DNA of 64,000 nt from Saccharofermentanales bacterium (GTDB taxonomy: Bacteria; Bacillota; Clostridia; Saccharofermentanales; DTU023): contig JBMNJZ010000001.1 in NCBI GenBank assembly GCA_050951925.1, forward strand, positions 464,284 to 528,283. Reading direction: 5' to 3'. Of the stretch, positions 1-64,000 are shown in pieces. Both the position numbers and the translations under genes were made by a program. Numbering within the stretch: position 1 is the stretch's first letter; every line of letters starts with the position of its first letter. Below the pieces are notes generated by a model. It searched no databases, was not told the DNA's origin, and saw nothing but the letters and a program-made list of their open reading frames with translations.

Positions 1-647
1 TCAACATAAAGCACTATTTCGCCAATATCATAAACATCATACTTCTGCCACTGACTTGTTGGCGGCCTTTTAACCTTTTCCGGATACTGGGTTATCTTAT
101 AGTCCTTAAGCACACTTGTAAAATTTTCTTTAACATTGACCCAGTTTAATTCGCTGCTTTCAAGGTCAAGCTTGGTCACTTGAGGCCAATCAACCGTTTC
201 CGCTTTTTGGAGCGATAACTTATATGCATATCGGCTGCCTGAACTATCCGCGAAAAATCTATTGTAACTAGAGCTATAAACATTGTCTCTATTTAGTATC
301 AACAGCGAAAAACCATTGAAATAATCAACGAAATCACTTGGATCCTTTTCCCATTTTATCTCAGAATTTAGGGGTTTAAAATTGGCACTAGGTTTTGTAT
401 TGGGGTCCAAGTAGTCTTCTTCGGCCGGTAGTTTGTCAACATAAAGCACTATTTCGCCAATATCATAAACATCATACTTCTGCCACTGACTTGTTGGCGG
501 CCTTTTAACCTTTTCCGGATACTGGGTTATCTTATAGTCCTTAAGCACACTTGTAAAATTTTCTTTAACATTGACCCAGTTTAATTCGCTGCTTCCAAGG
601 TCAAGCTTGGTCACTTGAGGCCAATCAACCGTTTCCGCTTTTACCTC
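1..647. repeat. 435-bp-period in-frame tandem duplication (copy 1-212 vs 436-647, one mismatch at 160/595)
   Basis: Direct comparison: tcaacataaagcactatttcgccaatatcataaac...ccgtttccgctttt occurs at 1-212 and again at 436-647. The offset is 435 = 145 codons. The only difference is t160 vs c595 (E vs G). Confidence 0.9.
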
Positions 648-734
648 CGCCGAAAGCCCAAGCGCGCCTGTCGGCAGCAACCCAAGACAGAGAGTTGCCG
701 CAAGCAATAAGATCAACAGCTTTTTCGTTTTCAT
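1..734 (-). CDS. secreted tandem-repeat protein, C-terminus beyond window edge
   Basis: Own reverse-strand translation; it is absent from the supplied track because it runs off the edge. ATG at 734 lies 7 nt after GGAGGA (742-747); an alternative ATG is at 740. The product starts M(KM)KTKKLLILLLAATLCLGLLPTGALGLSAEVKAETVDWPQVTKLDLGSSELNWVNVKENF..., a signal peptide followed by a 145-aa repeat unit. The frame stays open to position 1. GC is much lower than in the neighbouring genes. Confidence 0.6.
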   Translation of the reverse strand, partial: MKTKKLLILLLAATLCLGLLPTGALGLSAEVKAETVDWPQVTKLDLGSSELNWVNVKENFTSVLKDYKITQYPEKVKRPPTSQWQKYDVYDIGEIVLYVDKLPAEEDYLDPNTKPSANFKPLNSEIKWEKDPSDFVDYFNGFSLLILNRDNVYSSSYNRFFADSSGSRYAYKLSLQKAETVDWPQVTKLDLESSELNWVNVKENFTSVLKDYKITQYPEKVKRPPTSQWQKYDVYDIGEIVLYV

Positions 735-796
735 TTTCATATCCTCCGTTCGTGTTATCAAATCTATCTGTAGAACGCTTTTAAGCGGTATTACTG

Positions 797-3700
797 TTAC
801 CGGTGATCCCAGCCGCCGGGAAGTCCATGGGGGTCACGGCTCACTTGATGGTCGGTCAGGGTGTTGTCTTCCGTCACCTCGTCCCAAAGCTGCTGGGATA
901 TGCTGCGCTCGTACACTACGCTCACGGTATAGGACTTGACCTCCGTGCCGAGGGTGACCGTATACGTTACGGGCACGGCGAGGTTCACGACCTCCCCGGA
1001 TACGGGGCTGACCACGCAGCCCGAGGAAACTGTCACAGTGGGGGTGACCATGGTGACATCCGTGCCGTTTGGCAGTGTCACTTCGATGGTGCAAAGCACT
1101 TGGTCTATGACGGCCTCAACGCCTAATACGCTGAATCCAGTGATCTGCGGCCCCGCAGCAGGTGTAATAGGCGTGTCGCTGCCTGACGCTGTGATCGGAC
1201 TGCCGCTTTTATTGAGTACGCTCACCGTATAGCTTCTCGATGCCAGGTCATTGTCGCCGGAGAGCGTGTATGTCGCCGCCGAAGCAAAGTCCGTTGCCGC
1301 ACCGGAGGTCGGCGAGCAGGTTTTGCCCGTGAAGTCGATATCCGTTACAAGCCGCGTCGACGAAAGGTTTGAATCGTCCACTCCGGTGACGGTGACGGTA
1401 TTCTTATCGTTATCAATCACGCCGTCATACCAAATTCCACCGGCCTGCACGCGGAAGCGTGTAATCTCCGCCTGCGCCTTCGCCACAACCTTTATGCGGT
1501 ATGTATGTGTATTTGTGCCGTCTTCGGAGGTTACAACAAATGTTACCCAGTCGGAGAAGTCCGTCAGCGTCTTGCCGTCCAGCGCCGGGGTGACGGTTGC
1601 GCCATAGGATAAAGACGCCGAGAGGTATAGCTTTGTAACATCCGTGCCCTCGGTGACCGTGAAAAGAAGATCCGTGGTACCAAGCTCCCTGTTTTCCGTC
1701 AGCGTCCGCCCGAGAATCTGCCGGGGATTGAGCACGCTGTTCTGGATTGTGATGCTGTTGGCGTCTATCTCCGCACCGGATGCGCCGATATCCTCAAGGA
1801 GCACGGTGACATAATAGGTTTTTTGCGTTACACCATCTTCGGCAAGCACGGTGAACGGCTGTTCAATGCCCGCAACGAAAGTCACCGGCAGCGTGGGCGC
1901 AACGAGCGCAGCGCCCTCCGCAAAGGTGATGGCAGGCGTTATATTCGCAAGGGACATCCCCTCGGGCAGCGTGATTGCGATGGTGTTTCTGCCGCCCTCG
2001 CCGCCTTCGGTGATAACGCCCTGTTTCCCCTCTATTTCAAAGGCGGTGATAGATGCGTCCGCAGAAAGCTGACGCGAGAAATCAAACCGCCGGTAATACA
2101 ATGAGTAGGGACTCCCCTGACCGCCGCGCTCAAGGAAGTTCAAATACCACTGTGCGGCATAGCAGCCCTGATAGGTTGCCATGGCGTTATTCTGCACGCC
2201 GGAAGTGTGGTGAAAATACCCGCGGGACACATTGGCGAAGTTGTCCATCCAGTACTGCAGGGCGCTGTGCCCTGCCCCGTCCGAAAAGCGGGGATCAACA
2301 TGGCAGTCTATTCCCATGGAGCACAGCGCCATAATGACCCACGAGGCTGTTTCGCTGTTCACGGCCCCCCATGCTTTGAAGGAATAATTCGAGGCGTCCA
2401 TCTTGTTTATGATTATCTGAAGCCCTTCGTTCAGCTTTGACCGCACCCTTGCGCCGTATACCGGATCCGTGCGGTAGGGAGCAATGGCGTACATGATGCC
2501 CGCTACCATATCCGTATCGAACCCGTCGGAAAGATATTTGTGATTCAGAAGCACTTCAAGCAGCGCCTCCCTCGTCCAAACGGCGTTTTCGGGTATGGTA
2601 TAGGTGCCCATATCCAGTGCGATAAGTGCAAACACCGGGCCGTTTATGGTATAACTTCCCGCATAGTTATAAAGCACGGCGGCAAGGTCATCCACGCTAT
2701 TCCCCTTGCTGTCCGTATACGGCGCCCCGCCATTATATTGCGCCAGGTTGGAACAGTTGAAGCCGCGCGCGGTCATCGTCATGATCTTACGTGCGATGTT
2801 GGTCATGGCGACGTTTGTGGAGGTATCCAGTCCGCCGATACAGTCCGCCAGGCTGAACTCGTCGCTGTCGTTGGCGAGGCTGTTCTGATAGAAGCCCAAA
2901 TCCATCCATTCCCAGTCGTCCTCAGCCTCGGTGCGATAACGGGAGATGATGTTGCCCACCACGCGCTGTAGATCGCCCTTATATTCGTTTTCAGCGACGG
3001 TTCCGCTGAAGCTTACGGTAACAGTGTAAGTGCTCTGTGCTCCGTTTTCGGCAGTAACGACATAGGTGACGGGCTTCGAAAAATCCTGCGCCGTGCCGGA
3101 CGCCGGAGCAACCGTCGCAAAGGGCGAAACCTCAATTGTCGGGGCAAACGTGCTGCCCGTGCCCGCCGGCAGTGTCATGTTGATGGTTCCGCTTAGCTCG
3201 TCCACCGTGCCGCCGGCAGAGCCGTAGCAAAATGAGAGGATGCTGCTGCCGGTAGCGGCAGCGGTGCGGGTAACCGTCACGGTATAGGTCTTTGTCGTTC
3301 CGTCTTCGGCGGTGACGGTATATGAGTTGTCACCAACGGCAACCGTGTCCGGCTTTGCGGTAAGAGCGGCAAACTCGGCTAACTCTATTACGGGTTCCGT
3401 TGTGCTAAGGTCGGTGGCGTAAGGAATGGTTATGGCTATATTTGCATCGGTTACCGTACCCACAGCGTCGCCGATTTTATATGAAAGTATATCGCACTCG
3501 GCGGATTTCTGCGCCGTGACGGTGACGGTATAATCCGTTGCCAGGCTGTAATCACTGTTAGATACGGTGAGCGTCTGCGGCTCCGTAAAGTCGATATTGC
3601 CCGCGTCCATGCTTGTATGCGTGCCCGTATGGTCGATGACCGGAGAAAGGGAGGTCAAATCCGTGCCCACCGGCAGATTGAGCGTAATGGTCTTAGCGGT

Positions 3701-4945
3701 TTCATCTATCTTGCCGTAGCGGGTCACACCGTCCTCTGTCTTTATGGCAAAGGAGGACACGAGGTTATACGGGTCGCCGGTTTCAACTTTTACCTGCCAT
3801 AATGCGGAAAGGTCTGCACCCTTATTGAAGCCATAGGTATCTAACACGCCATCGTATTTAATGCCCGTGCTTTCCTCATATGGCGTAACGGTGTACAGTA
3901 ACTTTTTATTCTCAAAAGAGCCTGCCGTTAGCTTCACCGTCAGCCAGCCGGTCGTGCCGATCACGGGCGCAGGCAGTCTGCCCAAATCAGTGCCGGCAGG
4001 GAAACGAATCGTAATGGTCTTACTGGCGGCGTCAACTATGCCCTTGGAGCTGCCTACGGCGTAGGAGTCTATAACAGGCTTGGCGATTCGGTTCTGCTCC
4101 ACATAATCAAGGTAGAACGGAGCGACGGTCTCGAGCAAGGCTTCATAGTAGTCTCTGCTGAAGTATCTTATCGCGCCCCTTCTGGCAAACTGTTCCAGCA
4201 ATGAGCGCAGTTCCGTTGGCGCAGCCGCGTCAAAGCAGTCGAAGTCCGTGAACAGGGTGACGGAAGTGTCGTCGTCCAGCAGGCTGCCAAAATTGAAGGA
4301 GAGCATCTTCTTTCCAAGGTAGTACAGCAGATTGGCGTGAACAGGGTGATAATCCCCGACGGCAAGGCTGCCCGTCTTTCTCGCCTGATAAAGCGCCTCC
4401 ATTTTAATATTATACTGCTGCAGCATATTCAGCAGAGGGTCAAGCACATAGTCGATGATGGCCGCCTTTTCATCTTCGGTATTCTGCCTCCCGCCCCGGT
4501 CTTCCTGCGCCATGATGAACATGGGATAGCCGCGCCCGTCCGTCGCGCGGACATAATACTTGACCGGCCTGGAGTGATCCGCGGGAAGGCTTTCGAGCGC
4601 GGTAAACGTGCTCGGCTGCCTCCTGGTTCCTGCCCGGTCGGTATAAAACGACTCCGGGGCGAAAGTCGTGCTGCCGCCGCTCGGCACATTGAGTATGGGC
4701 ATTATGTCGAGCACTCCGCCGCCCATGGCAGTTGTACTGTAAAGCGTCCCTGCGGCATCGCGCACGGACAAAACATTCCCATACGGTGAGGCGGAACCGC
4801 CCGTCCAGCCGACAAGATACGGCCAGGTGGTCGAGGTCAAATCATCGTTGTCCCACGCCAGCGCGGCGGTCGGCAGCAGGCTGAGCGCAATTACAGCGGT
4901 CAGTACAGTCGCGAGTATTCTTTTTAACAGTGAGTTCTTTTTCAT
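797..4945 (-). CDS. 1382-aa secreted surface protein: unknown N-terminal domain, many Ig-like beta-sandwich repeats, central alpha/alpha-toroid (prenyltransferase/terpene-cyclase-like, transcobalamin-alpha-like) domain
   Basis: Track ORF with signal peptide MKKNSLLKRILATVLTAVIALSLLPTAALA. It has about 10 modules of the type ..ITLPxGTDLxxLxPxI....(T)YTVTV. Residues ~650-950 (nt ~2095-2990) read WEWMDLGFYQNS..INGPVFALIALDMG..ETASWVIMALCSMG..YQGCYAAQWYLNF, which resembles helical-hairpin toroid repeat proteins. No LPXTG motif is seen. Confidence 0.75.
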   Translation of the reverse strand: MKKNSLLKRILATVLTAVIALSLLPTAALAWDNDDLTSTTWPYLVGWTGGSASPYGNVLSVRDAAGTLYSTTAMGGGVLDIMPILNVPSGGSTTFAPESFYTDRAGTRRQPSTFTALESLPADHSRPVKYYVRATDGRGYPMFIMAQEDRGGRQNTEDEKAAIIDYVLDPLLNMLQQYNIKMEALYQARKTGSLAVGDYHPVHANLLYYLGKKMLSFNFGSLLDDDTSVTLFTDFDCFDAAAPTELRSLLEQFARRGAIRYFSRDYYEALLETVAPFYLDYVEQNRIAKPVIDSYAVGSSKGIVDAASKTITIRFPAGTDLGRLPAPVIGTTGWLTVKLTAGSFENKKLLYTVTPYEESTGIKYDGVLDTYGFNKGADLSALWQVKVETGDPYNLVSSFAIKTEDGVTRYGKIDETAKTITLNLPVGTDLTSLSPVIDHTGTHTSMDAGNIDFTEPQTLTVSNSDYSLATDYTVTVTAQKSAECDILSYKIGDAVGTVTDANIAITIPYATDLSTTEPVIELAEFAALTAKPDTVAVGDNSYTVTAEDGTTKTYTVTVTRTAAATGSSILSFCYGSAGGTVDELSGTINMTLPAGTGSTFAPTIEVSPFATVAPASGTAQDFSKPVTYVVTAENGAQSTYTVTVSFSGTVAENEYKGDLQRVVGNIISRYRTEAEDDWEWMDLGFYQNSLANDSDEFSLADCIGGLDTSTNVAMTNIARKIMTMTARGFNCSNLAQYNGGAPYTDSKGNSVDDLAAVLYNYAGSYTINGPVFALIALDMGTYTIPENAVWTREALLEVLLNHKYLSDGFDTDMVAGIMYAIAPYRTDPVYGARVRSKLNEGLQIIINKMDASNYSFKAWGAVNSETASWVIMALCSMGIDCHVDPRFSDGAGHSALQYWMDNFANVSRGYFHHTSGVQNNAMATYQGCYAAQWYLNFLERGGQGSPYSLYYRRFDFSRQLSADASITAFEIEGKQGVITEGGEGGRNTIAITLPEGMSLANITPAITFAEGAALVAPTLPVTFVAGIEQPFTVLAEDGVTQKTYYVTVLLEDIGASGAEIDANSITIQNSVLNPRQILGRTLTENRELGTTDLLFTVTEGTDVTKLYLSASLSYGATVTPALDGKTLTDFSDWVTFVVTSEDGTNTHTYRIKVVAKAQAEITRFRVQAGGIWYDGVIDNDKNTVTVTGVDDSNLSSTRLVTDIDFTGKTCSPTSGAATDFASAATYTLSGDNDLASRSYTVSVLNKSGSPITASGSDTPITPAAGPQITGFSVLGVEAVIDQVLCTIEVTLPNGTDVTMVTPTVTVSSGCVVSPVSGEVVNLAVPVTYTVTLGTEVKSYTVSVVYERSISQQLWDEVTEDNTLTDHQVSRDPHGLPGGWDHR

Positions 4946-5014
4946 ATATACCCCCTTTGCCTTTGGTTTGTTGGCGGAAATCCGGGTTCATGCGCCCATC
5001 TGCCTCATACGGGT

Positions 5015-5033
5015 GCGGCGGAAAAACCGCCGC
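5015..5033 (-). other. intercistronic GC hairpin (GCGGCGG-5 nt-CCGCCGC), no U-tract
   Basis: A 7-bp perfect stem sits in the 105-nt gap between the 427-aa and 1382-aa genes. It could be a stabiliser, a processing site or a weak attenuator. Confidence 0.3.
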
Positions 5034-5050
5034 AACGTCACTTCTGTCGC

Positions 5051-6274
5051 TTAGAAGTGAGACGTGTAGTCAGTGGTCAAAAACCATGTAAACCGCGCCG
5101 CATTGCCCAGCGGATAATCCGCTGCGCCTACCATGGGAACCTCACACGTCGGACTATACACACCGTCCATGTAGCACCAGCCGGACAGGGGGCCGGCGCT
5201 AAATTCACCCAGGCCGTTAAGCATGGAAAGATACGTGGCACTGCATGAAGTGGTATAGCTGAATAAGCCCTCTTCTTCTGCGAAATCGATGAAGGCCAGC
5301 ATAACGTCCATCACGCTGGCCGAGGTGCTGAAAATCGGATTGGTAGCATAGTAAGCAGCTAATGCTGTTGCGATTTCATCGATATTACTTGTGAACACAC
5401 CGCCGTAGTTCGGATCATTCTCCAGCTCAGTGAAATCGATGGCATATGTGCTTGCCGATATTCTGAAGCTAGTAGCGGGGTTCAGTACAGCTGATATGCT
5501 ATATTGTCTGGACGCCGTGCCGTTTGTAATGCTGAATGTGGGAGCAGCCGCACCCATGTTATAATAATAGTTCGTACCATTAACAATGACGCACCCCCCC
5601 GTCACAACGGAAGTGCCTGCGGAAAGAGAAAGTGTCATTGGAATAGTATTGCCGGAACCTTGATAGGTATAGCTGCCACCGATGTAATAAAGCATGGTGG
5701 CTGTATCCGTCCACAGGTAGTTGTTATCGAGGTAGTATCCGTTTCCAACATAATAGCTCTGCGCAACAGCGCCGTAGGCGTTTACCGTATTGTTGTTAAG
5801 CGTGACTGCGTGCACGCCCAGCGTATCGTTTTCGTCAATGGCAACATGACCTGCAAAGCCCGCTGCAAGATAATACGTATTACCGCTTACGGCAACCGAA
5901 TATCTGTTGTTCAGCAGGTTCAGCGTATAGGTGTAGGCATTGCCACTGGTTGATGTTGGAGTTACAGCAGCCGTGCCCGTCACAGTGGGGGTTGCGCCTG
6001 TTGTGGTTATAACAACGGTTATAGCCTGCAGATCCTCCAATGATACGGTTGCCGGAACCATTGCTCTGATATACTTGACATCGGAGCCGGTATTGTTGTC
6101 ATACTCGTAATATGCAGTCGTGCCACCAACAGTAACGGAGGATATTCCCGCCAGCGAGGTCACCTCAGTGCGTGCTGTCGGTCTGGTTCCTACTTCTGCC
6201 GTTGCAACGCCGCAAAGCGAGAACACCATTACGAGAGTAAGCAATACGGCCAATAGTTTTTTCATGTTCTTCAT
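5051..6274 (-). CDS. secreted protein with divergent C-terminal DUF4430-like (transcobalamin beta-domain-like) region
   Basis: ATG at 6274 follows GGAAGGAGGA. Signal peptide is MKNMKKLLAVLLTLVMVFSLCGVATAEV. The C-terminus reads ...LNGLGEFSAGPLSGWCYMDGVYSPTCEVPMVGAADYPLGNAARFTWFLTTDY. This parallels the SGWMYxVNxxxPxxGxxxYxLxxGDxIxWxYT pattern of the clear DUF4430 protein at 14716-15612. Confidence 0.6.
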   Translation of the reverse strand: MKNMKKLLAVLLTLVMVFSLCGVATAEVGTRPTARTEVTSLAGISSVTVGGTTAYYEYDNNTGSDVKYIRAMVPATVSLEDLQAITVVITTTGATPTVTGTAAVTPTSTSGNAYTYTLNLLNNRYSVAVSGNTYYLAAGFAGHVAIDENDTLGVHAVTLNNNTVNAYGAVAQSYYVGNGYYLDNNYLWTDTATMLYYIGGSYTYQGSGNTIPMTLSLSAGTSVVTGGCVIVNGTNYYYNMGAAAPTFSITNGTASRQYSISAVLNPATSFRISASTYAIDFTELENDPNYGGVFTSNIDEIATALAAYYATNPIFSTSASVMDVMLAFIDFAEEEGLFSYTTSCSATYLSMLNGLGEFSAGPLSGWCYMDGVYSPTCEVPMVGAADYPLGNAARFTWFLTTDYTSHF

Positions 6275-6405
6275 TTGTTCCTCCTTCCAAAAAACACGAT
6301 TATCCTTAGATTTGCGCAAATGCGCACACATCACCCCAATGGAGCCATCATTGAATTTACATCACCTCGCTCCCTGGTTGCCTGGTTTGAATAAAATATA
6401 TTTGT

Positions 6406-6846
6406 TTATCCAAGTCCTATCTCAAACTCATAAGCACGTTCCTTCGCCCCGTTCACTACGATAAGCGTCCTCGGGTCGAGCGTCAGATTCAGTACAGGCC
6501 GCCCGCCAAGGTCATCCACCACGCAGGGGCTTTGCGAGGAAACGGACGCGCCCGGCGCAAGCTCTATGTTGGCGATACAACGCTTGAAGTCCGTGTCTAC
6601 GGGCAGCGTGATATATATCACATAGCGGGTCTCGCCCTTTTCTGTCACGGCCCTGGCCTCGCCCACGCTTTCGCCGATGACGAAGCCCGTTATCGCCAGC
6701 GGGTCGTCCGAGGAAAGCGGGGTCTCGCCGTCCGTCAGCGCGTCGGTGGCAGGGGCTGTATCAACGGTAGGGTTCTTCTCCCCGGCACAGGCGCACAACT
6801 GGAGTGCACAGAGCAATATCGCCATGCCCAAGCAAAGCCTCTTCAT
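6406..6846 (-). CDS. small lipoprotein, single beta-sandwich-like domain
   Basis: The signal and lipobox are MKRLCLGMAILLCALQLCAC. The body contains an ..ITLPVDTDFKRCIANIELAPGASVSS..RAYEFEI module similar to the repeats of the 1382-aa protein. Its start overlaps the upstream stop by 4 nt. Confidence 0.6.
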   Translation of the reverse strand: MKRLCLGMAILLCALQLCACAGEKNPTVDTAPATDALTDGETPLSSDDPLAITGFVIGESVGEARAVTEKGETRYVIYITLPVDTDFKRCIANIELAPGASVSSQSPCVVDDLGGRPVLNLTLDPRTLIVVNGAKERAYEFEIGLG

Positions 6847-7316
6847 GATTCGCCCTCCTTAAGGAAGCGGAACACCCATTCCCGGCTGCCTTCGCCGTCA
6901 GTCACTGTTAACGCGGGCCGCCATACGGACAGGTCGATGGTGTAAACATCATCGTCAGCACCAAGCAAGCCGTTGCATTTGGCCTCATCTATGGTGCAGC
7001 CCTCGGGAAGCGTCACCGTCACCTCGACAGAGGCACGCTCATCCTCAGCAATGTAGGGTAGCATTATCCACCATGTCAGTCCCGTTTCCTGCCCGCCGAG
7101 GTTCTTCGACACGGTAAAAATGGCTTCTCCAGCGGCGGACTTTGCCGACAGGGGCGTCAAACTGTCCGCCCGCACCGGCGCGTAGATCGGCTCAAGCTTT
7201 GCGGAGCTATCCGGGCCTTCTGTCACACCTGCAGGGTTATCGTTCCCGGCGGAGCAGGCACAGCCAGCCGTCAGGAGCAATGCAGCGACCGTCAATATGC
7301 CAACGAGCTTTTTCAT
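6843..7316 (-). CDS. small lipoprotein, single beta-sandwich-like domain (paralog-like of 6406-6846)
   Basis: ATG at 7316 lies 5 nt after AGGAGG. The lipobox is MKKLVGILTVAALLLTAGC. The body contains a ..VTVTLPEGCTIDEAKCNGLL..ALTVTDGEGSREWVFRF module. Confidence 0.6.
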   Translation of the reverse strand: MKKLVGILTVAALLLTAGCACSAGNDNPAGVTEGPDSSAKLEPIYAPVRADSLTPLSAKSAAGEAIFTVSKNLGGQETGLTWWIMLPYIAEDERASVEVTVTLPEGCTIDEAKCNGLLGADDDVYTIDLSVWRPALTVTDGEGSREWVFRFLKEGES

Positions 7317-7330
7317 CCTAACCTCCTGTT

Positions 7331-8653
7331 TCACTCCGCCCTCAGTGCAGCGTTAACCGAGATACGCATAGCCCTCTGCGCCGGTATAAATGCCGCAATC
7401 AGCGCCACTACGCCGGCCAGCGCCACGCCGGCAAGCGCAAGCCAAGCGGGGATAATGCTCCGCACCTGCATGTTTTCAAACAGTACGGGCAGAAACTTCT
7501 GTGCAATGTAGCTCAGCCCGAGGCCGAATAAGCCGCCCAATATGCCAAGTATCAGCGCTTCTACCAGGAACATGCCCGATATGCTGCCCAGCGGCGTGCC
7601 TATCACCTTCAGTATGCCTATTTCCTTCGTCCTCTCGGTTATGGACATCATCATCGTGTTCGCGACGCCTATCGCGCTCACAAGCAACGCCACCGCGCCT
7701 ATCGCACCAAGCATTCCCTGTATCTGGCGGGACTGCATCCGCACGGTTTCCAGCATGTCGTTTAGTGAATAAACCGAAAGTCCGCTGTTTCGTATAAGCT
7801 TCGCTATCCTCTGCACGTCCTGAACCTTTTTCACCTTTATCCATACCAGCTCATACGTCGGGTCATCATTCTCCTCCTCCGCCAGCTGCTTTTCGTCCTT
7901 TGTTATACCAAGGTAGTCCGAGTTTGCGTCTATCAGCTCATTCAGCCGGTCGAAGTCCATGAACGCTGCCGCTGAATAGGTGTTGTTCAGTGTGGAACAT
8001 ATGCCCGTAACGTTGAGTGTATAGAAAATGCCCGTCGGCAGTGCGCGGCCGTCGCTGTCCGCCTGCTGTTCGCCCGAAAGGTTTGAATAGTCAAACGTCA
8101 GCTTTATTTTCGCCGCCAGCGGGTCTATCAGCGCATTGCCGTCCGCATCCACTGCCGCCGCCCAGTCGTTCTTAGCATCGGCAAACGTTGCCGCCACATC
8201 GTCGGTGAACATCACGTCCGGACGCAGCCGCGTCCCCTCCCCCGGAGCCTCCCCGCGCTCGGGCGCTATCTGAAAGCTGCCCGCCGTACTCACATCTATA
8301 CCGTATATGCGTACCATGTTCACAAGGTTAGAGCACTTTATATACGCACTCTTCTGCACCACCGGCGTCACCGCCTCCACGCCCTCTATATTCTTAAAGG
8401 CGTTCACGGCCTTTTTGTTCAAAAGCGCCGTTTTATCCAGCAGCGTTCGATCGGCGGGCGTTACGTCTATCTTTGTCAGGCTGCCCAGTTGTTCTATGCT
8501 TTCACGGTAGGTTGCTTCGTAGCCAAGACCAACGGAAATAAGTACTATCACGCACATGACCCCTATGGTCATGGAAAGCGCCGTAAGCACCGTCCTTGAT
8601 TTTCGCCGCCACAGATTTATGCAGCCATAGCGGAATAAATCAAAGAATGTCAT
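7331..8653 (-). CDS. ABC transporter permease, FtsX/MacB type
   Basis: There is an N-terminal TM, a ~250-aa extracytoplasmic domain, and three C-terminal TMs. The family-typical ERTKEIGILKVIGT segment is present. Start and upstream stop form an ATGA overlap. Confidence 0.8.
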   Translation of the reverse strand: MTFFDLFRYGCINLWRRKSRTVLTALSMTIGVMCVIVLISVGLGYEATYRESIEQLGSLTKIDVTPADRTLLDKTALLNKKAVNAFKNIEGVEAVTPVVQKSAYIKCSNLVNMVRIYGIDVSTAGSFQIAPERGEAPGEGTRLRPDVMFTDDVAATFADAKNDWAAAVDADGNALIDPLAAKIKLTFDYSNLSGEQQADSDGRALPTGIFYTLNVTGICSTLNNTYSAAAFMDFDRLNELIDANSDYLGITKDEKQLAEEENDDPTYELVWIKVKKVQDVQRIAKLIRNSGLSVYSLNDMLETVRMQSRQIQGMLGAIGAVALLVSAIGVANTMMMSITERTKEIGILKVIGTPLGSISGMFLVEALILGILGGLFGLGLSYIAQKFLPVLFENMQVRSIIPAWLALAGVALAGVVALIAAFIPAQRAMRISVNAALRAE

Positions 8654-10602
8654 GCCCTTTTACCACCGTTCATTCTTCTCATATCGCCGTTGTAATCGTC
8701 TTTGAACTTCTTATTCTTGTTTCTGGACGATACTATCGCTATTATCACTATCGCCACTATCGCCAGCCCTAGCAAAAGCCACGCCCACCACGGCAGTTCG
8801 CCTTTCCTTGTGTCGGTTGAATCAACATCCGTCCCGTCGCCTGTTGGCGCGGCATCGCTGGTCGTGGGCTTAGCTTCCTCAACATTCAGCGTTACGGGTA
8901 CTTCCTGCGAATACTGCTGCCCGTTCGCATCCTCATACTGCACGAGCAGCTTGGCCGTGAATTCACCTATCTTGGTGCAGTTCACCTGGAAATCCGCGCT
9001 CAGCGTGCCGCCGGGCAGCAGGTCGCCCCCATAGTAGCTTTCCGCCATGGAGATGCCATCAAGTGCAAGTATCCTTACGTTGAGCGCCTTGCCGCGGCCC
9101 ATGTTCACCATGTTAAGATTCATAGACGTGGGCGTTTCCTGCGTGGGCTTGCCGTATACTACGGGCGCGTCTATGACTATGTCCATAGGCTGGCTTACGG
9201 GTATCATTATCGTCTGCGCCGCTTTGCCGGCTATCGAGTCGCTGTTCTCATATGTAAGATTCACGCCGACTGTGGAAAAACCTGCCTCGGCGTCCCTCTT
9301 TACGGATATGTTAAACTCAACCTCAGCCGTCTCGCCAGGCCCTAAAACACTCACATACGCCGCGTCGCTGCTGCCCACGCTAAGCGTAAGCCCGTTTGAA
9401 TCGGCAAGCGAAAGCGTTGCAACGTTCTTGAGCGCAGTATCATGCTTGGCGTTGTTTATAAGCATCAGACGTAGCGTTGCGTCGTCCCCCGCCATAAGAC
9501 CAGATACCTCGGCTCCGTTTACGAACAGCCTGTAGCCGGATACCATTACGGACATGGCCGTTTCCACCTTTTCTATCGGCGGAATTGGCGCAACGTAACC
9601 GTTTGTTATGTATACGTTCGTTGAAAACGTGCATTGCTGCGGTTCGCCGTTTTCATAATAGGTCGCAAGGAATTTCACATGTTTGTTGCCGCTGGTGGCG
9701 TAATATGAAACGGTGAAATCATATTCAACATATTCTATGCCGCCGGACTCCCAGCGTTCGAAATACCGGCCGTAGTTCATGTTCTCCGCTATGAACGGGA
9801 ACTCATCAAGAGAATTGGATATAACGGGGGATATGGTCACGCTTGTAAGCACGCCGCCCTTGTTCACTATAGGCACGCGCAGCGTAACATTCTGCTTGGG
9901 TTTCAATATGGGGGCTTCGGACACGCCGGACTGATCGGCCGCGGCTATCTGCAACGGGCCGAAACTGGTTGTAACACCAGATTCGCTGCCGTCGCCCATA
10001 AGTGTTATATATACGCAAAGGTTGAACGTAACGTCCTCTGTGATGGAAGTCCCGTTCACGTCATCATACCGCCACACAGTCGCGTTTACTTCGAAGTTCA
10101 CGGGGTACACGCCCTTTGTTGCGAACTCGCTTATGCGGAAATCGTAGTACACCTCTGCCGTGGAGTTATACGACATATCGTCAAGATGGCGCGTATAGCT
10201 GGCGTTTATGAGATCGAACGGCCAATTGGATACGGACATATCATTGGGTATTTTGGGTGATATGGTTATGTTTCTGAGCATATACCTTTCGCTGGGCAAA
10301 TATTCGCGGTTCACCGCCACCGGCAGAACTATCGTTACAACTTCTCCCGGAACACCCTTGGGACTCTGCGCCCCTACATCCATAAGCACCAGCGCGTTTG
10401 CGTTGCTGGGTATCACCACGATGTCCGTGTTCGGTTCTTCGTCCACTACTGGTATGTCGGGTGCGGACGTGTTTGTGGTGGCCTGCGATTTCTCCGACGC
10501 GGACGTTTCTCCGCCGTTTTCCGCAAACACGGGCATTGCAAATGTCAATGCCAGTGTCGCAACGATCATAAGTGCCGTGATCTTCTTCAAAATTCTGTTC
10601 AC
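8650..10602 (-). CDS. 650-aa surface protein, repeated beta-sandwich (CARDB/COG1361-like) domains, C-terminal TM anchor
   Basis: GTG start lies 9 nt after GGAGGA. The signal peptide is MNRILKKITALMIVATLALTFAMPVFA. The C-terminus LPWWAWLLLGLAIVAIVIIAIVSSRNKNKK is a TM plus a positively charged tail. The gene sits between the MacB-type ATPase and permease genes. Confidence 0.65.
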   Translation of the reverse strand: MNRILKKITALMIVATLALTFAMPVFAENGGETSASEKSQATTNTSAPDIPVVDEEPNTDIVVIPSNANALVLMDVGAQSPKGVPGEVVTIVLPVAVNREYLPSERYMLRNITISPKIPNDMSVSNWPFDLINASYTRHLDDMSYNSTAEVYYDFRISEFATKGVYPVNFEVNATVWRYDDVNGTSITEDVTFNLCVYITLMGDGSESGVTTSFGPLQIAAADQSGVSEAPILKPKQNVTLRVPIVNKGGVLTSVTISPVISNSLDEFPFIAENMNYGRYFERWESGGIEYVEYDFTVSYYATSGNKHVKFLATYYENGEPQQCTFSTNVYITNGYVAPIPPIEKVETAMSVMVSGYRLFVNGAEVSGLMAGDDATLRLMLINNAKHDTALKNVATLSLADSNGLTLSVGSSDAAYVSVLGPGETAEVEFNISVKRDAEAGFSTVGVNLTYENSDSIAGKAAQTIMIPVSQPMDIVIDAPVVYGKPTQETPTSMNLNMVNMGRGKALNVRILALDGISMAESYYGGDLLPGGTLSADFQVNCTKIGEFTAKLLVQYEDANGQQYSQEVPVTLNVEEAKPTTSDAAPTGDGTDVDSTDTRKGELPWWAWLLLGLAIVAIVIIAIVSSRNKNKKFKDDYNGDMRRMNGGKRA

Positions 10603-10607
10603 TTGTT

Positions 10608-11315
10608 TTATTCCTCCGCTGATGTGTTGCTGATCTTACCGTCGCTTAAGGTTATCGTCCGGTCTGTATATTTCCTCATTTCCGGGTCGTGGGATACGAG
10701 TATGAACGTGGTCCCCTTTTCCCGGAAAAGACCCGTCAAAAGCTCCATCGTATCCTCGCTCGTGCTCGTGTCCAGGTTGCCCGTGGGCTCGTCTGCAAGC
10801 ACTATGGGCGGGCGGGCTATAACAGCCCTGGCTATGCCTACCCTTTGCTGCTGCCCTCCGGAAAGCTCGCCCGGCTTATGGTGTATGTGCTCTTTTAATC
10901 CCACGCGCACCAGCAAAGCTTCCGCCATAGCTTTCCTAAGCTTCAGCGGCGCGCCGCGTATCGCAAGCGGCAGCGCCACATTTTCAAGCGCCGTATATTG
11001 CGGCATAAGGTTATAGCTTTGGAATACGAAGCCTATGTCGTCCCGCCGCAAGCGTATCCTTGCCCTTTCGCTCATGCGTTCAAGCCGCTTGCCGGTCACC
11101 TGCACCGTGCCCGCCGTAGGCAGCTCAAGTCCTGCAAGCATGTTGAGCAAGGTGGATTTTCCGCTTCCGCTGCGCCCGGCTATGCATAGGAACTCGCCCT
11201 TACCTACGGCTATGTCCACCCCGTCAAGTGCCCTGACGGTGCTTGCGCCCACGGTATAGTATTTTTTGAGCCCCTCGACGCGTATGATGCAATCCTTTTC
11301 CGTTATCGCTACCAC
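10608..11315 (-). CDS. ABC transporter ATP-binding protein, MacB/LolD/FtsE subfamily
   Basis: Walker A is GRSGSGKST, the signature is LSGGQQQRV, and Walker B is VLADEPTGNLD. The probable GTG start at 11315 follows GAGGAGGAA and overlaps the upstream TGGTAG stop. The longer track ORF starting at 11378 is likely an artefactual extension. Confidence 0.85.
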   Translation of the reverse strand: MVAITEKDCIIRVEGLKKYYTVGASTVRALDGVDIAVGKGEFLCIAGRSGSGKSTLLNMLAGLELPTAGTVQVTGKRLERMSERARIRLRRDDIGFVFQSYNLMPQYTALENVALPLAIRGAPLKLRKAMAEALLVRVGLKEHIHHKPGELSGGQQQRVGIARAVIARPPIVLADEPTGNLDTSTSEDTMELLTGLFREKGTTFILVSHDPEMRKYTDRTITLSDGKISNTSAEE

Positions 11316-12256
11316 GCTTCCTCCTCCATGGCGCCAAATTCCGTATAACTTGGCCCCTCCGGCGGGGGCAAAGCACAATTCTGTTCCTCCGCCACAAGGC
11401 CAAACTTCACCTTGACCCTCTCAAGCTTTTTTATCCACGGTTCACCAAGCGTCCACAGCACAAGGAATGTGCATACTCCGTGACTCAAATCGAACGTGAA
11501 GCTCGATACATACGCCGCACCCACCGTCTGCCATGTTATGGGCGAAATATAACCCACAATAAAGAACAGATTCATGATCCAGCCGTATAAAAAGCCTGTT
11601 ATAAGACCGTACATGCAAAGCCTGACAGGCGCCTTGTCCGCAATGCGACGGGCGAAATAAAGCAAGTCCCCCCGGTTGGTGTTCGCGGGGCAGAGCCTTT
11701 GCCATATCGGGGAGGTGAAACGCTCGCGCTTGCTGCCCCCTGCAAAGAAGCCCCCGTTCTGCAAAAGCCCCGCTATGAAGCCGATAAGCCCCCACGAAAA
11801 CATCTGCCACGGCGTCCACGGCCCCTGCCCAAATATGAAGTTCGAAACAAAGCCCGTCAGAGCCCCTGTCATGAACCCCGCCTCCGGGCCGAAGGCCACG
11901 CCCGTAATTATGACTATGGCGGACACCGGCTTGAAGTTTGGCAGGGGTATGACGGCGAATACTGTCCGTCCCACGACGCCTATCGCCGCCATGACTGCCA
12001 TTGGTATCATATCCCGCGGCTTGGGCTTCTTCCTGTCGAACACGAGGACGAAGGGGATGGAGCATGCCGCGAGGAATACAAGCCCCAGCAGTATGTCGGA
12101 ATTGAGTATCACATAATCCCAAAACGTGCGCTTCCCGACCACGTTCACGGGCGACCTGTGGCCGTGATAATATCCGAACGCCACGAGCAGCACCGGCAGC
12201 ACCGCCATGATGACGGCGGTGGCCTTAGTGCGCGCCCTTACGAACAGCTTTCGCAC
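11309..12256 (-). CDS. ECF-transporter S-component-like integral membrane protein (unusually long, 315 aa)
   Basis: The protein is polytopic. It contains ..AVIPLPNFKPVSAIVIITGVAFGPEAGFMTGALTGFVSNFIFGQGPWTPWQMFSWGLIGFIAG.., recalled from the ECF S-component (ECF_trnsprt) family. It lies immediately downstream of the EcfT and EcfAA' genes. Confidence 0.6.
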   Translation of the reverse strand: MRKLFVRARTKATAVIMAVLPVLLVAFGYYHGHRSPVNVVGKRTFWDYVILNSDILLGLVFLAACSIPFVLVFDRKKPKPRDMIPMAVMAAIGVVGRTVFAVIPLPNFKPVSAIVIITGVAFGPEAGFMTGALTGFVSNFIFGQGPWTPWQMFSWGLIGFIAGLLQNGGFFAGGSKRERFTSPIWQRLCPANTNRGDLLYFARRIADKAPVRLCMYGLITGFLYGWIMNLFFIVGYISPITWQTVGAAYVSSFTFDLSHGVCTFLVLWTLGEPWIKKLERVKVKFGLVAEEQNCALPPPEGPSYTEFGAMEEEAW

Positions 12257-13857
12257 AGGGCGATCACCTCCTCACTCGTGATGGCGTTTGGGAAATATTC
12301 GCGAGCGACGCGGTTCGCGTCCGTTGTATAAAAACGGTTCTCAGCAAAAAAAGCGTGGGGTTCATCCTCAGACAGGATTTCTCCGTCAAACATGAGGGCG
12401 CAGCGATCAGCGTAGCGTGCTGCGAATTCCACATCATGCGTTACAACCAAAATAGAGACGCCGTCCCGGCAAAGGGATTGCAAAAGCTCCGCAAGACTTT
12501 GCTTGGCAGAGGCATCCAAACCTTTGGTAGGCTCGTCCAGCAACAGCACATCTGCATCCCGGAGCAGGAGCTTTGCAATAGCCAGCCGTTCGGTTTCGCC
12601 GCCGGACAGATCGTAGGGATGCCGCGCAAGCAAGGCAGTAAGCTCCAGCCGGTCCGCCATGTCGGCTGCCTTGGCCTCGTCGTCTTCCGCACAGTCAAGG
12701 AGCTCGCCTTTTACCGTATCCGTTACAAACAGCATTTTTGCGTTTTGGGGCAGCATGCACACCTTTTCGCCCTTTAAGGCGCTCACCTTACCCCGATAGG
12801 GCTTTTGCGTGCCAACAAGCGCCTGAAGGAGCGTGCTTTTGCCCGCGCCGTTGCCGCCCAAAAGGCACATAAGCTCGCCCTTGTAAAGGCTTATATCAAG
12901 CCCGCGCAGAACGTCCCTTTCAGTCTCGCCATAGCGGAACCAAAGCTCATGGGCCGAAAGCACGGGCTTTTGCTTAATAGGCCTCGCCTTCTTTATGCTT
13001 TCCGCTTGCGCCGGAACGGTCTTGTCCCGCAGATAACCCTTCAGGGCCATTCGCCCGTCCCGCACAGTGAGGGGCAGCCTTTCCGCCCCAAGCTGCGCAA
13101 ATATGCGCACCGTCGCGGGCAGTCCGAGCCAAACACGGCTTTGCCCCATTTGCGTGCCCAGCGTCCGGGCTATTTCCTGCGGCGCGCCGCAGGAAAGTAG
13201 GCGTCCGCGCTCCATTATGACCACCCTGTCGGCGGCGGGGAAAACCTGCTCGAGCCTGTGCTCCGTCAGCAGCACTGCAACGCCAAGCTCACGGTTCACC
13301 CGACGCACGGTGTCCAGCAGGTTCCGTGCCGCAAGGGGGTCGAGCATGGCGGTGGGCTCGTCCAATATGAGAAGCCGGGGGCTCATGGCGAGGACGGAGG
13401 CGAGGTTGATCAGCTGCTTCTGCCCGCCAGAAAGCTCCACCGTCCTTTTGCGGAACCAGGGTTCCATGCCGAAGAACGCCGCCATCTCGGCCACCCGCCT
13501 GCGGATGACCGGCACAGGCAACGCAAGATTTTCAAGCCCGAACGCAAGCTCGTGCCACACGAAGTCGGTTACTATTTGGTTATCGGGGTCTTGCTGCACG
13601 AAGCCGATATCAGCTGCCGCCGCCAGCGGTTCAAGCTCGCCAAGGGGCTTTTCCTCAAAATAGACCGCGCCCTCCCGCGCGCCCGCGGGGATAAGCTCCG
13701 GCTTGGCGTGGCGAAGGAGCGTGGTTTTGCCGCAACCCGAAGGTCCGGAGAGCACCACATATTCGCCTTCCTCAATGGATAGTGAAAAGCGGTCCACCGC
13801 ACGCTGCCGGGCATGGGGATAAGCAAAGCTCAGCTCTTCAAACCGTACGAGCGCCAT
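12238..13857 (-). CDS. fused ECF transporter ATPase (EcfA-EcfA', two NBDs)
   Basis: There are two complete NBDs: GPSGCGKTT/LSGGQKQL/LILDEPTAMLD and GGNGAGKST/LSGGETERL/LLLDEPTKGLD. The likely start is MALVRFEELSFAY (13857) after GGAG. The track extension to 14010 overlaps ecfT and is probably spurious. Confidence 0.85.
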   Translation of the reverse strand: MALVRFEELSFAYPHARQRAVDRFSLSIEEGEYVVLSGPSGCGKTTLLRHAKPELIPAGAREGAVYFEEKPLGELEPLAAAADIGFVQQDPDNQIVTDFVWHELAFGLENLALPVPVIRRRVAEMAAFFGMEPWFRKRTVELSGGQKQLINLASVLAMSPRLLILDEPTAMLDPLAARNLLDTVRRVNRELGVAVLLTEHRLEQVFPAADRVVIMERGRLLSCGAPQEIARTLGTQMGQSRVWLGLPATVRIFAQLGAERLPLTVRDGRMALKGYLRDKTVPAQAESIKKARPIKQKPVLSAHELWFRYGETERDVLRGLDISLYKGELMCLLGGNGAGKSTLLQALVGTQKPYRGKVSALKGEKVCMLPQNAKMLFVTDTVKGELLDCAEDDEAKAADMADRLELTALLARHPYDLSGGETERLAIAKLLLRDADVLLLDEPTKGLDASAKQSLAELLQSLCRDGVSILVVTHDVEFAARYADRCALMFDGEILSEDEPHAFFAENRFYTTDANRVAREYFPNAITSEEVIALCESCS

Positions 13858-14723
13858 ATGACCGTCTCCTTTGCTTCCAAAAATGTGGGCAACGCCATGA
13901 GAAGACCGAACACGACAAACATCGTGACGCTTGGCGTTCCCATGACGGCCGCAGTCATGGCAGGGTAAAACTCCATATAGCCATGGCCGTATATTCTGCC
14001 CGCAAAGCATATGCCCGCAAGCGTCAGCATAAGCGCCAGCACCCGCGTGTCCCGTCCGTCAAAGCGGAACAGATGGAATGTGGTGCGCCGTTTTTCGCCG
14101 TATCCCCGCGCCTTCATGGAATCCGCGGTCCCAACCGCGCTCTCCATGCTCATTGTGAGAAGCACGGAGAGATTGCGCATGGCCGTGCCAAGCTTTTGAA
14201 AAAGGCGCGTGTCCTCGTTTCTGAGCATTTTCTGGGCGTTCCTTATCTCCCGCGCGTTTTGTTTAAGTTCAGGAACGAAGCGTAGTGTCATGGTGATAAG
14301 AAGTGCCGTGGCGGGCGCGAGCTTTCCGAATAAATAAAGAAATTTGTCGCTGGTCATAACCTCCTGATAGCAGGTGAACCACATAACTATCGCGCATAGC
14401 GTGCAGGCTGAAACAAGGCCGTAAAGTATCGCCTCAAGGGTTATCCATTGATCAAACAGCAGAAACAGCATCGTTACACCCCGGTGGTTAAAAAGCGGGT
14501 TTGCGATCGCTATGAACAAAAACATGGGCGCAATAAAGCGCAGGGTGGCAAAAAACGCCTTCTTCCCCCTAAGCCTGAAGCTGAAAGCCGCTGAGCCCAT
14601 TAGCGACAGGCCTGCCATAACAGGATGAAAGCAAGCAAGCGTAAAGGCGAGCACAGTTATGAAATAGCTCATACTCACCGCCGGATGCAGATTGTTAAAA
14701 TAGCGCATCCTCATATCACTCAT
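13830..14723 (-). CDS. ecfT: ECF transporter transmembrane (T) component, CbiQ/EcfT family
   Basis: The protein is polytopic. The C-terminal coupling region ..LLTMSMESAVGTADSMKARGYGEKRRT.. is typical of CbiQ/EcfT. The start MSDMRMRY overlaps the upstream stop. Confidence 0.8.
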   Translation of the reverse strand: MSDMRMRYFNNLHPAVSMSYFITVLAFTLACFHPVMAGLSLMGSAAFSFRLRGKKAFFATLRFIAPMFLFIAIANPLFNHRGVTMLFLLFDQWITLEAILYGLVSACTLCAIVMWFTCYQEVMTSDKFLYLFGKLAPATALLITMTLRFVPELKQNAREIRNAQKMLRNEDTRLFQKLGTAMRNLSVLLTMSMESAVGTADSMKARGYGEKRRTTFHLFRFDGRDTRVLALMLTLAGICFAGRIYGHGYMEFYPAMTAAVMGTPSVTMFVVFGLLMALPTFLEAKETVIWRSYGLKS

Positions 14724-15612
14724 GCGTATCCTTCCATTCCTGTGCACCTGCATACCATGTCGGGTCCAGGTCAAGCCCGAGATCGCAGGTGTAGTTCCAT
14801 TCGATCCTGTCGCCGGGCTTTAGGAAATACACGCCGCAGCCATAGTTTGGATACCAATCATTCACACAGTACATCCATCCGCTCCAGCGCCCGCCGTCGA
14901 ACTCATAAAGGTTATTGATGCCTTCCACATATGCGCCGCTGCCGGATCCGCCGGAGTATTCCATATGCAACTTGAATTTGTCACGCGCCATTTTCAACAC
15001 ATCAAGCACGGTATCGCCGTCTTTTATCTCAAATGTTGTGGTGTCAAGTATGCAGCCTGATGCGGGAACTATGCCCGCCCACTTGGCCTCAAGGTGCATT
15101 CCGTTGGCTACCGCCGTATCGCAGCGTATGTGCATGGTAACGGTGTCCTTCTTGGGTTCTGCCGTCTGGACAGGCGCGGGTGTTATAGAGGCCTGCGGCT
15201 CGTGGATTTGCTTTCCGTCCGGCTTTTCGGTTTTGGGTTTTGGTGCGAAGGGAGTGACCGCCGCGCTTGACTCAGGTACGGGTGTATTGTCGCTCCTTTG
15301 TGGGCGCCCGTCAGGCGCTGTGCCCAGCTCGTAAAATTCCTTTACATTGTCGGGAGCAGAGCTTGGTGTTTGCGCAGCAGGCCTATCCACGCTTGGCACG
15401 TTGCCGAAGCTGAACGCGTCCTTAATCCACACATACCATGGTCTTTTGCTAGCCTCAGGCGCGTTTGCCGCCGCGTTTTCGTTTTCTATGTAATCAAGCT
15501 CAAGCTGTTCGTCGTCGCTTGACGCCACTGTATCCCATTGGGCGCAGGCGGCCATGGCGAAAAGCGCAGCCAGAACCATAATAAGTGCAAGTGCCTTTTT
15601 TACTCCTAGCAT
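14716..15612 (-). CDS. lipoprotein with C-terminal DUF4430 (transcobalamin/intrinsic-factor beta-domain-like) domain
   Basis: The lipobox is MLGVKKALALIMVLAALFAMAAC, followed by a Pro/Ala/Glu-rich linker. The C-terminus reads DTVTMHIRCD..FEIKDGDTVLDVLKMA..YVEGINNLYEFDGGRWSGWMYCVNDWYPNYGCGVYFLKPGDRIEWNYTCDLGLD, which matches my recollection of the DUF4430 signature. Confidence 0.75.
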   Translation of the reverse strand: MLGVKKALALIMVLAALFAMAACAQWDTVASSDDEQLELDYIENENAAANAPEASKRPWYVWIKDAFSFGNVPSVDRPAAQTPSSAPDNVKEFYELGTAPDGRPQRSDNTPVPESSAAVTPFAPKPKTEKPDGKQIHEPQASITPAPVQTAEPKKDTVTMHIRCDTAVANGMHLEAKWAGIVPASGCILDTTTFEIKDGDTVLDVLKMARDKFKLHMEYSGGSGSGAYVEGINNLYEFDGGRWSGWMYCVNDWYPNYGCGVYFLKPGDRIEWNYTCDLGLDLDPTWYAGAQEWKDTHE

Positions 15613-16187
15613 GTCGCATTCTCCTTTTTATTCTGCGTGGCGGGCTTTGCCTCGCTCTCCTGCTGCTGCTCCTGTTCCCTGGCAGCTGTTACGGCATCCG
15701 GCCCGCCATCCAGGCGCAGAACACAGAAGCCACCTTCAGCAGACATATCCACAAAGGCTTCTCCCTGCGTAAGATCGAAAACTACATACTCCTGCGGGCT
15801 TACATTTGCCTGCTTTTTTTCTCCGGTAGAGTCAGCAGATGATCCGCTAGAGTGCCGAGCTTGAAGGATGATGCTTGTCTGTGTGTTCTCTTCCAGCCTA
15901 ACGCAGTTCGTTTCGCCCAGAGACAACGTGACGGTGGAGGCGTTCAGTGTTTCTATCCTATCGCCGTCCCTGATATTGACATCGTTCTTAAGCGAGTAGG
16001 ATATGCCTGCGCGCTCAATACTGACGCTACCTGATTTGCCGCTGGAGATAAATGTCAGCTGCTCGTTCTCCGGCTTATCGAACCAGCCCTGCAAACTGCC
16101 TATATTGAGTACGACTGCAATAATTATGGCAACGATCGCCACTACCATTATGAGATTGAGTAGCTTTTTCTTTTTTAAGGAGTTCAT
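15606..16187 (-). CDS. membrane-anchored protein of unknown function (first gene after riboswitch)
   Basis: MNSLKKKKLLNLIMVVAIVAIIIAVVLNIG is an N-terminal TM. It is followed by a small beta-rich domain and a Glu/Gln-rich tail. I recognise no family signature with confidence. Confidence 0.55.
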   Translation of the reverse strand: MNSLKKKKLLNLIMVVAIVAIIIAVVLNIGSLQGWFDKPENEQLTFISSGKSGSVSIERAGISYSLKNDVNIRDGDRIETLNASTVTLSLGETNCVRLEENTQTSIILQARHSSGSSADSTGEKKQANVSPQEYVVFDLTQGEAFVDMSAEGGFCVLRLDGGPDAVTAAREQEQQQESEAKPATQNKKENATC

Positions 16188-16210
16188 CCTTCCATCTACC
16201 TCTAAAATAT

Positions 16211-16243
16211 AAAAAAAGCTGTGACGAGAAAATCATCACAGCC
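16211..16243 (-). terminator. intrinsic terminator forming the riboswitch expression platform
   Basis: The minus strand reads GGCUGUGAUGAUUUUCUCGUCACAGCUUUUUUUAU: a GCUGUGA/UCACAGC stem followed by U7. It sits between the aptamer and the first start codon. Confidence 0.75.
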
Positions 16244-16284
16244 ATATGTCTGTATATCTATTTGCTCCCAATTAAAGGGTACGC

Positions 16285-16505
16285 AAACACCTCTTGTAGG
16301 TCTTCTGACTTACGCTTTCTAAAGAAATAATTTCCTTAAGTGACCATGCTCTGCCTTCTCAAGATCCTCTTGCACTTTCAGATCCCAATGACTGATTTTC
16401 ATCAACGAGCACGGCACAGGCGCTTACAGCGGCGGATACCGTCCGGGACTTGCACCCGGTTCCCTTGTCCATCTCCGAAGTCTCGTCCGCTTCGGAGCCA
16501 CAAAA
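16285..16505 (-). promoter_or_regulatory. cobalamin (B12) riboswitch aptamer
   Basis: The minus strand reads ...CUCCGAAGCGGACGAGACUUCGGAGAUGGACAAGGGAACCGGGUGCAAGUCCCGGACGGUAUCCGCCGCUGUAAGCG...AUCAGUCAUUGGGAUCUGAAAGUGCAAGAGGAUCUUGAGAAGGCAGAG...GCGUAAGUCAGAAGACCUACAAGAGG. This matches recalled conserved blocks of the cobalamin riboswitch: GGGAA..GGUG.AA.UCC....CCGC.GCUGUAA; GCCACUGG-like ..GGGAAGGC-like; and the B12 box AGUCAG.AGACCUGC-like. Confidence 0.85.
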
Positions 16506-16553
16506 GACGAATATTTACTTGTCAATTAGCACACGGACATTTGTCTAAATATC

Positions 16554-16582
16554 ACTATAAAAGCTCTGGATAATTATGTCAA
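16554..16582 (-). promoter_or_regulatory. sigma70-type promoter of the B12 operon
   Basis: The minus strand has TTGACA (16582-16577), a 17-nt spacer, then TATAGT (16559-16554), directly upstream of the riboswitch. Confidence 0.65.
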
Positions 16583-16970
16583 TAGATAGTCTAGACTTAT
16601 TGTAGCATACTTTGGGCTTGGCAGGGCTTGGCAAAACCAAGGACCAATTTGTAGCCACGAACCAAATCTATTTATTGGACACTACCCGGTAGCGCCTTCG
16701 TTAAAAAAATAATTATCTTTATGCTTCAAAATGTTAGATCTTAACGAAGACAATTGATACAAGGGTATATATTCAGGCAAATATGTTTCGCGCTTCTATA
16801 ATTTCAGAGATAAAATGCAAATTTCGTAAAAACTCGCTCTAAAAATGTGCACCAAAAGCAAAAACTCACTCTAAAAATGTGTAAACATGATCTAAAGTCC
16901 CTCATTTTTTGTGAAATGATTGGTTTCTGAATCCTTTACCGCTATAATGAAAACAAGGGTGGTAAAATGT

Positions 16971-18332
16971 ATGCTTTATTTAAAACGAAAAATCGATACT
17001 TTCTTAAAAGAGTGGAAAGCAAATCCGGACAGAAAACCTTTGATTATCAAAGGTCCCCGGCAGGTTGGCAAGACCGAATCTATCAGAAGGTTCGGCAATG
17101 TAAATTATAAGAGCGTTGTCTATATAAATTTTGTAGAAGAACCAAAGTACAAGCTGATTACAACAGACGGATATGGCGCGGAGGATATTGTCAAAAACAT
17201 TTCCAGAATGGATCCCTCCAAGCAATTTATCGCGGGGGAGACATTAATAATCTTTGACGAACTGCAGGAGTTTCCGGATATAACGACGGCGCTGAAATTT
17301 TTTAAAACCGACGGCAGATTTGATATCATCTGTAGCGGCTCTATGCTGGGCATAAATTATCGTAGAATCGAAAGTAACAGCGTTGGCTATAAATCGGATT
17401 ACGAGATGTACTCTATGGATTTTGAAGAATTCCTGTGGGCAAAGGGCTACGAGAACACCTTTATCGCAGATATGCTCAATCATATGAAGAGCCTCACACC
17501 GTTTAATGAAGTCGAAATGTCGGTTTGCAGCGAGCTTTTTCTCGACTACTGTATCTTGGGAGGAATGCCTGCGGTTGTTCGCGAGTTCATTGAAAGGGGT
17601 ACTTTTGAGGGCTCGCTCAAACTGCAAAGACAGCTGATTATCGACTATAAAGAAGATATCCGCAAATATGCCGAGGGCATGGATCAAACGAGAATACTAA
17701 ATGTGTTCAATCACATTCCGGTCCAGCTTGCTAAGGACAACAAGAAATTTCAAATTTCCAAGGTCGCACCCGGTGCACGTTTTCGTGATTATCGAGGGTG
17801 TATAGAATGGTTGGACGATGCCGGAATTGTTAACCTTTGCTATTGCTTAAACTTTCCCGAATTACCGCTTAGCGGAAACTACGACGATACTAAATATAAA
17901 ATCTACTTCGCAGACAGCGGTATGCTTGTGGCTATGCTCGACGAAGAGGCTCAAGAAGATATGAGAGCCAATAGGAACTTAGGCGTCTACAAAGGCGCAC
18001 TCTATGAGAATATTGTCGGGGAAGCCCTAATCAAGGGTGGATACAGGCTTTATTACTACAAGCGAAGCGATTCTTCCCTGAAGCAGGACTTCTTCGTTAG
18101 GACAGCGGAATCGCTTATACCAATCGAGGTGAAGGCAAAAGGGGGAACTTCCAAATCGATGAGAACTTTGATTGACGGGGGAAAATACTCAGATATTCAT
18201 TATGGGATTAAATTTACCGGCGGCAATATCGGCTATAGCGACGAGATCTATACCTTTCCTTATTTTTGCGCTTTCTTGTTAAAGAGATATCTATCCGAAC
18301 AGAATGTCATGTCCCCACGGTTGGTCACTTAG
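16971..18332 (+). CDS. AAA-family ATPase with C-terminal DUF4143-type domain
   Basis: The start is MLYLKRKIDTFLKEWKANPDRKPLIIKGPRQVGKTE (Walker A), with ATG at 16971 after AAGGGTGG. Walker B is IIFDELQ. The C-terminal part is typical of AAA_14/DUF4143 proteins as I recall them. GC is very low. Confidence 0.75.
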   Translation: MLYLKRKIDTFLKEWKANPDRKPLIIKGPRQVGKTESIRRFGNVNYKSVVYINFVEEPKYKLITTDGYGAEDIVKNISRMDPSKQFIAGETLIIFDELQEFPDITTALKFFKTDGRFDIICSGSMLGINYRRIESNSVGYKSDYEMYSMDFEEFLWAKGYENTFIADMLNHMKSLTPFNEVEMSVCSELFLDYCILGGMPAVVREFIERGTFEGSLKLQRQLIIDYKEDIRKYAEGMDQTRILNVFNHIPVQLAKDNKKFQISKVAPGARFRDYRGCIEWLDDAGIVNLCYCLNFPELPLSGNYDDTKYKIYFADSGMLVAMLDEEAQEDMRANRNLGVYKGALYENIVGEALIKGGYRLYYYKRSDSSLKQDFFVRTAESLIPIEVKAKGGTSKSMRTLIDGGKYSDIHYGIKFTGGNIGYSDEIYTFPYFCAFLLKRYLSEQNVMSPRLVT

Positions 18333-18409
18333 TTTCTGCATATGACGTGTAAAGAACTTGTGGGAGCCTGGTATTATAGATTAATTAGAAGTGGCTGGAG
18401 GTGTTGCCG

Positions 18410-18895
18410 ATGAGAAGAAAAGACCGCGAAGTTACGGAGGTCAGGGATATCCTGAATATTGTCGGAAGGGCGAAGATTTTGCATTTGGGTCTTTTTGATC
18501 AGGAATATCCTTATATCGTGCCGCTCCATTATGGTTATGAACTTGTTGACGGGACACTTGTCTTTTTTATGCACAGCGCTGAATCAGGACAAAAATTGGC
18601 TTTGATAAGAAATAATGCAAATGTTTGTATTGAGCTGGACTGTGATATCGAGCTCATCTCCGGCGGCGATAACCCTTGTGAATACGGATCGGCATTTGCG
18701 TCGGTGATTGGCTGGGGAAGAGCGGAGATTGTCTCGGATGAAGAGGAGAAAATCAAGGGCTTAAGGCTGTTAATGGAGAATCAGACCGGTCGCGATTTTG
18801 AGATTGATAGCAGCATGGCCTCCTCGGTCGCAGTCATAAAAGTCGTTGTTTCTGAATTCATGGCAAAATCAAGACCAATGCCGCACTTGGATTAA
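18410..18895 (+). CDS. pyridoxamine 5'-phosphate oxidase-fold flavoprotein, NimA-like (COG3467-type)
   Basis: The sequence is MRRKDREVTEVRDILNIVGRAKILHLGLFDQEYPYIVPLHYGYELVDGTLVFFMHSA... The ATG lies 8 nt after GGAGG. The N-terminal MRRKDRE and PYxVPLxxGY pattern is typical of the Nim-like PNPOx family. Confidence 0.7.
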   Translation: MRRKDREVTEVRDILNIVGRAKILHLGLFDQEYPYIVPLHYGYELVDGTLVFFMHSAESGQKLALIRNNANVCIELDCDIELISGGDNPCEYGSAFASVIGWGRAEIVSDEEEKIKGLRLLMENQTGRDFEIDSSMASSVAVIKVVVSEFMAKSRPMPHLD

Positions 18896-19278
18896 TAGTT
18901 TTCTAAGAATTGAGCCGCTGTGATGCAATGAGGTTGTTCTAATTCCAGAACAAGAAAATCTTTATCGCCTGTGATTAGTAAGTCGACATTGGCAAGTATA
19001 GCTGCATTCAGGATTGGTTGATTTTTTGGATCTCGAATGAGCTTTTCAGCATAGTAAGAGTCTGGAATCAGTTCGTAAGCAAGCTCTACGAGCAACACTT
19101 CTACATCTTGGGAATATTCCGGTTCCTTTCGTCTAATGACCTCCCTCAGCTCTCTAAGATTCTGCTCACAAAGCACCAGCTCGTGCTCTTCGGATACTTT
19201 GAGAAGGGCTTCGGCCGGTTTGGAAGCGGGAAAAAGAATAGCCGAAATTAGTATGTTGGTATCGACAAGTATTTTCAC
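18892..19278 (-). CDS. PIN-domain toxin (VapC-like)
   Basis: MKILVDTNILISAILFPASKPAEALL... with ..ANVDLLITGDKDF.. places acidic residues as in a PIN domain. It has a 4-nt overlap with the upstream antitoxin gene. Confidence 0.75.
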   Translation of the reverse strand: MKILVDTNILISAILFPASKPAEALLKVSEEHELVLCEQNLRELREVIRRKEPEYSQDVEVLLVELAYELIPDSYYAEKLIRDPKNQPILNAAILANVDLLITGDKDFLVLELEQPHCITAAQFLENY

Positions 19279-19526
19279 TTCCCGTACCGTACTTCATTGA
19301 CCAAAGCCTGAACATCCTCTTCATTTGTGACTCCTATTTTTTCAGCCACACCTTCAAAAGCAGTCTGTGCCTTGTAAATGGCCTGAGCTGAAGCATTGTC
19401 GATGGTGATTTGTCCCTTTTCGTTTCGCATGAAAAGAACTTTATCACCGGGTTTTAGACCAAGTTCTCGACGCACTTCAAGCGGTACTGTGATTTGGCCA
19501 TTGGATGAAATCTTTGCTAAATTCAT
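19275..19526 (-). CDS. AbrB/MazE/SpoVT-family antitoxin
   Basis: MNLAKISSNGQITVPLEVRRELGLKPGDKVLFMRNEKGQITIDN is a SpoVT/AbrB swapped-hairpin motif. The ATG at 19526 follows GAAGGGAG. Confidence 0.75.
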   Translation of the reverse strand: MNLAKISSNGQITVPLEVRRELGLKPGDKVLFMRNEKGQITIDNASAQAIYKAQTAFEGVAEKIGVTNEEDVQALVNEVRYGK

Positions 19527-19800
19527 CGCCCTACTCCCTTCTATATTCAATAAAATAAAGAAATACAAGTTTTCTTGATTTTATCATAGGGCAGATGGGA
19601 AATAAAGAACAACAAATGGCTCTTAGTTTTCAATGAGCGGTAACGATATTTAATTATTCTGCAACTGAAGCGTTTTGTCGCCGTTTTACGGGTATAGTTA
19701 TGAGAAGAGGCTTTCAGGCTTTCCTTTGGTGCCTTTGCAGTACAATGGGATTATGCGGTAAAGCTTGGTTGCTGTTGGCCTTTTACGGGAGGGATGGCTT

Positions 19801-21345
19801 ATGAGATCGGAACAACTCCATGATGCGATCGGCCGGGTGGACGATAAGCTCGTAGCGGCGACAGAACGGTTGATCGATAGAAAACCGGGGCGGATGCCCG
19901 TCCGGCTCAGAGTTGTGGCGGCCATGATCGCTGTCTGTCTGGTCGGCGGCGGCGTTTTCCTGTGGAGCAAAGCCGGGCGGACCGATGCGGTTACGGTGCT
20001 CGCCGAGCCGGTCTATCCCGAGCGGGCTAGAAGGCCCTTGTATCCCTGGGTTGAAGGATCCGAACAAGCTCACTCGGACGAGGAATCCCCCGATGTTGCG
20101 GAACCCGGACAAGTTAACCCGGATGAGGGATCAGCCGATTCGGACGAAGAGAAGTGGGAGCAATATGAGAAACAATACGATATCTGGCTGGAGGACCATT
20201 CCCGGCGGATAAAATCAGTGCCGCCCGTAGACGATGAGCTGATGGCCTTCACCGAACGGATGAATCTGCAAATACTCGCCGCCGATGACGGCAGAAACCA
20301 TTTGTATTCGCCGGCAAATCTCTATCTGGCTCTGGCCATGGTGGCCGAATCCGCCGCCGGTGCATCCCGTGAGGAAATCCTGGCGGCTCTGGATGTAAAA
20401 TCGATGGAGGAACTGCGCGCCAAGGCGGCCAATCTCTGGAATTCGCAGTATGTAGATGACGGCTCTGCCAAGAGTGTGCTCGGCAGTTCGATCTGGATTG
20501 ATGATGAAGTCAAGGTAAAAAAAGATGCGATGGCAGTATTGGCTGAGATCTACAGGACATTTTCTTTTCAGGGCGATCTGCAAAAGCCGGAATTGATAAC
20601 AAAGCTCAGATCCTGGCTGAATGAGATGACCGGCGGCCTGCTGCAAGACAGTGTCAATGAATTTGCATTTTCTGAACTCGACAAGCTGGTTTTAACGACA
20701 ACTATTTTCCTGAAAGCAACCTGGGGTGAGAAGTTTAATAAGCAAATGACTGCCAAAGGCGAGTTCCATGCGCCGGCCGGAGATATTGAGGTCGACTTTA
20801 TGTCCGAAACTGCAGACATACCATATTATTGGGGAGGATGTTTTAGTGCGATCGGCAAAAGTCTGATTGATGTGGGTCATGTCTGGTTTATTCTTCCTGA
20901 CGAAGGCGTAAAGGTTAGCTCACTGCTCTCTGACCCGCAGATCAAATCCCTGCTTCGTACGAACTATCTGCAACCGTACCCTCAACAAAAAACTGTGACG
21001 GTTAATCTGAAAATACCTAAATTCGATCTGGCGAGTGATAATAATATGCCGCTCCGGGAGGCCATGCAAAAGCTGGGTGTGAAAAAGGTGTTTTCTCCTG
21101 AGGAAGCGGATCTTTCAACGATTACCGACTATAAGCCTATTTTTGTTGAAGATATTTTCCATTCGGCGCGGCTGACGATTGACGAAGACGGCGTCACAGG
21201 CGCGGCTTATACAATTATTCCTGATCCTATGGCATTGCCACCGCCCGGCGATAAAGTGGACATGGTCTTTGATCGCCCGTTCCTGGTAGTAGTCCAGGGC
21301 GCCGGCAATGTGCCGCTCTTCGTCGGCATCGTCAACCAGCCCTGA
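19801..21345 (+). CDS. membrane-anchored serpin (anti-sigma-like N-terminus + TM + serpin domain)
   Basis: ATG at 19801 follows GGGAGGG. The N-terminus MRSEQLHDAIGRVDDKLVAATERL..RLRVVAAMIAVCLVGGGVFLW has the (AIGxIDDxxV) head plus TM that is common downstream of ECF sigma genes in Clostridia. Serpin blocks are present: NHLYSPANLYLALAMVAESAAGASREEILAAL, ..TIDEDGVTGAAYT.. (hinge/RCL) and FDRPFLVVVQ. Confidence 0.75.
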   Translation: MRSEQLHDAIGRVDDKLVAATERLIDRKPGRMPVRLRVVAAMIAVCLVGGGVFLWSKAGRTDAVTVLAEPVYPERARRPLYPWVEGSEQAHSDEESPDVAEPGQVNPDEGSADSDEEKWEQYEKQYDIWLEDHSRRIKSVPPVDDELMAFTERMNLQILAADDGRNHLYSPANLYLALAMVAESAAGASREEILAALDVKSMEELRAKAANLWNSQYVDDGSAKSVLGSSIWIDDEVKVKKDAMAVLAEIYRTFSFQGDLQKPELITKLRSWLNEMTGGLLQDSVNEFAFSELDKLVLTTTIFLKATWGEKFNKQMTAKGEFHAPAGDIEVDFMSETADIPYYWGGCFSAIGKSLIDVGHVWFILPDEGVKVSSLLSDPQIKSLLRTNYLQPYPQQKTVTVNLKIPKFDLASDNNMPLREAMQKLGVKKVFSPEEADLSTITDYKPIFVEDIFHSARLTIDEDGVTGAAYTIIPDPMALPPPGDKVDMVFDRPFLVVVQGAGNVPLFVGIVNQP

Positions 21346-21455
21346 AGCGACAGCGCAGCGAGGGCGGCATCAGCAGCCTGCTCCACCGCGCCAGGGAGAA
21401 GCTCCGCTCCGAGCTGATCAGCGCCGGCTGGCTTGGTGATGAGGATAGTTCCTAA
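21345..21455 (+). pseudogene. orphan 3' fragment of an ECF/sigma-70 factor gene (region 4 only)
   Basis: Own translation gives KRQRSEGGISSLLHRAREKLRSELISAGWLGDEDSS*. The ISSLLHRAREKLRxEL helix matches the C-terminal helix-turn-helix (HTH) of sigma-70 region 4.2. There is no start codon or upstream regions 2-3, and it abuts the serpin stop codon. Confidence 0.55.
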
Positions 21456-21644
21456 TTAAAGAATCGGTATAACATTGAGTTGCTTTGTCCTAGGAAGATC
21501 CCGGATTAAAAAATCGGATTCGGCTATGGCAGCCGGGTGAACTGCCACCGGTAGACTTTATCGTGAGGAAGATTTCTGATCCTGTTAAATAAAAACGAGA
21601 CAAAACATGATTTGCCGGATGCTCTGAATGTACACGATAATCAT

Positions 21645-21690
21645 TGAAAAGCCGCCCTGTTTCTTGTTGAGTCAGCAGGGCGGCTTCTTT
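21645..21690 (-). terminator. intrinsic terminator downstream of the purine permease
   Basis: AAGCCGCCCTG (21649-21659) pairs with CAGGGCGGCTT (21676-21686). The minus-strand reading ends in UUUUC. Confidence 0.6.
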
Positions 21691-21740
21691 AGTTGTATGG
21701 TGTTAAATAGAGGGGGCCTCCAGACTAACACCTGATTAAC

Positions 21741-23087
21741 TTACAAAATGGCAAGCAGTACGAAGTTGAGAATAAACAATACTACGGACACCCACAGGAT
21801 TGGATGGACGTCTTTTGCCTCGCGCTTGCAGAGCTTTGTGATCACATAGAAAATAAAGCCTGCGGCAATACCGTATGAGATGCTGTAGCACAGAGCCATA
21901 AATACGCCGGCAAAGAATGCGGGTACAGCTTCCGTAAGCTCAGACCAATTGATCTCATTAAAGGAAGACATCATCATGATGCCGACGACAACCAATGCGG
22001 GCGCTGTAGCCGCAGACGGGATCGCGCTTACAAATGTTGCCAGAAACGCGCTTAAGGCAAAGCAGATGGCAACAACGACACTGGTGAGGCCGGTACGTCC
22101 GCCGGCGGCAATGCCGGCGGCGCTCTCCACATAAGTGGTTGTGTTGGAGGTACCGAAGATAGCGCCGATGGAAGTTGCCGTAGCGTCCGCAAACAGAGCT
22201 TTATCCATTTTGGACTTGAAGCCGGCGCTGCTCTCCATGGCTTTCTCGTCTTCCTCGCTGAAGATGCCAGAGCGGCGGCCGGTTCCAATGAAGGTTCCGA
22301 TGGTATCAAATGTATCGGACAGACTCAAAGCGAAAATCGTGATCAGAACGAGAGGGATTTTGCCGGCATCGGAGAATAAGGATCCGAGGCCATCGCCTGT
22401 GAAGATAACGCCGAAGGTCGTAGGAAGCGCTGCGACTGCTTCGGTAAAGCTTATCGTGTCTCCTGTTGCGGTTAGTCCCATGGGAATGCCGATAATTGCC
22501 GTAACGATTATGCTGAAGAGTATCGCGCCCTTGAATTTCAGAAGTGTCAGTACAACTGTCAGCACCAAACCGATCAGGAACAACCACAGAGCAGGTTTGT
22601 CAAGGATTGAAATCGCCGGTACGCCGGCATCAAAATTAATGAAGCCAACGTTGAGTAACCCGATATAGGCGACGAAGATGCCGATGCCTCCGCCGATGGC
22701 GTTCTGCAAGCTGACCGGAATGGACTTTATGATGTGTTTGCGGAGTTTGGTAACCGTTATGATAATGTTAATTACACCGCATATAAATACCATCGACAGA
22801 GCCTGCTGCCATGTGAACTTTAGCGCAAAGCATACTGTATAAACAAAAAATGCGTTGAGTCCCATTCCGGGAGCCTGGGCATAGGGCACATTTGCGACAA
22901 GACCCATTACAAGAGTGCCGATGATCGAAGAAATTATGGTAGCGAGGAATACTGCGCCCCACTCCATACCGGTTTGACTGAGAATTGACGGGTTAACAAC
23001 AATAATGTATGCCATAGCAAAGAATGTTGTTAAACCGGCCATAATCTCAGTAGAAACTGCCGTGCCATTTTCTTTTAGTTTGAACAT
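21741..23087 (-). CDS. NCS2-family nucleobase permease (AzgA/PbuG-type adenine/guanine/hypoxanthine)
   Basis: MFKLKENGTAVSTEIMAGLTTFFAMAYIIVVNPSILSQTGM... is a typical N-terminus of AzgA-type permeases. The protein is polytopic. The ATG at 23087 follows AAGGAGA. Confidence 0.8.
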   Translation of the reverse strand: MFKLKENGTAVSTEIMAGLTTFFAMAYIIVVNPSILSQTGMEWGAVFLATIISSIIGTLVMGLVANVPYAQAPGMGLNAFFVYTVCFALKFTWQQALSMVFICGVINIIITVTKLRKHIIKSIPVSLQNAIGGGIGIFVAYIGLLNVGFINFDAGVPAISILDKPALWLFLIGLVLTVVLTLLKFKGAILFSIIVTAIIGIPMGLTATGDTISFTEAVAALPTTFGVIFTGDGLGSLFSDAGKIPLVLITIFALSLSDTFDTIGTFIGTGRRSGIFSEEDEKAMESSAGFKSKMDKALFADATATSIGAIFGTSNTTTYVESAAGIAAGGRTGLTSVVVAICFALSAFLATFVSAIPSAATAPALVVVGIMMMSSFNEINWSELTEAVPAFFAGVFMALCYSISYGIAAGFIFYVITKLCKREAKDVHPILWVSVVLFILNFVLLAIL

Positions 23088-23316
23088 CTTCTGTCTCCTT
23101 TTTTGACCATTTGTCGATAGCACTGTGGTCGAGAATGGTGAAATACAAATTAGACAATAAATTGCACAATATGCCTTTATTGCCTATATTGCATTTCTAT
23201 AGTTATGCGGCGGTTGCTGTTCAGCAGAGACCCAGAACCCATCACGCTCAGAATTATACCGAAAATATGCCGAAAATGCTATATCAACTATGATAAATTT
23301 TGTCTGAATCTTGGCC

Positions 23317-23360
23317 GGCGGGACGACCCGGGGGCGCCTTCGTCTAAAAATCTGCGATGG
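23317..23360 (+). repeat. 44-bp direct repeat, left copy (contains GCGCCTTCGT core)
   Basis: ggcgggacgacccgggggcgccttcgtctaaaaatctgcgatgg matches 24998-25041 at about 40/45 positions. Confidence 0.85.
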
Positions 23361-23585
23361 TGGTGGCTTTACTGAACAATGTCGGTATGCTGAGGCTAAA
23401 ATCAATAATAGTACCTCTGTTAACACCTCGTACCATTACATACATATTCTATGATGTAACTGATAAACCCCGTTTTTGTTTGGCTTTTATCAGTTATATC
23501 TGACATATTAGAGTTTTTAGCCTCGTTTTTCAATCGTAACTGTGATATGCTGTGATCAGCCGCAAGAAAGGGGGCTATGCGATTC

Positions 23586-24800
23586 ATGATTAAACGCGAA
23601 ATGTATATGAGCCGCATTCGTCCGTTCATCGGATCTGAGCTGATTAAAGTCATGACCGGTATTCGACGTTGCGGTAAGTCGGTCATGTTGGAATTGATTA
23701 AACAAGAGCTTACGGAGTCCGGCATTAGTCCGTCTCAGTTCATCTCTGTTAACTTTGAAAATATGGCATATGCCCATCTGCAAACTGCGAAAGCTTTGCA
23801 CGATGAGATTATCAGGAGAACTGCTGGGATCGGCGACAAGGTCTATCTGTTCTTCGATGAGATTCAGGAAGTGCAGGATTGGGAGAAGTGCGTCAATTCT
23901 TTACGTGTCACTCTGGATTGCGATATCTATATCACCGGTTCTAATGCCAAGCTGCTGTCCGGTGAGCTGGCGACCTATCTGGGTGGGCGTTATGTGGAGT
24001 TTGTTATCTATCCGTTCTCTTTTGCTGAGTTTATAGAGCTGTACCGTCCCATAGCGCCGGAGGAGCCTATTCAAGAGTTTTTTCAGAAATACCTTCTGTC
24101 CGGCGGTATGCCATATCTTGCTAATATCCGCTATGCGGCTGAGCCTTCTAAGCAATATCTTCATGATCTATTTAATTCTGTTCAGCTGAAGGATATCGTG
24201 AAGCGAAATAGAATTCGTGATGTGGATTTGCTGGAGCGCATCATCGCCTATGTTATGGCCAATGTGGGAACTACCTTTTCCGCCAACTCTCTGGCGAAAT
24301 TTCTCAAGAGCGAGAAGCGTACCGTAGCACCGGAAACGATCCTGAACTACATCAAATACTGCTGTGATGCTTATCTGTTCTATCAGGTTAAGCGTGAGGA
24401 TTTGCAGGGCAAACAGATTCTCGCTTCCAATGAGAAATACTATATTGCGGACCACGGCATCCGTGAGGCTATCTTTGGCGGCAATACAAGGGATATCAAT
24501 CTCATCCTTGAGAACATCGCCTACCTTGAACTGTTGCGCAGGGGCTATGAGGTAACTGTTGGCAGAAGCGGGGACAAGGAGATCGACTTTGTATGCAACA
24601 AGAGTGGAGAGAAGCTTTATGTTCAGGTTGTCTATCTGCTGGCAGCGAAGGAAACTATTGCTCGTGAGTTTGGAGCGTATGATAACATTCGTGACAACTT
24701 CCCGAAGTATGTGGTTTCGCTGGATGAGTTTGACATGAGCCGTGCCGGTATTAAGCACCACAATATTCGGGATTTCCTTCTGATGGAGGAATGGAACTGA
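23586..24800 (+). CDS. AAA-family ATPase with DUF4143-type C-terminal domain (second copy in window)
   Basis: MIKREMYMSRIRPFIGSELIKVMTGIRRCGKSV is the Walker A region, and LFFDEIQ is Walker B. The architecture matches 16971-18332, but the sequence is clearly diverged. Confidence 0.75.
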   Translation: MIKREMYMSRIRPFIGSELIKVMTGIRRCGKSVMLELIKQELTESGISPSQFISVNFENMAYAHLQTAKALHDEIIRRTAGIGDKVYLFFDEIQEVQDWEKCVNSLRVTLDCDIYITGSNAKLLSGELATYLGGRYVEFVIYPFSFAEFIELYRPIAPEEPIQEFFQKYLLSGGMPYLANIRYAAEPSKQYLHDLFNSVQLKDIVKRNRIRDVDLLERIIAYVMANVGTTFSANSLAKFLKSEKRTVAPETILNYIKYCCDAYLFYQVKREDLQGKQILASNEKYYIADHGIREAIFGGNTRDINLILENIAYLELLRRGYEVTVGRSGDKEIDFVCNKSGEKLYVQVVYLLAAKETIAREFGAYDNIRDNFPKYVVSLDEFDMSRAGIKHHNIRDFLLMEEWN

Positions 24801-24997
24801 TCGGCCGGTAATTGGGGCATTAGTTAGCTGGGAGACTTCTAACACCATCGTATGTACACCTAATTTCATCGCTATATTCTTTAACTAATTGCGTTGCGAG
24901 ATATCCCACACCACCGTAAGTACACCTGTTCATTCCGAGCCGCTTCCGATCTTACATCTGAGGGGTACTTGTACCAGCGTCGGGCTAATCTAAGGCA

Positions 24998-25041
24998 GGC
25001 GGGGCGACCCGGGGGCGCCTTCGTATGAAAATCTGCGGCGG
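24998..25041 (+). repeat. 44-bp direct repeat, right copy
   Basis: ggcggggcgacccgggggcgccttcgtatgaaaatctgcggcgg; see 23317-23360. Confidence 0.85.
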
Positions 25042-25135
25042 TTAGTTCATTACCTTCAGCTAAAAATACAATTGTTTATAGGGTATAATCTTTATTCGGT
25101 AGTTAGATGTATTTTGAGCCGGAGGCAGGATTGAA

Positions 25136-26317
25136 ATGAAACCGGATTATGGCAAGATAGCTTTGGCGCGGCATGAGGAGTGGCGCGGCAAATTTGAGAT
25201 CAAGACGCGGGTGCCCGTGGCTAATGAAGAGGACTTGGCGATTGCCTATACGCCGGGCGTGGCGGCGCCTTGTCTGGAGATTCAGCGTGATGTCGACCGC
25301 AGCTATGATCTGACCAGACGCTGGAATTTGTGCCTGGTGGTGACGGACGGCAGCGCTGTGCTCGGCCTGGGCGATATCGGGCCGGAGGCGGGTATGCCGG
25401 TGATGGAGGGCAAATGCGCTCTGTTCAAGGCTTTTGGCGGTGTCGATGCCTTCCCGCTCTGTATCAAAACGCAGGATGTAGATCAGATTGTTGATACGAT
25501 CTACAATATTTCCGGCAGTTTCGGCGGGATCAATCTCGAGGATATTGCGGCGCCGCGCTGTTTTGAGATTGAGCGCCGGCTTAAGGAGCGCTGCGATATT
25601 CCGATTTTTCATGACGATCAGCACGGGACGGCGATCGTGACTTTTGCCGGCCTGATCAATGCTTTGCGGCTGGTGGACAAGAAGCTCTCCGAGGTGAGGA
25701 TTGTCTTCAACGGCGCCGGGGCTGCCGCTACGGCGGTGGCGCGGCTGTTGCTCTCGGCCGGCGCCGGTCATATCACGATCTGCGATCTTTACGGGTCCGT
25801 GTATCCGGGGCGCCGGGAGGATATGAATCCGGACAAAGAGGCGATCGCCGCGGTTACCAATCCGGAGCGGAGAGTGGGCTCATTAGCGGAAATACTGGTC
25901 GGCGCCGATGTCTTTATCGGACTGTCCGGGCCGGACGCTGTCAGCCGCGGGATGGTTGCCTCAATGGCGGAGCGGGCCATTGTCTTTGCCTGCGCCAATC
26001 CGGTGCCGGAAATCTATCCGGAAGAGGCTTTGGCCGGCGGCGCGGAAGTAGTGGCTACGGGACGTTCTGATTATCCCAATCAGATTAACAATGTGCTGGC
26101 TTTCCCTGGCGTATTCCGCGGCGCCTTTGACGTGCGCGCCGGCGATATCAATGAGGCGATGAATATTGCGGCGGCTCATGCTCTGGCTGATCTGGTGCCG
26201 GAGGATGAGCTGACTGCGGAGAATATCCTGCCCCAGGCTTTCGATCCGCGTGTGCGTGACGCCGTGGGCAGCGCGGTGGCCGAGGCGGCCAGAGCATCAG
26301 GGGTGGCCAGAATCTAG
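25136..26317 (+). CDS. NAD(P)-dependent malic enzyme (short form)
   Basis: ALARHEEWRGKFEIKTRVPVANEEDLAIAYTPGVAAPCLEI.., FHDDQHGTAIV and NGAGAAA (Rossmann) are typical of ~390-aa bacterial malic enzymes. Confidence 0.85.
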   Translation: MKPDYGKIALARHEEWRGKFEIKTRVPVANEEDLAIAYTPGVAAPCLEIQRDVDRSYDLTRRWNLCLVVTDGSAVLGLGDIGPEAGMPVMEGKCALFKAFGGVDAFPLCIKTQDVDQIVDTIYNISGSFGGINLEDIAAPRCFEIERRLKERCDIPIFHDDQHGTAIVTFAGLINALRLVDKKLSEVRIVFNGAGAAATAVARLLLSAGAGHITICDLYGSVYPGRREDMNPDKEAIAAVTNPERRVGSLAEILVGADVFIGLSGPDAVSRGMVASMAERAIVFACANPVPEIYPEEALAGGAEVVATGRSDYPNQINNVLAFPGVFRGAFDVRAGDINEAMNIAAAHALADLVPEDELTAENILPQAFDPRVRDAVGSAVAEAARASGVARI

Positions 26318-26501
26318 TTGAATATCAGTCAGGGATTGTTGTGAGTGTGGACCGTAGGCGGGTTACGGGCAGAAGCTGCGCAAGGGTCAGAACTAACCGG
26401 AAGCAGGTATAGTGTTGATAATCTGAACGCAGCCCGCGATGTCCCGACATTAGCCGACGACGATGCCCTGTATTGGAGCGAAGAGGAGTTATTATCAGTC
26501 A

Positions 26502-28256
26502 ATGAGGAAGAGTACTGTAGGCCGCTTTATTTCTTATTACCGGCCATATAAATTTACACTGTTTCTGGACCTGCTCAGCGCAGCTGTTATCGGTCTGGCC
26601 GGGGTTATTTTCCCTTTTATCCTGCGCCACCTGACCGGCCATGTTTTTCTCTTGCCTGATAGCGCGGAAATGATGCGCCAGCTCTGGTATTACTGCGGCG
26701 CGCTTCTGATTCTCTATATTGTCCAGTCTAGCGCCCAGTATTATATGGCGACTTACGGCCATATTATGGGAGCGAGGATGGAGACGGATATGCGCGATGA
26801 CCTGTTTACACATCTGGAGAAACTCTCTTTCTCCTTCTTCGACCGCACGAACACCGGTCAGATGATGTCGCGCATTATCTCAGATCTGGCTGATGTGACC
26901 GAGCTGGCCCATCACGGTCCGGAGAATCTCTTCATTGCCACGGTCAAAATTGTCGGCGCTTTCCTGGTTCTGTTTTTTATCCATATCCCGACCACTCTGG
27001 TCTTACTGGCGGCGACGATCGCCATGTTTGTTTTCACTATGATCCAAAGGCGGCGGATGCAACGCACTTTCATGGAGAATCGGCGCCGGATCGCCGATGT
27101 CAATGCCATAGTTCAGGACAGTCTGGCCGGTATCAGGACAGTCCAATCTTTCTCCAATGAAGATATAGAGGCGGAAAAATTCGGCGAAGGCAATCAGCGT
27201 TTTCTTGACTCCAAGATCGATAATTATCTGGTTATGGGGCAGTTTGTGTCTGTCAATGGCTTCATGCAGGGAATGATGTATCTGTCCGTGATCCTGACCG
27301 GCGGCTACTTCGTCACTACAGGCGATATCCTGGCAGTTGATGTCATTCTCTATGTCCTGTATATCAGTATGTTCCTGGATCCGATCAAGATGCTGATCAG
27401 CTTCACCGAACAATTTCAGAAAGGCATGACCGGTTTTACCAGGATGCTGGAAATCCTCGATACCGAGCCGGAAGTCAAAGACCGCCCCGGCGCGATCGAA
27501 GTGGGCGCATTGTCCGGGCGGATTGACTTCGAAGATGTGTCCTTTCATTACGAAGAGAATGAGCCTGTGCTTAAAAATATCAATGCCTCAATCTACAGCG
27601 GCTCTACAGTAGCCTTGGTCGGCCCGTCCGGTGCCGGTAAATCGACATTTGTTTCCATGATTCCCCGTTTCTATGATGTGGTCTCCGGCTCGGTGAAGAT
27701 CGATGGTATTGATGTGCGCGACCTGACCCTGAAATCCCTGCGCGCCAATATTGGCGTAGTCCAGCAGGATGTCTATATCTTCAATTGCAGTGTGCGCGAC
27801 AATATCGCCTACGGTCTCCCCGGCGCCGGCGACGAAGAAATCATCGCCGCCGCCAGGCAAGCCAATATTCATGACTTTATCATGACCTTGCCCCAGGGTT
27901 ACGATACCATGCTGGGCGAGCGCGGCATCAGATTCTCCGGCGGCCAGAAACAGAGGATCTCAATTGCCCGCGTCTTCCTTAAGAATCCATCCATCCTGAT
28001 TCTGGACGAAGCTACCTCTTCACTCGACAACGAGAGCGAGCTCTTCATCCAGTCTGCGCTGGACGAGCTGTCCCGCAACCGCACTACCCTGGTCATAGCT
28101 CACCGCCTCTCCACGATTAAGAACGCCGATCATATTCTGGTTCTGACCGAGGACGGAATCGCCGAACAGGGCAATCACGAAGATCTGCTGGCCAGGGGCG
28201 GTCTCTACTCTTATCTGTACAATCTCCAATTCCAGGACAAAGCCGGGGATAGTTAA
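26502..28256 (+). CDS. ABC exporter, fused permease/ATPase (MsbA/type IV exporter fold)
   Basis: There is a six-TM N-terminal half. The NBD has GPSGAGKST, FSGGQKQRISIARV and ILILDEATSSLD. The likely ATG is at 26502 (MRKSTVGRFISYYRPYK). Confidence 0.8.
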   Translation: MRKSTVGRFISYYRPYKFTLFLDLLSAAVIGLAGVIFPFILRHLTGHVFLLPDSAEMMRQLWYYCGALLILYIVQSSAQYYMATYGHIMGARMETDMRDDLFTHLEKLSFSFFDRTNTGQMMSRIISDLADVTELAHHGPENLFIATVKIVGAFLVLFFIHIPTTLVLLAATIAMFVFTMIQRRRMQRTFMENRRRIADVNAIVQDSLAGIRTVQSFSNEDIEAEKFGEGNQRFLDSKIDNYLVMGQFVSVNGFMQGMMYLSVILTGGYFVTTGDILAVDVILYVLYISMFLDPIKMLISFTEQFQKGMTGFTRMLEILDTEPEVKDRPGAIEVGALSGRIDFEDVSFHYEENEPVLKNINASIYSGSTVALVGPSGAGKSTFVSMIPRFYDVVSGSVKIDGIDVRDLTLKSLRANIGVVQQDVYIFNCSVRDNIAYGLPGAGDEEIIAAARQANIHDFIMTLPQGYDTMLGERGIRFSGGQKQRISIARVFLKNPSILILDEATSSLDNESELFIQSALDELSRNRTTLVIAHRLSTIKNADHILVLTEDGIAEQGNHEDLLARGGLYSYLYNLQFQDKAGDS

Positions 28257-28475
28257 CTGCCGGACTGACTTAGCCCTAATCTACCCGGTCTGCGATAACT
28301 GAACCAATTACCGATCCAATTTATATCAATTTTATATAAATTTCAGCCTGTCATGCTTTTCTGACGAAGGCGCCACAGGGTCATCCGCAACAATGAGTAT
28401 AGTCGTTACTTGAACCAAAAGTCGCCTGGTCTGGGGTCGGCTCTGTGTGCCGGTTTACTCCGAGAATTTCGGTTT

Positions 28476-28967
28476 TCAAAAGAGCCGGGAAGCTGCGAAT
28501 ATGGCTATTCCCGCCAGGACACAAGGAGCGAAAGCGATACTATCTTGACGGCTTTTCTTACCACTTATCAGCAATATCAGCGCCAGGACAAAGGAAACCG
28601 CAAAAGAATACAGCAGAGCTGTACCGGCTTCCTGCCAGCCCAGGAAGAAGCCGAGCAAAGCAAAGAGCTTGACATCACCCAGGCCCAGTCGATAACGGCT
28701 GATTACCGCCAGCAGCAAAAACAGACCACCCAGACCTAATCCCGCCAGCAGATCCGAACCCAGACATGCCAGCCCCGCTCTCGCGTACTCCGCCGCGGTG
28801 CCTTTGCCGTCTGAGCAGACTCCGGAACCAAGTATCTCCGGCACATAGCAAAGGAGTCTGACCCCGGCGGCTATTAGCAACAAGTGATTCGGAATAATTC
28901 TCTGTTGCCAATCCACCACGGCAATGGGGATTAGCATAATTAACAACAACAGCAGCTTGAGCTCCAT
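28476..28967 (-). CDS. A24-family prepilin peptidase-like membrane protein
   Basis: MELKLLLLLIMLIPIAVVDWQQRIIPN.. carries the first Asp, and ..GLGDVKLFALLGFFLGW.. carries the second Asp motif (GxGDxKL). Confidence 0.7.
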   Translation of the reverse strand: MELKLLLLLIMLIPIAVVDWQQRIIPNHLLLIAAGVRLLCYVPEILGSGVCSDGKGTAAEYARAGLACLGSDLLAGLGLGGLFLLLAVISRYRLGLGDVKLFALLGFFLGWQEAGTALLYSFAVSFVLALILLISGKKSRQDSIAFAPCVLAGIAIFAASRLF

Positions 28968-29203
28968 ATCACCACCGGTTTTCCATCCTCAGCGCCGTAA
29001 TAGTACTAACATACGCTGCAGTCACGAGCCCAGCTTAAATGTCGCGCGCAATAAATTTTCAACTGCCATCTGTCAATTATCTTGACTGCTATCTCTTACC
29101 CGACAAAACCCAAGAAATATGTCATTTTAAATAATATCGTTGTGATATAATCGGGCTGCAGCTTAGTAATGAAATTACACTGCAAAATGAGAGAATTGGC
29201 TAT

Positions 29204-29341
29204 ATGCCACGAGGGCAAACTGCTCGACGGCGTAATCACTTTGAATATGCCGATGACGGTCTACACTTTAGAAAAGAATTAATTTCTCGGCGTAATGATT
29301 TCCTGGATTATGTAGATCCTCCGGCAGCTATCGAGATATAG
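29204..29341 (+). CDS. hypothetical 45-codon upstream ORF in the glycyl-radical-enzyme leader (may instead be RNA structure)
   Basis: Own translation gives MPRGQTARRRNHFEYADDGLHFRKELISRRNDFLDYVDPPAAIEI*. It has a weak Shine-Dalgarno, and the stop TAG overlaps the GRE ribosome-binding site (TAGGAGGAAAGACCATG). An internal repeat RRNxFxxY.D mirrors a nucleotide repeat. Confidence 0.2.
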   Translation: MPRGQTARRRNHFEYADDGLHFRKELISRRNDFLDYVDPPAAIEI

Positions 29342-29352
29342 GAGGAAAGACC

Positions 29353-31725
29353 ATGGCTGATTATCTGAAGCGTATCGCCAGACTGAAAGAACGTCTGTTA
29401 ACAATAAAACCGGAGATGGATCTGGAAAATGCCAGGATCCTGACCGAGGGTTTTATCGAGTACGCCAATATGCCGCTGATTCTGAAGAAAGCTTATGCTT
29501 TCCGCAAACAATGTCAGGAAAAGACCATCTTTATCGCGGAGGACGAGCTTATCGTCGGCAATTCCGGATCTAAAGTGCGTGGCGGCATTCTCTGTGCCGA
29601 CTGCTGCTGGTCGGTTCTTGATGACGAGCTGGAAACGATCAGCGACCGTCGCTATGACCCTTTCCATCTTCGCGCCGAAGACAAAGAATTATTCCTTGAT
29701 GTAGTCAAACCTTACTGGCGCGGCAAATCTAATTTTGAGCAATGGCGCCGTCAGATCCCGGAGGATCTGCGCCTGCTTCGCGATAATGGCGTCGTATTCA
29801 TTGACCGTAAGGGTGTCCGCGGTTTCGGCGAAACGACCGCCGGCTATGAATGGTTGCTGAATGCCGGTCTTAAAGGCATTAGAACGACGATCACGGAACG
29901 CAAATCCAGACTGAATCTGGCCAGACCGGGCGATTTGGAAAAAGATAATTTCCTGGAAGCATTGCTGCTGGTCTGCGAGGGTATTGCCGCTATGGCTCAG
30001 CGCTACTCTGCGCTGGCAGCTGATATGGCTTCCCGGGAGAAAGATATCGTGCGCAAAGCAGAGCTGCTCATGATCGCGGATATCTGCAGCCGAGTGCCGG
30101 AGAACCCGGCGACAACTTTCCACGAAGCGCTGCAGTCTTTCTATTTTTATCATACCTCGATCTTTATGGAGCAAAATGCCGCTTCCTACAACCCCGGCCG
30201 CATGGACCAGTACCTCCTGCCTTTCTACCGCGCGGATCGCGAAGCGGGCAGGATTGATCAGGATCAGGCTCAGGAGTTGCTGGACTGCCTCTGGATTAAA
30301 TTCAGCGAACCTTGTCTGTTCCAGGATGCGGTAACCGCCGAATTCGCCGCCGGCTACCCCATGTTCCAGAATGTCTGCGTCGGCGGCGTGGATGAAACCG
30401 GCCGCGATGCCGTCAATGAGCTGTCATATATGATCTTGCAGGCCTCGATGGATGTCCGGCTCTATCAGCCCTCACTCTCTGTCCGCTACAATATGGCGAA
30501 AAATCCCAACCAATTCCTGCGCAAAGTAGTGGAGCTGATCCGGCTCGGCACCGGTTTTCCCGCCTTCCACAATGATGAAGTCGGCATCCGTATGCTGCTG
30601 AACAAAGGCGTTCCCCTGCGCGAAGCCTGGGACTGGAATCCCTGCGGCTGTGTCGAGACCAATCTGGAGGGCAGGATGCGCCAGTATACCGCCCTGGCCG
30701 ATATAAATCTCGGCAGTCTTGTCGAATTGGCGTTAAATGACGGAGTCAACCGCAAGAGCGGCGAGCGGATCTCTGTCAGTACAGGCGATCCCGCCGCTTT
30801 CGAGTCCTTTGAGGATTTTACGAAGGCGCTGAAAGATCATATTGATCATACGATCCATGCCACGGTAGTCGGCAGCCACCTCCTGGACGAGATCTGCCTG
30901 GAGCGGCCGGTGCCCGCACTGTCGCTGACTTTTAAAGAATGCATCGAAAATGGCACCGACTATTCGGCCGGCGGCGCCAAGTACAATGTCGGCAACGGCA
31001 TTATTCTGATTGGCGTTGCTGATCTGGTCAACAGCCTGGCGGCTGTACGCCAGCTGGTCTATGAAGATCGCAGCGTCACGATGGAAGAACTTCTGGCAGC
31101 TCTGGCCGCAAACTTTGAGGGTTATGAGCATGTACGGGAGCTATGCCTGGCGGCGCCGAAATACGGCAATGACGATAAACGGGTTGACAACCTTGCCGCT
31201 GAAATCTTCACTTATATCGCCGATGAAATCGAACAGTACGAGAGCAAATTCGGCCGCATGACCCCGGGTATTCTGCCGGTCTCGGGCAATACTCCGTTCG
31301 GGCTTGAAGTCGGTGCCCTGCCCTCAGGCAGAAAAGCCTGGAAGCCACTGGCCGACGGTGTCAGCCCCAGCGGCGGTACTGATCTGGGCGGACCGACCGC
31401 AGTCCTGAAGTCTGTTTCCCATCTGCCGCACGACAGATTTACCCAGGGCACTCTGCTCAATATGAAAGTCGAAGATGATCTCTTGAATTCAGAAAACGGC
31501 ATTCGCCAGATGATGGCCTTGCTCAAGAGCATGTGCAGTCTGGGTATTTTTCATGTCCAGTTCAATGTTATCGATCAGGCGAAATTGCTGGCTGCCCAGA
31601 AGAACCCGGAACAGTACAAAGGTCTGCTGATCCGGGTAGCAGGCTATACGGCATATTTCGTCGAATTGGGCAAAGATGTGCAAGATGAAATAATAGCCCG
31701 CACCGTTCAAACTCGAATTCAATAA
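29353..31725 (+). CDS. glycyl radical enzyme, PFL-fold, Cys-x-Glu (eliminase/dehydratase-type) active-site loop; substrate unknown
   Basis: The C-terminal glycyl radical motif is LIRVAGYTAYFVEL. The thiyl loop is WNPCGCVETN: a single Cys followed by Glu, not the Cys-Cys of pyruvate formate-lyase. The protein is 790 aa. Confidence 0.85.
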   Translation: MADYLKRIARLKERLLTIKPEMDLENARILTEGFIEYANMPLILKKAYAFRKQCQEKTIFIAEDELIVGNSGSKVRGGILCADCCWSVLDDELETISDRRYDPFHLRAEDKELFLDVVKPYWRGKSNFEQWRRQIPEDLRLLRDNGVVFIDRKGVRGFGETTAGYEWLLNAGLKGIRTTITERKSRLNLARPGDLEKDNFLEALLLVCEGIAAMAQRYSALAADMASREKDIVRKAELLMIADICSRVPENPATTFHEALQSFYFYHTSIFMEQNAASYNPGRMDQYLLPFYRADREAGRIDQDQAQELLDCLWIKFSEPCLFQDAVTAEFAAGYPMFQNVCVGGVDETGRDAVNELSYMILQASMDVRLYQPSLSVRYNMAKNPNQFLRKVVELIRLGTGFPAFHNDEVGIRMLLNKGVPLREAWDWNPCGCVETNLEGRMRQYTALADINLGSLVELALNDGVNRKSGERISVSTGDPAAFESFEDFTKALKDHIDHTIHATVVGSHLLDEICLERPVPALSLTFKECIENGTDYSAGGAKYNVGNGIILIGVADLVNSLAAVRQLVYEDRSVTMEELLAALAANFEGYEHVRELCLAAPKYGNDDKRVDNLAAEIFTYIADEIEQYESKFGRMTPGILPVSGNTPFGLEVGALPSGRKAWKPLADGVSPSGGTDLGGPTAVLKSVSHLPHDRFTQGTLLNMKVEDDLLNSENGIRQMMALLKSMCSLGIFHVQFNVIDQAKLLAAQKNPEQYKGLLIRVAGYTAYFVELGKDVQDEIIARTVQTRIQ

Positions 31726-31786
31726 AGCATGAAAAGAGCGGGCCGGGTTTGAAGCAGATAATAGCGCAGCAAAGGACAATCAGCGG

Positions 31787-32554
31787 GTGAGACAGACGAG
31801 CAGCGGAACAATTCTGCGTCTTGAGCGCTCTTCGATTCATGACGGAGAGGGGCTGCGCACTGTGATTTTTCTCAAAGGATGTCCTCTGCGCTGTGCCTGG
31901 TGCTCTACTCCCGAGGGCTGGCTGCCCGGCATTACGGAAACGGAGACTGCCAGCTATGGCTATATCATGACCGCCGACGAATTGCTGGCCGAGATAGTAA
32001 AGGACGAGATTTTTTTCTTTCATTCCGATGGCGGCATTACTTTTTCCGGCGGTGAACCGCTATGCCAGGCTGAATTTGTAACGGATGTCGCAGCCGGAGC
32101 GCGCAAATTGGGCATATCTACAGCTATGGAATCCAGTCTATGCTATCCCTGGCAGGCGGTAGAAAAAGTTCTGCCGCATCTGGATGCCCTCTATGCCGAT
32201 CTCAAACATATCGACCCGGAGCAGCATAAGTTCTATACCGGACAGGATAATCGGCGAATCCTGGAGAATATCCGCAGGGTTTCGGACAGCGATCTGCCAC
32301 TGCAACTGATCATCCGCATGGTCTTGGTTCCGGGAATCAATGATGACGAAGCCACTCTGCGCCAAACGGGGGAATTCCTGCAATCACTGCATAATCTGAC
32401 CAGGGTAGAGCTACTGCCTTATCACAGACTGGGGGTAGGCACTTATGCCAAATTAGGTTTGCGGTATCGTCTGCCGGAGACCAAAGCGCCGTCACAGCCG
32501 GAACTGCAAAGAGGCAAAGCTATATTGAGCCAATACATAAACAACATCAAATAA
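31787..32554 (+). CDS. glycyl-radical enzyme activating enzyme (radical SAM), short PflA-like form
   Basis: The N-terminus has SSIHDGEGLRTVIFLKGCPLRCAWCSTPE (CX3CX2C). No Cys-rich ferredoxin-like insert follows. The protein is 255 aa and starts with GTG. Confidence 0.8.
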   Translation: MRQTSSGTILRLERSSIHDGEGLRTVIFLKGCPLRCAWCSTPEGWLPGITETETASYGYIMTADELLAEIVKDEIFFFHSDGGITFSGGEPLCQAEFVTDVAAGARKLGISTAMESSLCYPWQAVEKVLPHLDALYADLKHIDPEQHKFYTGQDNRRILENIRRVSDSDLPLQLIIRMVLVPGINDDEATLRQTGEFLQSLHNLTRVELLPYHRLGVGTYAKLGLRYRLPETKAPSQPELQRGKAILSQYINNIK

Positions 32555-32613
32555 AACAGCAGATTATAAGAGTCCATGACCGCTGCGAATTTGTTTTTGC
32601 TAACCGATATTAT

Positions 32614-32656
32614 AAAAGCCGGCCCGTTCTTCTAATAACAGGCCGGCTTGTTTTTA
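32614..32656. terminator. bidirectional intrinsic terminator between the activase and aminotransferase genes
   Basis: AAGCCGGCC (32616-32624) pairs with GGCCGGCTT (32641-32649) and is followed by GTTTTT. A-rich sequence flanks the left side. Confidence 0.7.
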
Positions 32657-32682
32657 GATATAAGATCTGGCTGAATTAAATA

Positions 32683-33876
32683 TTAGACGCGGTCGGGATA
32701 TACCTTCAGAGCCTTATCCAGAATCTCAACTGCGCGTTTCAGATCATCCGTTTTCAATACATAGGCAACACGCACTTCATCGACGCCCATACCCGGTGTC
32801 TGGTAGAAGTTTTCGACCGGAGCGACCATAACGGTTTCATTATTGTCGTTGAAATCAGTCAGCATCCATTTGGCGAAGTCTTCCGCATTCTTGACAGGCA
32901 GTTTGGCAATAGCGTAGAAAGCGCCCATCGGCTTCTTGCACAGGACGCCGTCAATAGCGGCCAGACCATCACACAGGACATCACGACGGTTCTGGTAGCG
33001 CTCGCGGATCGGATCAAAGTAGGATGGATCCAGCTGGTAGAGAGCGGTAGAGCCGATCATTTCCAGCGTCGGGGCACACAGTCTGCTCTGGCCGAGCTTC
33101 AGGATCTGCTCCGGCAGCTCCTTATTTTTAGTGGCCAGAGAACCGATACGCGCGCCGCAGGCGGAGAAGCGTTTGGATACGCTGTCAACAATGATCACAC
33201 GGTCAAGAATGTCGGTCATCTCACCAAAGCTGGTAGCTTTCAGTCCCTCATAAGTGAACTCGCGATACACTTCGTCAGCGATGATAAAGAGATCGTGCTC
33301 CTTGGCGATTTTGGCCAGCATTTCCACTTCCTCGCGGGTGTAGACCACGCCGGTGGGGTTGCCCGGATTGGACAGAGCAATGGCACGGGTCTTGTCAGTC
33401 AACTTGGACACGATTTCCGCCTCGGAGGGCAGCGCGAAACCATTCTCGGCATAAGTAGTCAGAGGCTTGATATTGACAGCATAGGGAGCAGCGAAGCTGC
33501 GATAGTTGGTATAGAAGGGCTCAGGAACCAGGATATCTTCATCAACATCCGCAACAGCGATAAAAGCCCACATCAGAGCCTCACTGCCGCCGTTGGTGAT
33601 AATGATGTCTTCGGGTTCATAGGGAAGACCGATTCTCTTATAGTAGTCGGATGTAGCCTTGACCAACTGAGGATCTCCCTTTGAGTTGGCATAAGCCAGG
33701 ACTTTGATCTCGGCATTGCGGATGGCATCCATAAACTCAGGCGGTGTCTCGATATCGGGTTGTCCGACATTAAGTCCATAGACTTTGATGCCGCGTTTTC
33801 TGGCAGCGTCGGCAAAAGGTACCAGACGTCTGATGGGTGATGCCTGCATGGCCATCATTCTGTTTGAAATTTTCAT
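32683..33876 (-). CDS. class I/II PLP-dependent aminotransferase (aspartate aminotransferase-like)
   Basis: MKISNRMMAMQASPIRRL.., NPGNPTG and the PLP-Lys motif SVSKRFSACGARIG are present. Confidence 0.85.
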   Translation of the reverse strand: MKISNRMMAMQASPIRRLVPFADAARKRGIKVYGLNVGQPDIETPPEFMDAIRNAEIKVLAYANSKGDPQLVKATSDYYKRIGLPYEPEDIIITNGGSEALMWAFIAVADVDEDILVPEPFYTNYRSFAAPYAVNIKPLTTYAENGFALPSEAEIVSKLTDKTRAIALSNPGNPTGVVYTREEVEMLAKIAKEHDLFIIADEVYREFTYEGLKATSFGEMTDILDRVIIVDSVSKRFSACGARIGSLATKNKELPEQILKLGQSRLCAPTLEMIGSTALYQLDPSYFDPIRERYQNRRDVLCDGLAAIDGVLCKKPMGAFYAIAKLPVKNAEDFAKWMLTDFNDNNETVMVAPVENFYQTPGMGVDEVRVAYVLKTDDLKRAVEILDKALKVYPDRV

Positions 33877-34075
33877 TGTAACCTCCAGCTAAAATATCGT
33901 TTTTGACTAATTAGATCATAAAAAAATTACCAACTAATAGTATAGCGAATAATCAGACAATATCCAATCTCAATCTCCGGTCGACCCGATCAAGGCGCGA
34001 AGGCAAGATATATTCTCAAGGCAAAACAAGAGGGGAGCACCTTCCATGCTGTCTTGACTAATTTGTCCGACTCTT

Positions 34076-34534
34076 TCAAATGCCGGGAGCAGAATCCTGA
34101 GGTGGATTTTCACTTTTTTCGAAATTGTTTTTTAGTTTATTCTCACGCTCAAATAGTTCAACTTCCAGATAAGCCTCCGCCCGTTCCAAGATCCTGGTCT
34201 TAGCCGTCAAAGACAGATGATCAAATACATCGATCAGCCGGCGTTTCATCTCCAGCTCACCGACTTTGTTGACATTTACACCCTGATGGTAAGGAGAATC
34301 CGTATATATATAGGGCATATGAGGATCCTTGCCGTCTTTAGTTTTAGAATGGGGCGCCAATATCTGATCGAGACTGGCGCCAAAGTAATCGGCTAATTTG
34401 CGCGCTGTTTTGACATCAGGAAAATTACGACCGCTTTCCCATTGACTGACTGAAGTTTGGGTGACGTTCAGCTTTTCCGCAAGCTGAGCCTGTGTAATAT
34501 GATGTTGCTTCCTTAGTTGACGAATATAGCTCAT
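34076..34534 (-). CDS. XRE-family helix-turn-helix (HTH) transcriptional regulator
   Basis: MSYIRQLRKQHHITQAQLAEKLNVTQTSVSQWESGRNFPDVKTARKLADYFGASLDQIL is a Cro/CI-type HTH. Confidence 0.8.
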   Translation of the reverse strand: MSYIRQLRKQHHITQAQLAEKLNVTQTSVSQWESGRNFPDVKTARKLADYFGASLDQILAPHSKTKDGKDPHMPYIYTDSPYHQGVNVNKVGELEMKRRLIDVFDHLSLTAKTRILERAEAYLEVELFERENKLKNNFEKSENPPQDSAPGI

Positions 34535-35591
34535 ATAGTTCTCCCGTTCATTATTGATTTTTACCATTTTTTTAGTATATCACTTTGTAATTAAGCGTTC
34601 AATGAGTTTGGGTTTAGAATCGTAACTAAATTTAGTATCGATAGTAAAAGTCGGCGCAATCAACATTTCATCCATTATTAGTCACAAGACATAACTGCAA
34701 GCAGACATTGACTAATGTTATATTTCTTTTGTCGGATCGGTATAAGCAACAGCTTTTATGCTATATGCATAGGCGGTAAACAAAGATAAGACAACGATAT
34801 TTTAATATCTCTTCATATTGTATACAATGCCGGAATAGTTCGAGAAATACCGGATTATTAATATAATCAAGGGGGGCCTTATTCGGGATCGTATTATCGC
34901 GCCAAGATTGCATTTTGATGCGGGGAAAACCGTGATACATCGCGTAAAAATGCCCGCGAAACAAAACTAAAACCCTGCAGCTAAAATCTCTAAAAACTTG
35001 ACAGCATACTGCCTCTGGGCTATGCTGAATCTAAGTTCCCATAGATATAAATTATAGGGAACTTGCCCATCAGTTGCCGGGTAACCGAGCGAATATGAAC
35101 CTTGACAGACTGCAAGCTGAATGGCGCTTGGCCATATCGTGATCGTAAGCAATAAGTGATCTAAAATTACGCAGCATTCTGCCGGCAATAAAAGATTTGC
35201 TTGGCTTACCACCTCTGTCGTCTCAATCTGCCCTGTTCACGGGAATGACGCAGCAGGCAAAAGATCTGATCTGGGCAAAAGAAGGGAGGAAGTACTGTTT
35301 TGGAAGTACACCTCGACGAAACGGGCAGCTAAAGCTCCGATATTATCTACTTAGTGACAGCATGAATTGGCATCTATATCGGATACTGCCCGTTTCGCAT
35401 GTCATGAGATAAATTACCGCCTATAATCTGTTGCAGATTTGTACCATTTGTATCACTATGCTAGTCCGTATAATTACTGCAGTAATTTTCCCCGATTTTA
35501 GTTAAAATAGACAGGGCTAAGATTTAAATTGTCATTTTGCACAATTAGCTCTCTATTATACTGGCAGGATATAGTGAAAGGTAGTGATGAT

Positions 35592-36725
35592 ATGATTACA
35601 TATCACGGATTGAGGAAGTATTGCTCTAGGTTGATGGCCTTGATCTTGGTTATGGTATTAATGCTGACGGTGGTTGCCTGTAGCAACGGGAAATCTCAGG
35701 GGGATGCTACTGTAAACGATACGGGTACCGGATCTGAGACAGCGGATGAAGGAAGCGAGATTGCCGGGATAGCGCCTTCGACAAATACTGATGCGGAAAC
35801 TGTGACATCCGATGCTCCTGTTGATAAAGTGAAGCTCCGTGTTGGTGTGCTTAAAGGTCCTACCGGCATGGGAGTAGTTCAGATCATGGAACGCCGGGAG
35901 CAGGGTGATACTGAATTGGATTACGAGTTTACAATTGCCGGCGCTCCTGTGGATATGGCCGGTCTGATCACATCCGGCAACCTGGATATTGCGCTGCTGC
36001 CGACTAATATGGCGGCCGCTTTGTACAATAAGACGGAAGGCAAGGTCAAGCTGATCCATATCAATACTCTGGGTGTTATGAGCATTGTCGGGTCAGACAG
36101 CGAGACCTTCGCGGATATTAAGGATCTCAGGGGCAAGACAATTATCGCGGCCGGACAAGGTGCCGCGCCTGAATTTGTGCTCAACTTTATCTTGGAACAA
36201 AATGGCCTGGATCCCAAAGCGGATGTGACGATTGATTTCAAGAGTGAGCATACAGAGGTAGCGTCTTTACTGCTTAGTAAGAAAAATGATCTCGTCCTGC
36301 TGGCTGAGCCATTTACTACTTCCGTACTGATGCAGGATAATACAAATAAGATTGTCTTTGATTTGACTGGGGAATGGGAGAAGGTGGCTGAGAATAATGC
36401 CAAATTGGTGATGGGTGCCGCCGTTGTCAGGACTGAATTCCTGGCTGAGTATCCTGAGGCCGTGGAGATTTTCCTGCGTGATTTTGATGCTTCGCAGCAG
36501 TTTGTCAATGCCGATCCGGAAGCGGCTGCACAGCTGATTGAGAAATTTGATATTTTCAAGGCCGCAGTGGCAGCGAAGGCTATTCCCCGAAGTTATATTG
36601 TTTCGCTGACCGGAGCGGAAATGAAAGGAGATGCCTCGGTATTTCTGAAAGTCCTGTTTGATAACAATCCTAAATCAATCGGGGGGAAACTTCCGGAGGA
36701 GGACTTCTATTATCTGGGTCCATGA
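35592..36725 (+). CDS. ABC transporter substrate-binding lipoprotein (NMT1/SsuA/TauA-like)
   Basis: The ATG at 35592 gives MITYHGLRKYCSRLMALILVMVLMLTVVAC (lipobox). ..KLRVGVLKGPTGMGVVQIM.. and ..IALLPTNMAAALYNK.. are typical of the NitT/TauT-type SBP family as recalled. Confidence 0.65.
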   Translation: MITYHGLRKYCSRLMALILVMVLMLTVVACSNGKSQGDATVNDTGTGSETADEGSEIAGIAPSTNTDAETVTSDAPVDKVKLRVGVLKGPTGMGVVQIMERREQGDTELDYEFTIAGAPVDMAGLITSGNLDIALLPTNMAAALYNKTEGKVKLIHINTLGVMSIVGSDSETFADIKDLRGKTIIAAGQGAAPEFVLNFILEQNGLDPKADVTIDFKSEHTEVASLLLSKKNDLVLLAEPFTTSVLMQDNTNKIVFDLTGEWEKVAENNAKLVMGAAVVRTEFLAEYPEAVEIFLRDFDASQQFVNADPEAAAQLIEKFDIFKAAVAAKAIPRSYIVSLTGAEMKGDASVFLKVLFDNNPKSIGGKLPEEDFYYLGP

Positions 36726-37477
36726 GGTTTAGACGCAGACAACAGAAAATATTTGCCGTTCTGTTCTGGCTGGCCGTGTGGGGGTTATTTGCCCTTCTGG
36801 TAGGTCAGGAATTGCTGGTGCCGCAGCCTTACTTGGTATTGGAGAGGCTGTGGCTTCTGGCTGGCAGGAGCAGTTTCTATTTGAATCTCCTCCATTCTCT
36901 TTACCGCATCTGCTTGGGTTTCTTGTTGGGAACGGTGCTGGGGGCTATCCTGGCTTATCTGACGACTGCCAATCCTTGGGCAGGCGCTATTATTGAGCCT
37001 TTGATGAGTGTAATCCGTTCAACTCCAATCGCTTCTATTATTATTTTGCTCTTGATCTGGCTTTCGCCTACCGGCGTTGTGATCAGTTGTGTGGTCCTGA
37101 TCGTGCTGCCGGTGATGTGGAGCAATTTTGTGGCGGGTATCAATTATCGCGATCCCCAGTTGGAAGAAGTGGCCGATCTGTTTGGCTTCAGCCGTTGGAA
37201 GCGGTGGCGCTATCTCAGGGTGCCGGCTATCCTGCCTTTCTTTTTCGCTGCTGTTCAAACGGGGCTGGGCTTCGCTTGGAAAGCCGGGGTAGCGGCGGAG
37301 GTGTTAAGCATACCGCGCCATGCCATTGGCACTCGACTTTATGATGCCAAGATTTATCTGGAAACGGCCGATCTGTTTGCCTGGACATTCGTTGTCATCC
37401 TTTTGAGTATTGCCTTAGAGAAGTCAATTCTGATGACCGTAAGAAGAGCGGGCAGATATTTGGACAGGGTAAAATAA
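36722..37477 (+). CDS. ABC transporter permease (NitT/TauT-type, BPD_transp_1)
   Basis: The protein is polytopic. It is translationally coupled to the flanking genes (4-nt and 1-nt overlaps). Confidence 0.75.
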   Translation: MRFRRRQQKIFAVLFWLAVWGLFALLVGQELLVPQPYLVLERLWLLAGRSSFYLNLLHSLYRICLGFLLGTVLGAILAYLTTANPWAGAIIEPLMSVIRSTPIASIIILLLIWLSPTGVVISCVVLIVLPVMWSNFVAGINYRDPQLEEVADLFGFSRWKRWRYLRVPAILPFFFAAVQTGLGFAWKAGVAAEVLSIPRHAIGTRLYDAKIYLETADLFAWTFVVILLSIALEKSILMTVRRAGRYLDRVK

Positions 37478-38067
37478 TGGGCATTATTATCCGCAATTTA
37501 TCCAAGGCTTACGGGGACAAGAAAGTGCTGTGCGCACTTAATGCCGAAATGCCGGATACCGGATATGTAGCCATCCTGGGTTCATCCGGTGTCGGGAAAA
37601 CAAGTCTGCTGCGACTGATCGCCGGTCTGGAAGAGCCGGATGAGGGCGAAATTATCTTTACTTATTCCGAAACGCCCAAGATCAGCATGGTCTTCCAGGA
37701 AGACAGGCTATTCCCTCATCTCAGCGCCAGAGAGAATGTGGCTCTGGTTGGAGATGATAGGGCAAATGACCTAAAGCAAGCGGATATTCTGCTGACACAA
37801 TTGGGCTTGGGCGATTGTATCTATCAAAGGGCGGCGGAACTGTCCGGCGGTATGAAGCGCCGGGTGGCTCTGGCTCGCTCACTGCTCTACGGCGGTCAGA
37901 TCTATCTGCTGGACGAATTGTTTACAGGCCTTGACGATCAGACTCTATGCCAGGTGACTAAAACTTTGGATCCTTTGTCCGAAGCGGCCCTGGTTATATT
38001 TGTTTCGCACGATACCCGGCTTCTGACTGACCGGGTTAAGCAAATCATACGGATAGAGCCGGCTTAA
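37477..38067 (+). CDS. ABC transporter ATP-binding protein (short, 196 aa)
   Basis: GSSGVGKTS, LSGGMKRRVALARSL and IYLLDELFTGLD are present. There is no C-terminal regulatory domain. Confidence 0.8.
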   Translation: MGIIIRNLSKAYGDKKVLCALNAEMPDTGYVAILGSSGVGKTSLLRLIAGLEEPDEGEIIFTYSETPKISMVFQEDRLFPHLSARENVALVGDDRANDLKQADILLTQLGLGDCIYQRAAELSGGMKRRVALARSLLYGGQIYLLDELFTGLDDQTLCQVTKTLDPLSEAALVIFVSHDTRLLTDRVKQIIRIEPA

Positions 38068-38134
38068 GAGCGAGGTCAGTCGCTGCAGTGCCGCGATGTA
38101 TCATTTATAATGCCTGCGGAACTAGTCTGGAAAC

Positions 38135-38163
38135 TTGATTTTCCGGCCTCTTTCAGGTATAAT
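38135..38163 (+). promoter_or_regulatory. sigma70/SigA-type promoter upstream of veg
   Basis: TTGATT (38135-38140), a 17-nt spacer, then TATAAT (38158-38163). Confidence 0.6.
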
Positions 38164-38203
38164 TTTTCGCATAGAATAATGATGTTTTAATAAGAATTTT
38201 GGG

Positions 38204-38500
38204 GTGATAATATTGATCGAAAAATCGGACCTGAGGATTTGCCGTACCGGCCTGGAAGAGCGCATCGGGCGCAAAATCTGGCTAAAATCCAAAGGCGGTA
38301 GAAAGCGTACTATTATTCATGAAGGTTATCTGGATACTTGTTCGTCAAATGTTTTTACAGTTCGTTGCCCGGTCTCGCCGGCCTATGATGAATATGTATC
38401 CTTCAGTTATGTAGATGTGCTGACAAAAGTTGTAGAAATCCGTTTCGACCGGGATACGGACTGCGCGGATAGCGCCGCGAAGGCACAAACTGTTTCATAA
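38204..38500 (+). CDS. veg: Veg family protein
   Basis: ..IGRKIWLKSKGGRKRTIIHEGYLDTCSSNVFTV....YVSFSYVDVLTKVVEIRF parallels B. subtilis Veg (..[33 protein letters not shown]....RVSYSYADILTETVELTF). The start codon is uncertain (GTG 38204 or TTG 38213). Confidence 0.8.
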   Translation: MIILIEKSDLRICRTGLEERIGRKIWLKSKGGRKRTIIHEGYLDTCSSNVFTVRCPVSPAYDEYVSFSYVDVLTKVVEIRFDRDTDCADSAAKAQTVS

Positions 38501-38504
38501 CAGG

Positions 38505-39551
38505 ATGGCTTGTGAGCTGGTAACAGTTCGGACTCAGGCGGCCGCGAAAGTAAATCTGTCCCTGGACGTACTTGAGCGTCGGGCGGACGGATATCATAAT
38601 ATCGATAGTATTATGCAGGCGATTTCGCTGGCAGATGGCGTCACTATCAAAGTGGCGCCTTTGTTTCGCAATTGTATGACCGCGGCCGAAAAAGCAGGAG
38701 CTTTCGGGACGGAGGGGGAAATTACTGTCGGAAATGAGGTCACGGGCAGCGCCAAGCCTTGCAGGATTAGTCTGACCAGTAATGTCGCAATTCCTGTGGA
38801 TGAGACGAATACTGCTCTGAGGGCTGCTAAAATCTGGTGTGAAAAAACTGCTGCCTCAGGACTGGATCTGCTAATTGAGCTCAACAAACAAATACCGCTG
38901 GGAGCAGGTTTAGGCGGCGGTAGCACTGATGCGGCATCCGTTCTGCGCTCTCTGAATCTGTTAGCAACCACAGGCATTATTGAAGTCAAACCGTTGTCGG
39001 AACAAGAACTTTTACAAACGGCGGCTCTGATCGGAGCGGATGTTCCGTTCTGTCTGATCGGTGGCACTGCCAGATGCAGGGGTATTGGCGAACAAATTGA
39101 AGCACTTGATACTTTGCCCGCCTGGCCGCTGCTATTGGCGCTGCCGGAAGCTCAAGTCTCAACCGCCGGCGCCTACCGGCAACTGGATCAGTTGCCGCAA
39201 CCGTGGCAAAGACCTAATACCGAACGTGTGATACAGGCGATTGCGGCTCATGATCTGCCGCTTCTGGGGCAAAACGCCCACAATGTATTTGCCAATCTTC
39301 GCACCGGTCTGCACCTTAAGCTGCGCAGACTGGAACAAGCACTGCAGGCCACCGGCGCCGCTATGGTGCAGATGACAGGCTCCGGCCCGGTAATTTTTGC
39401 GGTGTATGAGGACGAAGGACTGCGGGATCTTGCTCTGCGGGAGCTTGCAACCGGAACCTATGACAAGACCGGATTCCTGGCAGCATATTTCACTGGTCCC
39501 CCGTCACCGCCTGATATCGCGTGCTTGTCCGCTACGGATAAGGGACTCTGA
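38505..39551 (+). CDS. ispE: 4-diphosphocytidyl-2-C-methyl-D-erythritol kinase, with insertion and C-terminal extension
   Basis: AAKVNLSLDVLERRADGYHNIDSIMQAISLAD is present, along with the GHMP motif PLGAGLGGGSTDAASV. The protein is 348 aa against the usual ~285. Confidence 0.8.
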   Translation: MACELVTVRTQAAAKVNLSLDVLERRADGYHNIDSIMQAISLADGVTIKVAPLFRNCMTAAEKAGAFGTEGEITVGNEVTGSAKPCRISLTSNVAIPVDETNTALRAAKIWCEKTAASGLDLLIELNKQIPLGAGLGGGSTDAASVLRSLNLLATTGIIEVKPLSEQELLQTAALIGADVPFCLIGGTARCRGIGEQIEALDTLPAWPLLLALPEAQVSTAGAYRQLDQLPQPWQRPNTERVIQAIAAHDLPLLGQNAHNVFANLRTGLHLKLRRLEQALQATGAAMVQMTGSGPVIFAVYEDEGLRDLALRELATGTYDKTGFLAAYFTGPPSPPDIACLSATDKGL

Positions 39552-39614
39552 TTACTAAAACCCGTCCGATTAACAAATCAAGTACCCGATTATTCCCGGC
39601 TACGGACAGACGGT

Positions 39615-40064
39615 CTAAAGTTCATCTGTATCCAGCCAAATTGTAAAGGGCCCCTGATTGACCAGATGGACATCCATCATGGCACCGAATTCGCCTGTTG
39701 CTACCCTGTCCGGCAGACTGGCCCGGGCCAGGGCTACAAATTGCTCATATAGAGATTCGCTTTGATCTGGCGGCGCAGCCTCGTACAAACTAGGCCGGTT
39801 TCCTTTCCTGCAGTTGGCAAAAAGCGTGAACTGAGAGACAATCAGCACCTCTCCCTGTACTTGTTCCAAATCCAGATTGGCTTTGCCGTCTTCATCCTCA
39901 AAGATTCGTAGATTCTCAATCTTATGCCAGAGCTTGGCACAGGCGCGGCTGTCATCATTGCGGCCGACGCCTAGCAGAATCAGATAGCCCTTGCCGATAC
40001 TGCCTGTAATGCGTTTATCTACTTGGACATAGGCGGAAGAGACACGCTGGATCAGTGCTCTCAT
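39615..40064 (-). CDS. dtd: D-aminoacyl-tRNA deacylase
   Basis: MRALIQRVSSAYVQVD..GKGYLILLGVG..VSQFTLFA....GNRPS..A are conserved Dtd motifs. Confidence 0.9.
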   Translation of the reverse strand: MRALIQRVSSAYVQVDKRITGSIGKGYLILLGVGRNDDSRACAKLWHKIENLRIFEDEDGKANLDLEQVQGEVLIVSQFTLFANCRKGNRPSLYEAAPPDQSESLYEQFVALARASLPDRVATGEFGAMMDVHLVNQGPFTIWLDTDEL

Positions 40065-40396
40065 GCCCAGATTACCTCATAACCCTCTTTGACTAAAGGC
40101 AGGATTCCGGCATGCCCGTTCATATCATTGAGCAGCGGCAGTCCGGTCGCTTTATTAAAGTCCAGGACTTCCAACTGGATGGAACAGGCAAAACAGATTC
40201 CGGCCAGCAAACCTTTGTCACGGGCTTGGAGATACAGTTTATTGGCTTCCAGAGCTAAGTCAGACGGCAGTTTGACAGATTCGCCCTCGAATATGATCTT
40301 AACTTCGTGTCCGGCTTCACTTAATTGCAAGGCATTCAACAGCACGTGCATAAAGCACATCTTATTGCCCTGCATAGCGTAAAATAAATATTTTTT
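40061..40396 (-). CDS. small DsrE-like family protein
   Basis: MKKYLFYAMQGNKMCFMHVLLNALQLSEAGHEVKIIFEGES..CFACS..MNGHAG..EGYEVI resembles ~115-aa DsrE-family proteins of Clostridia as recalled. It has a 4-nt overlap with dtd. Confidence 0.45.
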   Translation of the reverse strand, partial: KKYLFYAMQGNKMCFMHVLLNALQLSEAGHEVKIIFEGESVKLPSDLALEANKLYLQARDKGLLAGICFACSIQLEVLDFNKATGLPLLNDMNGHAGILPLVKEGYEVIWA

Positions 40397-40631
40397 CATT
40401 CCTATCACCCCACGATATTTTATTAGCTTTTCCAGCGTTTATCACGACTGTGATTTTGTGACTGGTATGACCCGATCTTATTGTCATTACTCTGCAAGAA
40501 GTGGGATAATATGATAGTCGATGCATATTAGGATGCCCACAGCTTGATCAAAGGCCACAAAACCATTATAAACTATCGTCGCTTGTATTTTGAAAGATTA
40601 AATGTAAATAGGTAAGCTTTGAGTAGTTGCC

Positions 40632-40940
40632 TTGCGAAAGAAGAAGAGAGGGAATACGGAGAAGATGTCTGAAGAAAGAAAAACTGTTCCGCGCCGGGCG
40701 GTCAGGGTCAGCATGTTGCTATATGTTATAGCTACCGCTATCGTTGTACTTAGCTTTTATTCGGCAGAACTCAAATTCTTGATCTGGGTAGGGCTGGCTG
40801 TCTTTTTGGTGGGTTTCTATGTGCGGCTGAAATTCTGTTCCTGTCCTTACTGCCACAGCGCTATGGCATCCAAAATGGCCAGGCTTGACGGCAAAGCTTT
40901 TATCTGTCCGAATTGTGAACAAGAAATCGGACAAAAATGA
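40632..40940 (+). CDS. small membrane protein with C-terminal CxxC..CxxC zinc ribbon
   Basis: There are two predicted TMs, followed by CPYCHS...CPNCEQ. The start is uncertain (TTG 40632 or ATG 40665). Confidence 0.4.
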   Translation: MRKKKRGNTEKMSEERKTVPRRAVRVSMLLYVIATAIVVLSFYSAELKFLIWVGLAVFLVGFYVRLKFCSCPYCHSAMASKMARLDGKAFICPNCEQEIGQK

Positions 40941-41098
40941 TATCTGCCCGCGCAGTGGGTAGCGGCGAATCCGGATGCGGATGCAAGGGATTGCCTGTGG
41001 AAAATCCAAAGCCTGATGCGGCAGCCATGATGCTATTGCCAAAGTCTGCAACACAATTGACGGACGGGATCTGACAGTTAATTAGAAGGTGGTTGATT

Positions 41099-41836
41099 AT
41101 GATTGAAATTATTAGAGTCAAAGATTATGAAACTATGAGTTTGTATGCGGCCCGTCTGGTGGCGGCACAAGTTCGGTTGGTGCCGGATTCTGTACTGGGT
41201 CTGGCTACCGGTTCTACGCCTCTGGGAATGTATCGGGAGCTGGTGCGTCAGCACCGGGAGGAGGGACTGGATTTTTCCCAAGTTACAACGATAAATTTGG
41301 ACGAGTATTGCGGTTTGCCGGGTACGAATGAACAAAGCTACCGCTACTACATGGACAGCAATTTTTTCAGCAAGATCAATATCGATCCGGACTTGACCTT
41401 TATTCCGGATGGCATGACAACAGATATCGATGCCTGCTGTGAAATGTATGATGAACTGATCGACTTTCTGGGCGGAACGGATATTCAGGTTCTGGGAGTA
41501 GGAGAGAACGGACATATTGCTTTTAATGAGCCTCATGGGTACTGTTTTACGGCCAAAACACATAAAGCGGAGCTGACAGAAAACACAATGGAAGTAAATT
41601 CCCGCTTTTTCGATGACCCGGCTGAAATCCCGCGTTATGCGATCTCCATGGGTATGCGCGGTATCATGAGCTCTAAATGCATTCTGATAATGATTTCCGG
41701 AGCACAGAAAGCGGATGCGGTCTATGGCCTTTTGCGTGGTGAAGTTACCCCTCGCTGCCCGGTTTCTATTCTGCAGTTGCACCCGAATGTAAAATTGATA
41801 GTGACGGATGATGCCTTCGGCAAAATAAAAGATTGA
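41099..41836 (+). CDS. nagB: glucosamine-6-phosphate deaminase
   Basis: LGLATGSTPLGMYRELV, INLDEY and LGVGENGHIAFNEP are present. The ATG at 41099 lies 6 nt after GAAGGTGG. Confidence 0.9.
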   Translation: MIEIIRVKDYETMSLYAARLVAAQVRLVPDSVLGLATGSTPLGMYRELVRQHREEGLDFSQVTTINLDEYCGLPGTNEQSYRYYMDSNFFSKINIDPDLTFIPDGMTTDIDACCEMYDELIDFLGGTDIQVLGVGENGHIAFNEPHGYCFTAKTHKAELTENTMEVNSRFFDDPAEIPRYAISMGMRGIMSSKCILIMISGAQKADAVYGLLRGEVTPRCPVSILQLHPNVKLIVTDDAFGKIKD

Positions 41837-43779
41837 AAAAGTTATATAATCAATTTTCCTGGTTTTTGCGCGATTTCGGCAAAACCTATATCTTAGCTAC
41901 ACTGTCTGTTGTTCTGAACAATGTTCTGATGCTGATACCGCCGTGGGCAATCGGCTATTTAGCTGATCTGATCGTAACCGGCCGGATTCGCCTTGATACT
42001 TTTTACAGTTATATAATGGTTCTGATCGTAGTGATCGGCTTGCTCTACCTGCTTAACTATATATGGCAGTACCTGATTTTTTTGGGCGGCGATGAGATAG
42101 GCCGGGCCGCCCGGCGCTTATTGGTGACTAAGTATCTGCGGCAGAGCCCGCCTTTTTTCACCAAGAATTCAACCGGCAGTCTGATGGGCAAGGCCACCAA
42201 TGATGTGGATGCCATCTCCGAGATGGCCGGTTACGGGATGATGACGCTGCTGGACTCAACTTTGTATCCTTTGGCCCTGATCCTGATTATGGTTATCGCT
42301 ATCTCATGGAAGCTGACGCTGGCAGCAGTTTTGCCTCTGACTTTGCTTATCTACTTTTCCAAGCTGATTGGCAAGGCTCTTTACAGCCGTTTCTATGCTG
42401 CCCAGCAAGCCTTTGATGAGATGAATGATAAAGTGCTGGAAAATGTGGCCGGTGTGCGTGTGGTCCGCGCTTTTGACAAAGGCGAAGAAGAGATCGCCGG
42501 CTTCGTGCGGACGGCACAGAATCTGTACAGTAAGAATATGTCTCTGGTACGGATGAGTGCTTTATTCGGGCCGGTCTCTCGCGCAGTTTCAGGTATCAGC
42601 CATACCGTAGCCTTAGCTTATGGCGCTTATCTGATTTCCGTACGGGAGCTCAGTCCGGGCAGCCTGGTTTCTTTTCTTTTTTATCTTGATATGCTGAACT
42701 GGCCGATGCTGGCTGTAGGCGAATTCATCAATGTTTCCCAGCAAGCTTCAGCTTCAATGGAAAGAATACAAGAACTGCTGTCCTATAGCGAAGATATCGT
42801 ATTCGACCCTGAGGCCGCGGACTATCCTGGTGGCGGCGGGATCAGATTTGAGCAAGTCAGCTTTACCTATCCCGATGAAGAGCAACCGGCATTGCAACAG
42901 CTTGATTTTGAGCTGGCTGCCGGAGAAACTCTGGGCGTGGTTGGTAAAGTAGGCAGCGGGAAAACTACTTTGCTCAAGCAGCTCTTGCGCTTTTATCCGC
43001 GGAAAGGCGGACGGATTTTGCTGGGAGGTCAACCTCTGGAAGCATATTCCCGGCGCAGCATCCGGGCTGCGATCGGCTATGTGCCGCAGCAACCTTTCCT
43101 CTTTTCGCGCACAATCAGAGCCAATATTGAGCTTGGCGCTCCTGAGGGTGCCGTCTTGTCAGCTGAGCCGGAGCAAGCGGCGCGGATTTCTTACCGTCCG
43201 GTCATCGATCCTGACAATACCCTGGGCTATTCAGCTCTGGAACCGGAGTTGGCTACTGCCCCGGATTTTGTCGCTGCAGCTGATACAGCGACCGGGATTT
43301 CCCTGGAAGAAGCCATTGATCTGGCGGATTTCCGCAAGGATCTGGCTCAGTTGCCGGATGGCCTGGACACTCTGGCGGGCGAAAAGGGCATTGCGCTTTC
43401 CGGCGGACAGAAACAACGTATTACTATTGCTCGCGCCCTTATGAAAGATCCGGAGATCCTAATCCTGGATGACTGTCTGTCGGCAGTGGATGCCAATACG
43501 GAAGAAACTGTCTTGAAAGCGCTAAAAGAAAAGAGAGCAGGGCGGATTACCCTGATCAGTTCGCACCGGATCTCCACGATTATGCATTCTGATCTGATTC
43601 TGGTGCTGGATGAGGGACGGATTGTTGAGTGTGGCACGCATGAGGAGCTGTTAGCTGCCGGCGGTTGGTATAGAAGGCAATATGAGAGACAGAAATTGGA
43701 AAAAGAAAAACAAATTCCGTCTCCGGCAGCAAAGGTGGATCCCGGACAGGAAGGAGGGTTATGCTTTGAAACAGACTAA
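41833..43779 (+). CDS. ABC exporter half-transporter (permease+NBD), partner 1, with ~45-aa insertion in the NBD
   Basis: There is a TM half. The NBD has GKVGSGKTT, LSGGQKQRITIARAL and ILILDDCLSAVD. Extra sequence sits between the Q-loop region and the signature motif. Confidence 0.8.
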   Translation: MKKLYNQFSWFLRDFGKTYILATLSVVLNNVLMLIPPWAIGYLADLIVTGRIRLDTFYSYIMVLIVVIGLLYLLNYIWQYLIFLGGDEIGRAARRLLVTKYLRQSPPFFTKNSTGSLMGKATNDVDAISEMAGYGMMTLLDSTLYPLALILIMVIAISWKLTLAAVLPLTLLIYFSKLIGKALYSRFYAAQQAFDEMNDKVLENVAGVRVVRAFDKGEEEIAGFVRTAQNLYSKNMSLVRMSALFGPVSRAVSGISHTVALAYGAYLISVRELSPGSLVSFLFYLDMLNWPMLAVGEFINVSQQASASMERIQELLSYSEDIVFDPEAADYPGGGGIRFEQVSFTYPDEEQPALQQLDFELAAGETLGVVGKVGSGKTTLLKQLLRFYPRKGGRILLGGQPLEAYSRRSIRAAIGYVPQQPFLFSRTIRANIELGAPEGAVLSAEPEQAARISYRPVIDPDNTLGYSALEPELATAPDFVAAADTATGISLEEAIDLADFRKDLAQLPDGLDTLAGEKGIALSGGQKQRITIARALMKDPEILILDDCLSAVDANTEETVLKALKEKRAGRITLISSHRISTIMHSDLILVLDEGRIVECGTHEELLAAGGWYRRQYERQKLEKEKQIPSPAAKVDPGQEGGLCFETD

Positions 43780-45535
43780 GTCACAAAAAAAGCGGGAGCA
43801 ATCCCGGCAAAGCCGTCTGCTCAAATACAGCTTAAGCGCTAAAACAACTCTCCTGCAGGGGCTTTTCGTAACCGGGTTAACCGTTGCCAGCAGTCTGTTG
43901 GCTCCGTATCTGGTTAAGTATCTGCTCGATAATGAACTGAGTACAGGAGCCGGACTCAGGGTTAACTTTCTGATCTTGGTTCTGGCTTCCTATCTGGGAA
44001 CGATTCTGATTTCGGCGGTCATGCGCTATTTCAGCACTTTGCTGCTGCATAAGGCAGCTAATAAAATAGCTATGCGGATGCAGCTGGACGCCTTCGCGCA
44101 TGTGCAAAAACTGCCCATAAAGTTCTTTGATCAGTTGCCGGCAGGTCAGGTTGTGTCACGCATAACAAATGATACGAAAGCGGTTCGGGTTCTGTATCAG
44201 GTAGTATTGGCCCAGTTAATGTTAGCTGGCATCTATGCGCTCGGCATCTATATCGGTCTGGCTCTGATCGATCCTTTCCTGATCCTGATAGCTTTGACAT
44301 CTGTTCCGGTCATGTATTTACTCTTTCGGGACTTCAAGGGCAAGTCGGCTAAATACAACCGGATTTACCGCAGTAAGCTGAGTGAGCTGAACGGCAATCT
44401 CAATGAGAATATCCAGGCGATGGAGGTTATCTCCAGTCTGGGCAAGGAAAAGCAGATCTACCGGGAGTTTAGCGTCATTTCCGACCAGGTGTATGAACAG
44501 TCCCGGAATATGACCAGGTTGTTTAGCTACAGCGCTTTCAATGCTACTCAGACAATACAGTATCTGCTGCTGGCCGCGGTCCTGCTGTACTTTGGTTTCG
44601 GACATTTGACCGCAGCTTATTGGGTGCCGATCGGAACGCTCTATGTTTTTGTCGATTATATGTTGATCCTATTCAATCAGCTCAACAATGCCATGACCAG
44701 AGTCGGTGATCTGGAGAGAGCGCGCAGTGCGGCCGACCACATTTTTGAACTGCTGGATCTGGAAACGGTCCGCGAGGGAACCAGGATGGCTCCTGTCTCT
44801 ACGGGAAGAATTGCTTTTGAGAATGTCACCTTTGCCTATGACGAAGAGGCTGTTCTTAAAGATATCAATTTCGAAGTCGCTCCCGGACAGACAGTTGCCT
44901 TCGTGGGTCAGACCGGTTCCGGCAAAAGTACAATCATGAATCTGCTCTTTGCTTTCTACCAGCCGCAGCAGGGCAGGATTCTGTTTGAGGGTGAACCGCT
45001 GGCAGAACTGGATTATAAGAGTTTCCGACGTCAGATGGCAATCGTATTGCAGGACCCCTTTCTGTTCACGGGCACGATCTTGTCCAATATCACTTTGGAC
45101 CGGGCGCATATAAGCCGCGCGGATGCCGAAAGAGCTTTGCGCGAAGTTGGCGGCGGTCAGTTCCTGGAGCGATTGGAACATGGCCTTGATACCGAAGTAA
45201 TTGAAAAAGGCGCCGGTTTTTCCTCAGGTGAGCGCCAGTTGATTTCGTTCGCCCGCGCTCTGGCTCACAATCCTCGCATTCTCGTCCTGGACGAAGCCAC
45301 TTCCAGTATTGACTCCGAGACCGAGAGCGCCATACAAAGTGCCATGCGCCGTCTGGAAGAGGGGCGAACCACTTTGATTATCGCCCATCGCCTCTCAACC
45401 ATCCGCCATGCTGATCAGATTATCGTCCTTGACCAAGGCCGTATCGCGGAACAGGGTGTCCATGACGAATTGATCGCCATGAACGGCATTTACCGCTCTA
45501 TGTACGAAGCTCAGTCCCAAGAGATTTACTCCTAG
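43766..45535 (+). CDS. ABC exporter half-transporter, partner 2
   Basis: The probable TTG start at 43766 lies 8 nt after AGGAGG and overlaps the end of partner 1. The NBD has GQTGSGKST, FSSGERQLISFARAL and ILVLDEATSSID. Confidence 0.8.
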   Translation: MKQTKSQKKREQSRQSRLLKYSLSAKTTLLQGLFVTGLTVASSLLAPYLVKYLLDNELSTGAGLRVNFLILVLASYLGTILISAVMRYFSTLLLHKAANKIAMRMQLDAFAHVQKLPIKFFDQLPAGQVVSRITNDTKAVRVLYQVVLAQLMLAGIYALGIYIGLALIDPFLILIALTSVPVMYLLFRDFKGKSAKYNRIYRSKLSELNGNLNENIQAMEVISSLGKEKQIYREFSVISDQVYEQSRNMTRLFSYSAFNATQTIQYLLLAAVLLYFGFGHLTAAYWVPIGTLYVFVDYMLILFNQLNNAMTRVGDLERARSAADHIFELLDLETVREGTRMAPVSTGRIAFENVTFAYDEEAVLKDINFEVAPGQTVAFVGQTGSGKSTIMNLLFAFYQPQQGRILFEGEPLAELDYKSFRRQMAIVLQDPFLFTGTILSNITLDRAHISRADAERALREVGGGQFLERLEHGLDTEVIEKGAGFSSGERQLISFARALAHNPRILVLDEATSSIDSETESAIQSAMRRLEEGRTTLIIAHRLSTIRHADQIIVLDQGRIAEQGVHDELIAMNGIYRSMYEAQSQEIYS

Positions 45536-45621
45536 CGGTTTAAGTCAATCTCAGCTATAATTCTTTGAATCGGCATTCGGACAAAAATATGGATTTAGGA
45601 TAGGATATTCACGACAGCAGT

Positions 45622-46605
45622 ATGAACAATTCAAATCAAGACAAAGTCACGAAACAGAAAAAACCTTATCTGCATTTATTTTTGCTTGTCATTACGGCAG
45701 TAATCTGGGGCGCGTCCTTTATTGCGCAGAAAACAGGCATGGATTATGTCGGCCCCTTTACTTACAACGGGGTGCGGATGCTCTTGGGCGGCACGGTTTT
45801 GCTGCCCGTGATTTACTTTATGCGCAAAACCGGCCACACCAGCAAAATTGGTATGGATGAATTGCTGGAAATTCGCGGGGTCAGCCGAATTGAAGATTTG
45901 CCTTGGTATGATCGCAAACCTCAGCTGTACGGCGGTATCTTTGCCGGCCTGATGCTCTTTGTAGCCAGCAGCCTGCAACAGCATGGCGTTCAGTACACAA
46001 CTACCGGCAAAGCCGGCTTTATTACGGCGATGTATGTGATACTGGTTCCTGTGGTCGGAATTTTTCTGCGCCACAAAACCAGGATTGCCGACTGGCTGTC
46101 GGTTTTTCTGGCGGTATCAGGCTTTTATTTTCTGAGCATAACAGAAGATATTACTATTGCTAAAGGAGACCTGTATCTGCTACTGGGAGCCTTTTGCTAT
46201 TCATTCCATATTCTGATTCTCAATCATTATTCGCCGATTGTGGATGGTGTGACGCTGGCTTCAACGCAGTTTCTTGTGACCGGTCTGCTTTCGATGGTGC
46301 CGATGTTTATCTTCGAGTCGCCTAATCTCAACGCCATCGCTGATGCTGCTCTGCCGATTTTTTACTCAGGAGCCTTGTCTTCCGGCGTCGGATTTACGCT
46401 GCAAGTTATCGGCCTGCAGAAAGTGCCGCCCACACAGGCTTCTCTGATTACATCCCAGGAATCTACCTTGTCCGTCATTTTCGGCTGGCTGATTCTGGGA
46501 GAAGTTATGTCCGGACGGGAAATTTTCGGTTGTCTTCTTATGTTGGCGGGCATCCTGATTTCCCAGCTCACCCCGACCAAGGACTACGACAAGCTTCACT
46601 CCTAG
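45622..46605 (+). CDS. DMT-superfamily (EamA) transporter
   Basis: About 10 TMs are predicted. The N-terminus ..LLVITAVIWGASFIAQK.. is typical of EamA repeats. Confidence 0.75.
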   Translation: MNNSNQDKVTKQKKPYLHLFLLVITAVIWGASFIAQKTGMDYVGPFTYNGVRMLLGGTVLLPVIYFMRKTGHTSKIGMDELLEIRGVSRIEDLPWYDRKPQLYGGIFAGLMLFVASSLQQHGVQYTTTGKAGFITAMYVILVPVVGIFLRHKTRIADWLSVFLAVSGFYFLSITEDITIAKGDLYLLLGAFCYSFHILILNHYSPIVDGVTLASTQFLVTGLLSMVPMFIFESPNLNAIADAALPIFYSGALSSGVGFTLQVIGLQKVPPTQASLITSQESTLSVIFGWLILGEVMSGREIFGCLLMLAGILISQLTPTKDYDKLHS

Positions 46606-46919
46606 CCTACCGATAATTTACATCCTGTGATTTGTACTGCAAGTTTTAGTGTGCTAGAATTTCGACTTAGATAAGAGTTAATTAGCCGGACAAATTTGAT
46701 AGGCTGAAGGCATATGCAGGGTGAGCTAAATTACGCTAAATCTCGTACGCCGGATAGGTGCCTTCTTGATGCCCGTATCTTAGTCTTAAGTTCAATCTCC
46801 CTGCCTTGTCAAACTATGCCGGCCAGAGTCAACTGACCTCAGTCTGCCCCTGCGCATAATACATTAAGGGGATATCTGCGGCCGGCGTCAGTTGACTGAG
46901 CAGAGGAAGGAGCCGATAT

Positions 46920-49900
46920 ATGTATTGTAGTAAGTGTGGCTTTAACAATGAAGACGGCATGCGTTTTTGCATCAATTGCGGACAGCAACTGGATCAAGAG
47001 ATGCCACGGCAGTCCCCGGTCCGGCAGCCCGAACAGCCACAGACTTTGACCGGGCGGCAGGCTGCACCGCCTCAGAGCGCTGAGCCGGGTATGATGCCGC
47101 CGCTGCAGGCCGGGCAGGCACCTCCGCCGCAGGCTGGGCAGGTATCTCCGCTGCAGGCCGGGCAGGCACCTCCGCCGCAGGCTGGGCAGGTATCTCCGCC
47201 GCAGGCTGGGCAGGTATCTCCGCCGCAGGCCGGGCAGGCACCTCCGCCGCAGTGGGGACAGGTACCACAACAAGCCCCCGGCCCGGGCATGGCTCCTCCC
47301 CCGCCATTTCCGGGACAGGCAGCCCCGCCGCAGTGGGGACAGGTACCACAACAAGCCCCCGGCCAGGGCATGCCCCCACCCCCGCCATTCCCGGGACAAG
47401 CAGTGCCGCCAATTTGGGCCGGACAGCAAGCACCCCCTCCTCGGCCGGCTAAGAAAAAGAAAAAAGGCCTCATTATCACGCTATCAATAGTAAGTGTATT
47501 GGTATTGTTAATCGCCGGATTCCTTATTTATTCTTTACCGTTGAAGCCGGTGATCATCCTTGACGGTACGCGACAGACGCTGAATGGCAGTATTGATGAT
47601 CTGTCCCTGTCGGTTAAGACTAATCAGTTGATCAAAGAGGTCCGTTATGCCTTAGATCCCGAAGATCCTGAAGACCCCGATGCCTATACAGTATTAGAAG
47701 ATATTGAAGGCGGCATTTTCAGCAAGGAGGGCAAACTGCCCAAGCTCAGCCTTGACAAGGCTATTAATGAATCATCTAAAGAGCGGGGGCCTTGGCAGCG
47801 CACAAATGCCAATGCCAGACTAGGCAACCACACGCTGTATATTACAGTTAAGACTATGTTCGGCACCTCCAAACCGATGCCCTTCAATTTGCTCTATGCT
47901 TCGGGTATTTCTGCCCTGCCTGACAGAACCAAGATCAGAAAGATTACAGACGGCGAAGTATCCGCTGATGCCCTGATAAATGAACTGCTTGTGTCGCTTG
48001 ACATGGGTGCCGACCGCTCAATCGCCGAGGCTTTGGCAGCAGAAACGGGCGGCAAGATTGTTGGCGAAATCCCGGCAATCTCCCGCTACCAAATCCGCTA
48101 CGACAAGGCGAGTGAAGATGAGATAGCTGCTATCTTGGAGGATCTGCAAGCCAGGCCGGAGGTTCTGACGGCACAGTACAATTATGTTTATGATCGATCC
48201 GAAATCCAGCTCTATCCCAATGATGCTCAATTCGACTCATGGGATATTGACAATCCCGACGGCAATAACTGGGGTCTGGAAGTTATCCGCGCTCCTCTCG
48301 TCTGGAAAGATATAGATTCGCTTACACCGATCTCCGTTGGCGTAGCTGACGGCGGTCTTGAGTATGGTCATGAGGACCTCAATATTGACCGTTCAAATAT
48401 CTATCTCTTTCCCACATATACACTGGAAAGCTTGGATGATATGGAGCTGTATTACGCTAAGTCGGACAAATCGCCGGGCTCTGACTACTATAGTGGTAAG
48501 GAGCACGGAACACATGTCACCGGCATCATTTCAGCTCAGGGCGATAATGATATCGGCTGCGCAGGCGTAAATTGGCAGACAAAACCCTACTTTTTCCATT
48601 ACTGGCATATGGAAGTGAATGAAGATACGGGCGAGCTGGATCTCTGGAATGTGACGACCTCATTCGAGCTGGAGGTAACATTAACTACACTGGTTGAACA
48701 GGGCTGCCGCGTTATTAACTACAGCGTCGGCGATTCCGTACCCTCGGCACCCGGCAGCAAGCACGAGTATATTGAGACGCAGGCTTACGGTGACCTCTGT
48801 CTGCGTCTTGAAAGCTTGGGCTATGATTTCCTTGTCTTCAAGGCAGCCGGCAATGAAACTGAAGATGCCTCAGCTTTTGCTATGAACAGGATCATGACAG
48901 GCACCGATGAGGCCCGCCGCCATACGGTAATCGTCGGGGCTATTGAGAATACGCCGATTGAATATGATGATGATGTAGATGAGCGTATCAAATATGCTTA
49001 TCAGCTCAGCGGCTATTCGAATTATGGCAGCCTCGTTGATGTAGCTGCGCCCGGCACGGATATCTTCAGTACTGTGCCCGATAATGGTTATGTGAATATG
49101 CCGGGCACCTCTATGGCTTCGCCGATGGCTGCCGGTGTTGCCTCCTTGATCTACGGCGCCCATCCTGAATATACTGCTTCCCAGGTCAAAGCTATCTTAA
49201 AAGAAGAAACTGACACCTTTACTACGGACGGTACCAATCTTATCCCTGTAGTCAATGCAGCCCTGGCTTCGGACTATGCCAAGACGGGTGAACTGCCGGA
49301 GATGCCGCCGGGCGAAGTAATTCCTGATCCCGGTTTTACGCCCTACCCCGGACCTCCGACGCCCAGCGCGCCGAGCCCGACGCCGACACCGGACATAACA
49401 GAACCGACACCGGACATAACAGAACCGACACCGGACATAACAGAACCGACACCGGAGCCTAAGCCCGTCAAACCGGATCCGGGCAATGATGTGATTAATA
49501 TACCCGGTCATACGCCCTTCGCTCCACAAGAGGGCCGGTGCGGCTTTACTGCCTTCGTCTACGATGCTGTGACAAAGCAGCCCGTATCCTCCTTCCGTCT
49601 TGAGAACATAATCTGGCTGACCGGTAGTCGGGGTGATCCCCAAATTTTCGATTGGCCTTATCCGGATAACTTTTTGGCCAAGATAGAAGGGGAGTTCATA
49701 ATTTGGGCAAAAATGTCCGATGATAATCCTGATACGGATACGATGCAAGCCTTTGATATCGTGGCTGACGGTTATGAGACTTACCATATATCAGCTTTCC
49801 CTGTCGAGGAGCGCGCTGTTACGGATCTGGGCATTATCTATCTGACACCTACAGGCGCCAATCAGCCGCCCTCAGGGATGGGCCAGATCGCTGTCATCTT

Positions 49901-50351
49901 GGACTGGGGCGCAAAGCCCGCCGATCTGGATTTACATGCTACAGCTCCTCTTACTGACGGTGATAAGAGGTTCCACATCTTTGCCTATGATTCAAACCTC
50001 AATTTTGGCAGCGGCGGGGACTATCCCGATGCTTTGATGACGTCGCAAAGCGATAGTAGCTACGGCACGGAAAGCATCACAATCTTCACCCCGCGGCCCG
50101 GTGTGCCCTACACCTTCTATGTCCATGACTTTACCAATACGGCCAAAAAGAGTGATGCCTGGGACCTGGCTAATTCAGGGGCTGAGGTGAGAGTTTACTT
50201 AAATGCCCTCGACGACCAGCCCATTGTTTTTAATGTGCCTAATCAAGAGGGTACACTATGGGAGGTCTGTACGATCCTGGATGGCGAAGTTAGTTCCACT
50301 CACAGTATGAGCTATGAGGGACGACCTTTAAATATCGGTGTCTCTGATTAA
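46920..50351 (+). CDS. Zn-ribbon / Pro-rich repeat / TM / subtilisin-like S8 peptidase / PT-linker / unknown C-terminal domain protein
   Basis: The order is: MYCSKCGFNNEDGMRFCINCGQQL zinc ribbon, PPQAGQ repeats, KKKKKGLIITLSIVSVLVLLIAGFLIY TM, then the S8 catalytic triad. The triad context is VGVADGG (Asp), HGTHVTGII (His) and GTSMASPMAAGV (Ser). It is followed by (PDITEPT)x3 and a ~300-aa C-terminal domain. Confidence 0.8.
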   Translation: MYCSKCGFNNEDGMRFCINCGQQLDQEMPRQSPVRQPEQPQTLTGRQAAPPQSAEPGMMPPLQAGQAPPPQAGQVSPLQAGQAPPPQAGQVSPPQAGQVSPPQAGQAPPPQWGQVPQQAPGPGMAPPPPFPGQAAPPQWGQVPQQAPGQGMPPPPPFPGQAVPPIWAGQQAPPPRPAKKKKKGLIITLSIVSVLVLLIAGFLIYSLPLKPVIILDGTRQTLNGSIDDLSLSVKTNQLIKEVRYALDPEDPEDPDAYTVLEDIEGGIFSKEGKLPKLSLDKAINESSKERGPWQRTNANARLGNHTLYITVKTMFGTSKPMPFNLLYASGISALPDRTKIRKITDGEVSADALINELLVSLDMGADRSIAEALAAETGGKIVGEIPAISRYQIRYDKASEDEIAAILEDLQARPEVLTAQYNYVYDRSEIQLYPNDAQFDSWDIDNPDGNNWGLEVIRAPLVWKDIDSLTPISVGVADGGLEYGHEDLNIDRSNIYLFPTYTLESLDDMELYYAKSDKSPGSDYYSGKEHGTHVTGIISAQGDNDIGCAGVNWQTKPYFFHYWHMEVNEDTGELDLWNVTTSFELEVTLTTLVEQGCRVINYSVGDSVPSAPGSKHEYIETQAYGDLCLRLESLGYDFLVFKAAGNETEDASAFAMNRIMTGTDEARRHTVIVGAIENTPIEYDDDVDERIKYAYQLSGYSNYGSLVDVAAPGTDIFSTVPDNGYVNMPGTSMASPMAAGVASLIYGAHPEYTASQVKAILKEETDTFTTDGTNLIPVVNAALASDYAKTGELPEMPPGEVIPDPGFTPYPGPPTPSAPSPTPTPDITEPTPDITEPTPDITEPTPEPKPVKPDPGNDVINIPGHTPFAPQEGRCGFTAFVYDAVTKQPVSSFRLENIIWLTGSRGDPQIFDWPYPDNFLAKIEGEFIIWAKMSDDNPDTDTMQAFDIVADGYETYHISAFPVEERAVTDLGIIYLTPTGANQPPSGMGQIAVILDWGAKPADLDLHATAPLTDGDKRFHIFAYDSNLNFGSGGDYPDALMTSQSDSSYGTESITIFTPRPGVPYTFYVHDFTNTAKKSDAWDLANSGAEVRVYLNALDDQPIVFNVPNQEGTLWEVCTILDGEVSSTHSMSYEGRPLNIGVSD
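47096..47405 (+). repeat. coding tandem repeats: ~7 x 21 nt (PPQAGQx) then 2 x 81 nt
   Basis: The unit ccgccgcaggc[ct]gggcagg[ct]a[ct]ct is iterated from 47096 to ~47250. The 81-nt unit ccgccgcagtggggacaggtaccacaacaagccccc... occurs at 47244 and 47325. Confidence 0.9.
49383..49456 (+). repeat. perfect 21-nt coding tandem repeat x3.5 (PDITEPT)
   Basis: ccgacaccggacataacagaa occurs at 49383, 49404 and 49425, with a partial copy at 49446. Confidence 0.95.
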
Positions 50352-50445
50352 TAAATAAGCGTATTCTGTGGTGAGAATTCGGGCATTGGATAGTCAATGG
50401 GCAGAAGCTATATAAGCTAGACTCTCAACTGAGATTGGTAAAAAT

Positions 50446-50481
50446 AAAACCCCGCCGGATCGAACCGTGCGGGGTTTTATT
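50446..50481. terminator. bidirectional intrinsic terminator
   Basis: AAAACCCCGC (50446-50455) pairs with GCGGGGTTTT (50469-50478). It lies between convergent genes. Confidence 0.8.
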
Positions 50482-50583
50482 GTGCGCCGGCAGCGGTAAT
50501 TCTTCGCTATTGTCCAGACTTACCGCTCTGTTGGCAGATCGCAGTCTTTTACGCCTCTGCAACCGTTGATGCCTAATAGCTTG

Positions 50584-51687
50584 CTACTCATAGCTGACTG
50601 TTTTCAGGGCGCGGCCGTCGACGACGATAATCCAGGTCAAACCCGGGTTCAAGACCAGTTCCTCACCTTCCAGATAATAAATGATGGGGTCGGTGTGGGA
50701 GGCCTTGCTCCAGGTAATGGTATATTTTTTGCCTCCGGTCAGATAGGTAGCTTCGCCTTTGTCAATCCAGTTGATCTTGTTGTGAACGCCGTTCGGCATC
50801 AGATCGTGCGGCCGGTGCAGGACAATAATATTTGCGACTTTCAGGTCCTTTTTGGTTTGCTCATCAACCAGGACTTTACCGTCATTGTATTTGCGGTAAG
50901 TCTGACTTTTAGCATCATAAGTGAAAGCTTCTTTTGTCTTGGAGAACTGATACTTGATCTTAGTTGCCGTTTCCCCCCCGGCCGGCAGCAGGAATTCACT
51001 TCGGACATAGAGGCCGCGCACGGGTTCTGACGGAGCGATGTCGCCGTATATCTTTCCGGCTCTTTTGTAGGCGGCTTCCATAGTCGTATAGAGATTATGC
51101 GGAGATTTGCGGTGTTCCGTGCGATAATACATGCCGTAATGGCCATGGAGCGCATCGAGACTTCGAATGTTATTCTTGACCGGACTGGCTTCAATGACCT
51201 TGTAATTGCCGGCGTGAACATAAAATGCCCGGTGCTGCGCCACCAGATCCAGATAGGCCGGCCGGGCGCTTCTTACCGGGCCGATGACTCCTTCAGTAGC
51301 GTCGATCAGCATCAACAGCCTGGTAGTCCTGGCCTCGGTCATCATCTGATAGATAAGCTTGGCCTTTGAGAGGCCCGATTGCGGCCTGGCTGCAGCTTTG
51401 TTATTAATCATTGCCGCTATCGGATAGCGGTCCGGGAACAGTAGTTCGACATCACCGCCCGGTAAAGGTGGTTCAGTTTCGGTTGGCTCTGTCTCTGTTA
51501 CTGTTGGTGCTGATATTTCAGTTGCGGGCAAATTCGTGGCAGTCGCTTCTGTCGCTGTTTCACTGCTTGTTTGTACCTGCTCCGTGCCTGTCGTTTCGGA
51601 AAGATCCGTTTCTTCCGCTTTTTTCTTGCAGCCGATAAAGCCGAATGCCAGGAAAACCACCAGCAGAATGATCAGATATTTTTTCAT
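50584..51687 (-). CDS. DUF3048-family lipoprotein (YerB-like)
   Basis: MKKYLIILLVVFLAFGFIGC is the lipobox, followed by a Thr/Glu-rich linker. ..YPIAAMINNKAAARPQSGLSKAKLIYQMMTEARTTRLLML.. is recalled from DUF3048 proteins. Confidence 0.6.
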   Translation of the reverse strand: MKKYLIILLVVFLAFGFIGCKKKAEETDLSETTGTEQVQTSSETATEATATNLPATEISAPTVTETEPTETEPPLPGGDVELLFPDRYPIAAMINNKAAARPQSGLSKAKLIYQMMTEARTTRLLMLIDATEGVIGPVRSARPAYLDLVAQHRAFYVHAGNYKVIEASPVKNNIRSLDALHGHYGMYYRTEHRKSPHNLYTTMEAAYKRAGKIYGDIAPSEPVRGLYVRSEFLLPAGGETATKIKYQFSKTKEAFTYDAKSQTYRKYNDGKVLVDEQTKKDLKVANIIVLHRPHDLMPNGVHNKINWIDKGEATYLTGGKKYTITWSKASHTDPIIYYLEGEELVLNPGLTWIIVVDGRALKTVSYE

Positions 51688-51812
51688 ATAATCTATAGGC
51701 ACCGTTCAAGCACGAGGGCAGACAGTACCTTCCCTCCTGTATGTTCTCTATTTGTTGCCTTTATTCTATCACGCTTTGTTGCCTGCTCTGCCGCGGCACT
51801 GTCTGAGTCGTA

Positions 51813-52952
51813 TTAAGATCTTATTTCAAAGTTATTTCCGGTCAGGGGGATTAGCGTATCCGGCGGTGTTCCGTGAAGATTGCAAAATTCGCTGAAAGCG
51901 GCAAAAGCTATGGCAGCGGTTGGCTCAGCCTTCAGTCCGTAACGGTGGAGGTCCTGCCCTGCTTGTTCGATTGCCTGCTCGCTCACTTGCTGCCAGCTGA
52001 TATGGTATTTCCCGGTCAGAGCCAACAGTTCGCGCCCGCGGGCGGGGCGGGCTATGGCGATACCTTCAGCCAATGTTGGCCTGGCGCTGATTGGATAAGG
52101 CGAATTCTCTTTTCTCTCCCAAGCAGTAGCGAGAGGGGCGCAGTTGGCGCTCTGAACGGCAATGAGCTGGGGGAAATTGGTTAGAAGCCCGGCGGCGCGC
52201 AGATCCTCCAGCCCCTGAATCAACCCCAGCAACAGAGTGCCGTTGCCGACAGGCAAGAAAATATGCTGCGGCATTTTCCGTCTTTGCTCAAAAAGCTCAT
52301 ATACGATGGTTTTGACGCCCTGGATAAACAGAGGCTGGTAGACATGGCTGGCATAAAACGGACGGGAGTGGTTGGAGTTGGCTGTGGTGTCAGTGGCATC
52401 GAGTCGTGCCCGCAAAACTTCAGCGCAGTGATCACGCGAGCCGGGGACTATATGTACGGCAGCGCCCGCAGCTTCAATCTTCGCGATCTTGCCCGGACTG
52501 GCGTTCTCCGGTACATAGATCTCACAGGGCAGGCCGGCTTTGGCGGCATAGGCTGCTACACTAAGGCCGGCATTGCCGCTGCTGTCCTGGACGATACTCG
52601 TGGCTCCCCTTTGCAGGGCGAAGGCTATCACTGCCCATGCTCCGCGATCTTTGAAGGAGCCATGGGGCAATGCGGATTCGTTTTTGACGCATAGATCCGG
52701 CGTCAGTTGCAACAAAGGCGTCTGAGTCTCTTGCTGGCTGAGACGAATTAATGTATCTGCCGGCAGTGGCAAAAAAGGGGCGTATCTGGCTAATCCGGGA
52801 TTGTTGCGCTGGATCCGGCCCGGGCTGAATGGCTCGATAGCATCGGTATCCCCTGCAGACGCAAGTTGCCAAAGGCCGCCGCAGTTACAGCGGTAGCTGG
52901 CCCTGTCGGCGGCGACCTGTTGCAAACAATTGCTGCAAATGAAGTCAATCAT
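51813..52952 (-). CDS. threonine-synthase-like PLP-dependent (PALP fold) enzyme with N-terminal Cys4 zinc ribbon
   Basis: The zinc ribbon is CSNC...CNCGG. The PLP-Lys motif is HGSFKDRGAWAV. SSGNAG is also present. Confidence 0.7.
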   Translation of the reverse strand: MIDFICSNCLQQVAADRASYRCNCGGLWQLASAGDTDAIEPFSPGRIQRNNPGLARYAPFLPLPADTLIRLSQQETQTPLLQLTPDLCVKNESALPHGSFKDRGAWAVIAFALQRGATSIVQDSSGNAGLSVAAYAAKAGLPCEIYVPENASPGKIAKIEAAGAAVHIVPGSRDHCAEVLRARLDATDTTANSNHSRPFYASHVYQPLFIQGVKTIVYELFEQRRKMPQHIFLPVGNGTLLLGLIQGLEDLRAAGLLTNFPQLIAVQSANCAPLATAWERKENSPYPISARPTLAEGIAIARPARGRELLALTGKYHISWQQVSEQAIEQAGQDLHRYGLKAEPTAAIAFAAFSEFCNLHGTPPDTLIPLTGNNFEIRS

Positions 52953-53047
52953 AGCCCAATTCTAGCAAAAAGCACCAATGAATAATTGGAAAAGACGACT
53001 TGATGGCGCCTTCGTCAAAACATTACCGGTATGATCGGGAGAGTAGC

Positions 53048-53566
53048 CTAGAGATAGTCCAGGATGACAGACCAATCCGCGATCAGGGCAGCCAGTGATT
53101 TGACGGCATTGGCCGGGGAAGTGCTGGGCATTTTCCTGACCTTTATCTGCGGGCGCGCCGGCTGGTATTTCTTGTAATATTGATATGCTGCGGCGCCGTT
53201 GCAGAAGACCTGGCTGATTCCGGTCGCGGCAAAGATCTGTTCGAAGTCATTTGGCACTACATTGCGAATCGAGCTGTCACTGCTGCCTATGATCTCACAG
53301 GCGCCGATACTGTCCCAGATAGCGATGCCGCTGGCCAGCATGATCTTTGCGGTGCGTTCCGGATCAGCTGCCGCGAGTGGCGGCACGATCTGCAGCAGAG
53401 CGGACATCATCGGCCAGAAACGGTTCTGCGGATGTCCGTAGAAAAAGCCTGCCTCTCTGGTTTTGATCGAAGGGAAGCTGCCGAGGATCAAGATACGGCT
53501 GTGCTCGTCATACAGTGGCGGCAAGGGATGTTCAATGAATTGGTGTCCGGGATCTTCCTTAGCCAT
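53048..53566 (-). CDS. uracil-DNA glycosylase superfamily protein (DNA-deoxyinosine glycosylase-like)
   Basis: HPLPPLYDEHSRILILGSFPSIKTREAGFFYGHPQNRFWPMM is recalled from hypoxanthine-DNA glycosylase-type UDG family proteins. The start is uncertain (53566 or 53605). Confidence 0.55.
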   Translation of the reverse strand: MAKEDPGHQFIEHPLPPLYDEHSRILILGSFPSIKTREAGFFYGHPQNRFWPMMSALLQIVPPLAAADPERTAKIMLASGIAIWDSIGACEIIGSSDSSIRNVVPNDFEQIFAATGISQVFCNGAAAYQYYKKYQPARPQIKVRKMPSTSPANAVKSLAALIADWSVILDYL

Positions 53567-53577
53567 GACTATACAAT

Positions 53578-54369
53578 TTAGCTGTACAGTTTGCCGACTA
53601 CCCAATTGGTGAGGCGGAGCGGCAACAGTTTGTAGAGCAAGCTGAGCAGCTTATAGGAGAAACCGACGACCGTCTGAGGCGGAGGATTCGGATGATGGGC
53701 GAGGCGCCAGATTACCTTGGCTACTGAAAGCGGCGGCTTGCCTTTGCGTTCATCTGCCTCCATTTTGGCTACGGAAGTGCGGACTTTGCTGCCGTAGCAA
53801 TCGGGATCGGCCTGATTATGGATGCGGTTATCCGTAAAAGGAGTGGCGGTATCTCCCGGCAATACGGTCAAAGCTCGCACGCCGGTCGGCCTGAGCTCAT
53901 TGTCAAGGGCCAGAAAGGAGGATAGAAGCGCGGCTTTGGAGGCGCTGTACCAGGATTGATAGGGAATGGCGATTCTGCCGGCCACAGACGAGACGGCGAT
54001 CAGACGTCCCTGGCTTGCCCGCAATGCAGGAAGAGCAGCTTGGGCCAGGCGCAGGGCTCCGTGTAAATTAATCTCCAGCTGGCGCTTAGCGTCCTGATCA
54101 GTTGTTCCCTCCAGGCTGCCGGCAATACCGATGCCGGCATTGGCGACGCAGACATCGATTCTGCCTGCTTCCTGCGTGACCAATTCGATGGCGCTTCTGA
54201 CCTGGTCTTCGGAGCTGACATCGCAGGCTATATGGCGGCAAATCTCTGCCGGCGCGCCGCCGCGGCGCGACAGATCATAGACCAGGAAACCGCGTTCGGC
54301 AAAATAGCTTGCAGTAGCAAGGCCTATCCCGCTTGAGCCGCCGGATATAACCAGAACTTTCTTCTCCAT
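53578..54369 (-). CDS. SDR-family oxidoreductase
   Basis: MEKKVLVISGGSSGIGLATA is a TGxxxGxG-like motif. NAG is present, and YSASKAAL is the catalytic YxxxK. Confidence 0.85.
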   Translation of the reverse strand: MEKKVLVISGGSSGIGLATASYFAERGFLVYDLSRRGGAPAEICRHIACDVSSEDQVRSAIELVTQEAGRIDVCVANAGIGIAGSLEGTTDQDAKRQLEINLHGALRLAQAALPALRASQGRLIAVSSVAGRIAIPYQSWYSASKAALLSSFLALDNELRPTGVRALTVLPGDTATPFTDNRIHNQADPDCYGSKVRTSVAKMEADERKGKPPLSVAKVIWRLAHHPNPPPQTVVGFSYKLLSLLYKLLPLRLTNWVVGKLYS

Positions 54370-54657
54370 CAATTATCTTCCTCCATTCCCGATTCAGACA
54401 TATCTTACCATGAGTCGGGAAACCGCGGCTGATTATCGTAACGCCCTGTTTTGTGTTTAATTTTGAATATTTTCCCTATTAATACTCATATTCTCGCAAT
54501 ATACTCTGTAGAAAAGGGCGCTTTTTTTGTATAATATAGTTGTTTCCGAGTGACAGCAGAATATTTAAGATCGAAATTCCGCATCAGCGGATAAAACTAA
54601 AATCCGGAAGCCAAATCCGGAGATTCGCTTCAAAGACTGCGATAAAAGGAGGTACAC

Positions 54658-55299
54658 ATGAAGATTTTAATGACAGCATTTGATCCCTTTGGCGGCGAAA
54701 GTGTCAATCCGGCTCAAGAGGCCGTCAAGCATGTCGATGTAACAGGCCTTGGGGCAGAAGTAATCAAGATCGAAATTCCGACTGTGTTCGGCAAGGCCAT
54801 CGAAGTGGTGGCGGAAGCGATGCGCCGCGAGCGGCCGGATGTCGTAGTGGCAGTCGGTCAGGCAGGCGGCCGCTTTGAGATCACTCCCGAGCGGGTCGCA
54901 ATCAATGTTGACGACGCCAGAATTGCCGACAATGAGGGCAATCAGCCGATTGATCAGCCTATCTTCGCCGACGGCCCGGCGGCCTATTTTGCTACTATTC
55001 CTATCAAGGCGATGGTGAAGGCGATTCAGGACATCGGTATCCCGGCCGCTGTTTCGAATACGGCGGGCACTTTCGTCTGCAATCATCTTATGTACGGAAT
55101 TCTGTATCTGATTGACAAAGAACTGCCTCAGGCGCGCGGGGGCTTTATCCACGTTCCGTTCATACCGGAGCAGGCGGTCTCGCGCCGCGAAGCGCCATCG
55201 ATGTCGATGGAGGATATCAGCAGAGCTCTGCGGGCATCCCTCGAAGCAATCATCAAATATGAAGATGATATCGAGCTGGTAGGCGGGGCTGAGCACTAG
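54658..55299 (+). CDS. pcp: pyroglutamyl-peptidase I
   Basis: MKILMTAFDPFGGESVNPA is present, GTFVCNHLMYG carries the catalytic Cys, and IHVP carries the catalytic His. Confidence 0.9.
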   Translation: MKILMTAFDPFGGESVNPAQEAVKHVDVTGLGAEVIKIEIPTVFGKAIEVVAEAMRRERPDVVVAVGQAGGRFEITPERVAINVDDARIADNEGNQPIDQPIFADGPAAYFATIPIKAMVKAIQDIGIPAAVSNTAGTFVCNHLMYGILYLIDKELPQARGGFIHVPFIPEQAVSRREAPSMSMEDISRALRASLEAIIKYEDDIELVGGAEH

Positions 55300-55312
55300 A
55301 CTCAAGTTTCCT

Positions 55313-55352
55313 TGACGAAGGCGCACCGGACCCATACAGCGCGCCTTCGTCA
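55313..55352 (+). terminator. 12-bp hairpin built from an inverted pair of the GCGCCTTCGT motif (no clear U-tract)
   Basis: TGACGAAGGCGC - 16 nt - GCGCCTTCGTCA, immediately after the pcp stop. Confidence 0.4.
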
Positions 55353-55516
55353 CATTCGCTCAATTTGTGCTCGCAGTCTGACTGAAGGACTGTAGCCCTG
55401 GAAGTCGGTGCGGGGGCTGACTTGCGGCTGATCCGGCCGCTTATAGAGCCAAGGTATTGTGATATAATCACTTTATAAGTCAATAAGCCTTAATTTACCT
55501 GACAGAAGAGGGATTT

Positions 55517-56221
55517 ATGGATCTAAAAATACTAGTTGTTGATGATGAGCCCAATATTGTCGATATCCTGGAAGAAAATTTATCGCGCGAGGGCTATACA
55601 ATTCTGAAAGCCTATGATGGAGCTGCCGCGCTGCAACTGGCATTGGATGAAGATCCGGACCTGATTTTGCTGGATTGCATGTTGCCGCGCCTGGACGGAT
55701 TTGAGGTCTGCAAGCGCATCAGGCTTAAGTCCTCGGTGCCGATTATTATGCTGACGGCCAAGAGCGAAGAGATCGATAAAGTATTGGGTCTGGAGCTGGG
55801 CGCGGACGACTATATCACTAAGCCGTTCAGTGTGCGGGAAGTGCTGGCGCGGGTGAAGGCTTTGATCAGGCGAGTCCAGTACAGCGAAAATGAGCAGGTC
55901 GATTCCGATCAGGTGCTGGTATTCGGCGATCTCGAGATCGATCAGGCCGGTTACCAGGTGTCCTATCAGGGCAAGCCGATCGAGCTGACTTTGCGCGAGT
56001 TCGAGTTGGTTCGTTTCCTGGCCAGACATGAGGGGCAGGTCTTCTCGCGCGAGGAGCTGCTGGAAAAAGTCTGGGGCTATGAATACTACGGCGATGTGAG
56101 GACTGTGGATGTTACGGTGCGGCGCACCAGGGAGAAGCTGGAGCCGGACCAGAGTCAATACCAGTATCTGCTGACGAAACGCGGAGTGGGCTATTATTTC
56201 TCCAAGGATCACAGCAGATGA
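55517..56221 (+). CDS. OmpR-family response regulator, WalR/YycF-like
   Basis: KILVVDDEPNIVDILEENLSREGY..DLILLDCMLPRLDG..PIIMLTAKSEEIDKVLGLELGADDYITKPFS closely parallels WalR as recalled. A winged-helix C-terminus is present. Confidence 0.85.
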   Translation: MDLKILVVDDEPNIVDILEENLSREGYTILKAYDGAAALQLALDEDPDLILLDCMLPRLDGFEVCKRIRLKSSVPIIMLTAKSEEIDKVLGLELGADDYITKPFSVREVLARVKALIRRVQYSENEQVDSDQVLVFGDLEIDQAGYQVSYQGKPIELTLREFELVRFLARHEGQVFSREELLEKVWGYEYYGDVRTVDVTVRRTREKLEPDQSQYQYLLTKRGVGYYFSKDHSR

Positions 56222-56351
56222 GCCGGCTTACCGCTTGAGCATTTGCGCAGAGGCAGGGGGAGATCCGGTCGCCGCCGGTGATCTGAAAAGCTGAACAGAC
56301 ACGAAGGCGAAATCGGGCTTGACAGAGCCGGGCGGAAATTCAAAAACGAGT

Positions 56352-57725
56352 ATGAATACTGCTGGAATCATAGTAGTAACAGCTATCCTGACGACAGCGA
56401 TCTGTATGATCGCTGTCTTTGTGTGGGAACATTTCCGCCGCCGAACCAGAGATGACCATATGATGAACGTAATTAATCAAGTTCGTCATGAGCGCTTTGA
56501 ATCGCAGGCGATATTGGCGGCACTGGATTTGGGTATTGTGGCCTATGGCAGTGATGATCATCTTCTGACCGCAAATGAGATGGCCCGCACTGTGCTCAAT
56601 GAGATTCCCGAGACTTTTGCGCAATTTTGTCAGGATTACGGCGAAGAAAATGGTATCCGGGCTTCGATCCTGCTGGGCAATGATTATGTGACCGGTGTTT
56701 ATGTATCCGGCGACCGTTCCTATCGCATTACGATCCAGAGTCAGAAATTGGGCGGGAAAGCCAGCCGCCGCTACGGCCATATCGTGATGGTCCAGGATAT
56801 TACAGCTCAGGAAAACGAGGAACGCCGGCGCAAAGAATTTGTAGCCAATGTCTCTCATGAGCTGAAAACACCGCTGACTACGATTAAGTCCTGGTCTGAG
56901 TCGCTCCTGGATTGGGGTGTGGATGAGAAAGATACGGCAGGAATCAAGGCTGATATACAGAGAATCTATGATGATTCTCTGCGCATGGAGCAACTGGTCT
57001 CTGACTTGTTGCTCTTGTCTTCGATTGACAGTCAGGGCGTCCATGTGGATATTCAGCCGATCAATCTCGATCAGATTGCGCGATCGATTACGGAACGGCT
57101 TTTACCCCAGGCCGAAGAGCGCAAACAAGAGCTCAGTTTCACCAGATTGGGCAAGCTGCCGTTGATTTACGGTGATCGCGTCGCTCTGGAACGTATCTTG
57201 TCCAATCTGATTACCAATGCCATAAAATATACGCCGGAAGGCGGTAAAATTTCTATCTATGCCAATAGTCTAATTGACGAGGTCTATGTTAAAGTAGTGG
57301 ACAATGGCGAAGGCATCAAGAGTGAATACCATGAGGAAATCTTCAGCCGCTTTTTCCGTCTCGATACTACCGGCTCCAGAATGTACGGCGGCACCGGTCT
57401 CGGTTTGTCTATTGTGCGGGAGCTTACGCATCTGCACCGAGGGCGGATCGAGCTGAAAAGCGAAGTGGGGGAAGGATGCGAATTTATGGTATTGATTCCC
57501 TCCATGATGAAGGTGCGGCGTGATGTCTTGATCGACCTGGTAGCGAGAAATGTGATTGATGATGCCTGCGGCAAAGCGGCGGAGAGCGATATCCGCTCAT
57601 TCCTGGCAGTAAAGGACGACCGCAAATGGCCGCCGCCCCTGACCATGAACGAAGCAGAGCTCATCCTGAAAGAGATGGGCCAAAAAGATGAAATTTATGA
57701 GGAAAATATTCTGCGGCAGCGCTAA
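56352..57725 (+). CDS. sensor histidine kinase (WalK-like H-box, shorter sensor region)
   Basis: The H-box is FVANVSHELKTPLTTIKSW. N, G1 and G2 boxes are present (LITNAIKYTP, DNGEGI, GGTGLGLSIV). The start is uncertain (TTG 56319 or ATG 56352). Confidence 0.8.
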   Translation: MNTAGIIVVTAILTTAICMIAVFVWEHFRRRTRDDHMMNVINQVRHERFESQAILAALDLGIVAYGSDDHLLTANEMARTVLNEIPETFAQFCQDYGEENGIRASILLGNDYVTGVYVSGDRSYRITIQSQKLGGKASRRYGHIVMVQDITAQENEERRRKEFVANVSHELKTPLTTIKSWSESLLDWGVDEKDTAGIKADIQRIYDDSLRMEQLVSDLLLLSSIDSQGVHVDIQPINLDQIARSITERLLPQAEERKQELSFTRLGKLPLIYGDRVALERILSNLITNAIKYTPEGGKISIYANSLIDEVYVKVVDNGEGIKSEYHEEIFSRFFRLDTTGSRMYGGTGLGLSIVRELTHLHRGRIELKSEVGEGCEFMVLIPSMMKVRRDVLIDLVARNVIDDACGKAAESDIRSFLAVKDDRKWPPPLTMNEAELILKEMGQKDEIYEENILRQR

Positions 57726-57754
57726 TGCTGCGGACAGAAATATTGAGGTCTTTA

Positions 57755-59140
57755 GTGTTTTGTTATAGCATCGAAGGCGGACACCGCCTCAGCGGCCAGA
57801 TTGAAGTCAGCGGTTCTAAGAACGCTGCTCTTGCTATTATCGGCGCTGCCATGGCTCTTGACGGGCCATGCCTGATTCATAATTTGCCCAATGTCCGGGA
57901 TGTATGTTTCTTCCTTGAAGTCTGCTCCGACATCGGAGCAAAGGTGGAAAAGCTTGGAGCGAACAAGGTGCGGATTGATCCCACTACCATTGCCGGCCCG
58001 GAAGCAATCTCACCGAAAGTCGCTATGTTGAGGGGCTCCTACTACCTGCTGGGGGCCTTGCAATCGCGTTTCGGCGCCTGCAAGGTTACCATGCCGGGCG
58101 GCTGCAATCTCGGTGTCCGACCGATTGATCTGCACCTTAAGGGCTTTATGGCCCTGGGATCAGAGGTGGATATTATCTACCGCAATATAAACCGCGAAGA
58201 GATCTGGTTTCACTATGACGGCGGCACCGGATCCCTGCCCGGCCAGGATGGACCTGATGCCTATACCTTGGAACCTGCCTTCATTCATTGTCAAAATCCC
58301 GCCGGCAAAATGAGACCGGCCAGTGTTTTCCTTGACACGGTCAGTGTCGGCGCCACTGTCAATATCATGATCGCTGCTGTCAAGGCCGATGGCATCACCG
58401 TGATCGACAATGCTGCCCGCGAACCGCATATCGTTGATGTCGCTAACTTCCTTAACACTATGGGCGCCGACATCCGTGGAGCCGGTACCGAAACCATCCG
58501 TATTAAGGGCAAACCTTATCTACCTGCCGACAAGGAATATACGATTATTCCCGATCAGATCGAAGCCGGTACTTATATGATGATGGCTCCGCTGACCGGC
58601 GGCGATATCACAGTCAACAATATCATTCCCACGCATATGGAGCCTTTGAGCGCTAAGTTGCTGGAGATGGGGGTCACAGTCGAAGAGGGCGAGGAGAGCA
58701 TCCGTGTCAGTACCGAGCCGGGCCTGATCCTGAGGCCGACCAGTATCAAGACTATGCCCTATCCCGGTTTTCCAACTGATTTGCAGCCGCAGGTCACTAC
58801 CTTGCTCTGTACGGCGGAGGGTACCAGCCGTGTAATAGAAACGGTCTGGGAAAACCGCTATGGCTATGTTGCGGAACTGACCAAGCTGGGCGCCAATGTT
58901 GTAACTTCCGGCCGCTTGGCCGTTATCACCGGGGGCGGCGAGCTTACCGGCACCAGAGTCCGGGCCTTGGATCTGCGTGGCGGCATGGCCGTCACTATGG
59001 CCGGGCTTGCCGCCCGCGGCGAAACCATAGTGGAAAATATCGGCGTAATTGAGCGCGGCTACGAAGACACTATTGATAAAATCAGCTCACTGGGCGGAGT
59101 TATTACCCGATACGAAGTTGATACAGGCAGTTACCGATGA
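57755..59140 (+). CDS. murA: UDP-N-acetylglucosamine 1-carboxyvinyltransferase, paralog with ~35-aa insertion
   Basis: IEGGHRLSGQIEVSGSKNAAL is present, and PGGCNLGVRPIDLHLKG carries the active-site Cys. The probable GTG start is at 57755, after GAGG. Confidence 0.85.
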   Translation: MFCYSIEGGHRLSGQIEVSGSKNAALAIIGAAMALDGPCLIHNLPNVRDVCFFLEVCSDIGAKVEKLGANKVRIDPTTIAGPEAISPKVAMLRGSYYLLGALQSRFGACKVTMPGGCNLGVRPIDLHLKGFMALGSEVDIIYRNINREEIWFHYDGGTGSLPGQDGPDAYTLEPAFIHCQNPAGKMRPASVFLDTVSVGATVNIMIAAVKADGITVIDNAAREPHIVDVANFLNTMGADIRGAGTETIRIKGKPYLPADKEYTIIPDQIEAGTYMMMAPLTGGDITVNNIIPTHMEPLSAKLLEMGVTVEEGEESIRVSTEPGLILRPTSIKTMPYPGFPTDLQPQVTTLLCTAEGTSRVIETVWENRYGYVAELTKLGANVVTSGRLAVITGGGELTGTRVRALDLRGGMAVTMAGLAARGETIVENIGVIERGYEDTIDKISSLGGVITRYEVDTGSYR

Positions 59141-59940
59141 GATATCTCAGATCCTGTGCTCTGCGCTCCGGTTCAAGCGGCAACGCGATTCTGCTTGCTT
59201 CCGAGCAGAGCTCCTTGCTGGTTGACGCAGGCATTACAGGCAGAGGACTGGCCTGTGCCTTGCAAGAGCTGGAAGAAGACCCGGCAAAGCTGAAAGGTAT
59301 TCTGTTAACCCATGAGCATTGGGATCATATCTCCGGGTTAGGTGTTTTGCTCCGTCGTTACCGGGTTCCGCTCTATCTTAACCGCAAAACTCTGCAAGCC
59401 TGCCTTTCAGACTTGGGCAAAGTCGATCCCGACCTGATCAGGGTCATCTACGATTACGAGACAATCCGGATCGACGATTTCGAGATTAAACCGTTCCCGA
59501 TTTCACATGATGCGGCGGATCCTGTCGGCTATACCGCAAAGACCGATCTGGGCATGATCGGCATCTGCACCGACTTGGGCTATACGGACGAATATGTCTA
59601 CAAGGCTTTGGCAGGAACAGATATCTGCTATCTGGAGGCCAATTACGATCCGGGGATGCTGAAAGCCGGCAGCTATCCTCCGTATCTGAAAGAACGAATA
59701 GCCGGTCATCAGGGACATCTTTCAAATCATGACTGCGGTCGGGCCTGTGTGCAGTTGCTGGAACAGGGAACCGAACGAATCGTACTGTCTCATCTTTCGC
59801 TGGAGAATAATTTCCCGCCTCTCGCCCTCTTGACGGTCAATGATGCTCTGACAGCGGCGGGGGCTAAGGAAAGTCTGGATTATCAGCTGACTGCCGCCAG
59901 ACGTTTCGATATCTCCGTGCCTCAAGGACTGACAGGTTGA
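59137..59940 (+). CDS. MBL-fold metallo-hydrolase, YycJ/WalJ-like
   Basis: LRSGSSGNAILLASEQSSLLVDAG and ILLTHEHWDHISGLGVL parallel B. subtilis YycJ as recalled. It has a 4-nt overlap with the upstream murA. Confidence 0.75.
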   Translation: MRYLRSCALRSGSSGNAILLASEQSSLLVDAGITGRGLACALQELEEDPAKLKGILLTHEHWDHISGLGVLLRRYRVPLYLNRKTLQACLSDLGKVDPDLIRVIYDYETIRIDDFEIKPFPISHDAADPVGYTAKTDLGMIGICTDLGYTDEYVYKALAGTDICYLEANYDPGMLKAGSYPPYLKERIAGHQGHLSNHDCGRACVQLLEQGTERIVLSHLSLENNFPPLALLTVNDALTAAGAKESLDYQLTAARRFDISVPQGLTG

Positions 59941-60025
59941 ATTTGAATACCATTTGCCAATATAGGACGATATCGGTTAATATTAACCGGTTATTAATTG
60001 TGTATAGATTGTACGAGGGGTAGCC

Positions 60026-61327
60026 GTGAGTTCATATCTGCTCGAGGGCGGTCAGCGCCTGGAGGGTGAAATTAAAATAAGCGGTTCCAAGAATGCCGCG
60101 CTGCCGGTGCTGGCGGCTACAGCTCTATTGGAGGGCTGCTACCGGATTGAGAATGTACCGTTGATTGACGACATCCGCACTTTGCTGGAGATTCTCAGAT
60201 CACTGGGGGCGGAAGTTGAGTTTCTGCCGGAAGGCACCGTTCTGATCGACAGTTCCACTATCAATAATTGCACCGCGATTTCTGAACGGGTCGGCAAGCT
60301 TCGCGGCTCCTATTATCTGCTTGGTGCCTTGCTGGGGCGCTTTGGCGAAGTACAGCTGCGGCTGCCTGGTGGTTGCGATTTCGGCAGAAGGCCTATCGAT
60401 CTGCATTTAAAAGGCTTGCGGCAATTAGGTGCCGAAATCATCGAGGAAGAGTGCGTTGTTTATTGCCGCTGCAGTGAACTTACGGGCAGCAATATTTTTC
60501 TGGATATTGTCAGTGTCGGAGCCACGGCCAATATTATGCTGGCTGCTGCCAGAGCCAAAGGCACGACCACAATTTACAATGCCGCCAGAGAGCCGCATAT
60601 TGTAGACCTGGCGAATTTTCTTAATGCGATGGGGGCGAGGATTCAAGGCGCCGGCACTGATATTATCCGTATCCGGGGCAGAGCTGCCTTTAGGCCGACC
60701 GGGAGTTATTCTATTATCCCGGACCAGATCGAAGCCGGAACATATCTGGCGATGGCTGCTCTGACCGCAGGAGATATCGCCTTGCGGAATGTAATTCCCA
60801 GTCATCTCGATGCCTTGATCGCCAAGTTGAGAGAAATGGGCGTCGACTTTGAAATAGGCGAAGAGGAAGTTAGAGCTATGAGGGCTCCGCATACTGCCCT
60901 GACAGCGACCAATTTTGTTACGGCGCCCTATCCGGGCTTTCCGACTGATTTGCAGCCGCAGATGATGGTTCTCCTGACTCAGGCTGCGGGAGTGGGCAAG
61001 GTGACGGAGAATGTCTGGAACAATCGCTTCCAATATATTCCCGGTCTCAAGCAGCTGGGAGCCAGAATTGTCACTCAGGGCAGATCGGCTTTTGTCACCG
61101 GTCCGGTTCAATTTACCGGTTCCCGGGTTGCGGCGTATGATCTGAGGGCAGGTGCCGCTATGGTTATGGCGGGGCTTGTCTCGAGCGGTACCACGGAGAT
61201 CGCCAATATTGAGTTAATCGAGCGCGGTTATGAGAATTTTGTCGCAAAGATGCTGCAGCTGGGCGCTAAAATTATTAAGCGTGAAGAGCCGATGACAAAT
61301 ATTACGGAAATTGATTTTGTAAGCTAG
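60026..61327 (+). CDS. murA: UDP-N-acetylglucosamine 1-carboxyvinyltransferase (canonical-length paralog)
   Basis: LEGGQRLEGEIKISGSKNAALP and PGGCDFGRRPIDLHLKG are present. GTG start; 433 aa. Confidence 0.9.
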   Translation: MSSYLLEGGQRLEGEIKISGSKNAALPVLAATALLEGCYRIENVPLIDDIRTLLEILRSLGAEVEFLPEGTVLIDSSTINNCTAISERVGKLRGSYYLLGALLGRFGEVQLRLPGGCDFGRRPIDLHLKGLRQLGAEIIEEECVVYCRCSELTGSNIFLDIVSVGATANIMLAAARAKGTTTIYNAAREPHIVDLANFLNAMGARIQGAGTDIIRIRGRAAFRPTGSYSIIPDQIEAGTYLAMAALTAGDIALRNVIPSHLDALIAKLREMGVDFEIGEEEVRAMRAPHTALTATNFVTAPYPGFPTDLQPQMMVLLTQAAGVGKVTENVWNNRFQYIPGLKQLGARIVTQGRSAFVTGPVQFTGSRVAAYDLRAGAAMVMAGLVSSGTTEIANIELIERGYENFVAKMLQLGAKIIKREEPMTNITEIDFVS

Positions 61328-61377
61328 AGGCCACTTGAACGATCATCTGCCACGATTGAATTATTGATATGCGCCGG

Positions 61378-61407
61378 AAAAAGCCAGTACAAACTGGCTT
61401 ATTTTTA
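61378..61407 (+). terminator. intrinsic terminator after murA
   Basis: AAAAAGCCAGT-acaa-ACTGGCTTATTTTTA. Confidence 0.7.
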
Positions 61408-61626
61408 TGTCCGGACTGACAGGAGAGCGTGGCAACGGTGAACCAAACACTGAAATCAGCCTATCAGCCTATTTCCGTTTATTCCGGAATGATATAATGA
61501 AATGGAATATAGGCGGTCAAGAACCGCAAAGGATAGACCTAGTACACATACTGCGAACTTTAACCTCGGGTCAGACTCGGCGCGAGGCTAGTTGCGCGTC
61601 TTATTTGCAGAAACAAAGGAGCGGAC

Positions 61627-62997
61627 ATGGAACAATGCGCCATCGTTTTAGCGGCTTGGGAAGATAATCAAATGTGCTCGGCTGAGGCCAAAGTAATGCT
61701 GGAGGCCGCCGGCAAACCGGTTGTAACCTGGGTGAAAAAAGCCTTGGATCAGGCCGGTATTATTGACCAGATGTATATCGTCGGCCATCGTCAGGAAAAA
61801 GTCAGAGCCGAGCTGGGTGAAACAGTAGCTTTTGCTTTACAGGAAGTGCCGCTTGGCACCGGGCATGCAGTCAATCAGGCGGAATTGTTTCTCTATGAGA
61901 GAAAAGGGGCTACCATCGTCATGGCCGGCGACACTCCCTTGATCAGACCGGAAACGATTACCCGCCTGTTGGAGAGTTTCGCCGCCGGAAATTGGGGCGC
62001 TCTGGTAATGACAGCGGAAGTTGAAGATCCCGTCGGTTACGGGCGCATCCTGAGAGATGAAACCGGACGACTGATCGCCATTGTGGAAGAAGGCGAGGCC
62101 GATGCCGAGACCCGGGCGATCAGGGAAGTCAATGGCGGTATTTATTGCTTTGATACAGAACTGCTCAATCAAACAATCGTACAGATTGAAGAGCATGAAG
62201 AGGGGCGCATTCCGCTAACTGATGTGATTGAAATAATGTCTCAGATGGGTGTTGCTGTCGGCACACTTGAGATTGATCCGCAGGAGTTCTTCAAAGTCAA
62301 TACTCGCCGGGATCTGGCGCTGGCCTCCCAGATACTTAACCGCAGAATTCTCGACCGCATCATGGTCGGCGGCGTCTCAATAACGGATCCCGATACCACC
62401 TGGATTGACGATGATGTCACAATCGGCAGCGATACGGTTATTTTGCCTCAGACAACAATCCTGAACAGTTGCGTGATCGGCCGGCGCTGCAAGATCGGTC
62501 CTGCCTCAACGCTTAACTTTACTTATGTCGGCGACGATTCAACAGTTAGCAGGACTGAGTCCAGCCAGGCTTTAATTGATAAGAATTGTCAGATCGGTCC
62601 CTGGGTTCGGCTGCGGCAAGGGGTAGAGATCGGAGAAAACTGTGTAATCGGCAGCTTCGTTGAAATTAATGATTCACGGCTGGGCGCTAATTGCCAAATC
62701 CAGTCACAAGTCGTCATCAATCAAGCTACTCTGGGTCACAATGTGACCGTAGATAGCCAGGTTTCTCTGGTCGGCGGCAGTAGCGGAGACCGGATGCGGG
62801 AAGAGATCTTCGTCGGCAACCACAGTTTTATCGGCAGCCATAGTTGTCTGGTCGCTCCGGCGCGGCTGGACAAGAACAGTTATGTGGCGACCGGGACTAC
62901 TGTCACCGGGAATGTGCCCCGGAATGCGCTGGCTATAGGCCGCAGAGAGCTGAAAATTAAGGAGAACTGGGCACTGCACAGAAATGATGAGTTATGA
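61627..62997 (+). CDS. glmU: GlmU-like bifunctional-architecture protein (nucleotidyltransferase + left-handed beta-helix) with degenerate catalytic motifs
   Basis: Length, position (just upstream of pth) and the blocks LGTGHAV, AGDTPL, GYGRI and ..FIGSHSCLVAPA.. fit GlmU. However, the N-terminal LAAGxGTRMxS motif reads LAAWEDNQMCS. Confidence 0.65.
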   Translation: MEQCAIVLAAWEDNQMCSAEAKVMLEAAGKPVVTWVKKALDQAGIIDQMYIVGHRQEKVRAELGETVAFALQEVPLGTGHAVNQAELFLYERKGATIVMAGDTPLIRPETITRLLESFAAGNWGALVMTAEVEDPVGYGRILRDETGRLIAIVEEGEADAETRAIREVNGGIYCFDTELLNQTIVQIEEHEEGRIPLTDVIEIMSQMGVAVGTLEIDPQEFFKVNTRRDLALASQILNRRILDRIMVGGVSITDPDTTWIDDDVTIGSDTVILPQTTILNSCVIGRRCKIGPASTLNFTYVGDDSTVSRTESSQALIDKNCQIGPWVRLRQGVEIGENCVIGSFVEINDSRLGANCQIQSQVVINQATLGHNVTVDSQVSLVGGSSGDRMREEIFVGNHSFIGSHSCLVAPARLDKNSYVATGTTVTGNVPRNALAIGRRELKIKENWALHRNDEL

Positions 62998-63602
62998 CTT
63001 GGTGGCAACAGATTAAAGACAAAGTCAGAGTGACTGATGCGGCTGAGCGCTGGTTAATCGTAGGTCTGGGCAATCCCGGCTCTAAGTACGAGCAGAGCTG
63101 GCATAATCTGGGATATATGGCTTTGGACCGTTTTGCCGCCAATGCCGGTATCAAGCTCGGGCGTCTTCGTTTCCGGGGTATCACCGGCGAAGGTGAAGTC
63201 AAGGGGAAAAAGGTTATACTGCTAAAGCCGCTGACCTATATGAATCTCAGCGGCCAAAGCGTTGCTGAGGCCAGTAAATTCTATCGGATACCGCCGGAGA
63301 GGATCATCGTTCTGGTCGATGATATTGATCTCCATGTGGGTGTAATCAGACTTAGAGCCCAGGGCAGCGCCGGTACGCATAAAGGCCTGAAATCGATTAT
63401 CGCTCAGCTGGGCAGCTCTGATTTCAACCGCATCCGGATCGGTATGGGACCCAGGCCGGCCGGAGATCTGGCGGATATTGTACTTTCCAATATACCGGGC
63501 AAGCAAAGGCAAGCGGTAGATATTGCCCTGCAAGACGCGGTTTTGGCCTTGGAATTGCTGTTAAGCTCAGGTATTGAGGCGGCGCAAAGCGTCTACAATT
63601 AG
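62994..63602 (+). CDS. pth: peptidyl-tRNA hydrolase
   Basis: WLIVGLGNPGSKYEQSWHNLGY and VLVDDIDL are present. Start and upstream stop form an ATGA overlap with the preceding gene. Confidence 0.9.
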   Translation: MTWWQQIKDKVRVTDAAERWLIVGLGNPGSKYEQSWHNLGYMALDRFAANAGIKLGRLRFRGITGEGEVKGKKVILLKPLTYMNLSGQSVAEASKFYRIPPERIIVLVDDIDLHVGVIRLRAQGSAGTHKGLKSIIAQLGSSDFNRIRIGMGPRPAGDLADIVLSNIPGKQRQAVDIALQDAVLALELLLSSGIEAAQSVYN

Positions 63603-63628
63603 AAATCGGAAAGATAATACAGCGGCAA

Positions 63629-64000
63629 ATGTCAATTCAAAGCGAATCTGCAGAACACTCACCACCACTCCGAAATAATCCCGGATTTGAGGACGGCGAA
63701 CAGATGCCCTTGTCCGACTGGCTTCTGAATGCCGGCGACGATAAGGGTTTTGCGGCCTTTTTAGAGTATCTGGATCAAGTTGCGGCGGGAACGGCGGACA
63801 AAAGCTCCGTAAATCTGACCGGACTTTCCGATACTCAGAAATCCTTTGTTCAGAGCTTAATCTACAGCAAGGAGCAAAATCCCTTTTGGGTTTTAGTGGC
63901 TGATGAATTGCGGGCGCGCCTGGCCGCGCAGGAACTCAGGGCTTTTCTGGGTTCCGGCGTCTATGTGTTCAGCGCCCGCGATCTCCACCTGCTGGATGCC
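63629..64000 (+). CDS. mfd: transcription-repair coupling factor, N-terminal fragment (continues beyond window)
   Basis: Own translation gives MSIQSESAEHSPPLRNNPGF...LTGLSDTQKSFVQSLIY...VLVADELRARLAAQELRAFLG..VYVFSARD. The position after pth and the N-terminal UvrB-like pattern (..G.....K.......) fit Mfd. It is absent from the track because it runs off the edge. Confidence 0.65.
   Translation, partial: MSIQSESAEHSPPLRNNPGFEDGEQMPLSDWLLNAGDDKGFAAFLEYLDQVAAGTADKSSVNLTGLSDTQKSFVQSLIYSKEQNPFWVLVADELRARLAAQELRAFLGSGVYVFSARDLHLLDA

What the first reader, a model, noticed from the sequence alone, without database searches (positions are those of the whole stretch)
14716..15612. Stand-alone DUF4430 lipoprotein as second gene of the B12 operon, directly coupled to ecfT
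- **Seen:** the protein has a lipobox (..FAMAAC), a ~140-aa low-complexity Pro/Ala/Glu linker, and a C-terminal ~125-aa domain ending ..GGRWSGWMYCVNDWYPNYGCGVYFLKPGDRIEWNYTCDLGLD. Its stop overlaps the ecfT start (ATGAGTGA).
- **Established:** DUF4430 corresponds to the B12-contacting beta domain of transcobalamin and intrinsic factor.
- **Inference:** this is a tethered, flexible-linker corrinoid shuttle that delivers ligand to the ECF S component. That would be a substrate-binding-protein-like accessory, which canonical ECF transporters are not supposed to need.
Basis: partly seen in the sequence, partly recalled or inferred. Interest (0 to 1): 0.62.

Follow-up and report, generated by a model that had tools for sequence, protein, structure and literature searches.

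The report
Tethered B12-binding lipoprotein beside ECF transporter
A membrane-anchored protein whose folded end resembles the vitamin-B12-gripping half of human transcobalamin sits just ahead of a B12-regulated ECF vitamin importer; it is a typical member of a large family predicted in 2007 to scavenge B12, whose binding has not been demonstrated in any paper found here.

Summary
The 298-aa ORF at 15612..14716 (-) has a lipobox (Cys23) and a Pfam DUF4430 hit (E=2.4e-18). Its stop overlaps the ecfT ATG, and it is the second ORF after a cobalamin riboswitch (69 bits).

An AlphaFold model of residues 155-298 (pLDDT >90) matches only intrinsic factor, transcobalamin and haptocorrin beta domains at E<=1e-4. 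The S component's best solved relative is CbrT, the B12-specific ECF subunit.

In 80 related genomic loci, the lipoprotein gene directly precedes ecfT-ecfAA'-S in 56. A lipobox is present in 61, and a B12 riboswitch in about 33 of 50 assessable loci.

Corrections:
- The "linker" is not all low complexity. Residues 37-97 carry a conserved motif, which tracks a downstream MacB-type ABC plus 650-aa surface-protein module.
- The cluster also encodes a second beta-like protein.
- A 1382-aa surface protein in the cluster carries an alpha/alpha-toroid, the fold of transcobalamin's other half.

The interpretation as a tethered corrinoid-capture accessory is plausible but unproven, and it is not new. 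Burroughs et al. 2007 predicted it, and the Lactobacillus sakei lsa1836-1840 study (2019) proposed the same hand-off, for heme.

Verdict: new member of a known, biochemically untested kind. Interest 0.4.

The parts
16554..16582 (-). sigma-70-like promoter (TTGACA-17-TATAGT, 11 of 12 matches)
   Evidence: consensus match only
16278..16520 (-). Cobalamin riboswitch aptamer (RF00174)
   Evidence: 69.4 bits against a gathering score of 31.5, E=4.8e-15, full-length model match
16217..16243 (-). Terminator-like hairpin plus T-run directly after the aptamer (likely expression platform, OFF switch)
   Evidence: 11-pair stem followed by TTTTTTTATAT
15606..16187 (-). ORF1: 193 aa with a single N-terminal hydrophobic segment and no family match. 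Its stop overlaps the lipoprotein ATG (ATGCTAG).
   Evidence: Found only in L001, where the middle third is replaced. Coding status is uncertain.
14716..15612 (-). The finding: a 298-aa lipoprotein with a C-terminal transcobalamin-beta-like (DUF4430/SLBB) domain
15544..15612 (-). Signal peptide and lipobox (residues 1-23, AMAAC, Cys23)
   Evidence: Cys23 invariant; lipobox found in 61 of 80 related loci
15322..15504 (-). Conserved N-terminal motif region (residues 37-97: LDLDY ... PWYxWIxDAFSFG ... PDSVxxxYxxG)
   Evidence: Low-confidence short helices at 60-66 and 90-95.
15145..15321 (-). Variable Pro-rich linker (residues 98-156)
   Evidence: pLDDT <50 for most of it, rising towards the domain
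14719..15144 (-). Folded beta-grasp domain (residues 157-298), hyperconserved (mean column identity 0.87)
   Evidence: pLDDT >90; intrinsic factor, transcobalamin and haptocorrin beta domains; TM 0.72 to 5no0
13830..14723 (-). ecfT (CbiQ family T component). Its ATG overlaps the lipoprotein stop by 8 nt.
   Evidence: PF02361; EcfT chains 4huq_T, 4hzu_T, 5d3m_D
12238..13857 (-). Fused EcfA-EcfA' double ATPase
   Evidence: two ABC_tran stretches; ECF_ATPase_1 at 311.7 and ECF_ATPase_2 at 281.8 bits. The start at MALVRF is inferred.
11309..12256 (-). S component, CbrT-like: 315 aa with two extra N-terminal hydrophobic segments
   Evidence: PF07155, PF12822; best PDB hit 6FNP_A, the ECF-CbrT entry, E=6.4e-8
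10608..11378 (-). LolD/MacB-type ABC ATPase
   Evidence: TIGR02211 LolD at 241.9 bits, below its cutoff; conserved downstream in about 40 of 80 loci
8650..10602 (-). 650-aa surface protein: signal peptide, weak Ig-like (CARDB/NPCBM_assoc) hits and a C-terminal membrane anchor
   Evidence: always paired with the LolD-like ATPase
7331..8653 (-). FtsX/MacB-type permease with a MacB periplasmic core domain
   Evidence: the same gene is present in L003
6843..7334 (-). 163-aa ORF encoding a putative small lipoprotein (..LLTAGCACS..) with no family match
5051..6334 (-). Second secreted SLBB protein: signal peptide, Thr/Ser/Tyr-rich region and a weak C-terminal DUF4430 match
   Evidence: (E=0.001, below the Pfam cutoff)
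797..4945 (-). 1382-aa surface protein (DUF5018 repeats, DUF6242) containing an alpha/alpha-toroid domain
2129..2980 (-). Alpha/alpha-toroid domain inside the 1382-aa protein (about residues 656-939): a candidate transcobalamin-alpha-like partner
   Evidence: phmmer E=1.7e-12, 1.8e-9 and 6.9e-9 to toroid proteins encoded just upstream of the lipoprotein gene in L064, L063 and L058. Model pLDDT 79.7, pTM 0.77. Foldseek hits are terpene cyclases and transcobalamin, E 1e-3 to 5e-2.

Best explanation
The gene encodes a lipid-anchored, extracytoplasmic corrinoid-capture protein. It consists of a signal peptide with a lipobox, a roughly 130-residue mostly disordered tether, and a C-terminal beta-grasp domain of the transcobalamin/intrinsic-factor beta type. 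It is transcribed only when B12 is scarce, through a riboswitch followed by a terminator. It is translationally coupled to a dedicated ECF module (EcfT, fused EcfA-A') with a CbrT-like S component.

Proposed working:
1. The beta-like domain binds cobalamin or related corrinoids near the membrane, as the isolated transcobalamin beta domain does.
2. It may clamp the ligand together with the alpha/alpha-toroid domain of the 1382-aa surface protein, forming a split transcobalamin.
3. This raises the local corrinoid concentration for the S component, or hands the ligand to it, and the ECF module imports it.

Basis of each step:
- Shown here: the fold, the lipobox, the operon position, and conservation of the gene order and of the riboswitch.
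- Inferred: ligand identity, cooperation with the toroid, and direct hand-off to the S component.
For: - Pfam DUF4430, E=2.4e-18.
- AlphaFold model of residues 155-298 has pLDDT >90.
- Every Foldseek PDB hit with E<=1e-4 is an intrinsic factor, transcobalamin or haptocorrin beta domain, or the bacterial DUF4430 structure 3u7z. TM to the isolated transcobalamin beta domain (5no0) is 0.72.
- The profile alignment to human transcobalamin 325-409 is weak. Its register nonetheless places the family's most conserved block, Y228..G260, on the segment after the transcobalamin helix. That segment is where Burroughs et al. locate the base-stacking hairpin insert.
- Cobalamin riboswitch plus terminator lie upstream.
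- The S component's best solved relative is 6FNP chain A, E=6.4e-8. 6FNP is the ECF-CbrT entry, and that transporter carries cobalamin and cobinamide but is not inhibited by hemin.
- In 80 related loci the gene directly precedes ecfT-ecfAA'-S in 56.
- A start codon overlapping the stop (-8 or -4) is present in most of those loci.
- A lipobox is present in 61 of 80 loci.
- A plus-strand cobalamin riboswitch heads the operon in about 33 of 50 assessable loci, spanning Clostridia, Bacilli and Thermoleophilia.
- The isolated transcobalamin beta domain binds cyanocobalamin and cobinamide, and alpha-beta assembly is cobalamin-dependent (PMC5599065).
- In rat transcobalamin, cobalamin/beta-domain contacts rank above cobalamin/alpha-domain contacts (PMC11107200).
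- An alpha/alpha-toroid domain is encoded in the same cluster. It is encoded immediately upstream of the lipoprotein gene in L058, L063 and L064.
Against: - There is no binding or transport data for this protein or any close relative.
- Sequence similarity to transcobalamin is undetectable by HMMER and weak by hhalign (9% probability), so contact residues cannot be claimed as conserved.
- ECF-CbrT works without any accessory.
- The closest relatives (L002-L005, 62-70% identity) and about 12 other loci have the lipoprotein followed directly by the MacB-type module, with no adjacent ECF genes.
- An Oscillospiraceae clade (L007-L018, L050) has no riboswitch at the Rfam gathering score and no B12 box.
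- The only genetic study of a system with this architecture reported a heme-uptake phenotype.
Confidence: 0.6

Rival explanations
1. The lipoprotein works mainly with the MacB-type ABC (LolD-like ATPase plus FtsX permease) and the 650-aa surface protein, not with the ECF transporter. Its conserved N-terminal motif would be the handle by which that machine holds, moves, releases or mechanically opens the binder. On this reading, adjacency to ecfT reflects co-regulation only.
For: - The closest relatives and about 16 loci in total have the lipoprotein gene followed directly by the LolD-like ATPase and the surface protein, without ECF genes.
- The N-terminal LDxDY motif and the module co-occur in 38 loci and are both absent in 22, with 2 discordant loci.
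- L023 and L025 carry a separate cobalamin riboswitch in front of the module.
- The ATPase's best NCBIfam match is lipoprotein-releasing LolD.
Against: - Motif-bearing proteins form essentially one clade: 45 of 46 fall in one cluster. The co-occurrence may therefore reflect a single inheritance event.
- 29 loci have ECF genes but no MacB module.
- Overlapping stop and start codons with ecfT are conserved.
- MacB-type ABC systems are not known to be importers (own knowledge).
Confidence: 0.15
2. The system scavenges heme or another tetrapyrrole rather than corrinoids, as claimed for Lactobacillus sakei lsa1836-1840.
For: - A deletion of the five-gene L. sakei operon lowered heme accumulation, and complementation restored it. 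That operon encodes alpha-like and beta-like secreted proteins plus T, AA' and S components.
Against: - Here the operon is headed by a cobalamin riboswitch, as in most relatives.
- The S component's nearest solved relative is in the ECF-CbrT entry, and hemin does not compete with ECF-CbrT transport.
- The L. sakei effect appeared only at 5-40 uM hemin, and the proposed binding rested on docking alone.
Confidence: 0.08
3. The protein sequesters corrinoids at the cell surface, either to deprive competitors or to store them, without feeding a particular transporter. Alternatively it selects among corrinoid analogues by their lower ligand.
For: - The fold is that of high-affinity carriers.
- The cluster encodes several extracellular SLBB and toroid proteins.
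- Related loci come largely from gut and rumen metagenome-assembled genomes, a habitat where competition for B12 is described for Bacteroides surface lipoproteins (PMC6143338, listed).
Against: Conserved translational coupling to ecfT, and co-regulation by a switch that turns the operon on when B12 is scarce, fit uptake better than hoarding.
Confidence: 0.1
4. The ECF system imports cobalt ions (CbiMNQO-like), and the lipoprotein is a metal-binding accessory. The solved DUF4430 structure 3u7z is deposited as a 'putative metal binding protein'.
For: - The T component matches the Pfam family named 'Cobalt transport protein'.
- The description of 3u7z.
- B12 riboswitches also control cobalt transporters (own knowledge).
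Against: - The S component matches PF07155 and PF12822 and the ECF-CbrT entry, not CbiM, and no CbiN is present.
- The fold matches corrinoid carriers.
Confidence: 0.03

Closest known systems
Beta domain of transcobalamin, intrinsic factor and haptocorrin (Pfam DUF4430; transcobalamin-like clade of the SLBB beta-grasp superfamily)
   Same: - The fold is the same (Foldseek probability 1.00, TM 0.72 to 5no0), and the Pfam family is the same.
- The isolated beta domain can bind cobalamin and cobinamide.
   Different: - There is no covalently attached alpha domain.
- It is lipid-anchored on a long tether.
- It has about 40 extra residues: a conserved insert after strand 1 (IRCDTAVxNGMHLExKWAGIVPASG) and a C-terminal helix.
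- It has four conserved cysteines.
- Sequence identity is 17-21%, and HMMER sees no relationship.
Secreted bacterial transcobalamin-like SLBB proteins in CbiO/CbiQ operons (Burroughs, Balaji, Iyer and Aravind 2007, PMC1796856)
   Same: - This is the same class: signal-peptide-bearing SLBB proteins encoded with a CbiO-like ATPase and a CbiQ-like membrane protein.
- A second paralogous SLBB protein and an alpha/alpha-toroid often occur alongside.
- The class was predicted to scavenge B12.
   Different: That paper predates the ECF concept. In the passages searched and the context section read, the words riboswitch, lipoprotein and ABC transporter do not occur, and no CbrT-type S component or MacB-type module is described.
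Lactobacillus sakei Lsa1839 (beta-like) and Lsa1840 (alpha-like) with ECF Lsa1836-1838 (Verplaetse et al., bioRxiv 10.1101/864751)
   Same: - The gene logic is the same: a beta-like exported protein next to T, fused AA' and S.
- The authors explicitly propose that the extracellular proteins hand ligand to the S component.
- They treated Lsa1839 among the putative substrate-binding lipoproteins.
   Different: - Their claimed substrate is heme.
- The alpha-like protein there is a separate adjacent gene, whereas here the toroid is embedded in a 1382-aa protein about 10 kb downstream.
- Sequence relationship to Lsa1839 was not tested here.
ECF-CbrT of Lactobacillus delbrueckii (PDB 6FNP; Santos et al. 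2018, PMC5997447)
   Same: - The S component here is its nearest solved relative (E=6.4e-8).
- Both are ECF-type B12 importers.
   Different: - ECF-CbrT needs no extracellular accessory.
- The S chain matched in 6FNP is 182 aa, against 315 aa here with two extra N-terminal hydrophobic segments.
Bacteroides BtuG and BtuH surface B12-binding lipoproteins (PMC6143338, PMC8941943)
   Same: These are functional analogues: surface lipoproteins encoded in B12 transport loci that capture B12 for a membrane transporter (abstracts listed).
   Different: - They belong to Gram-negative organisms, and their partner is the TonB-dependent transporter BtuB (own knowledge).
- Their folds are unrelated to this one according to my recollection; this was not tested here.
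RUMGNA_00854 of Ruminococcus gnavus (PDB 3u7z)
   Same: It is a solved bacterial stand-alone DUF4430 domain and matches the model at E=8.8e-5, TM 0.68.
   Different: - It is only 96-97 residues, with 12-13% identity.
- It is deposited as a 'putative metal binding protein'.
- Its genomic context was not examined.

Membership tests
Pfam PF14478 DUF4430 / transcobalamin-like C-terminal (SLBB) domain | Profile match above the curated gathering score | tested here: met
   66.8 bits against 23.8, E=2.4e-18, residues 199-275. Precomputed PF14478 is recorded on all listed homologues.
Pfam PF14478 DUF4430 / transcobalamin-like C-terminal (SLBB) domain | Beta-grasp fold with a beta-hairpin insert after the helix, superimposable on transcobalamin and intrinsic factor beta domains | tested here: met
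   Model element order is E157-163, E187-195, H202-213, E217-220, E228-232, E245-250, E269-275. Top Foldseek hits are 3kq4, 2pmv, 2bb6, 5no0 and 4kki at E 4.5e-7 to 2.3e-5.
Pfam PF14478 DUF4430 / transcobalamin-like C-terminal (SLBB) domain | Binds cobalamin or other corrinoids | not testable with these tools
   This needs purified protein. Only the register of a weak hhalign alignment is available.
Bacterial lipoproteins (Lgt/Lsp substrates) | N-terminal signal peptide ending in a lipobox with an invariant Cys | tested here: met
   The signal peptide is MLGVKKALALIMVLAALFAMAAC. Cys23 is invariant in A1, a lipobox is found in 61 of 80 loci, and there is a single hydrophobic segment at 7-25.
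Bacterial lipoproteins (Lgt/Lsp substrates) | Actual lipidation and surface exposure | not testable with these tools
   No experimental data are available.
Group I (dedicated-module) ECF transporter of the CbrT (vitamin B12) type | T component, two A-type ATPase domains and an S component encoded together | tested here: met
   PF02361 with EcfT PDB chains; two ABC_tran stretches with ECF_ATPase_1 and ECF_ATPase_2; PF07155 and PF12822.
Group I (dedicated-module) ECF transporter of the CbrT (vitamin B12) type | S component related to CbrT | tested here: met
   The best PDB hit is 6FNP_A at E=6.4e-8, but it covers only residues 85-161. No NCBIfam model reaches its cutoff.
Group I (dedicated-module) ECF transporter of the CbrT (vitamin B12) type | Transports cobalamin and/or cobinamide | not testable with these tools
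   Supported only indirectly, by the riboswitch.
Substrate-binding proteins of classical ABC importers (for example BtuF) | Two alpha/beta lobes joined by a hinge, docking on the permease | tested here: not met
   The fold is a single beta-grasp domain, and no SBP appears among the fold matches. 'SBP-like' can therefore only describe a role, not membership.
Split transcobalamin-like system (separate alpha-toroid and beta proteins, as in L. sakei Lsa1840 and Lsa1839) | An alpha/alpha-toroid protein encoded with the beta-like protein | tested here: met
   There is a toroid domain in the 1382-aa protein of the same cluster. In L063 a toroid plus SLH protein lies directly upstream of the lipoprotein gene. 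Specific kinship to the transcobalamin alpha domain rather than to terpene cyclases is not resolved.
Split transcobalamin-like system (separate alpha-toroid and beta proteins, as in L. sakei Lsa1840 and Lsa1839) | Ligand-dependent assembly of the two parts | not testable with these tools
   Known only for human transcobalamin domains.
CbiMNQO cobalt ECF transporter | CbiM-type S component with CbiN | tested here: not met
   The Pfam scan of the seven cluster proteins from ORF1 to the 650-aa protein returned no CbiM or CbiN match.

The most novel reading that the evidence does not exclude
The locus would encode a two-motor corrinoid relay of a Gram-positive envelope:
- Wall-level binders: the alpha/alpha-toroid on the 1382-aa protein and the 427-aa SLBB protein.
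- The tethered beta-domain lipoprotein. Together with the toroid it would form a split transcobalamin.
- A dedicated MacB/LolCDE-like ABC plus the 650-aa surface protein. This machine would recognise the lipoprotein's conserved N-terminal LDxDY/WYxW..AFSFG motif. It would use ATP to reposition or release the lipoprotein, or to pry the tightly bound corrinoid loose for the CbrT-like S component.

If so, an ECF transporter would depend on an extracytoplasmic binding protein that is itself serviced by a mechanotransducing ABC system.
Probability: 0.12. Interest if true: 0.75.

Novelty: new member of a known kind. Interest (0 to 1): 0.4.

Why it matters
How Gram-positive gut anaerobes capture scarce B12 is much less understood than the Bacteroides BtuB/BtuG/BtuH route.

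ECF transporters are defined by having no soluble binding protein. A demonstrated extracytoplasmic corrinoid binder feeding an ECF S component would soften that textbook distinction. It would also explain part of the competition for B12 in the gut.

The family is large: 6798 representatives of 50%-identity clusters at E<=1e-3. It is conserved next to ecfT in Clostridia, Bacilli and some Actinobacteria. One biochemical result would therefore annotate thousands of genes.

This window adds no new principle. Both the prediction (2007) and the hand-off model (2019) already exist.

Tried and rejected
- **Sequence searches of the PDB found no transcobalamin relative.** This covered the protein and two profiles. 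The only hits were low-complexity noise, such as circumsporozoite protein. The link exists at fold level only.
- **hhalign against human transcobalamin 325-409 was too weak to use.** It gave E=0.0036 and 9% probability, which does not support claims about contact-residue conservation.
- **NCBIfam has no model for the lipoprotein, ORF1 or EcfT**.
- **Pfam finds nothing for ORF1, the 163-aa lipoprotein or the toroid region**, even at E<=10.
- **The 427-aa protein is not a full alpha-plus-beta transcobalamin homologue.** Its N-terminal part is Thr/Ser/Tyr-rich and has no similarity to the toroid proteins. No structure was predicted for it.
- **ORF1 is not a conserved operon member.** It occurs only in L001, and diverged there. 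Relatives carry an HNH_repeat protein or a toroid protein in that position instead.
- **No riboswitch was found in the Oscillospiraceae clade.** One sub-threshold hit appeared in L014 (22.8 bits). An E-value scan of five further loci found none, and no B12 box was found by pattern.
- **The motif/MacB-module correlation is not repeated independent co-occurrence.** The motif-bearing proteins form one clade.
- **Two papers could not be read:** Rodionov et al. 2009 and Wuerges et al. 2006 are not held in the library.
Full report
**Observation**

The ORF at 15612..14716 on the minus strand encodes 298 residues with the quoted C-terminus. Its features are as follows.
- The N-terminus, MLGVKKALALIMVLAALFAMAAC, is a signal peptide ending in a lipobox. 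Cys23 is invariant in 18 aligned homologues.
- It is the only hydrophobic segment in the protein.
- Pfam gives DUF4430 at 66.8 bits, E=2.4e-18, for residues 199-275.
- The stop codon lies inside ATGAGTGA, whose ATG opens the ecfT frame.
- Upstream are a promoter-like site, a full-length Cobalamin riboswitch (69.4 bits) and a terminator-like hairpin with a T-run. A 193-aa ORF1 follows, and its stop overlaps the lipoprotein ATG.

- In an alignment of close homologues, the region between Cys23 and the folded domain is not uniformly low complexity. Residues 37-97 carry a conserved motif, LDLDY...PWYxWIxDAFSFG...PDSVxxxYxxG, with mean column identity 0.60. Only residues 98-156 are a variable Pro-rich linker, at 0.40.
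- The conserved folded unit spans residues 157-298, so it is 142 aa rather than about 125.

**The locus**

All genes from 16187 down to 797 lie on the minus strand with little or no spacing. In order they are:
1. ORF1.
2. The lipoprotein.
3. EcfT (PF02361).
4. A fused double ECF ATPase.
5. An S component (PF07155 and PF12822).
6. A LolD/MacB-type ATPase.
7. A 650-aa surface protein with a signal peptide and a C-terminal anchor.
8. An FtsX/MacB_PCD permease.
9. Two small ORFs (163 and 146 aa); the first has a lipoprotein-like N-terminus.
10. A 427-aa secreted protein with a weak C-terminal DUF4430 match.
11. A 1382-aa DUF5018 surface protein.

The S component's best solved relative is chain A of 6FNP at E=6.4e-8. 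6FNP is the entry for ECF-CbrT, the vitamin B12 ECF transporter of L. delbrueckii. No CbiM or CbiN was found in the seven cluster proteins scanned, so this is a B12-type ECF system and not a cobalt-type one.

**The protein**

AlphaFold2, run on a 97-sequence alignment, gives pLDDT above 90 for residues 155-298. The N-terminal 150 residues are mostly low-confidence, with two short helices at 60-66 and 90-95.

Foldseek against the PDB returns 19 hits at E<=0.001.
- 17 of them are intrinsic factor, transcobalamin or haptocorrin.
- The other two are the R. gnavus DUF4430 structure 3u7z.
- TM to the isolated transcobalamin beta domain is 0.72.
- Generic ubiquitin-like beta-grasp proteins follow only at E>0.03.

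UniRef names relatives 'Transcobalamin-like C-terminal domain' proteins, and vertebrate transcobalamins are described as carrying DUF4430 at their C-terminus (PMC4350170).

HMMER cannot see the relationship, and hhalign is weak. In its register, Tyr228, Trp246 and Gly258 correspond to transcobalamin Tyr362, Trp377 and Gly390. The family's most conserved block (228-260) falls on the segment after the helix, where Burroughs et al. place the base-stacking hairpin insert.

**Comparative evidence**

The family is large.
- At least 7988 proteins were found in the 90%-identity cluster search, which capped at 8000 candidates.
- In the library of 50%-identity representatives there are 6798 hits at E<=1e-3 and 3939 at 1e-10. 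Most of the listed ones are 230-450 aa with the domain at the extreme C-terminus.

A genome scan fetched 80 loci. The nearest is a Saccharofermentanales metagenome-assembled genome at 93% identity. The others are Christensenellaceae, Oscillospiraceae, Lachnospiraceae, Tissierella, Desulfosporosinus, Clostridium, Heyndrickxia, Bacillus, Thermoleophilia and Coriobacteriales.

Across these 80 loci:
- The lipoprotein gene is followed directly by ecfT-ecfAA'-S in 56.
- An ATG overlapping its stop, at -8 or -4, is present in most of those 56.
- A lipobox is present in 61.

Of the 61 loci scanned with Rfam:
- About 33 have a plus-strand cobalamin riboswitch at the head of the operon.
- 17 have none at the gathering score. 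Most of these belong to one Oscillospiraceae clade, which also lacks a B12 box.
- 11 are cut off before the operon start.

Two architectures appear.
- **Class A**, which includes the window: a small, variable first gene, then the lipoprotein, then ECF genes (sometimes absent), then the LolD-like ATPase, the 650-aa protein and FtsX.
- **Class B**: a large surface protein with SLBB and/or alpha/alpha-toroid domains, then the lipoprotein, then the ECF genes. In L063 the upstream protein has SQHop_cyclase_C/Prenyltrans and SLH domains.

The window turns out to contain a toroid as well. Residues of about 710-965 of the 1382-aa protein match the toroid proteins of L064, L063 and L058 at E=1.7e-12 to 6.9e-9. 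The modelled region (pLDDT 79.7, pTM 0.77) is an all-helical toroid that hits terpene cyclases and transcobalamin at TM of about 0.44.

**Mechanism**

The best-supported reading is a lipid-anchored corrinoid-capture protein that serves a B12-starvation-induced ECF-CbrT-type importer.
- **Shown:** the fold, the anchor signal, riboswitch control, and conserved coupling to ecfT.
- **From established knowledge:**
  - The isolated transcobalamin beta domain binds cobalamin and cobinamide, and the alpha and beta domains assemble only with ligand (PMC5599065).
  - Ligand contacts with the beta domain rank above those with the alpha domain (PMC11107200).
- **Inferred:** that this domain binds corrinoids, that it pairs with the toroid as a split transcobalamin, and that it hands the ligand to the S component.

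Three results argue against an obligatory role.
- ECF-CbrT works alone.
- The closest relatives lack adjacent ECF genes.
- The N-terminal motif follows the MacB-type module. Both are present in 38 loci, both absent in 22, and 2 loci are discordant. This is essentially one clade, however.

**Rivals**
- A client or partner of the MacB-type ABC (confidence 0.15).
- Surface sequestration or analogue selection (0.10).
- Heme scavenging, as reported for L. sakei (0.08). The riboswitch, the CbrT-like S component and the micromolar hemin needed in that study count against it.
- A cobalt-ion accessory (0.03). No CbiM or CbiN is present.

**Comparison with what is known**

Burroughs et al. 2007 defined the SLBB superfamily. 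They noted that bacterial transcobalamin-like members carry signal peptides. These members often co-occur with a second SLBB paralogue and with alpha/alpha-toroids, and sit in operons with CbiO-like and CbiQ-like genes. The carrier organisms usually lack key B12 biosynthesis enzymes. The authors concluded that these proteins scavenge B12 or its precursors.

The L. sakei study described a beta-like protein (treated there among the putative lipoproteins) and an alpha-like protein next to T, AA' and S. It proposed that they pass ligand to the S component, and explicitly remarked that ECF transporters normally lack soluble binding proteins.

Literature searches for DUF4430, 'transcobalamin-like', SLBB with cobalamin, and CbrT or ECF with extracellular binders found no biochemical test of such a protein.

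**Verdict**

The sequence features are real, and the functional idea is reasonable. Both are already in the literature as predictions, and this gene is one ordinary member of a very large family.

What this analysis adds:
- the CbrT link;
- the conserved lipobox and start/stop overlap;
- the non-trivial N-terminal motif and its association with a MacB-type module;
- the presence of the transcobalamin-alpha-like fold elsewhere in the same cluster.

Novelty: new member of a known kind. Interest: 0.4.

Noticed in passing
window 15322-15504 (lipoprotein residues 37-97); window 7331-11378; loci L001-L047: The supposed linker carries a bipartite motif: LDxDY, then about 20 residues later WYxW..AFSFGKK or WLKxKLSxDKK. 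Its presence tracks the downstream LolD-like ATPase, 650-aa surface protein and FtsX module: both present in 38 loci, both absent in 22, and 2 discordant. The motif-bearing proteins form one clade, so this may reflect a single inheritance event.
   Followed up: partly
window 797-4945, toroid at about 2129-2980: The 1382-aa DUF5018 surface protein at the end of the cluster contains an alpha/alpha-toroid domain. It is related to the toroid proteins encoded just upstream of the lipoprotein gene in L058, L063 and L064. This is the fold of transcobalamin's alpha domain, which suggests a split transcobalamin.
   Followed up: yes
window 5051-6334: A second secreted protein has a weak C-terminal DUF4430/SLBB match (E=0.001, below the Pfam cutoff) after a Thr/Ser/Tyr-rich region. 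This fits the 2007 remark that such operons often encode a paralogous SLBB protein.
   Followed up: partly
window 15606-16187; L001 6450-7013; L003 6544-6906; L014 6102-6824: ORF1 has no family match and is found only in L001, where its middle third is replaced. In close relatives the same slot between the riboswitch and the lipoprotein gene holds a small protein with a 'homing endonuclease associated repeat' (PF18780), which is unexpected in a B12 uptake operon.
   Followed up: partly
L007-L018 and L050 (Oscillospiraceae-type loci): This clade keeps the lipoprotein-ECF-MacB gene order but shows no cobalamin riboswitch at the gathering score and no B12 box. There is only one 22.8-bit hit, in L014. 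Its regulation may differ, or it may use a divergent aptamer.
   Followed up: partly
L023 9267-9478; L025 8643-8860: A separate cobalamin riboswitch sits directly in front of the LolD-like ATPase gene, downstream of the ECF genes. In these loci the MacB-type module therefore has a cobalamin riboswitch of its own.
   Followed up: no
window 11309-12256: The CbrT-like S component is 315 aa, against 182 aa for the matched chain of 6FNP. It has two extra hydrophobic segments (residues 12-30 and 55-73) ahead of the homologous core, and extra length after it. S components in related loci range from about 235 to about 465 aa.
   Followed up: partly
window 14719-15144 (lipoprotein residues 164, 216, 249, 259, 276): Four cysteines (C164, C249, C259, C276) and His216 are invariant or nearly so across the wider family. 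They could form two disulfides or supply a cobalt ligand.
   Followed up: no
L002-L005, L017, L024, L029-L031, L034, L036, L038, L039, L043, L045, L054: In these loci the lipoprotein gene is followed directly by the MacB-type module, with no ECF genes in the fetched flanks. They include the closest relatives after L001. Several also carry a further large SLBB protein downstream.
   Followed up: partly

Follow-up and report, generated by a model that had tools for sequence, protein, structure and literature searches.

Two adjacent genes in the window (the whole stretch of 64,000 nucleotides that was analysed) encode a glycyl radical enzyme (GRE) and its activase, and they would form a self-contained system of the HpyG/HpzG clade. 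HpyG and HpzG are recently described bacterial N-methyl-4-hydroxyproline dehydratases. There is about an even chance that the GRE is an N-methyl-4-hydroxyproline-type dehydratase of a sister group, here called A-type, acting on a substrate other than that of HpyG. By homology, the gene pair is close kin of the N-methyl-hydroxyproline dehydratases and not a wholly new enzyme class. The original prediction of an uncharacterised subfamily with a new substrate therefore stood only in part: the GRE belongs to a known functional clade with a characterised close relative, HpyG, but lies outside the HpyG clade proper, with Ser334 replaced by Ala332 and four to five further residues differing. The relevant features are as follows.

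28968..29352, + strand: upstream intergenic region of 385 nt, including AGGAGG at 29340-29345
29353..31725, + strand: GRE of 790 aa, A-type subgroup of the HpyG/HpzG clade (open reading frame, Pfam, identity to 8ID1/8IOF)
30346..30348, + strand: Ala332, subgroup-defining; Ser in HpyG, HpzG and HypD (alignment)
30643..30657, + strand: thiyl loop C431-G-C433-V-E435 (gapless alignment to 8ID1; invariant in the family)
30694..30696, + strand: Leu448, subgroup-defining; Tyr450 in 97% of the HpyG clade (alignment)
31003..31008, + strand: Ile551-Leu552, subgroup-defining; Asp553-Ala554 in the HpyG clade, Asn-Ile in HpzG (alignment)
31642..31644, + strand: Gly764, glycyl radical site in RVAGY (aligns with CutC Gly821)
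31787..32554, + strand: GRE-activating radical SAM enzyme of 255 aa, radical SAM core only (open reading frame, TIGR02494)
31880..31903, + strand: CX3CX2C (C32, C36, C39), radical SAM [4Fe-4S] cluster site (invariant in alignment A1)
31916..31960, + strand: deletion junction G44-G58, about 50 residues with two CxxCxxCxxxC motifs gone (alignment with HpyG-AE and other long activases)

The GRE is an oxygen-sensitive radical enzyme, and its reading frame is preceded by the AGGAGG ribosome-binding site listed above. A Pfam search identified both hallmarks of the GRE superfamily, the PFL-like barrel domain (PF02901, E = 3.2e-198) and the C-terminal RVxG glycyl radical domain (Gly_radical, PF01228, E = 3.5e-29), and the glycyl motif LIRVAGYTAYF contains Gly764, which bears out the earlier description of a 790-aa GRE with an RVAGY motif. 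The thiyl loop reads WNPCGCVETN. With the roles of the thiyl-loop residues and the Cys-x-Glu definition of 1,2-eliminases taken from a review (PMC13450708), alignment identified Cys433 as the catalytic thiyl site and Glu435 as the CxE glutamate, equivalent to HpyG Cys435/Glu437 and CutC C489/E491, and C433-V-E435 places the GRE among the 1,2-eliminases. This class had been predicted correctly, as had the loop sequence NPCGCVET; the loop does not hold a single Cys, however, but two, C431 and C433, which are non-adjacent, unlike those of PFL. The strand around PGRxDQY reads EQNAASYNPGRMDQYL on re-checking, as originally given, and the Asp of HypD is indeed missing, with Ala277 in the column of HypD Asp278. 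The structure model of the GRE (pLDDT 85.9) had a TM-score of 0.95 to 8ID1 and placed residues 549-553 on a predicted barrel strand. Against locus L001, the GRE gene showed a dN/dS of 0.03.

The enzymes behind 8ID1 (HpyG) and 8IOF (HpzG) were identified from the same review. Among solved relatives in the PDB search, 8ID1 scored best (1161 bits), followed by 8IOF (946 bits), CutC (615-679 bits) and HypD (503 bits). The HpyG clade was monophyletic in 100/100 neighbour-joining bootstraps with the window protein outside it, and the window GRE shared 63% identity with HpyG versus 68-100% within the HpyG clade. The A-type group that holds the window GRE comprised 125 protein clusters and 80 genome loci, and was present in at least 80 species-level genomes of Bacillota, Desulfobacterota, Synergistota and others. 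Ala332, Leu448 and Ile551 were invariant in A-type proteins, where HpyG has Ser334, Tyr450 and Asp553; altogether, fifteen positions were fixed differently between A-type and the HpyG clade, among them 332, 448, 551 and 552. Residues 332 and 551 covaried across four groups, a Ser at 332 going with Asp or Asn at 551 and an Ala going with Ile. The monophyly of A-type was weak (37/100 bootstraps); HpyG may have arisen from within A-type, which would then be a grade, and this would be compatible with retained or changed function. Tight clustering with a characterised GRE and retention of all its substrate residues, which the original prediction had set against a new subfamily, was nearly what we found, the differences being the exclusion of the protein by the HpyG clade (100/100) and one mapped residue. 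The literature within reach contained no biochemistry of A-type proteins; the primary HpyG paper (ACS Catal 2024, 14:4407) was outside that reach and may cover the group.

Because putative pocket residues are changed (Ala332, Leu448, Ile551 and Leu552) and the gene context is different, the preferred substrate of the window GRE probably differs from that of HpyG; a change of substrate, probably to a different isomer or a closely related derivative, is a live possibility. In the proposed mechanism, the 255-aa activase would use a single [4Fe-4S] cluster and SAM to take a hydrogen atom from Gly764 of the GRE, and the radical would move from Gly764 to Cys433. The Cys433 thiyl would remove the C5 hydrogen of an N-methylated 4-hydroxyproline-type substrate while Glu435 would hold the 4-OH; C4 would lose water and the hydrogen would be given back to C4. 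The product would be a cyclic N-methyl-pyrroline-5-carboxylate iminium ion, which a reductase encoded elsewhere would reduce. The analysis itself establishes homology, motifs, the placement in the subgroup, the architecture of the activase and purifying selection, whereas we infer the reaction by analogy with HpyG, HpzG and HypD.

The gene context was compared with that of related loci. Between 19.7 and 39.5 kb of the window, no shell, reductase or epimerase genes were found, in agreement with the original prediction on shell genes and pathway partners; its statement that no transporter lies nearby did not hold, since an ABC exporter-type gene (26463-28256) and an ABC importer (35529-38067) are located near the GRE. 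Neither of these accompanies the GRE in relatives. The window contains no reductase, epimerase or dedicated transporter that would favour any particular substrate, a point against the proposed reading. The aminotransferase noted as convergent downstream was recovered at 32683-33876 (- strand; PRK07568, 606 bits). The intergenic region at 28968..29352 lacks the GntR/FCD regulator gene of close relatives; upstream of the GRE, Rfam gave no match to a riboswitch or leader RNA, and promoter and terminator scans performed no better than on shuffled sequence. Searching the window by tblastn for the Pro_racemase, OCD, P5C reductase, GntR, AraC, SBP and SDH-like genes of relatives returned none. HpyG-clade loci carried proC and an HTH-cupin regulator in four of five cases, some with MttB, MFS or BCCT transporters, and this HpyG-type neighbourhood (ProC-type P5C reductase plus HTH-cupin regulator) is absent from the window. 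Among the A-type loci (n = 80), none carried MttB, the HTH-cupin regulator or the MFS transporter of HpyG loci, and two carried proC. Proline-related partners in these 80 loci were the Pro_racemase family (18), OCD (14), a PRK06476-like P5C reductase (6) and true HypD (14), the last being a separate enzyme encoded beside the A-type GRE.

That the window GRE is a plain HpyG orthologue is a real, if minority, possibility. Such an orthologue would account for the 63% identity without a single gap, for the agreement at 19/20 mapped active-site positions, including every HpyG/HpzG discriminator, and for the joint monophyly of the A and S groups (100/100), with A-type perhaps a grade around HpyG; a P5C-reductase-like gene also adjoins the GRE in some A-type loci (L014), as it does in HpyG loci. 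It fits less well with the six positions fixed oppositely between about 125 A-type clusters from many phyla and about 88 HpyG-clade clusters, which is the pattern of specificity-determining residues, with the loss of a Ser that is conserved in HpyG, HpzG and HypD and essential in HypD, or with the systematic difference in gene context between A-type and the HpyG clade. A more far-reaching proposal, which we put forward tentatively and consider less likely than not, is that specificity groups in the HpyG/HpzG superclade number at least four (HpyG, HpzG, A-type and L086/L087) and are marked by a coupled 332/551 switch (Ser with Asp/Asn versus Ala with Ile), and that the two uncharacterised Ala/Ile groups take the two remaining (trans) N-methyl-4-hydroxyproline stereoisomers or an N-H-less derivative. 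In that case the window enzyme would have an activity new to GREs and, separately, the repeated ferredoxin-less activases would indicate that auxiliary clusters are dispensable.

Different chemistry on a related amine, for example CutC- or HplG-like C-N cleavage of tertiary or quaternary derivatives of 4-hydroxyproline (hydroxyproline betaine, for instance) or action on a non-proline substrate, appears improbable. CutC is the nearest characterised family beyond HpyG/HpzG, its model scoring 720 bits and that of HypD 624; Glu160 aligns with CutC Asp216, the binder of the trimethylammonium group; and each of the A-type changes puts a hydrophobic residue in place of a polar one (Ser to Ala, Tyr to Leu, Asp to Ile), which might suit an N-H-less substrate. 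However, the CutC score did not reach its cut-off (720 vs 1050), CutC Tyr208, Thr334, Phe389 and Tyr506 are not conserved, and on its catalytic side the pocket does not differ from that of HpyG. Moreover, TMA-, betaine- and aldehyde-handling genes and microcompartment genes are absent nearby, and the partner genes of relatives are related to proline or hydroxyproline. Literature searches on hydroxyproline-betaine GRE chemistry and on ferredoxin-less GRE activases gave nothing usable.

GRE activases normally carry an extra iron-sulfur domain. The window activase, which starts at GTG 31787 with AAGGA 10 nt upstream, contains five Cys in total and no CxxCxxCxxxC motif, confirming the earlier account of a 255-aa protein with one CX3CX2C and no ferredoxin-like insert. 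It scored 237.6 bits against TIGR02494 (PFLE_PFLC, long type; cut-off 174.35), matching in two stretches that skipped profile positions ~45-98. The core of the long type is present (C32, C36, C39 and G88-G89-E90, the GGE motif), whereas its ferredoxin-like insert (eight Cys in two CxxCxxCxxxC motifs after CX3CX2C) is not; in relatives, alignment placed this insert after CX3CX2C and not at the N terminus. Read from these alignments, the long type gave rise to the short activase through the clean loss of about 50 residues. According to the tree, the insert was deleted at least three times in this family. All of the window clade keeps the short form, which arose independently in two or more further lineages, always directly downstream of the GRE; of the 120 nearest homologues, 89 are short. 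Recruitment of PflA from a PFL system was rejected, as the long-type model scores higher and the tree places the activase among the long activases that belong to the same GRE family. The original prediction had also allowed for a mis-called activase start with cluster motifs in an upstream extension; such an extension is impossible because an in-frame TGA lies at 31730-31732 (55 nt upstream) with no start codon before GTG 31787, and the site of the insert lies inside the protein. In L076, one long ORF apparently fusing GRE and activase is an artefact of ORF calling on a high-GC contig and was disregarded.

The activase model (pLDDT 96.5) superimposed on PFL-AE (3CB8) with a TM-score of 0.91/0.95 and an rmsd of 1.4 Å, the SAM and cluster motifs were invariant in alignment A1, and the dN/dS against L001 was 0.10 at an unsaturated dS of 0.63; by this measure purifying selection acts on the gene, and the activase looks functional. 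It is thus very improbable that it is a decaying remnant, with the GRE activated by another activase elsewhere in the genome or the system inactive: the relatives' GntR regulator is gone from the window, and work on the HPAD system, as cited in PMC13450708, reportedly found that a lasting glycyl radical requires the ferredoxin-like domain, but the selection, the invariant radical SAM motifs, the confident PFL-AE-like fold, the conserved position downstream of the GRE in several lineages and the predominance of short homologues all stand against decay. According to a 2026 review, the role of the ferredoxin-like domain in GRE activases is still open.

An HpyG-like N-methyl-hydroxyproline-type dehydratase would replace the labels 'formate C-acetyltransferase' and 'choline TMA-lyase' carried by homologues. 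A-type is a large HpyG sister group with its own fixed residues in the putative pocket, and is therefore a sensible target for substrate discovery in anaerobic proline-derivative metabolism. Since closely related GRE-activase pairs with and without the ferredoxin-like domain exist, through at least three independent deletions, the role of this domain is directly testable; if the auxiliary clusters prove dispensable, the ferredoxin-less activases would supply natural matched pairs for finding what these clusters do.

Among known systems, HpyG (8ID1) is the closest: it equals the window GRE in length and fold, aligns with it over 783 residues at 63% identity with no gap, and shares the PCGCVE thiyl loop and RVAGY motif. 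The two enzymes are identical at 19 of the 20 active-site positions that were mapped by way of CutC and HypD, including R152, R156, E160, A276, A277, Q324, M337, F338, T446, A449, D450 and P642-G645, and all five positions that discriminate HpyG from HpzG (R152, A277, F338, A449 and D450) are HpyG-like. The sole mapped pocket difference is HpyG Ser334 to window Ala332; that only one mapped first-shell position differs, by a small Ser-to-Ala change, counts against a changed substrate. Further HpyG residues are replaced in the window GRE (Tyr450 by Leu, Tyr471 by Ser, Asp553-Ala554 by Ile-Leu), and the proC gene, HTH-cupin regulator and 313-aa activase with ferredoxin motifs that neighbour HpyG are absent from the window. 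HpzG (FS41, PDB 8IOF) shares the clade, fold, thiyl loop and Glu160 at 52% identity, but its pocket differs at 5/20 mapped positions (HpzG K153, S279, T340, G451 and E452), and it groups in 100/100 bootstraps with a separate lineage (L086/L087) to which the window GRE does not belong.

HypD (~32-35% identity) shares the eliminase class, the CxE motif, Arg156 and, by analogy, the expected chemistry of C5 hydrogen abstraction, 4-OH loss and a cyclic imine product. Its His160, Asp278, Lys326, Ser334, Asp339, Tyr450 and Thr645 are Glu, Ala, Gln, Ala, Met, Asp and Ser in the window GRE; with the catalytic His160, Asp278, Ser334, Asp339 and Tyr450 among those replaced and 624 bits against the NF043068 cut-off of 1100 (NCBIfam), the window GRE falls outside HypD. 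The column mapping was validated with the 14 neighbouring HypD orthologues in related loci, which keep the complete HypD signature (F, R, H, D, K, S, D, F, Y and T) in those columns. HypD Ser334 binds the carboxylate, and S334A is inactive. HypD His160 and Asp278 are replaced in A-type, HpyG and HpzG alike (Glu160 in all; residue 277 Ala in A-type and HpyG, Ser in HpzG), suggesting that positions 160 and 277 form the N-methyl side of the pocket. CutC, the next-closest characterised family after HpyG/HpzG (39% identity), likewise has an acidic residue in the Glu160 column (Asp216), and its Phe395 and Thr502 are kept, whereas Tyr208, Thr334, Phe389 and Tyr506 are not; the window GRE scored 720.6 bits against the TIGR04394 cut-off of 1050 (NCBIfam), outside CutC, and the CutC-type microcompartment and aldehyde-handling context is missing at the locus. 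For the activase, PFL-AE (PflA, 3CB8) is only 32% identical, and TIGR02493 gave 187.6 bits versus the PflA equivalog cut-off of 231.75, yet both proteins consist of a radical SAM core only, with one cluster.

The GRE and its activase formed a pair of intact genes separated by 61 nt:

29353–31725, + strand: GRE ORF of 790 aa with AGGAGG upstream; PFL-like, Pfam PF02901 and PF01228
31787–32554, + strand: radical SAM activase ORF of 255 aa with a GTG start

The 790-aa ORF carried the motifs described in the original prediction, namely RVAGY with Gly764, the Cys-x-Glu loop WNPC431-G-C433-V-E435-T and EQNAASYNPGRMDQY. The activase was short as described, without a ferredoxin-like insert: it contained five cysteines in total and C32-x3-C36-x2-C39, and a sequence scan detected no CxxCxxCxxxC motif. 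A mis-called activase start, raised at the time as a caveat, was rejected: the frame is closed by TGA at 31730–31732 and GTG 31787 is the first start codon, so a hidden N-terminal extension with auxiliary cluster motifs is impossible.

Within 10 kb either side of the pair, the window held unrelated genes only (serpin, permease, AAA_14 ATPase, malic enzyme, ABC exporter, A24 peptidase, aminotransferase, XRE regulator, ABC importer and GHMP kinase) and no pathway partner, in agreement with the earlier statement that neither partners nor shell genes lie nearby. Three further features were recorded:

16278–16520, − strand: cobalamin riboswitch (RF00174, 69.4 bits, E = 4.8e-15)
19765–21345, + strand: serpin ORF of 526 aa, full domain (PF00079, E = 6e-57)
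35529–38067, + strand: NitT/TauT-like ABC importer of three genes (NMT1/phosphonate-binding SBP, permease, ATPase)

The riboswitch lies upstream of a minus-strand gene run ending near 16187 and coincides with a low-GC stretch (0.41–0.45) at 16–20 kb. Serpins are uncommon in bacteria. The importer is missing from L001, a Saccharofermentanales MAG syntenic with the window at 85–93% DNA identity; it is strain-specific and unlinked to the GRE in relatives. A GntR/FCD gene stands directly upstream of the GRE in L001 and in four other compared loci (L003–L006) and is absent from the window, where about 1.2 kb (L001 8796–9973) is replaced by about 0.2 kb (29108–29325).

A PDB sequence search with the window GRE returned two N-methyl-4-hydroxyproline dehydratases released in 2024, HpyG (8ID1, 1161 bits) and HpzG (8IOF, 946 bits), followed at far lower scores by the choline TMA-lyase CutC (615–679 bits), glycerol dehydratase (545 bits) and the hydroxyproline dehydratase HypD (503 bits). 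Identity was 63.1% to HpyG over 783 residues without gaps, 51.8% to HpzG and 39% to CutC, and the AlphaFold model (pLDDT 85.9) superposed on 8ID1 with a TM of 0.95. Its sole long low-confidence stretch, residues 644–674 (window 31282–31374; pLDDT below 50–57), sits just past the beta-8 strand bearing S644 and shows high sequence conservation across the family. The GRE passed none of the NCBIfam equivalog models (CutC 720 vs cut-off 1050; HypD 624 vs 1100) and only the broad subfamily model TIGR01774, as did HpyG. The close match to HpyG and HpzG means that the GRE does not represent a new subfamily without a known place, which is the chief correction to the original prediction. The finding itself is genuine and was competently read, but the closest relative was overlooked; "uncharacterised" holds for the sister group to which the enzyme belongs.

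Pocket positions were mapped indirectly, by aligning the window GRE to D. alaskensis CutC and passing from CutC to HypD through the equivalences and residue roles in PMC7077986. As a control, the second GRE of 14 related loci, which passes the HypD equivalog (1360 bits vs 1100), showed F152, R156, H160, D278, K326, S334, D339, F340, Y450 and T645 at the same columns. The 20 positions in the window GRE were R152, R156, E160, A276, A277, Q324, A332, M337, F338, C433, V434, E435, T446, A449, D450, P642, V643, S644, G645 and G764. Catalytic and mapped pocket residues were largely kept: HpyG was identical at 19 of the 20, whereas HpzG departed at five. Ala277 occupies the column of the HypD Asp that had been reported missing. 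The exception in HpyG was position 332, Ser in HpyG, HpzG and HypD but Ala in the window GRE; it comes after a short helix, in line with the description of HypD Ser334, which binds the substrate carboxylate and whose S334A mutant is inactive (PMC7077986). Cys431, two residues ahead of catalytic Cys433 (window 30643–30651, Cys431-Gly-Cys433), is invariant in the alignment of the window group and HpyG clade and present in HpzG, but absent from CutC.

The window group (A-type) comprised 80 species-level genome loci with proteins 68–98% identical to the window GRE, all 80 carrying its signature at every mapped position. A search with HpyG recovered the HpyG clade (88 clusters, 68–100% identical to HpyG and 57–66% to the window GRE). 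Fifteen alignment columns were fixed differently between A-type and HpyG clade, including 332 (Ala/Ser), 448 (Leu/Tyr), 469 (Ser/Tyr), 473 (Ile/Ala), 551 (Ile/Asp) and 552 (Leu/Ala); residues 549–553 form a predicted barrel strand. In NJ bootstraps, the HpyG clade was monophyletic without the window GRE (100/100), as were both groups jointly (100/100). A-type alone appeared in just 37/100 replicates and may therefore be a grade in this tree. A further lineage (L086 3666–6861 and L087 3666–6852) shares 63% identity with HpzG, clusters with it in 100/100 replicates, and has Ala and Ile at the columns of HpzG Ser334 and Asn553; the 332/551 pair thus switches jointly in both halves of the superclade. 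This lineage, which appears uncharacterised, has a short activase of 283–286 aa. Both loci include a sigma-54 activator and an AP_endonuc_2 gene; L086 has BCCT and MttB genes as well, and L087 a Na/Ala symporter in their place.

Beside HpyG stand genes for a ProC-type P5C reductase and an HTH-cupin regulator, together with a 313-aa activase that has ferredoxin motifs. Of four other HpyG-clade loci, three also had proC with the HTH-cupin gene, in some beside MttB methyltransferase, MFS or BCCT transporter genes. Among the 80 A-type loci, no MttB, HTH-cupin regulator or matching MFS was found and proC occurred in two; their neighbours still suggest a role in the metabolism of derivatives of proline or hydroxyproline:

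Branched-chain-type ABC importer: 22/80
Pro_racemase-family protein: 18/80
OCD/mu-crystallin protein: 14/80
True HypD with its own activase: 14/80
GntR regulator: 12/80
AraC regulator: 10/80
PRK06476-like P5C reductase: 6/80

In Desulfosporosinus (L015 9974–16713; also L022, L023 and L026), the genes for an A-type GRE and a genuine HypD lie in a single run, separated by two tandem activases and preceded by a branched-chain-type ABC importer; Pro_racemase-family and OCD genes lie nearby in L015, L022 and L026, and neither in the L023 stretch. Short-activase lineages generally have bare regulator-GRE-activase modules resembling that of the window.

By homology with HpyG, HpzG and HypD, the activase would generate the Gly764 radical, which would turn Cys433 into a thiyl radical; this would take the C5 hydrogen of an N-methylated 4-hydroxyproline-type substrate while Glu435 holds the 4-OH. 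Water would be lost, hydrogen returned to C4 and a cyclic iminium released, to be reduced by an unlinked reductase. A substrate shifted from that of HpyG, such as another stereoisomer or a close derivative, has about an even chance. We rank it somewhat above plain HpyG orthology, which the 19 shared positions would fit and which is possible though doubtful. Positions 332, 448 and 551 have each changed from a polar to a hydrophobic residue that is fixed in A-type, these changes covary across four groups, and the gene neighbourhood differs; all three points favour a shift. Different chemistry, e.g. C–N cleavage, is improbable.

Aligned with the HpyG activase and other long ones, the window activase and 17 others cleanly lacked about 50 columns directly past CSTPE, including both CxxCxxCxxxC motifs, with well-conserved flanks. 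NCBIfam assigned it to the long-type family TIGR02494 (237.6 bits, in two stretches) ahead of PflA (187.6 bits, below cut-off). In an NJ tree of shared columns, short activases formed three or more groups, each nested within long activases: the window clade, a clade of gut Bacillota including Enterococcus avium, and two Desulfobacterota/Myxococcota MAGs. This agrees with the GRE tree. Ferredoxin motifs were missing in 89 of the 120 nearest database homologues, and all three with contigs examined adjoin GREs of the HpyG/HpzG superclade. In Enterococcus sp. AZ135 (L084 10465–11292), a 275-aa activase beside an HpyG-clade GRE retains a different, partial insert remnant with two Cys and is another independent shortening. 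That the window activase is dead is very improbable; purifying selection acts on the gene (dN/dS 0.10 vs L001 at dS 0.63; GRE 0.03).

These results place the window GRE in a sister group, itself uncharacterised, of the N-methyl-hydroxyproline dehydratases released in 2024; its activase naturally lacks the ferredoxin-like domain. A review passage (PMC13450708) assigns the ferredoxin-like domain, of unknown function, to the vast majority of GRE activases and names only PFL-AE and RNR-AE as lacking it; given that rarity, its repeated loss in nature within a single eliminase family is a real but modest variant. The activase model (pLDDT 96.5) superposed on E. coli PFL-AE with TM 0.91/0.95 and an rmsd of 1.4 Å.
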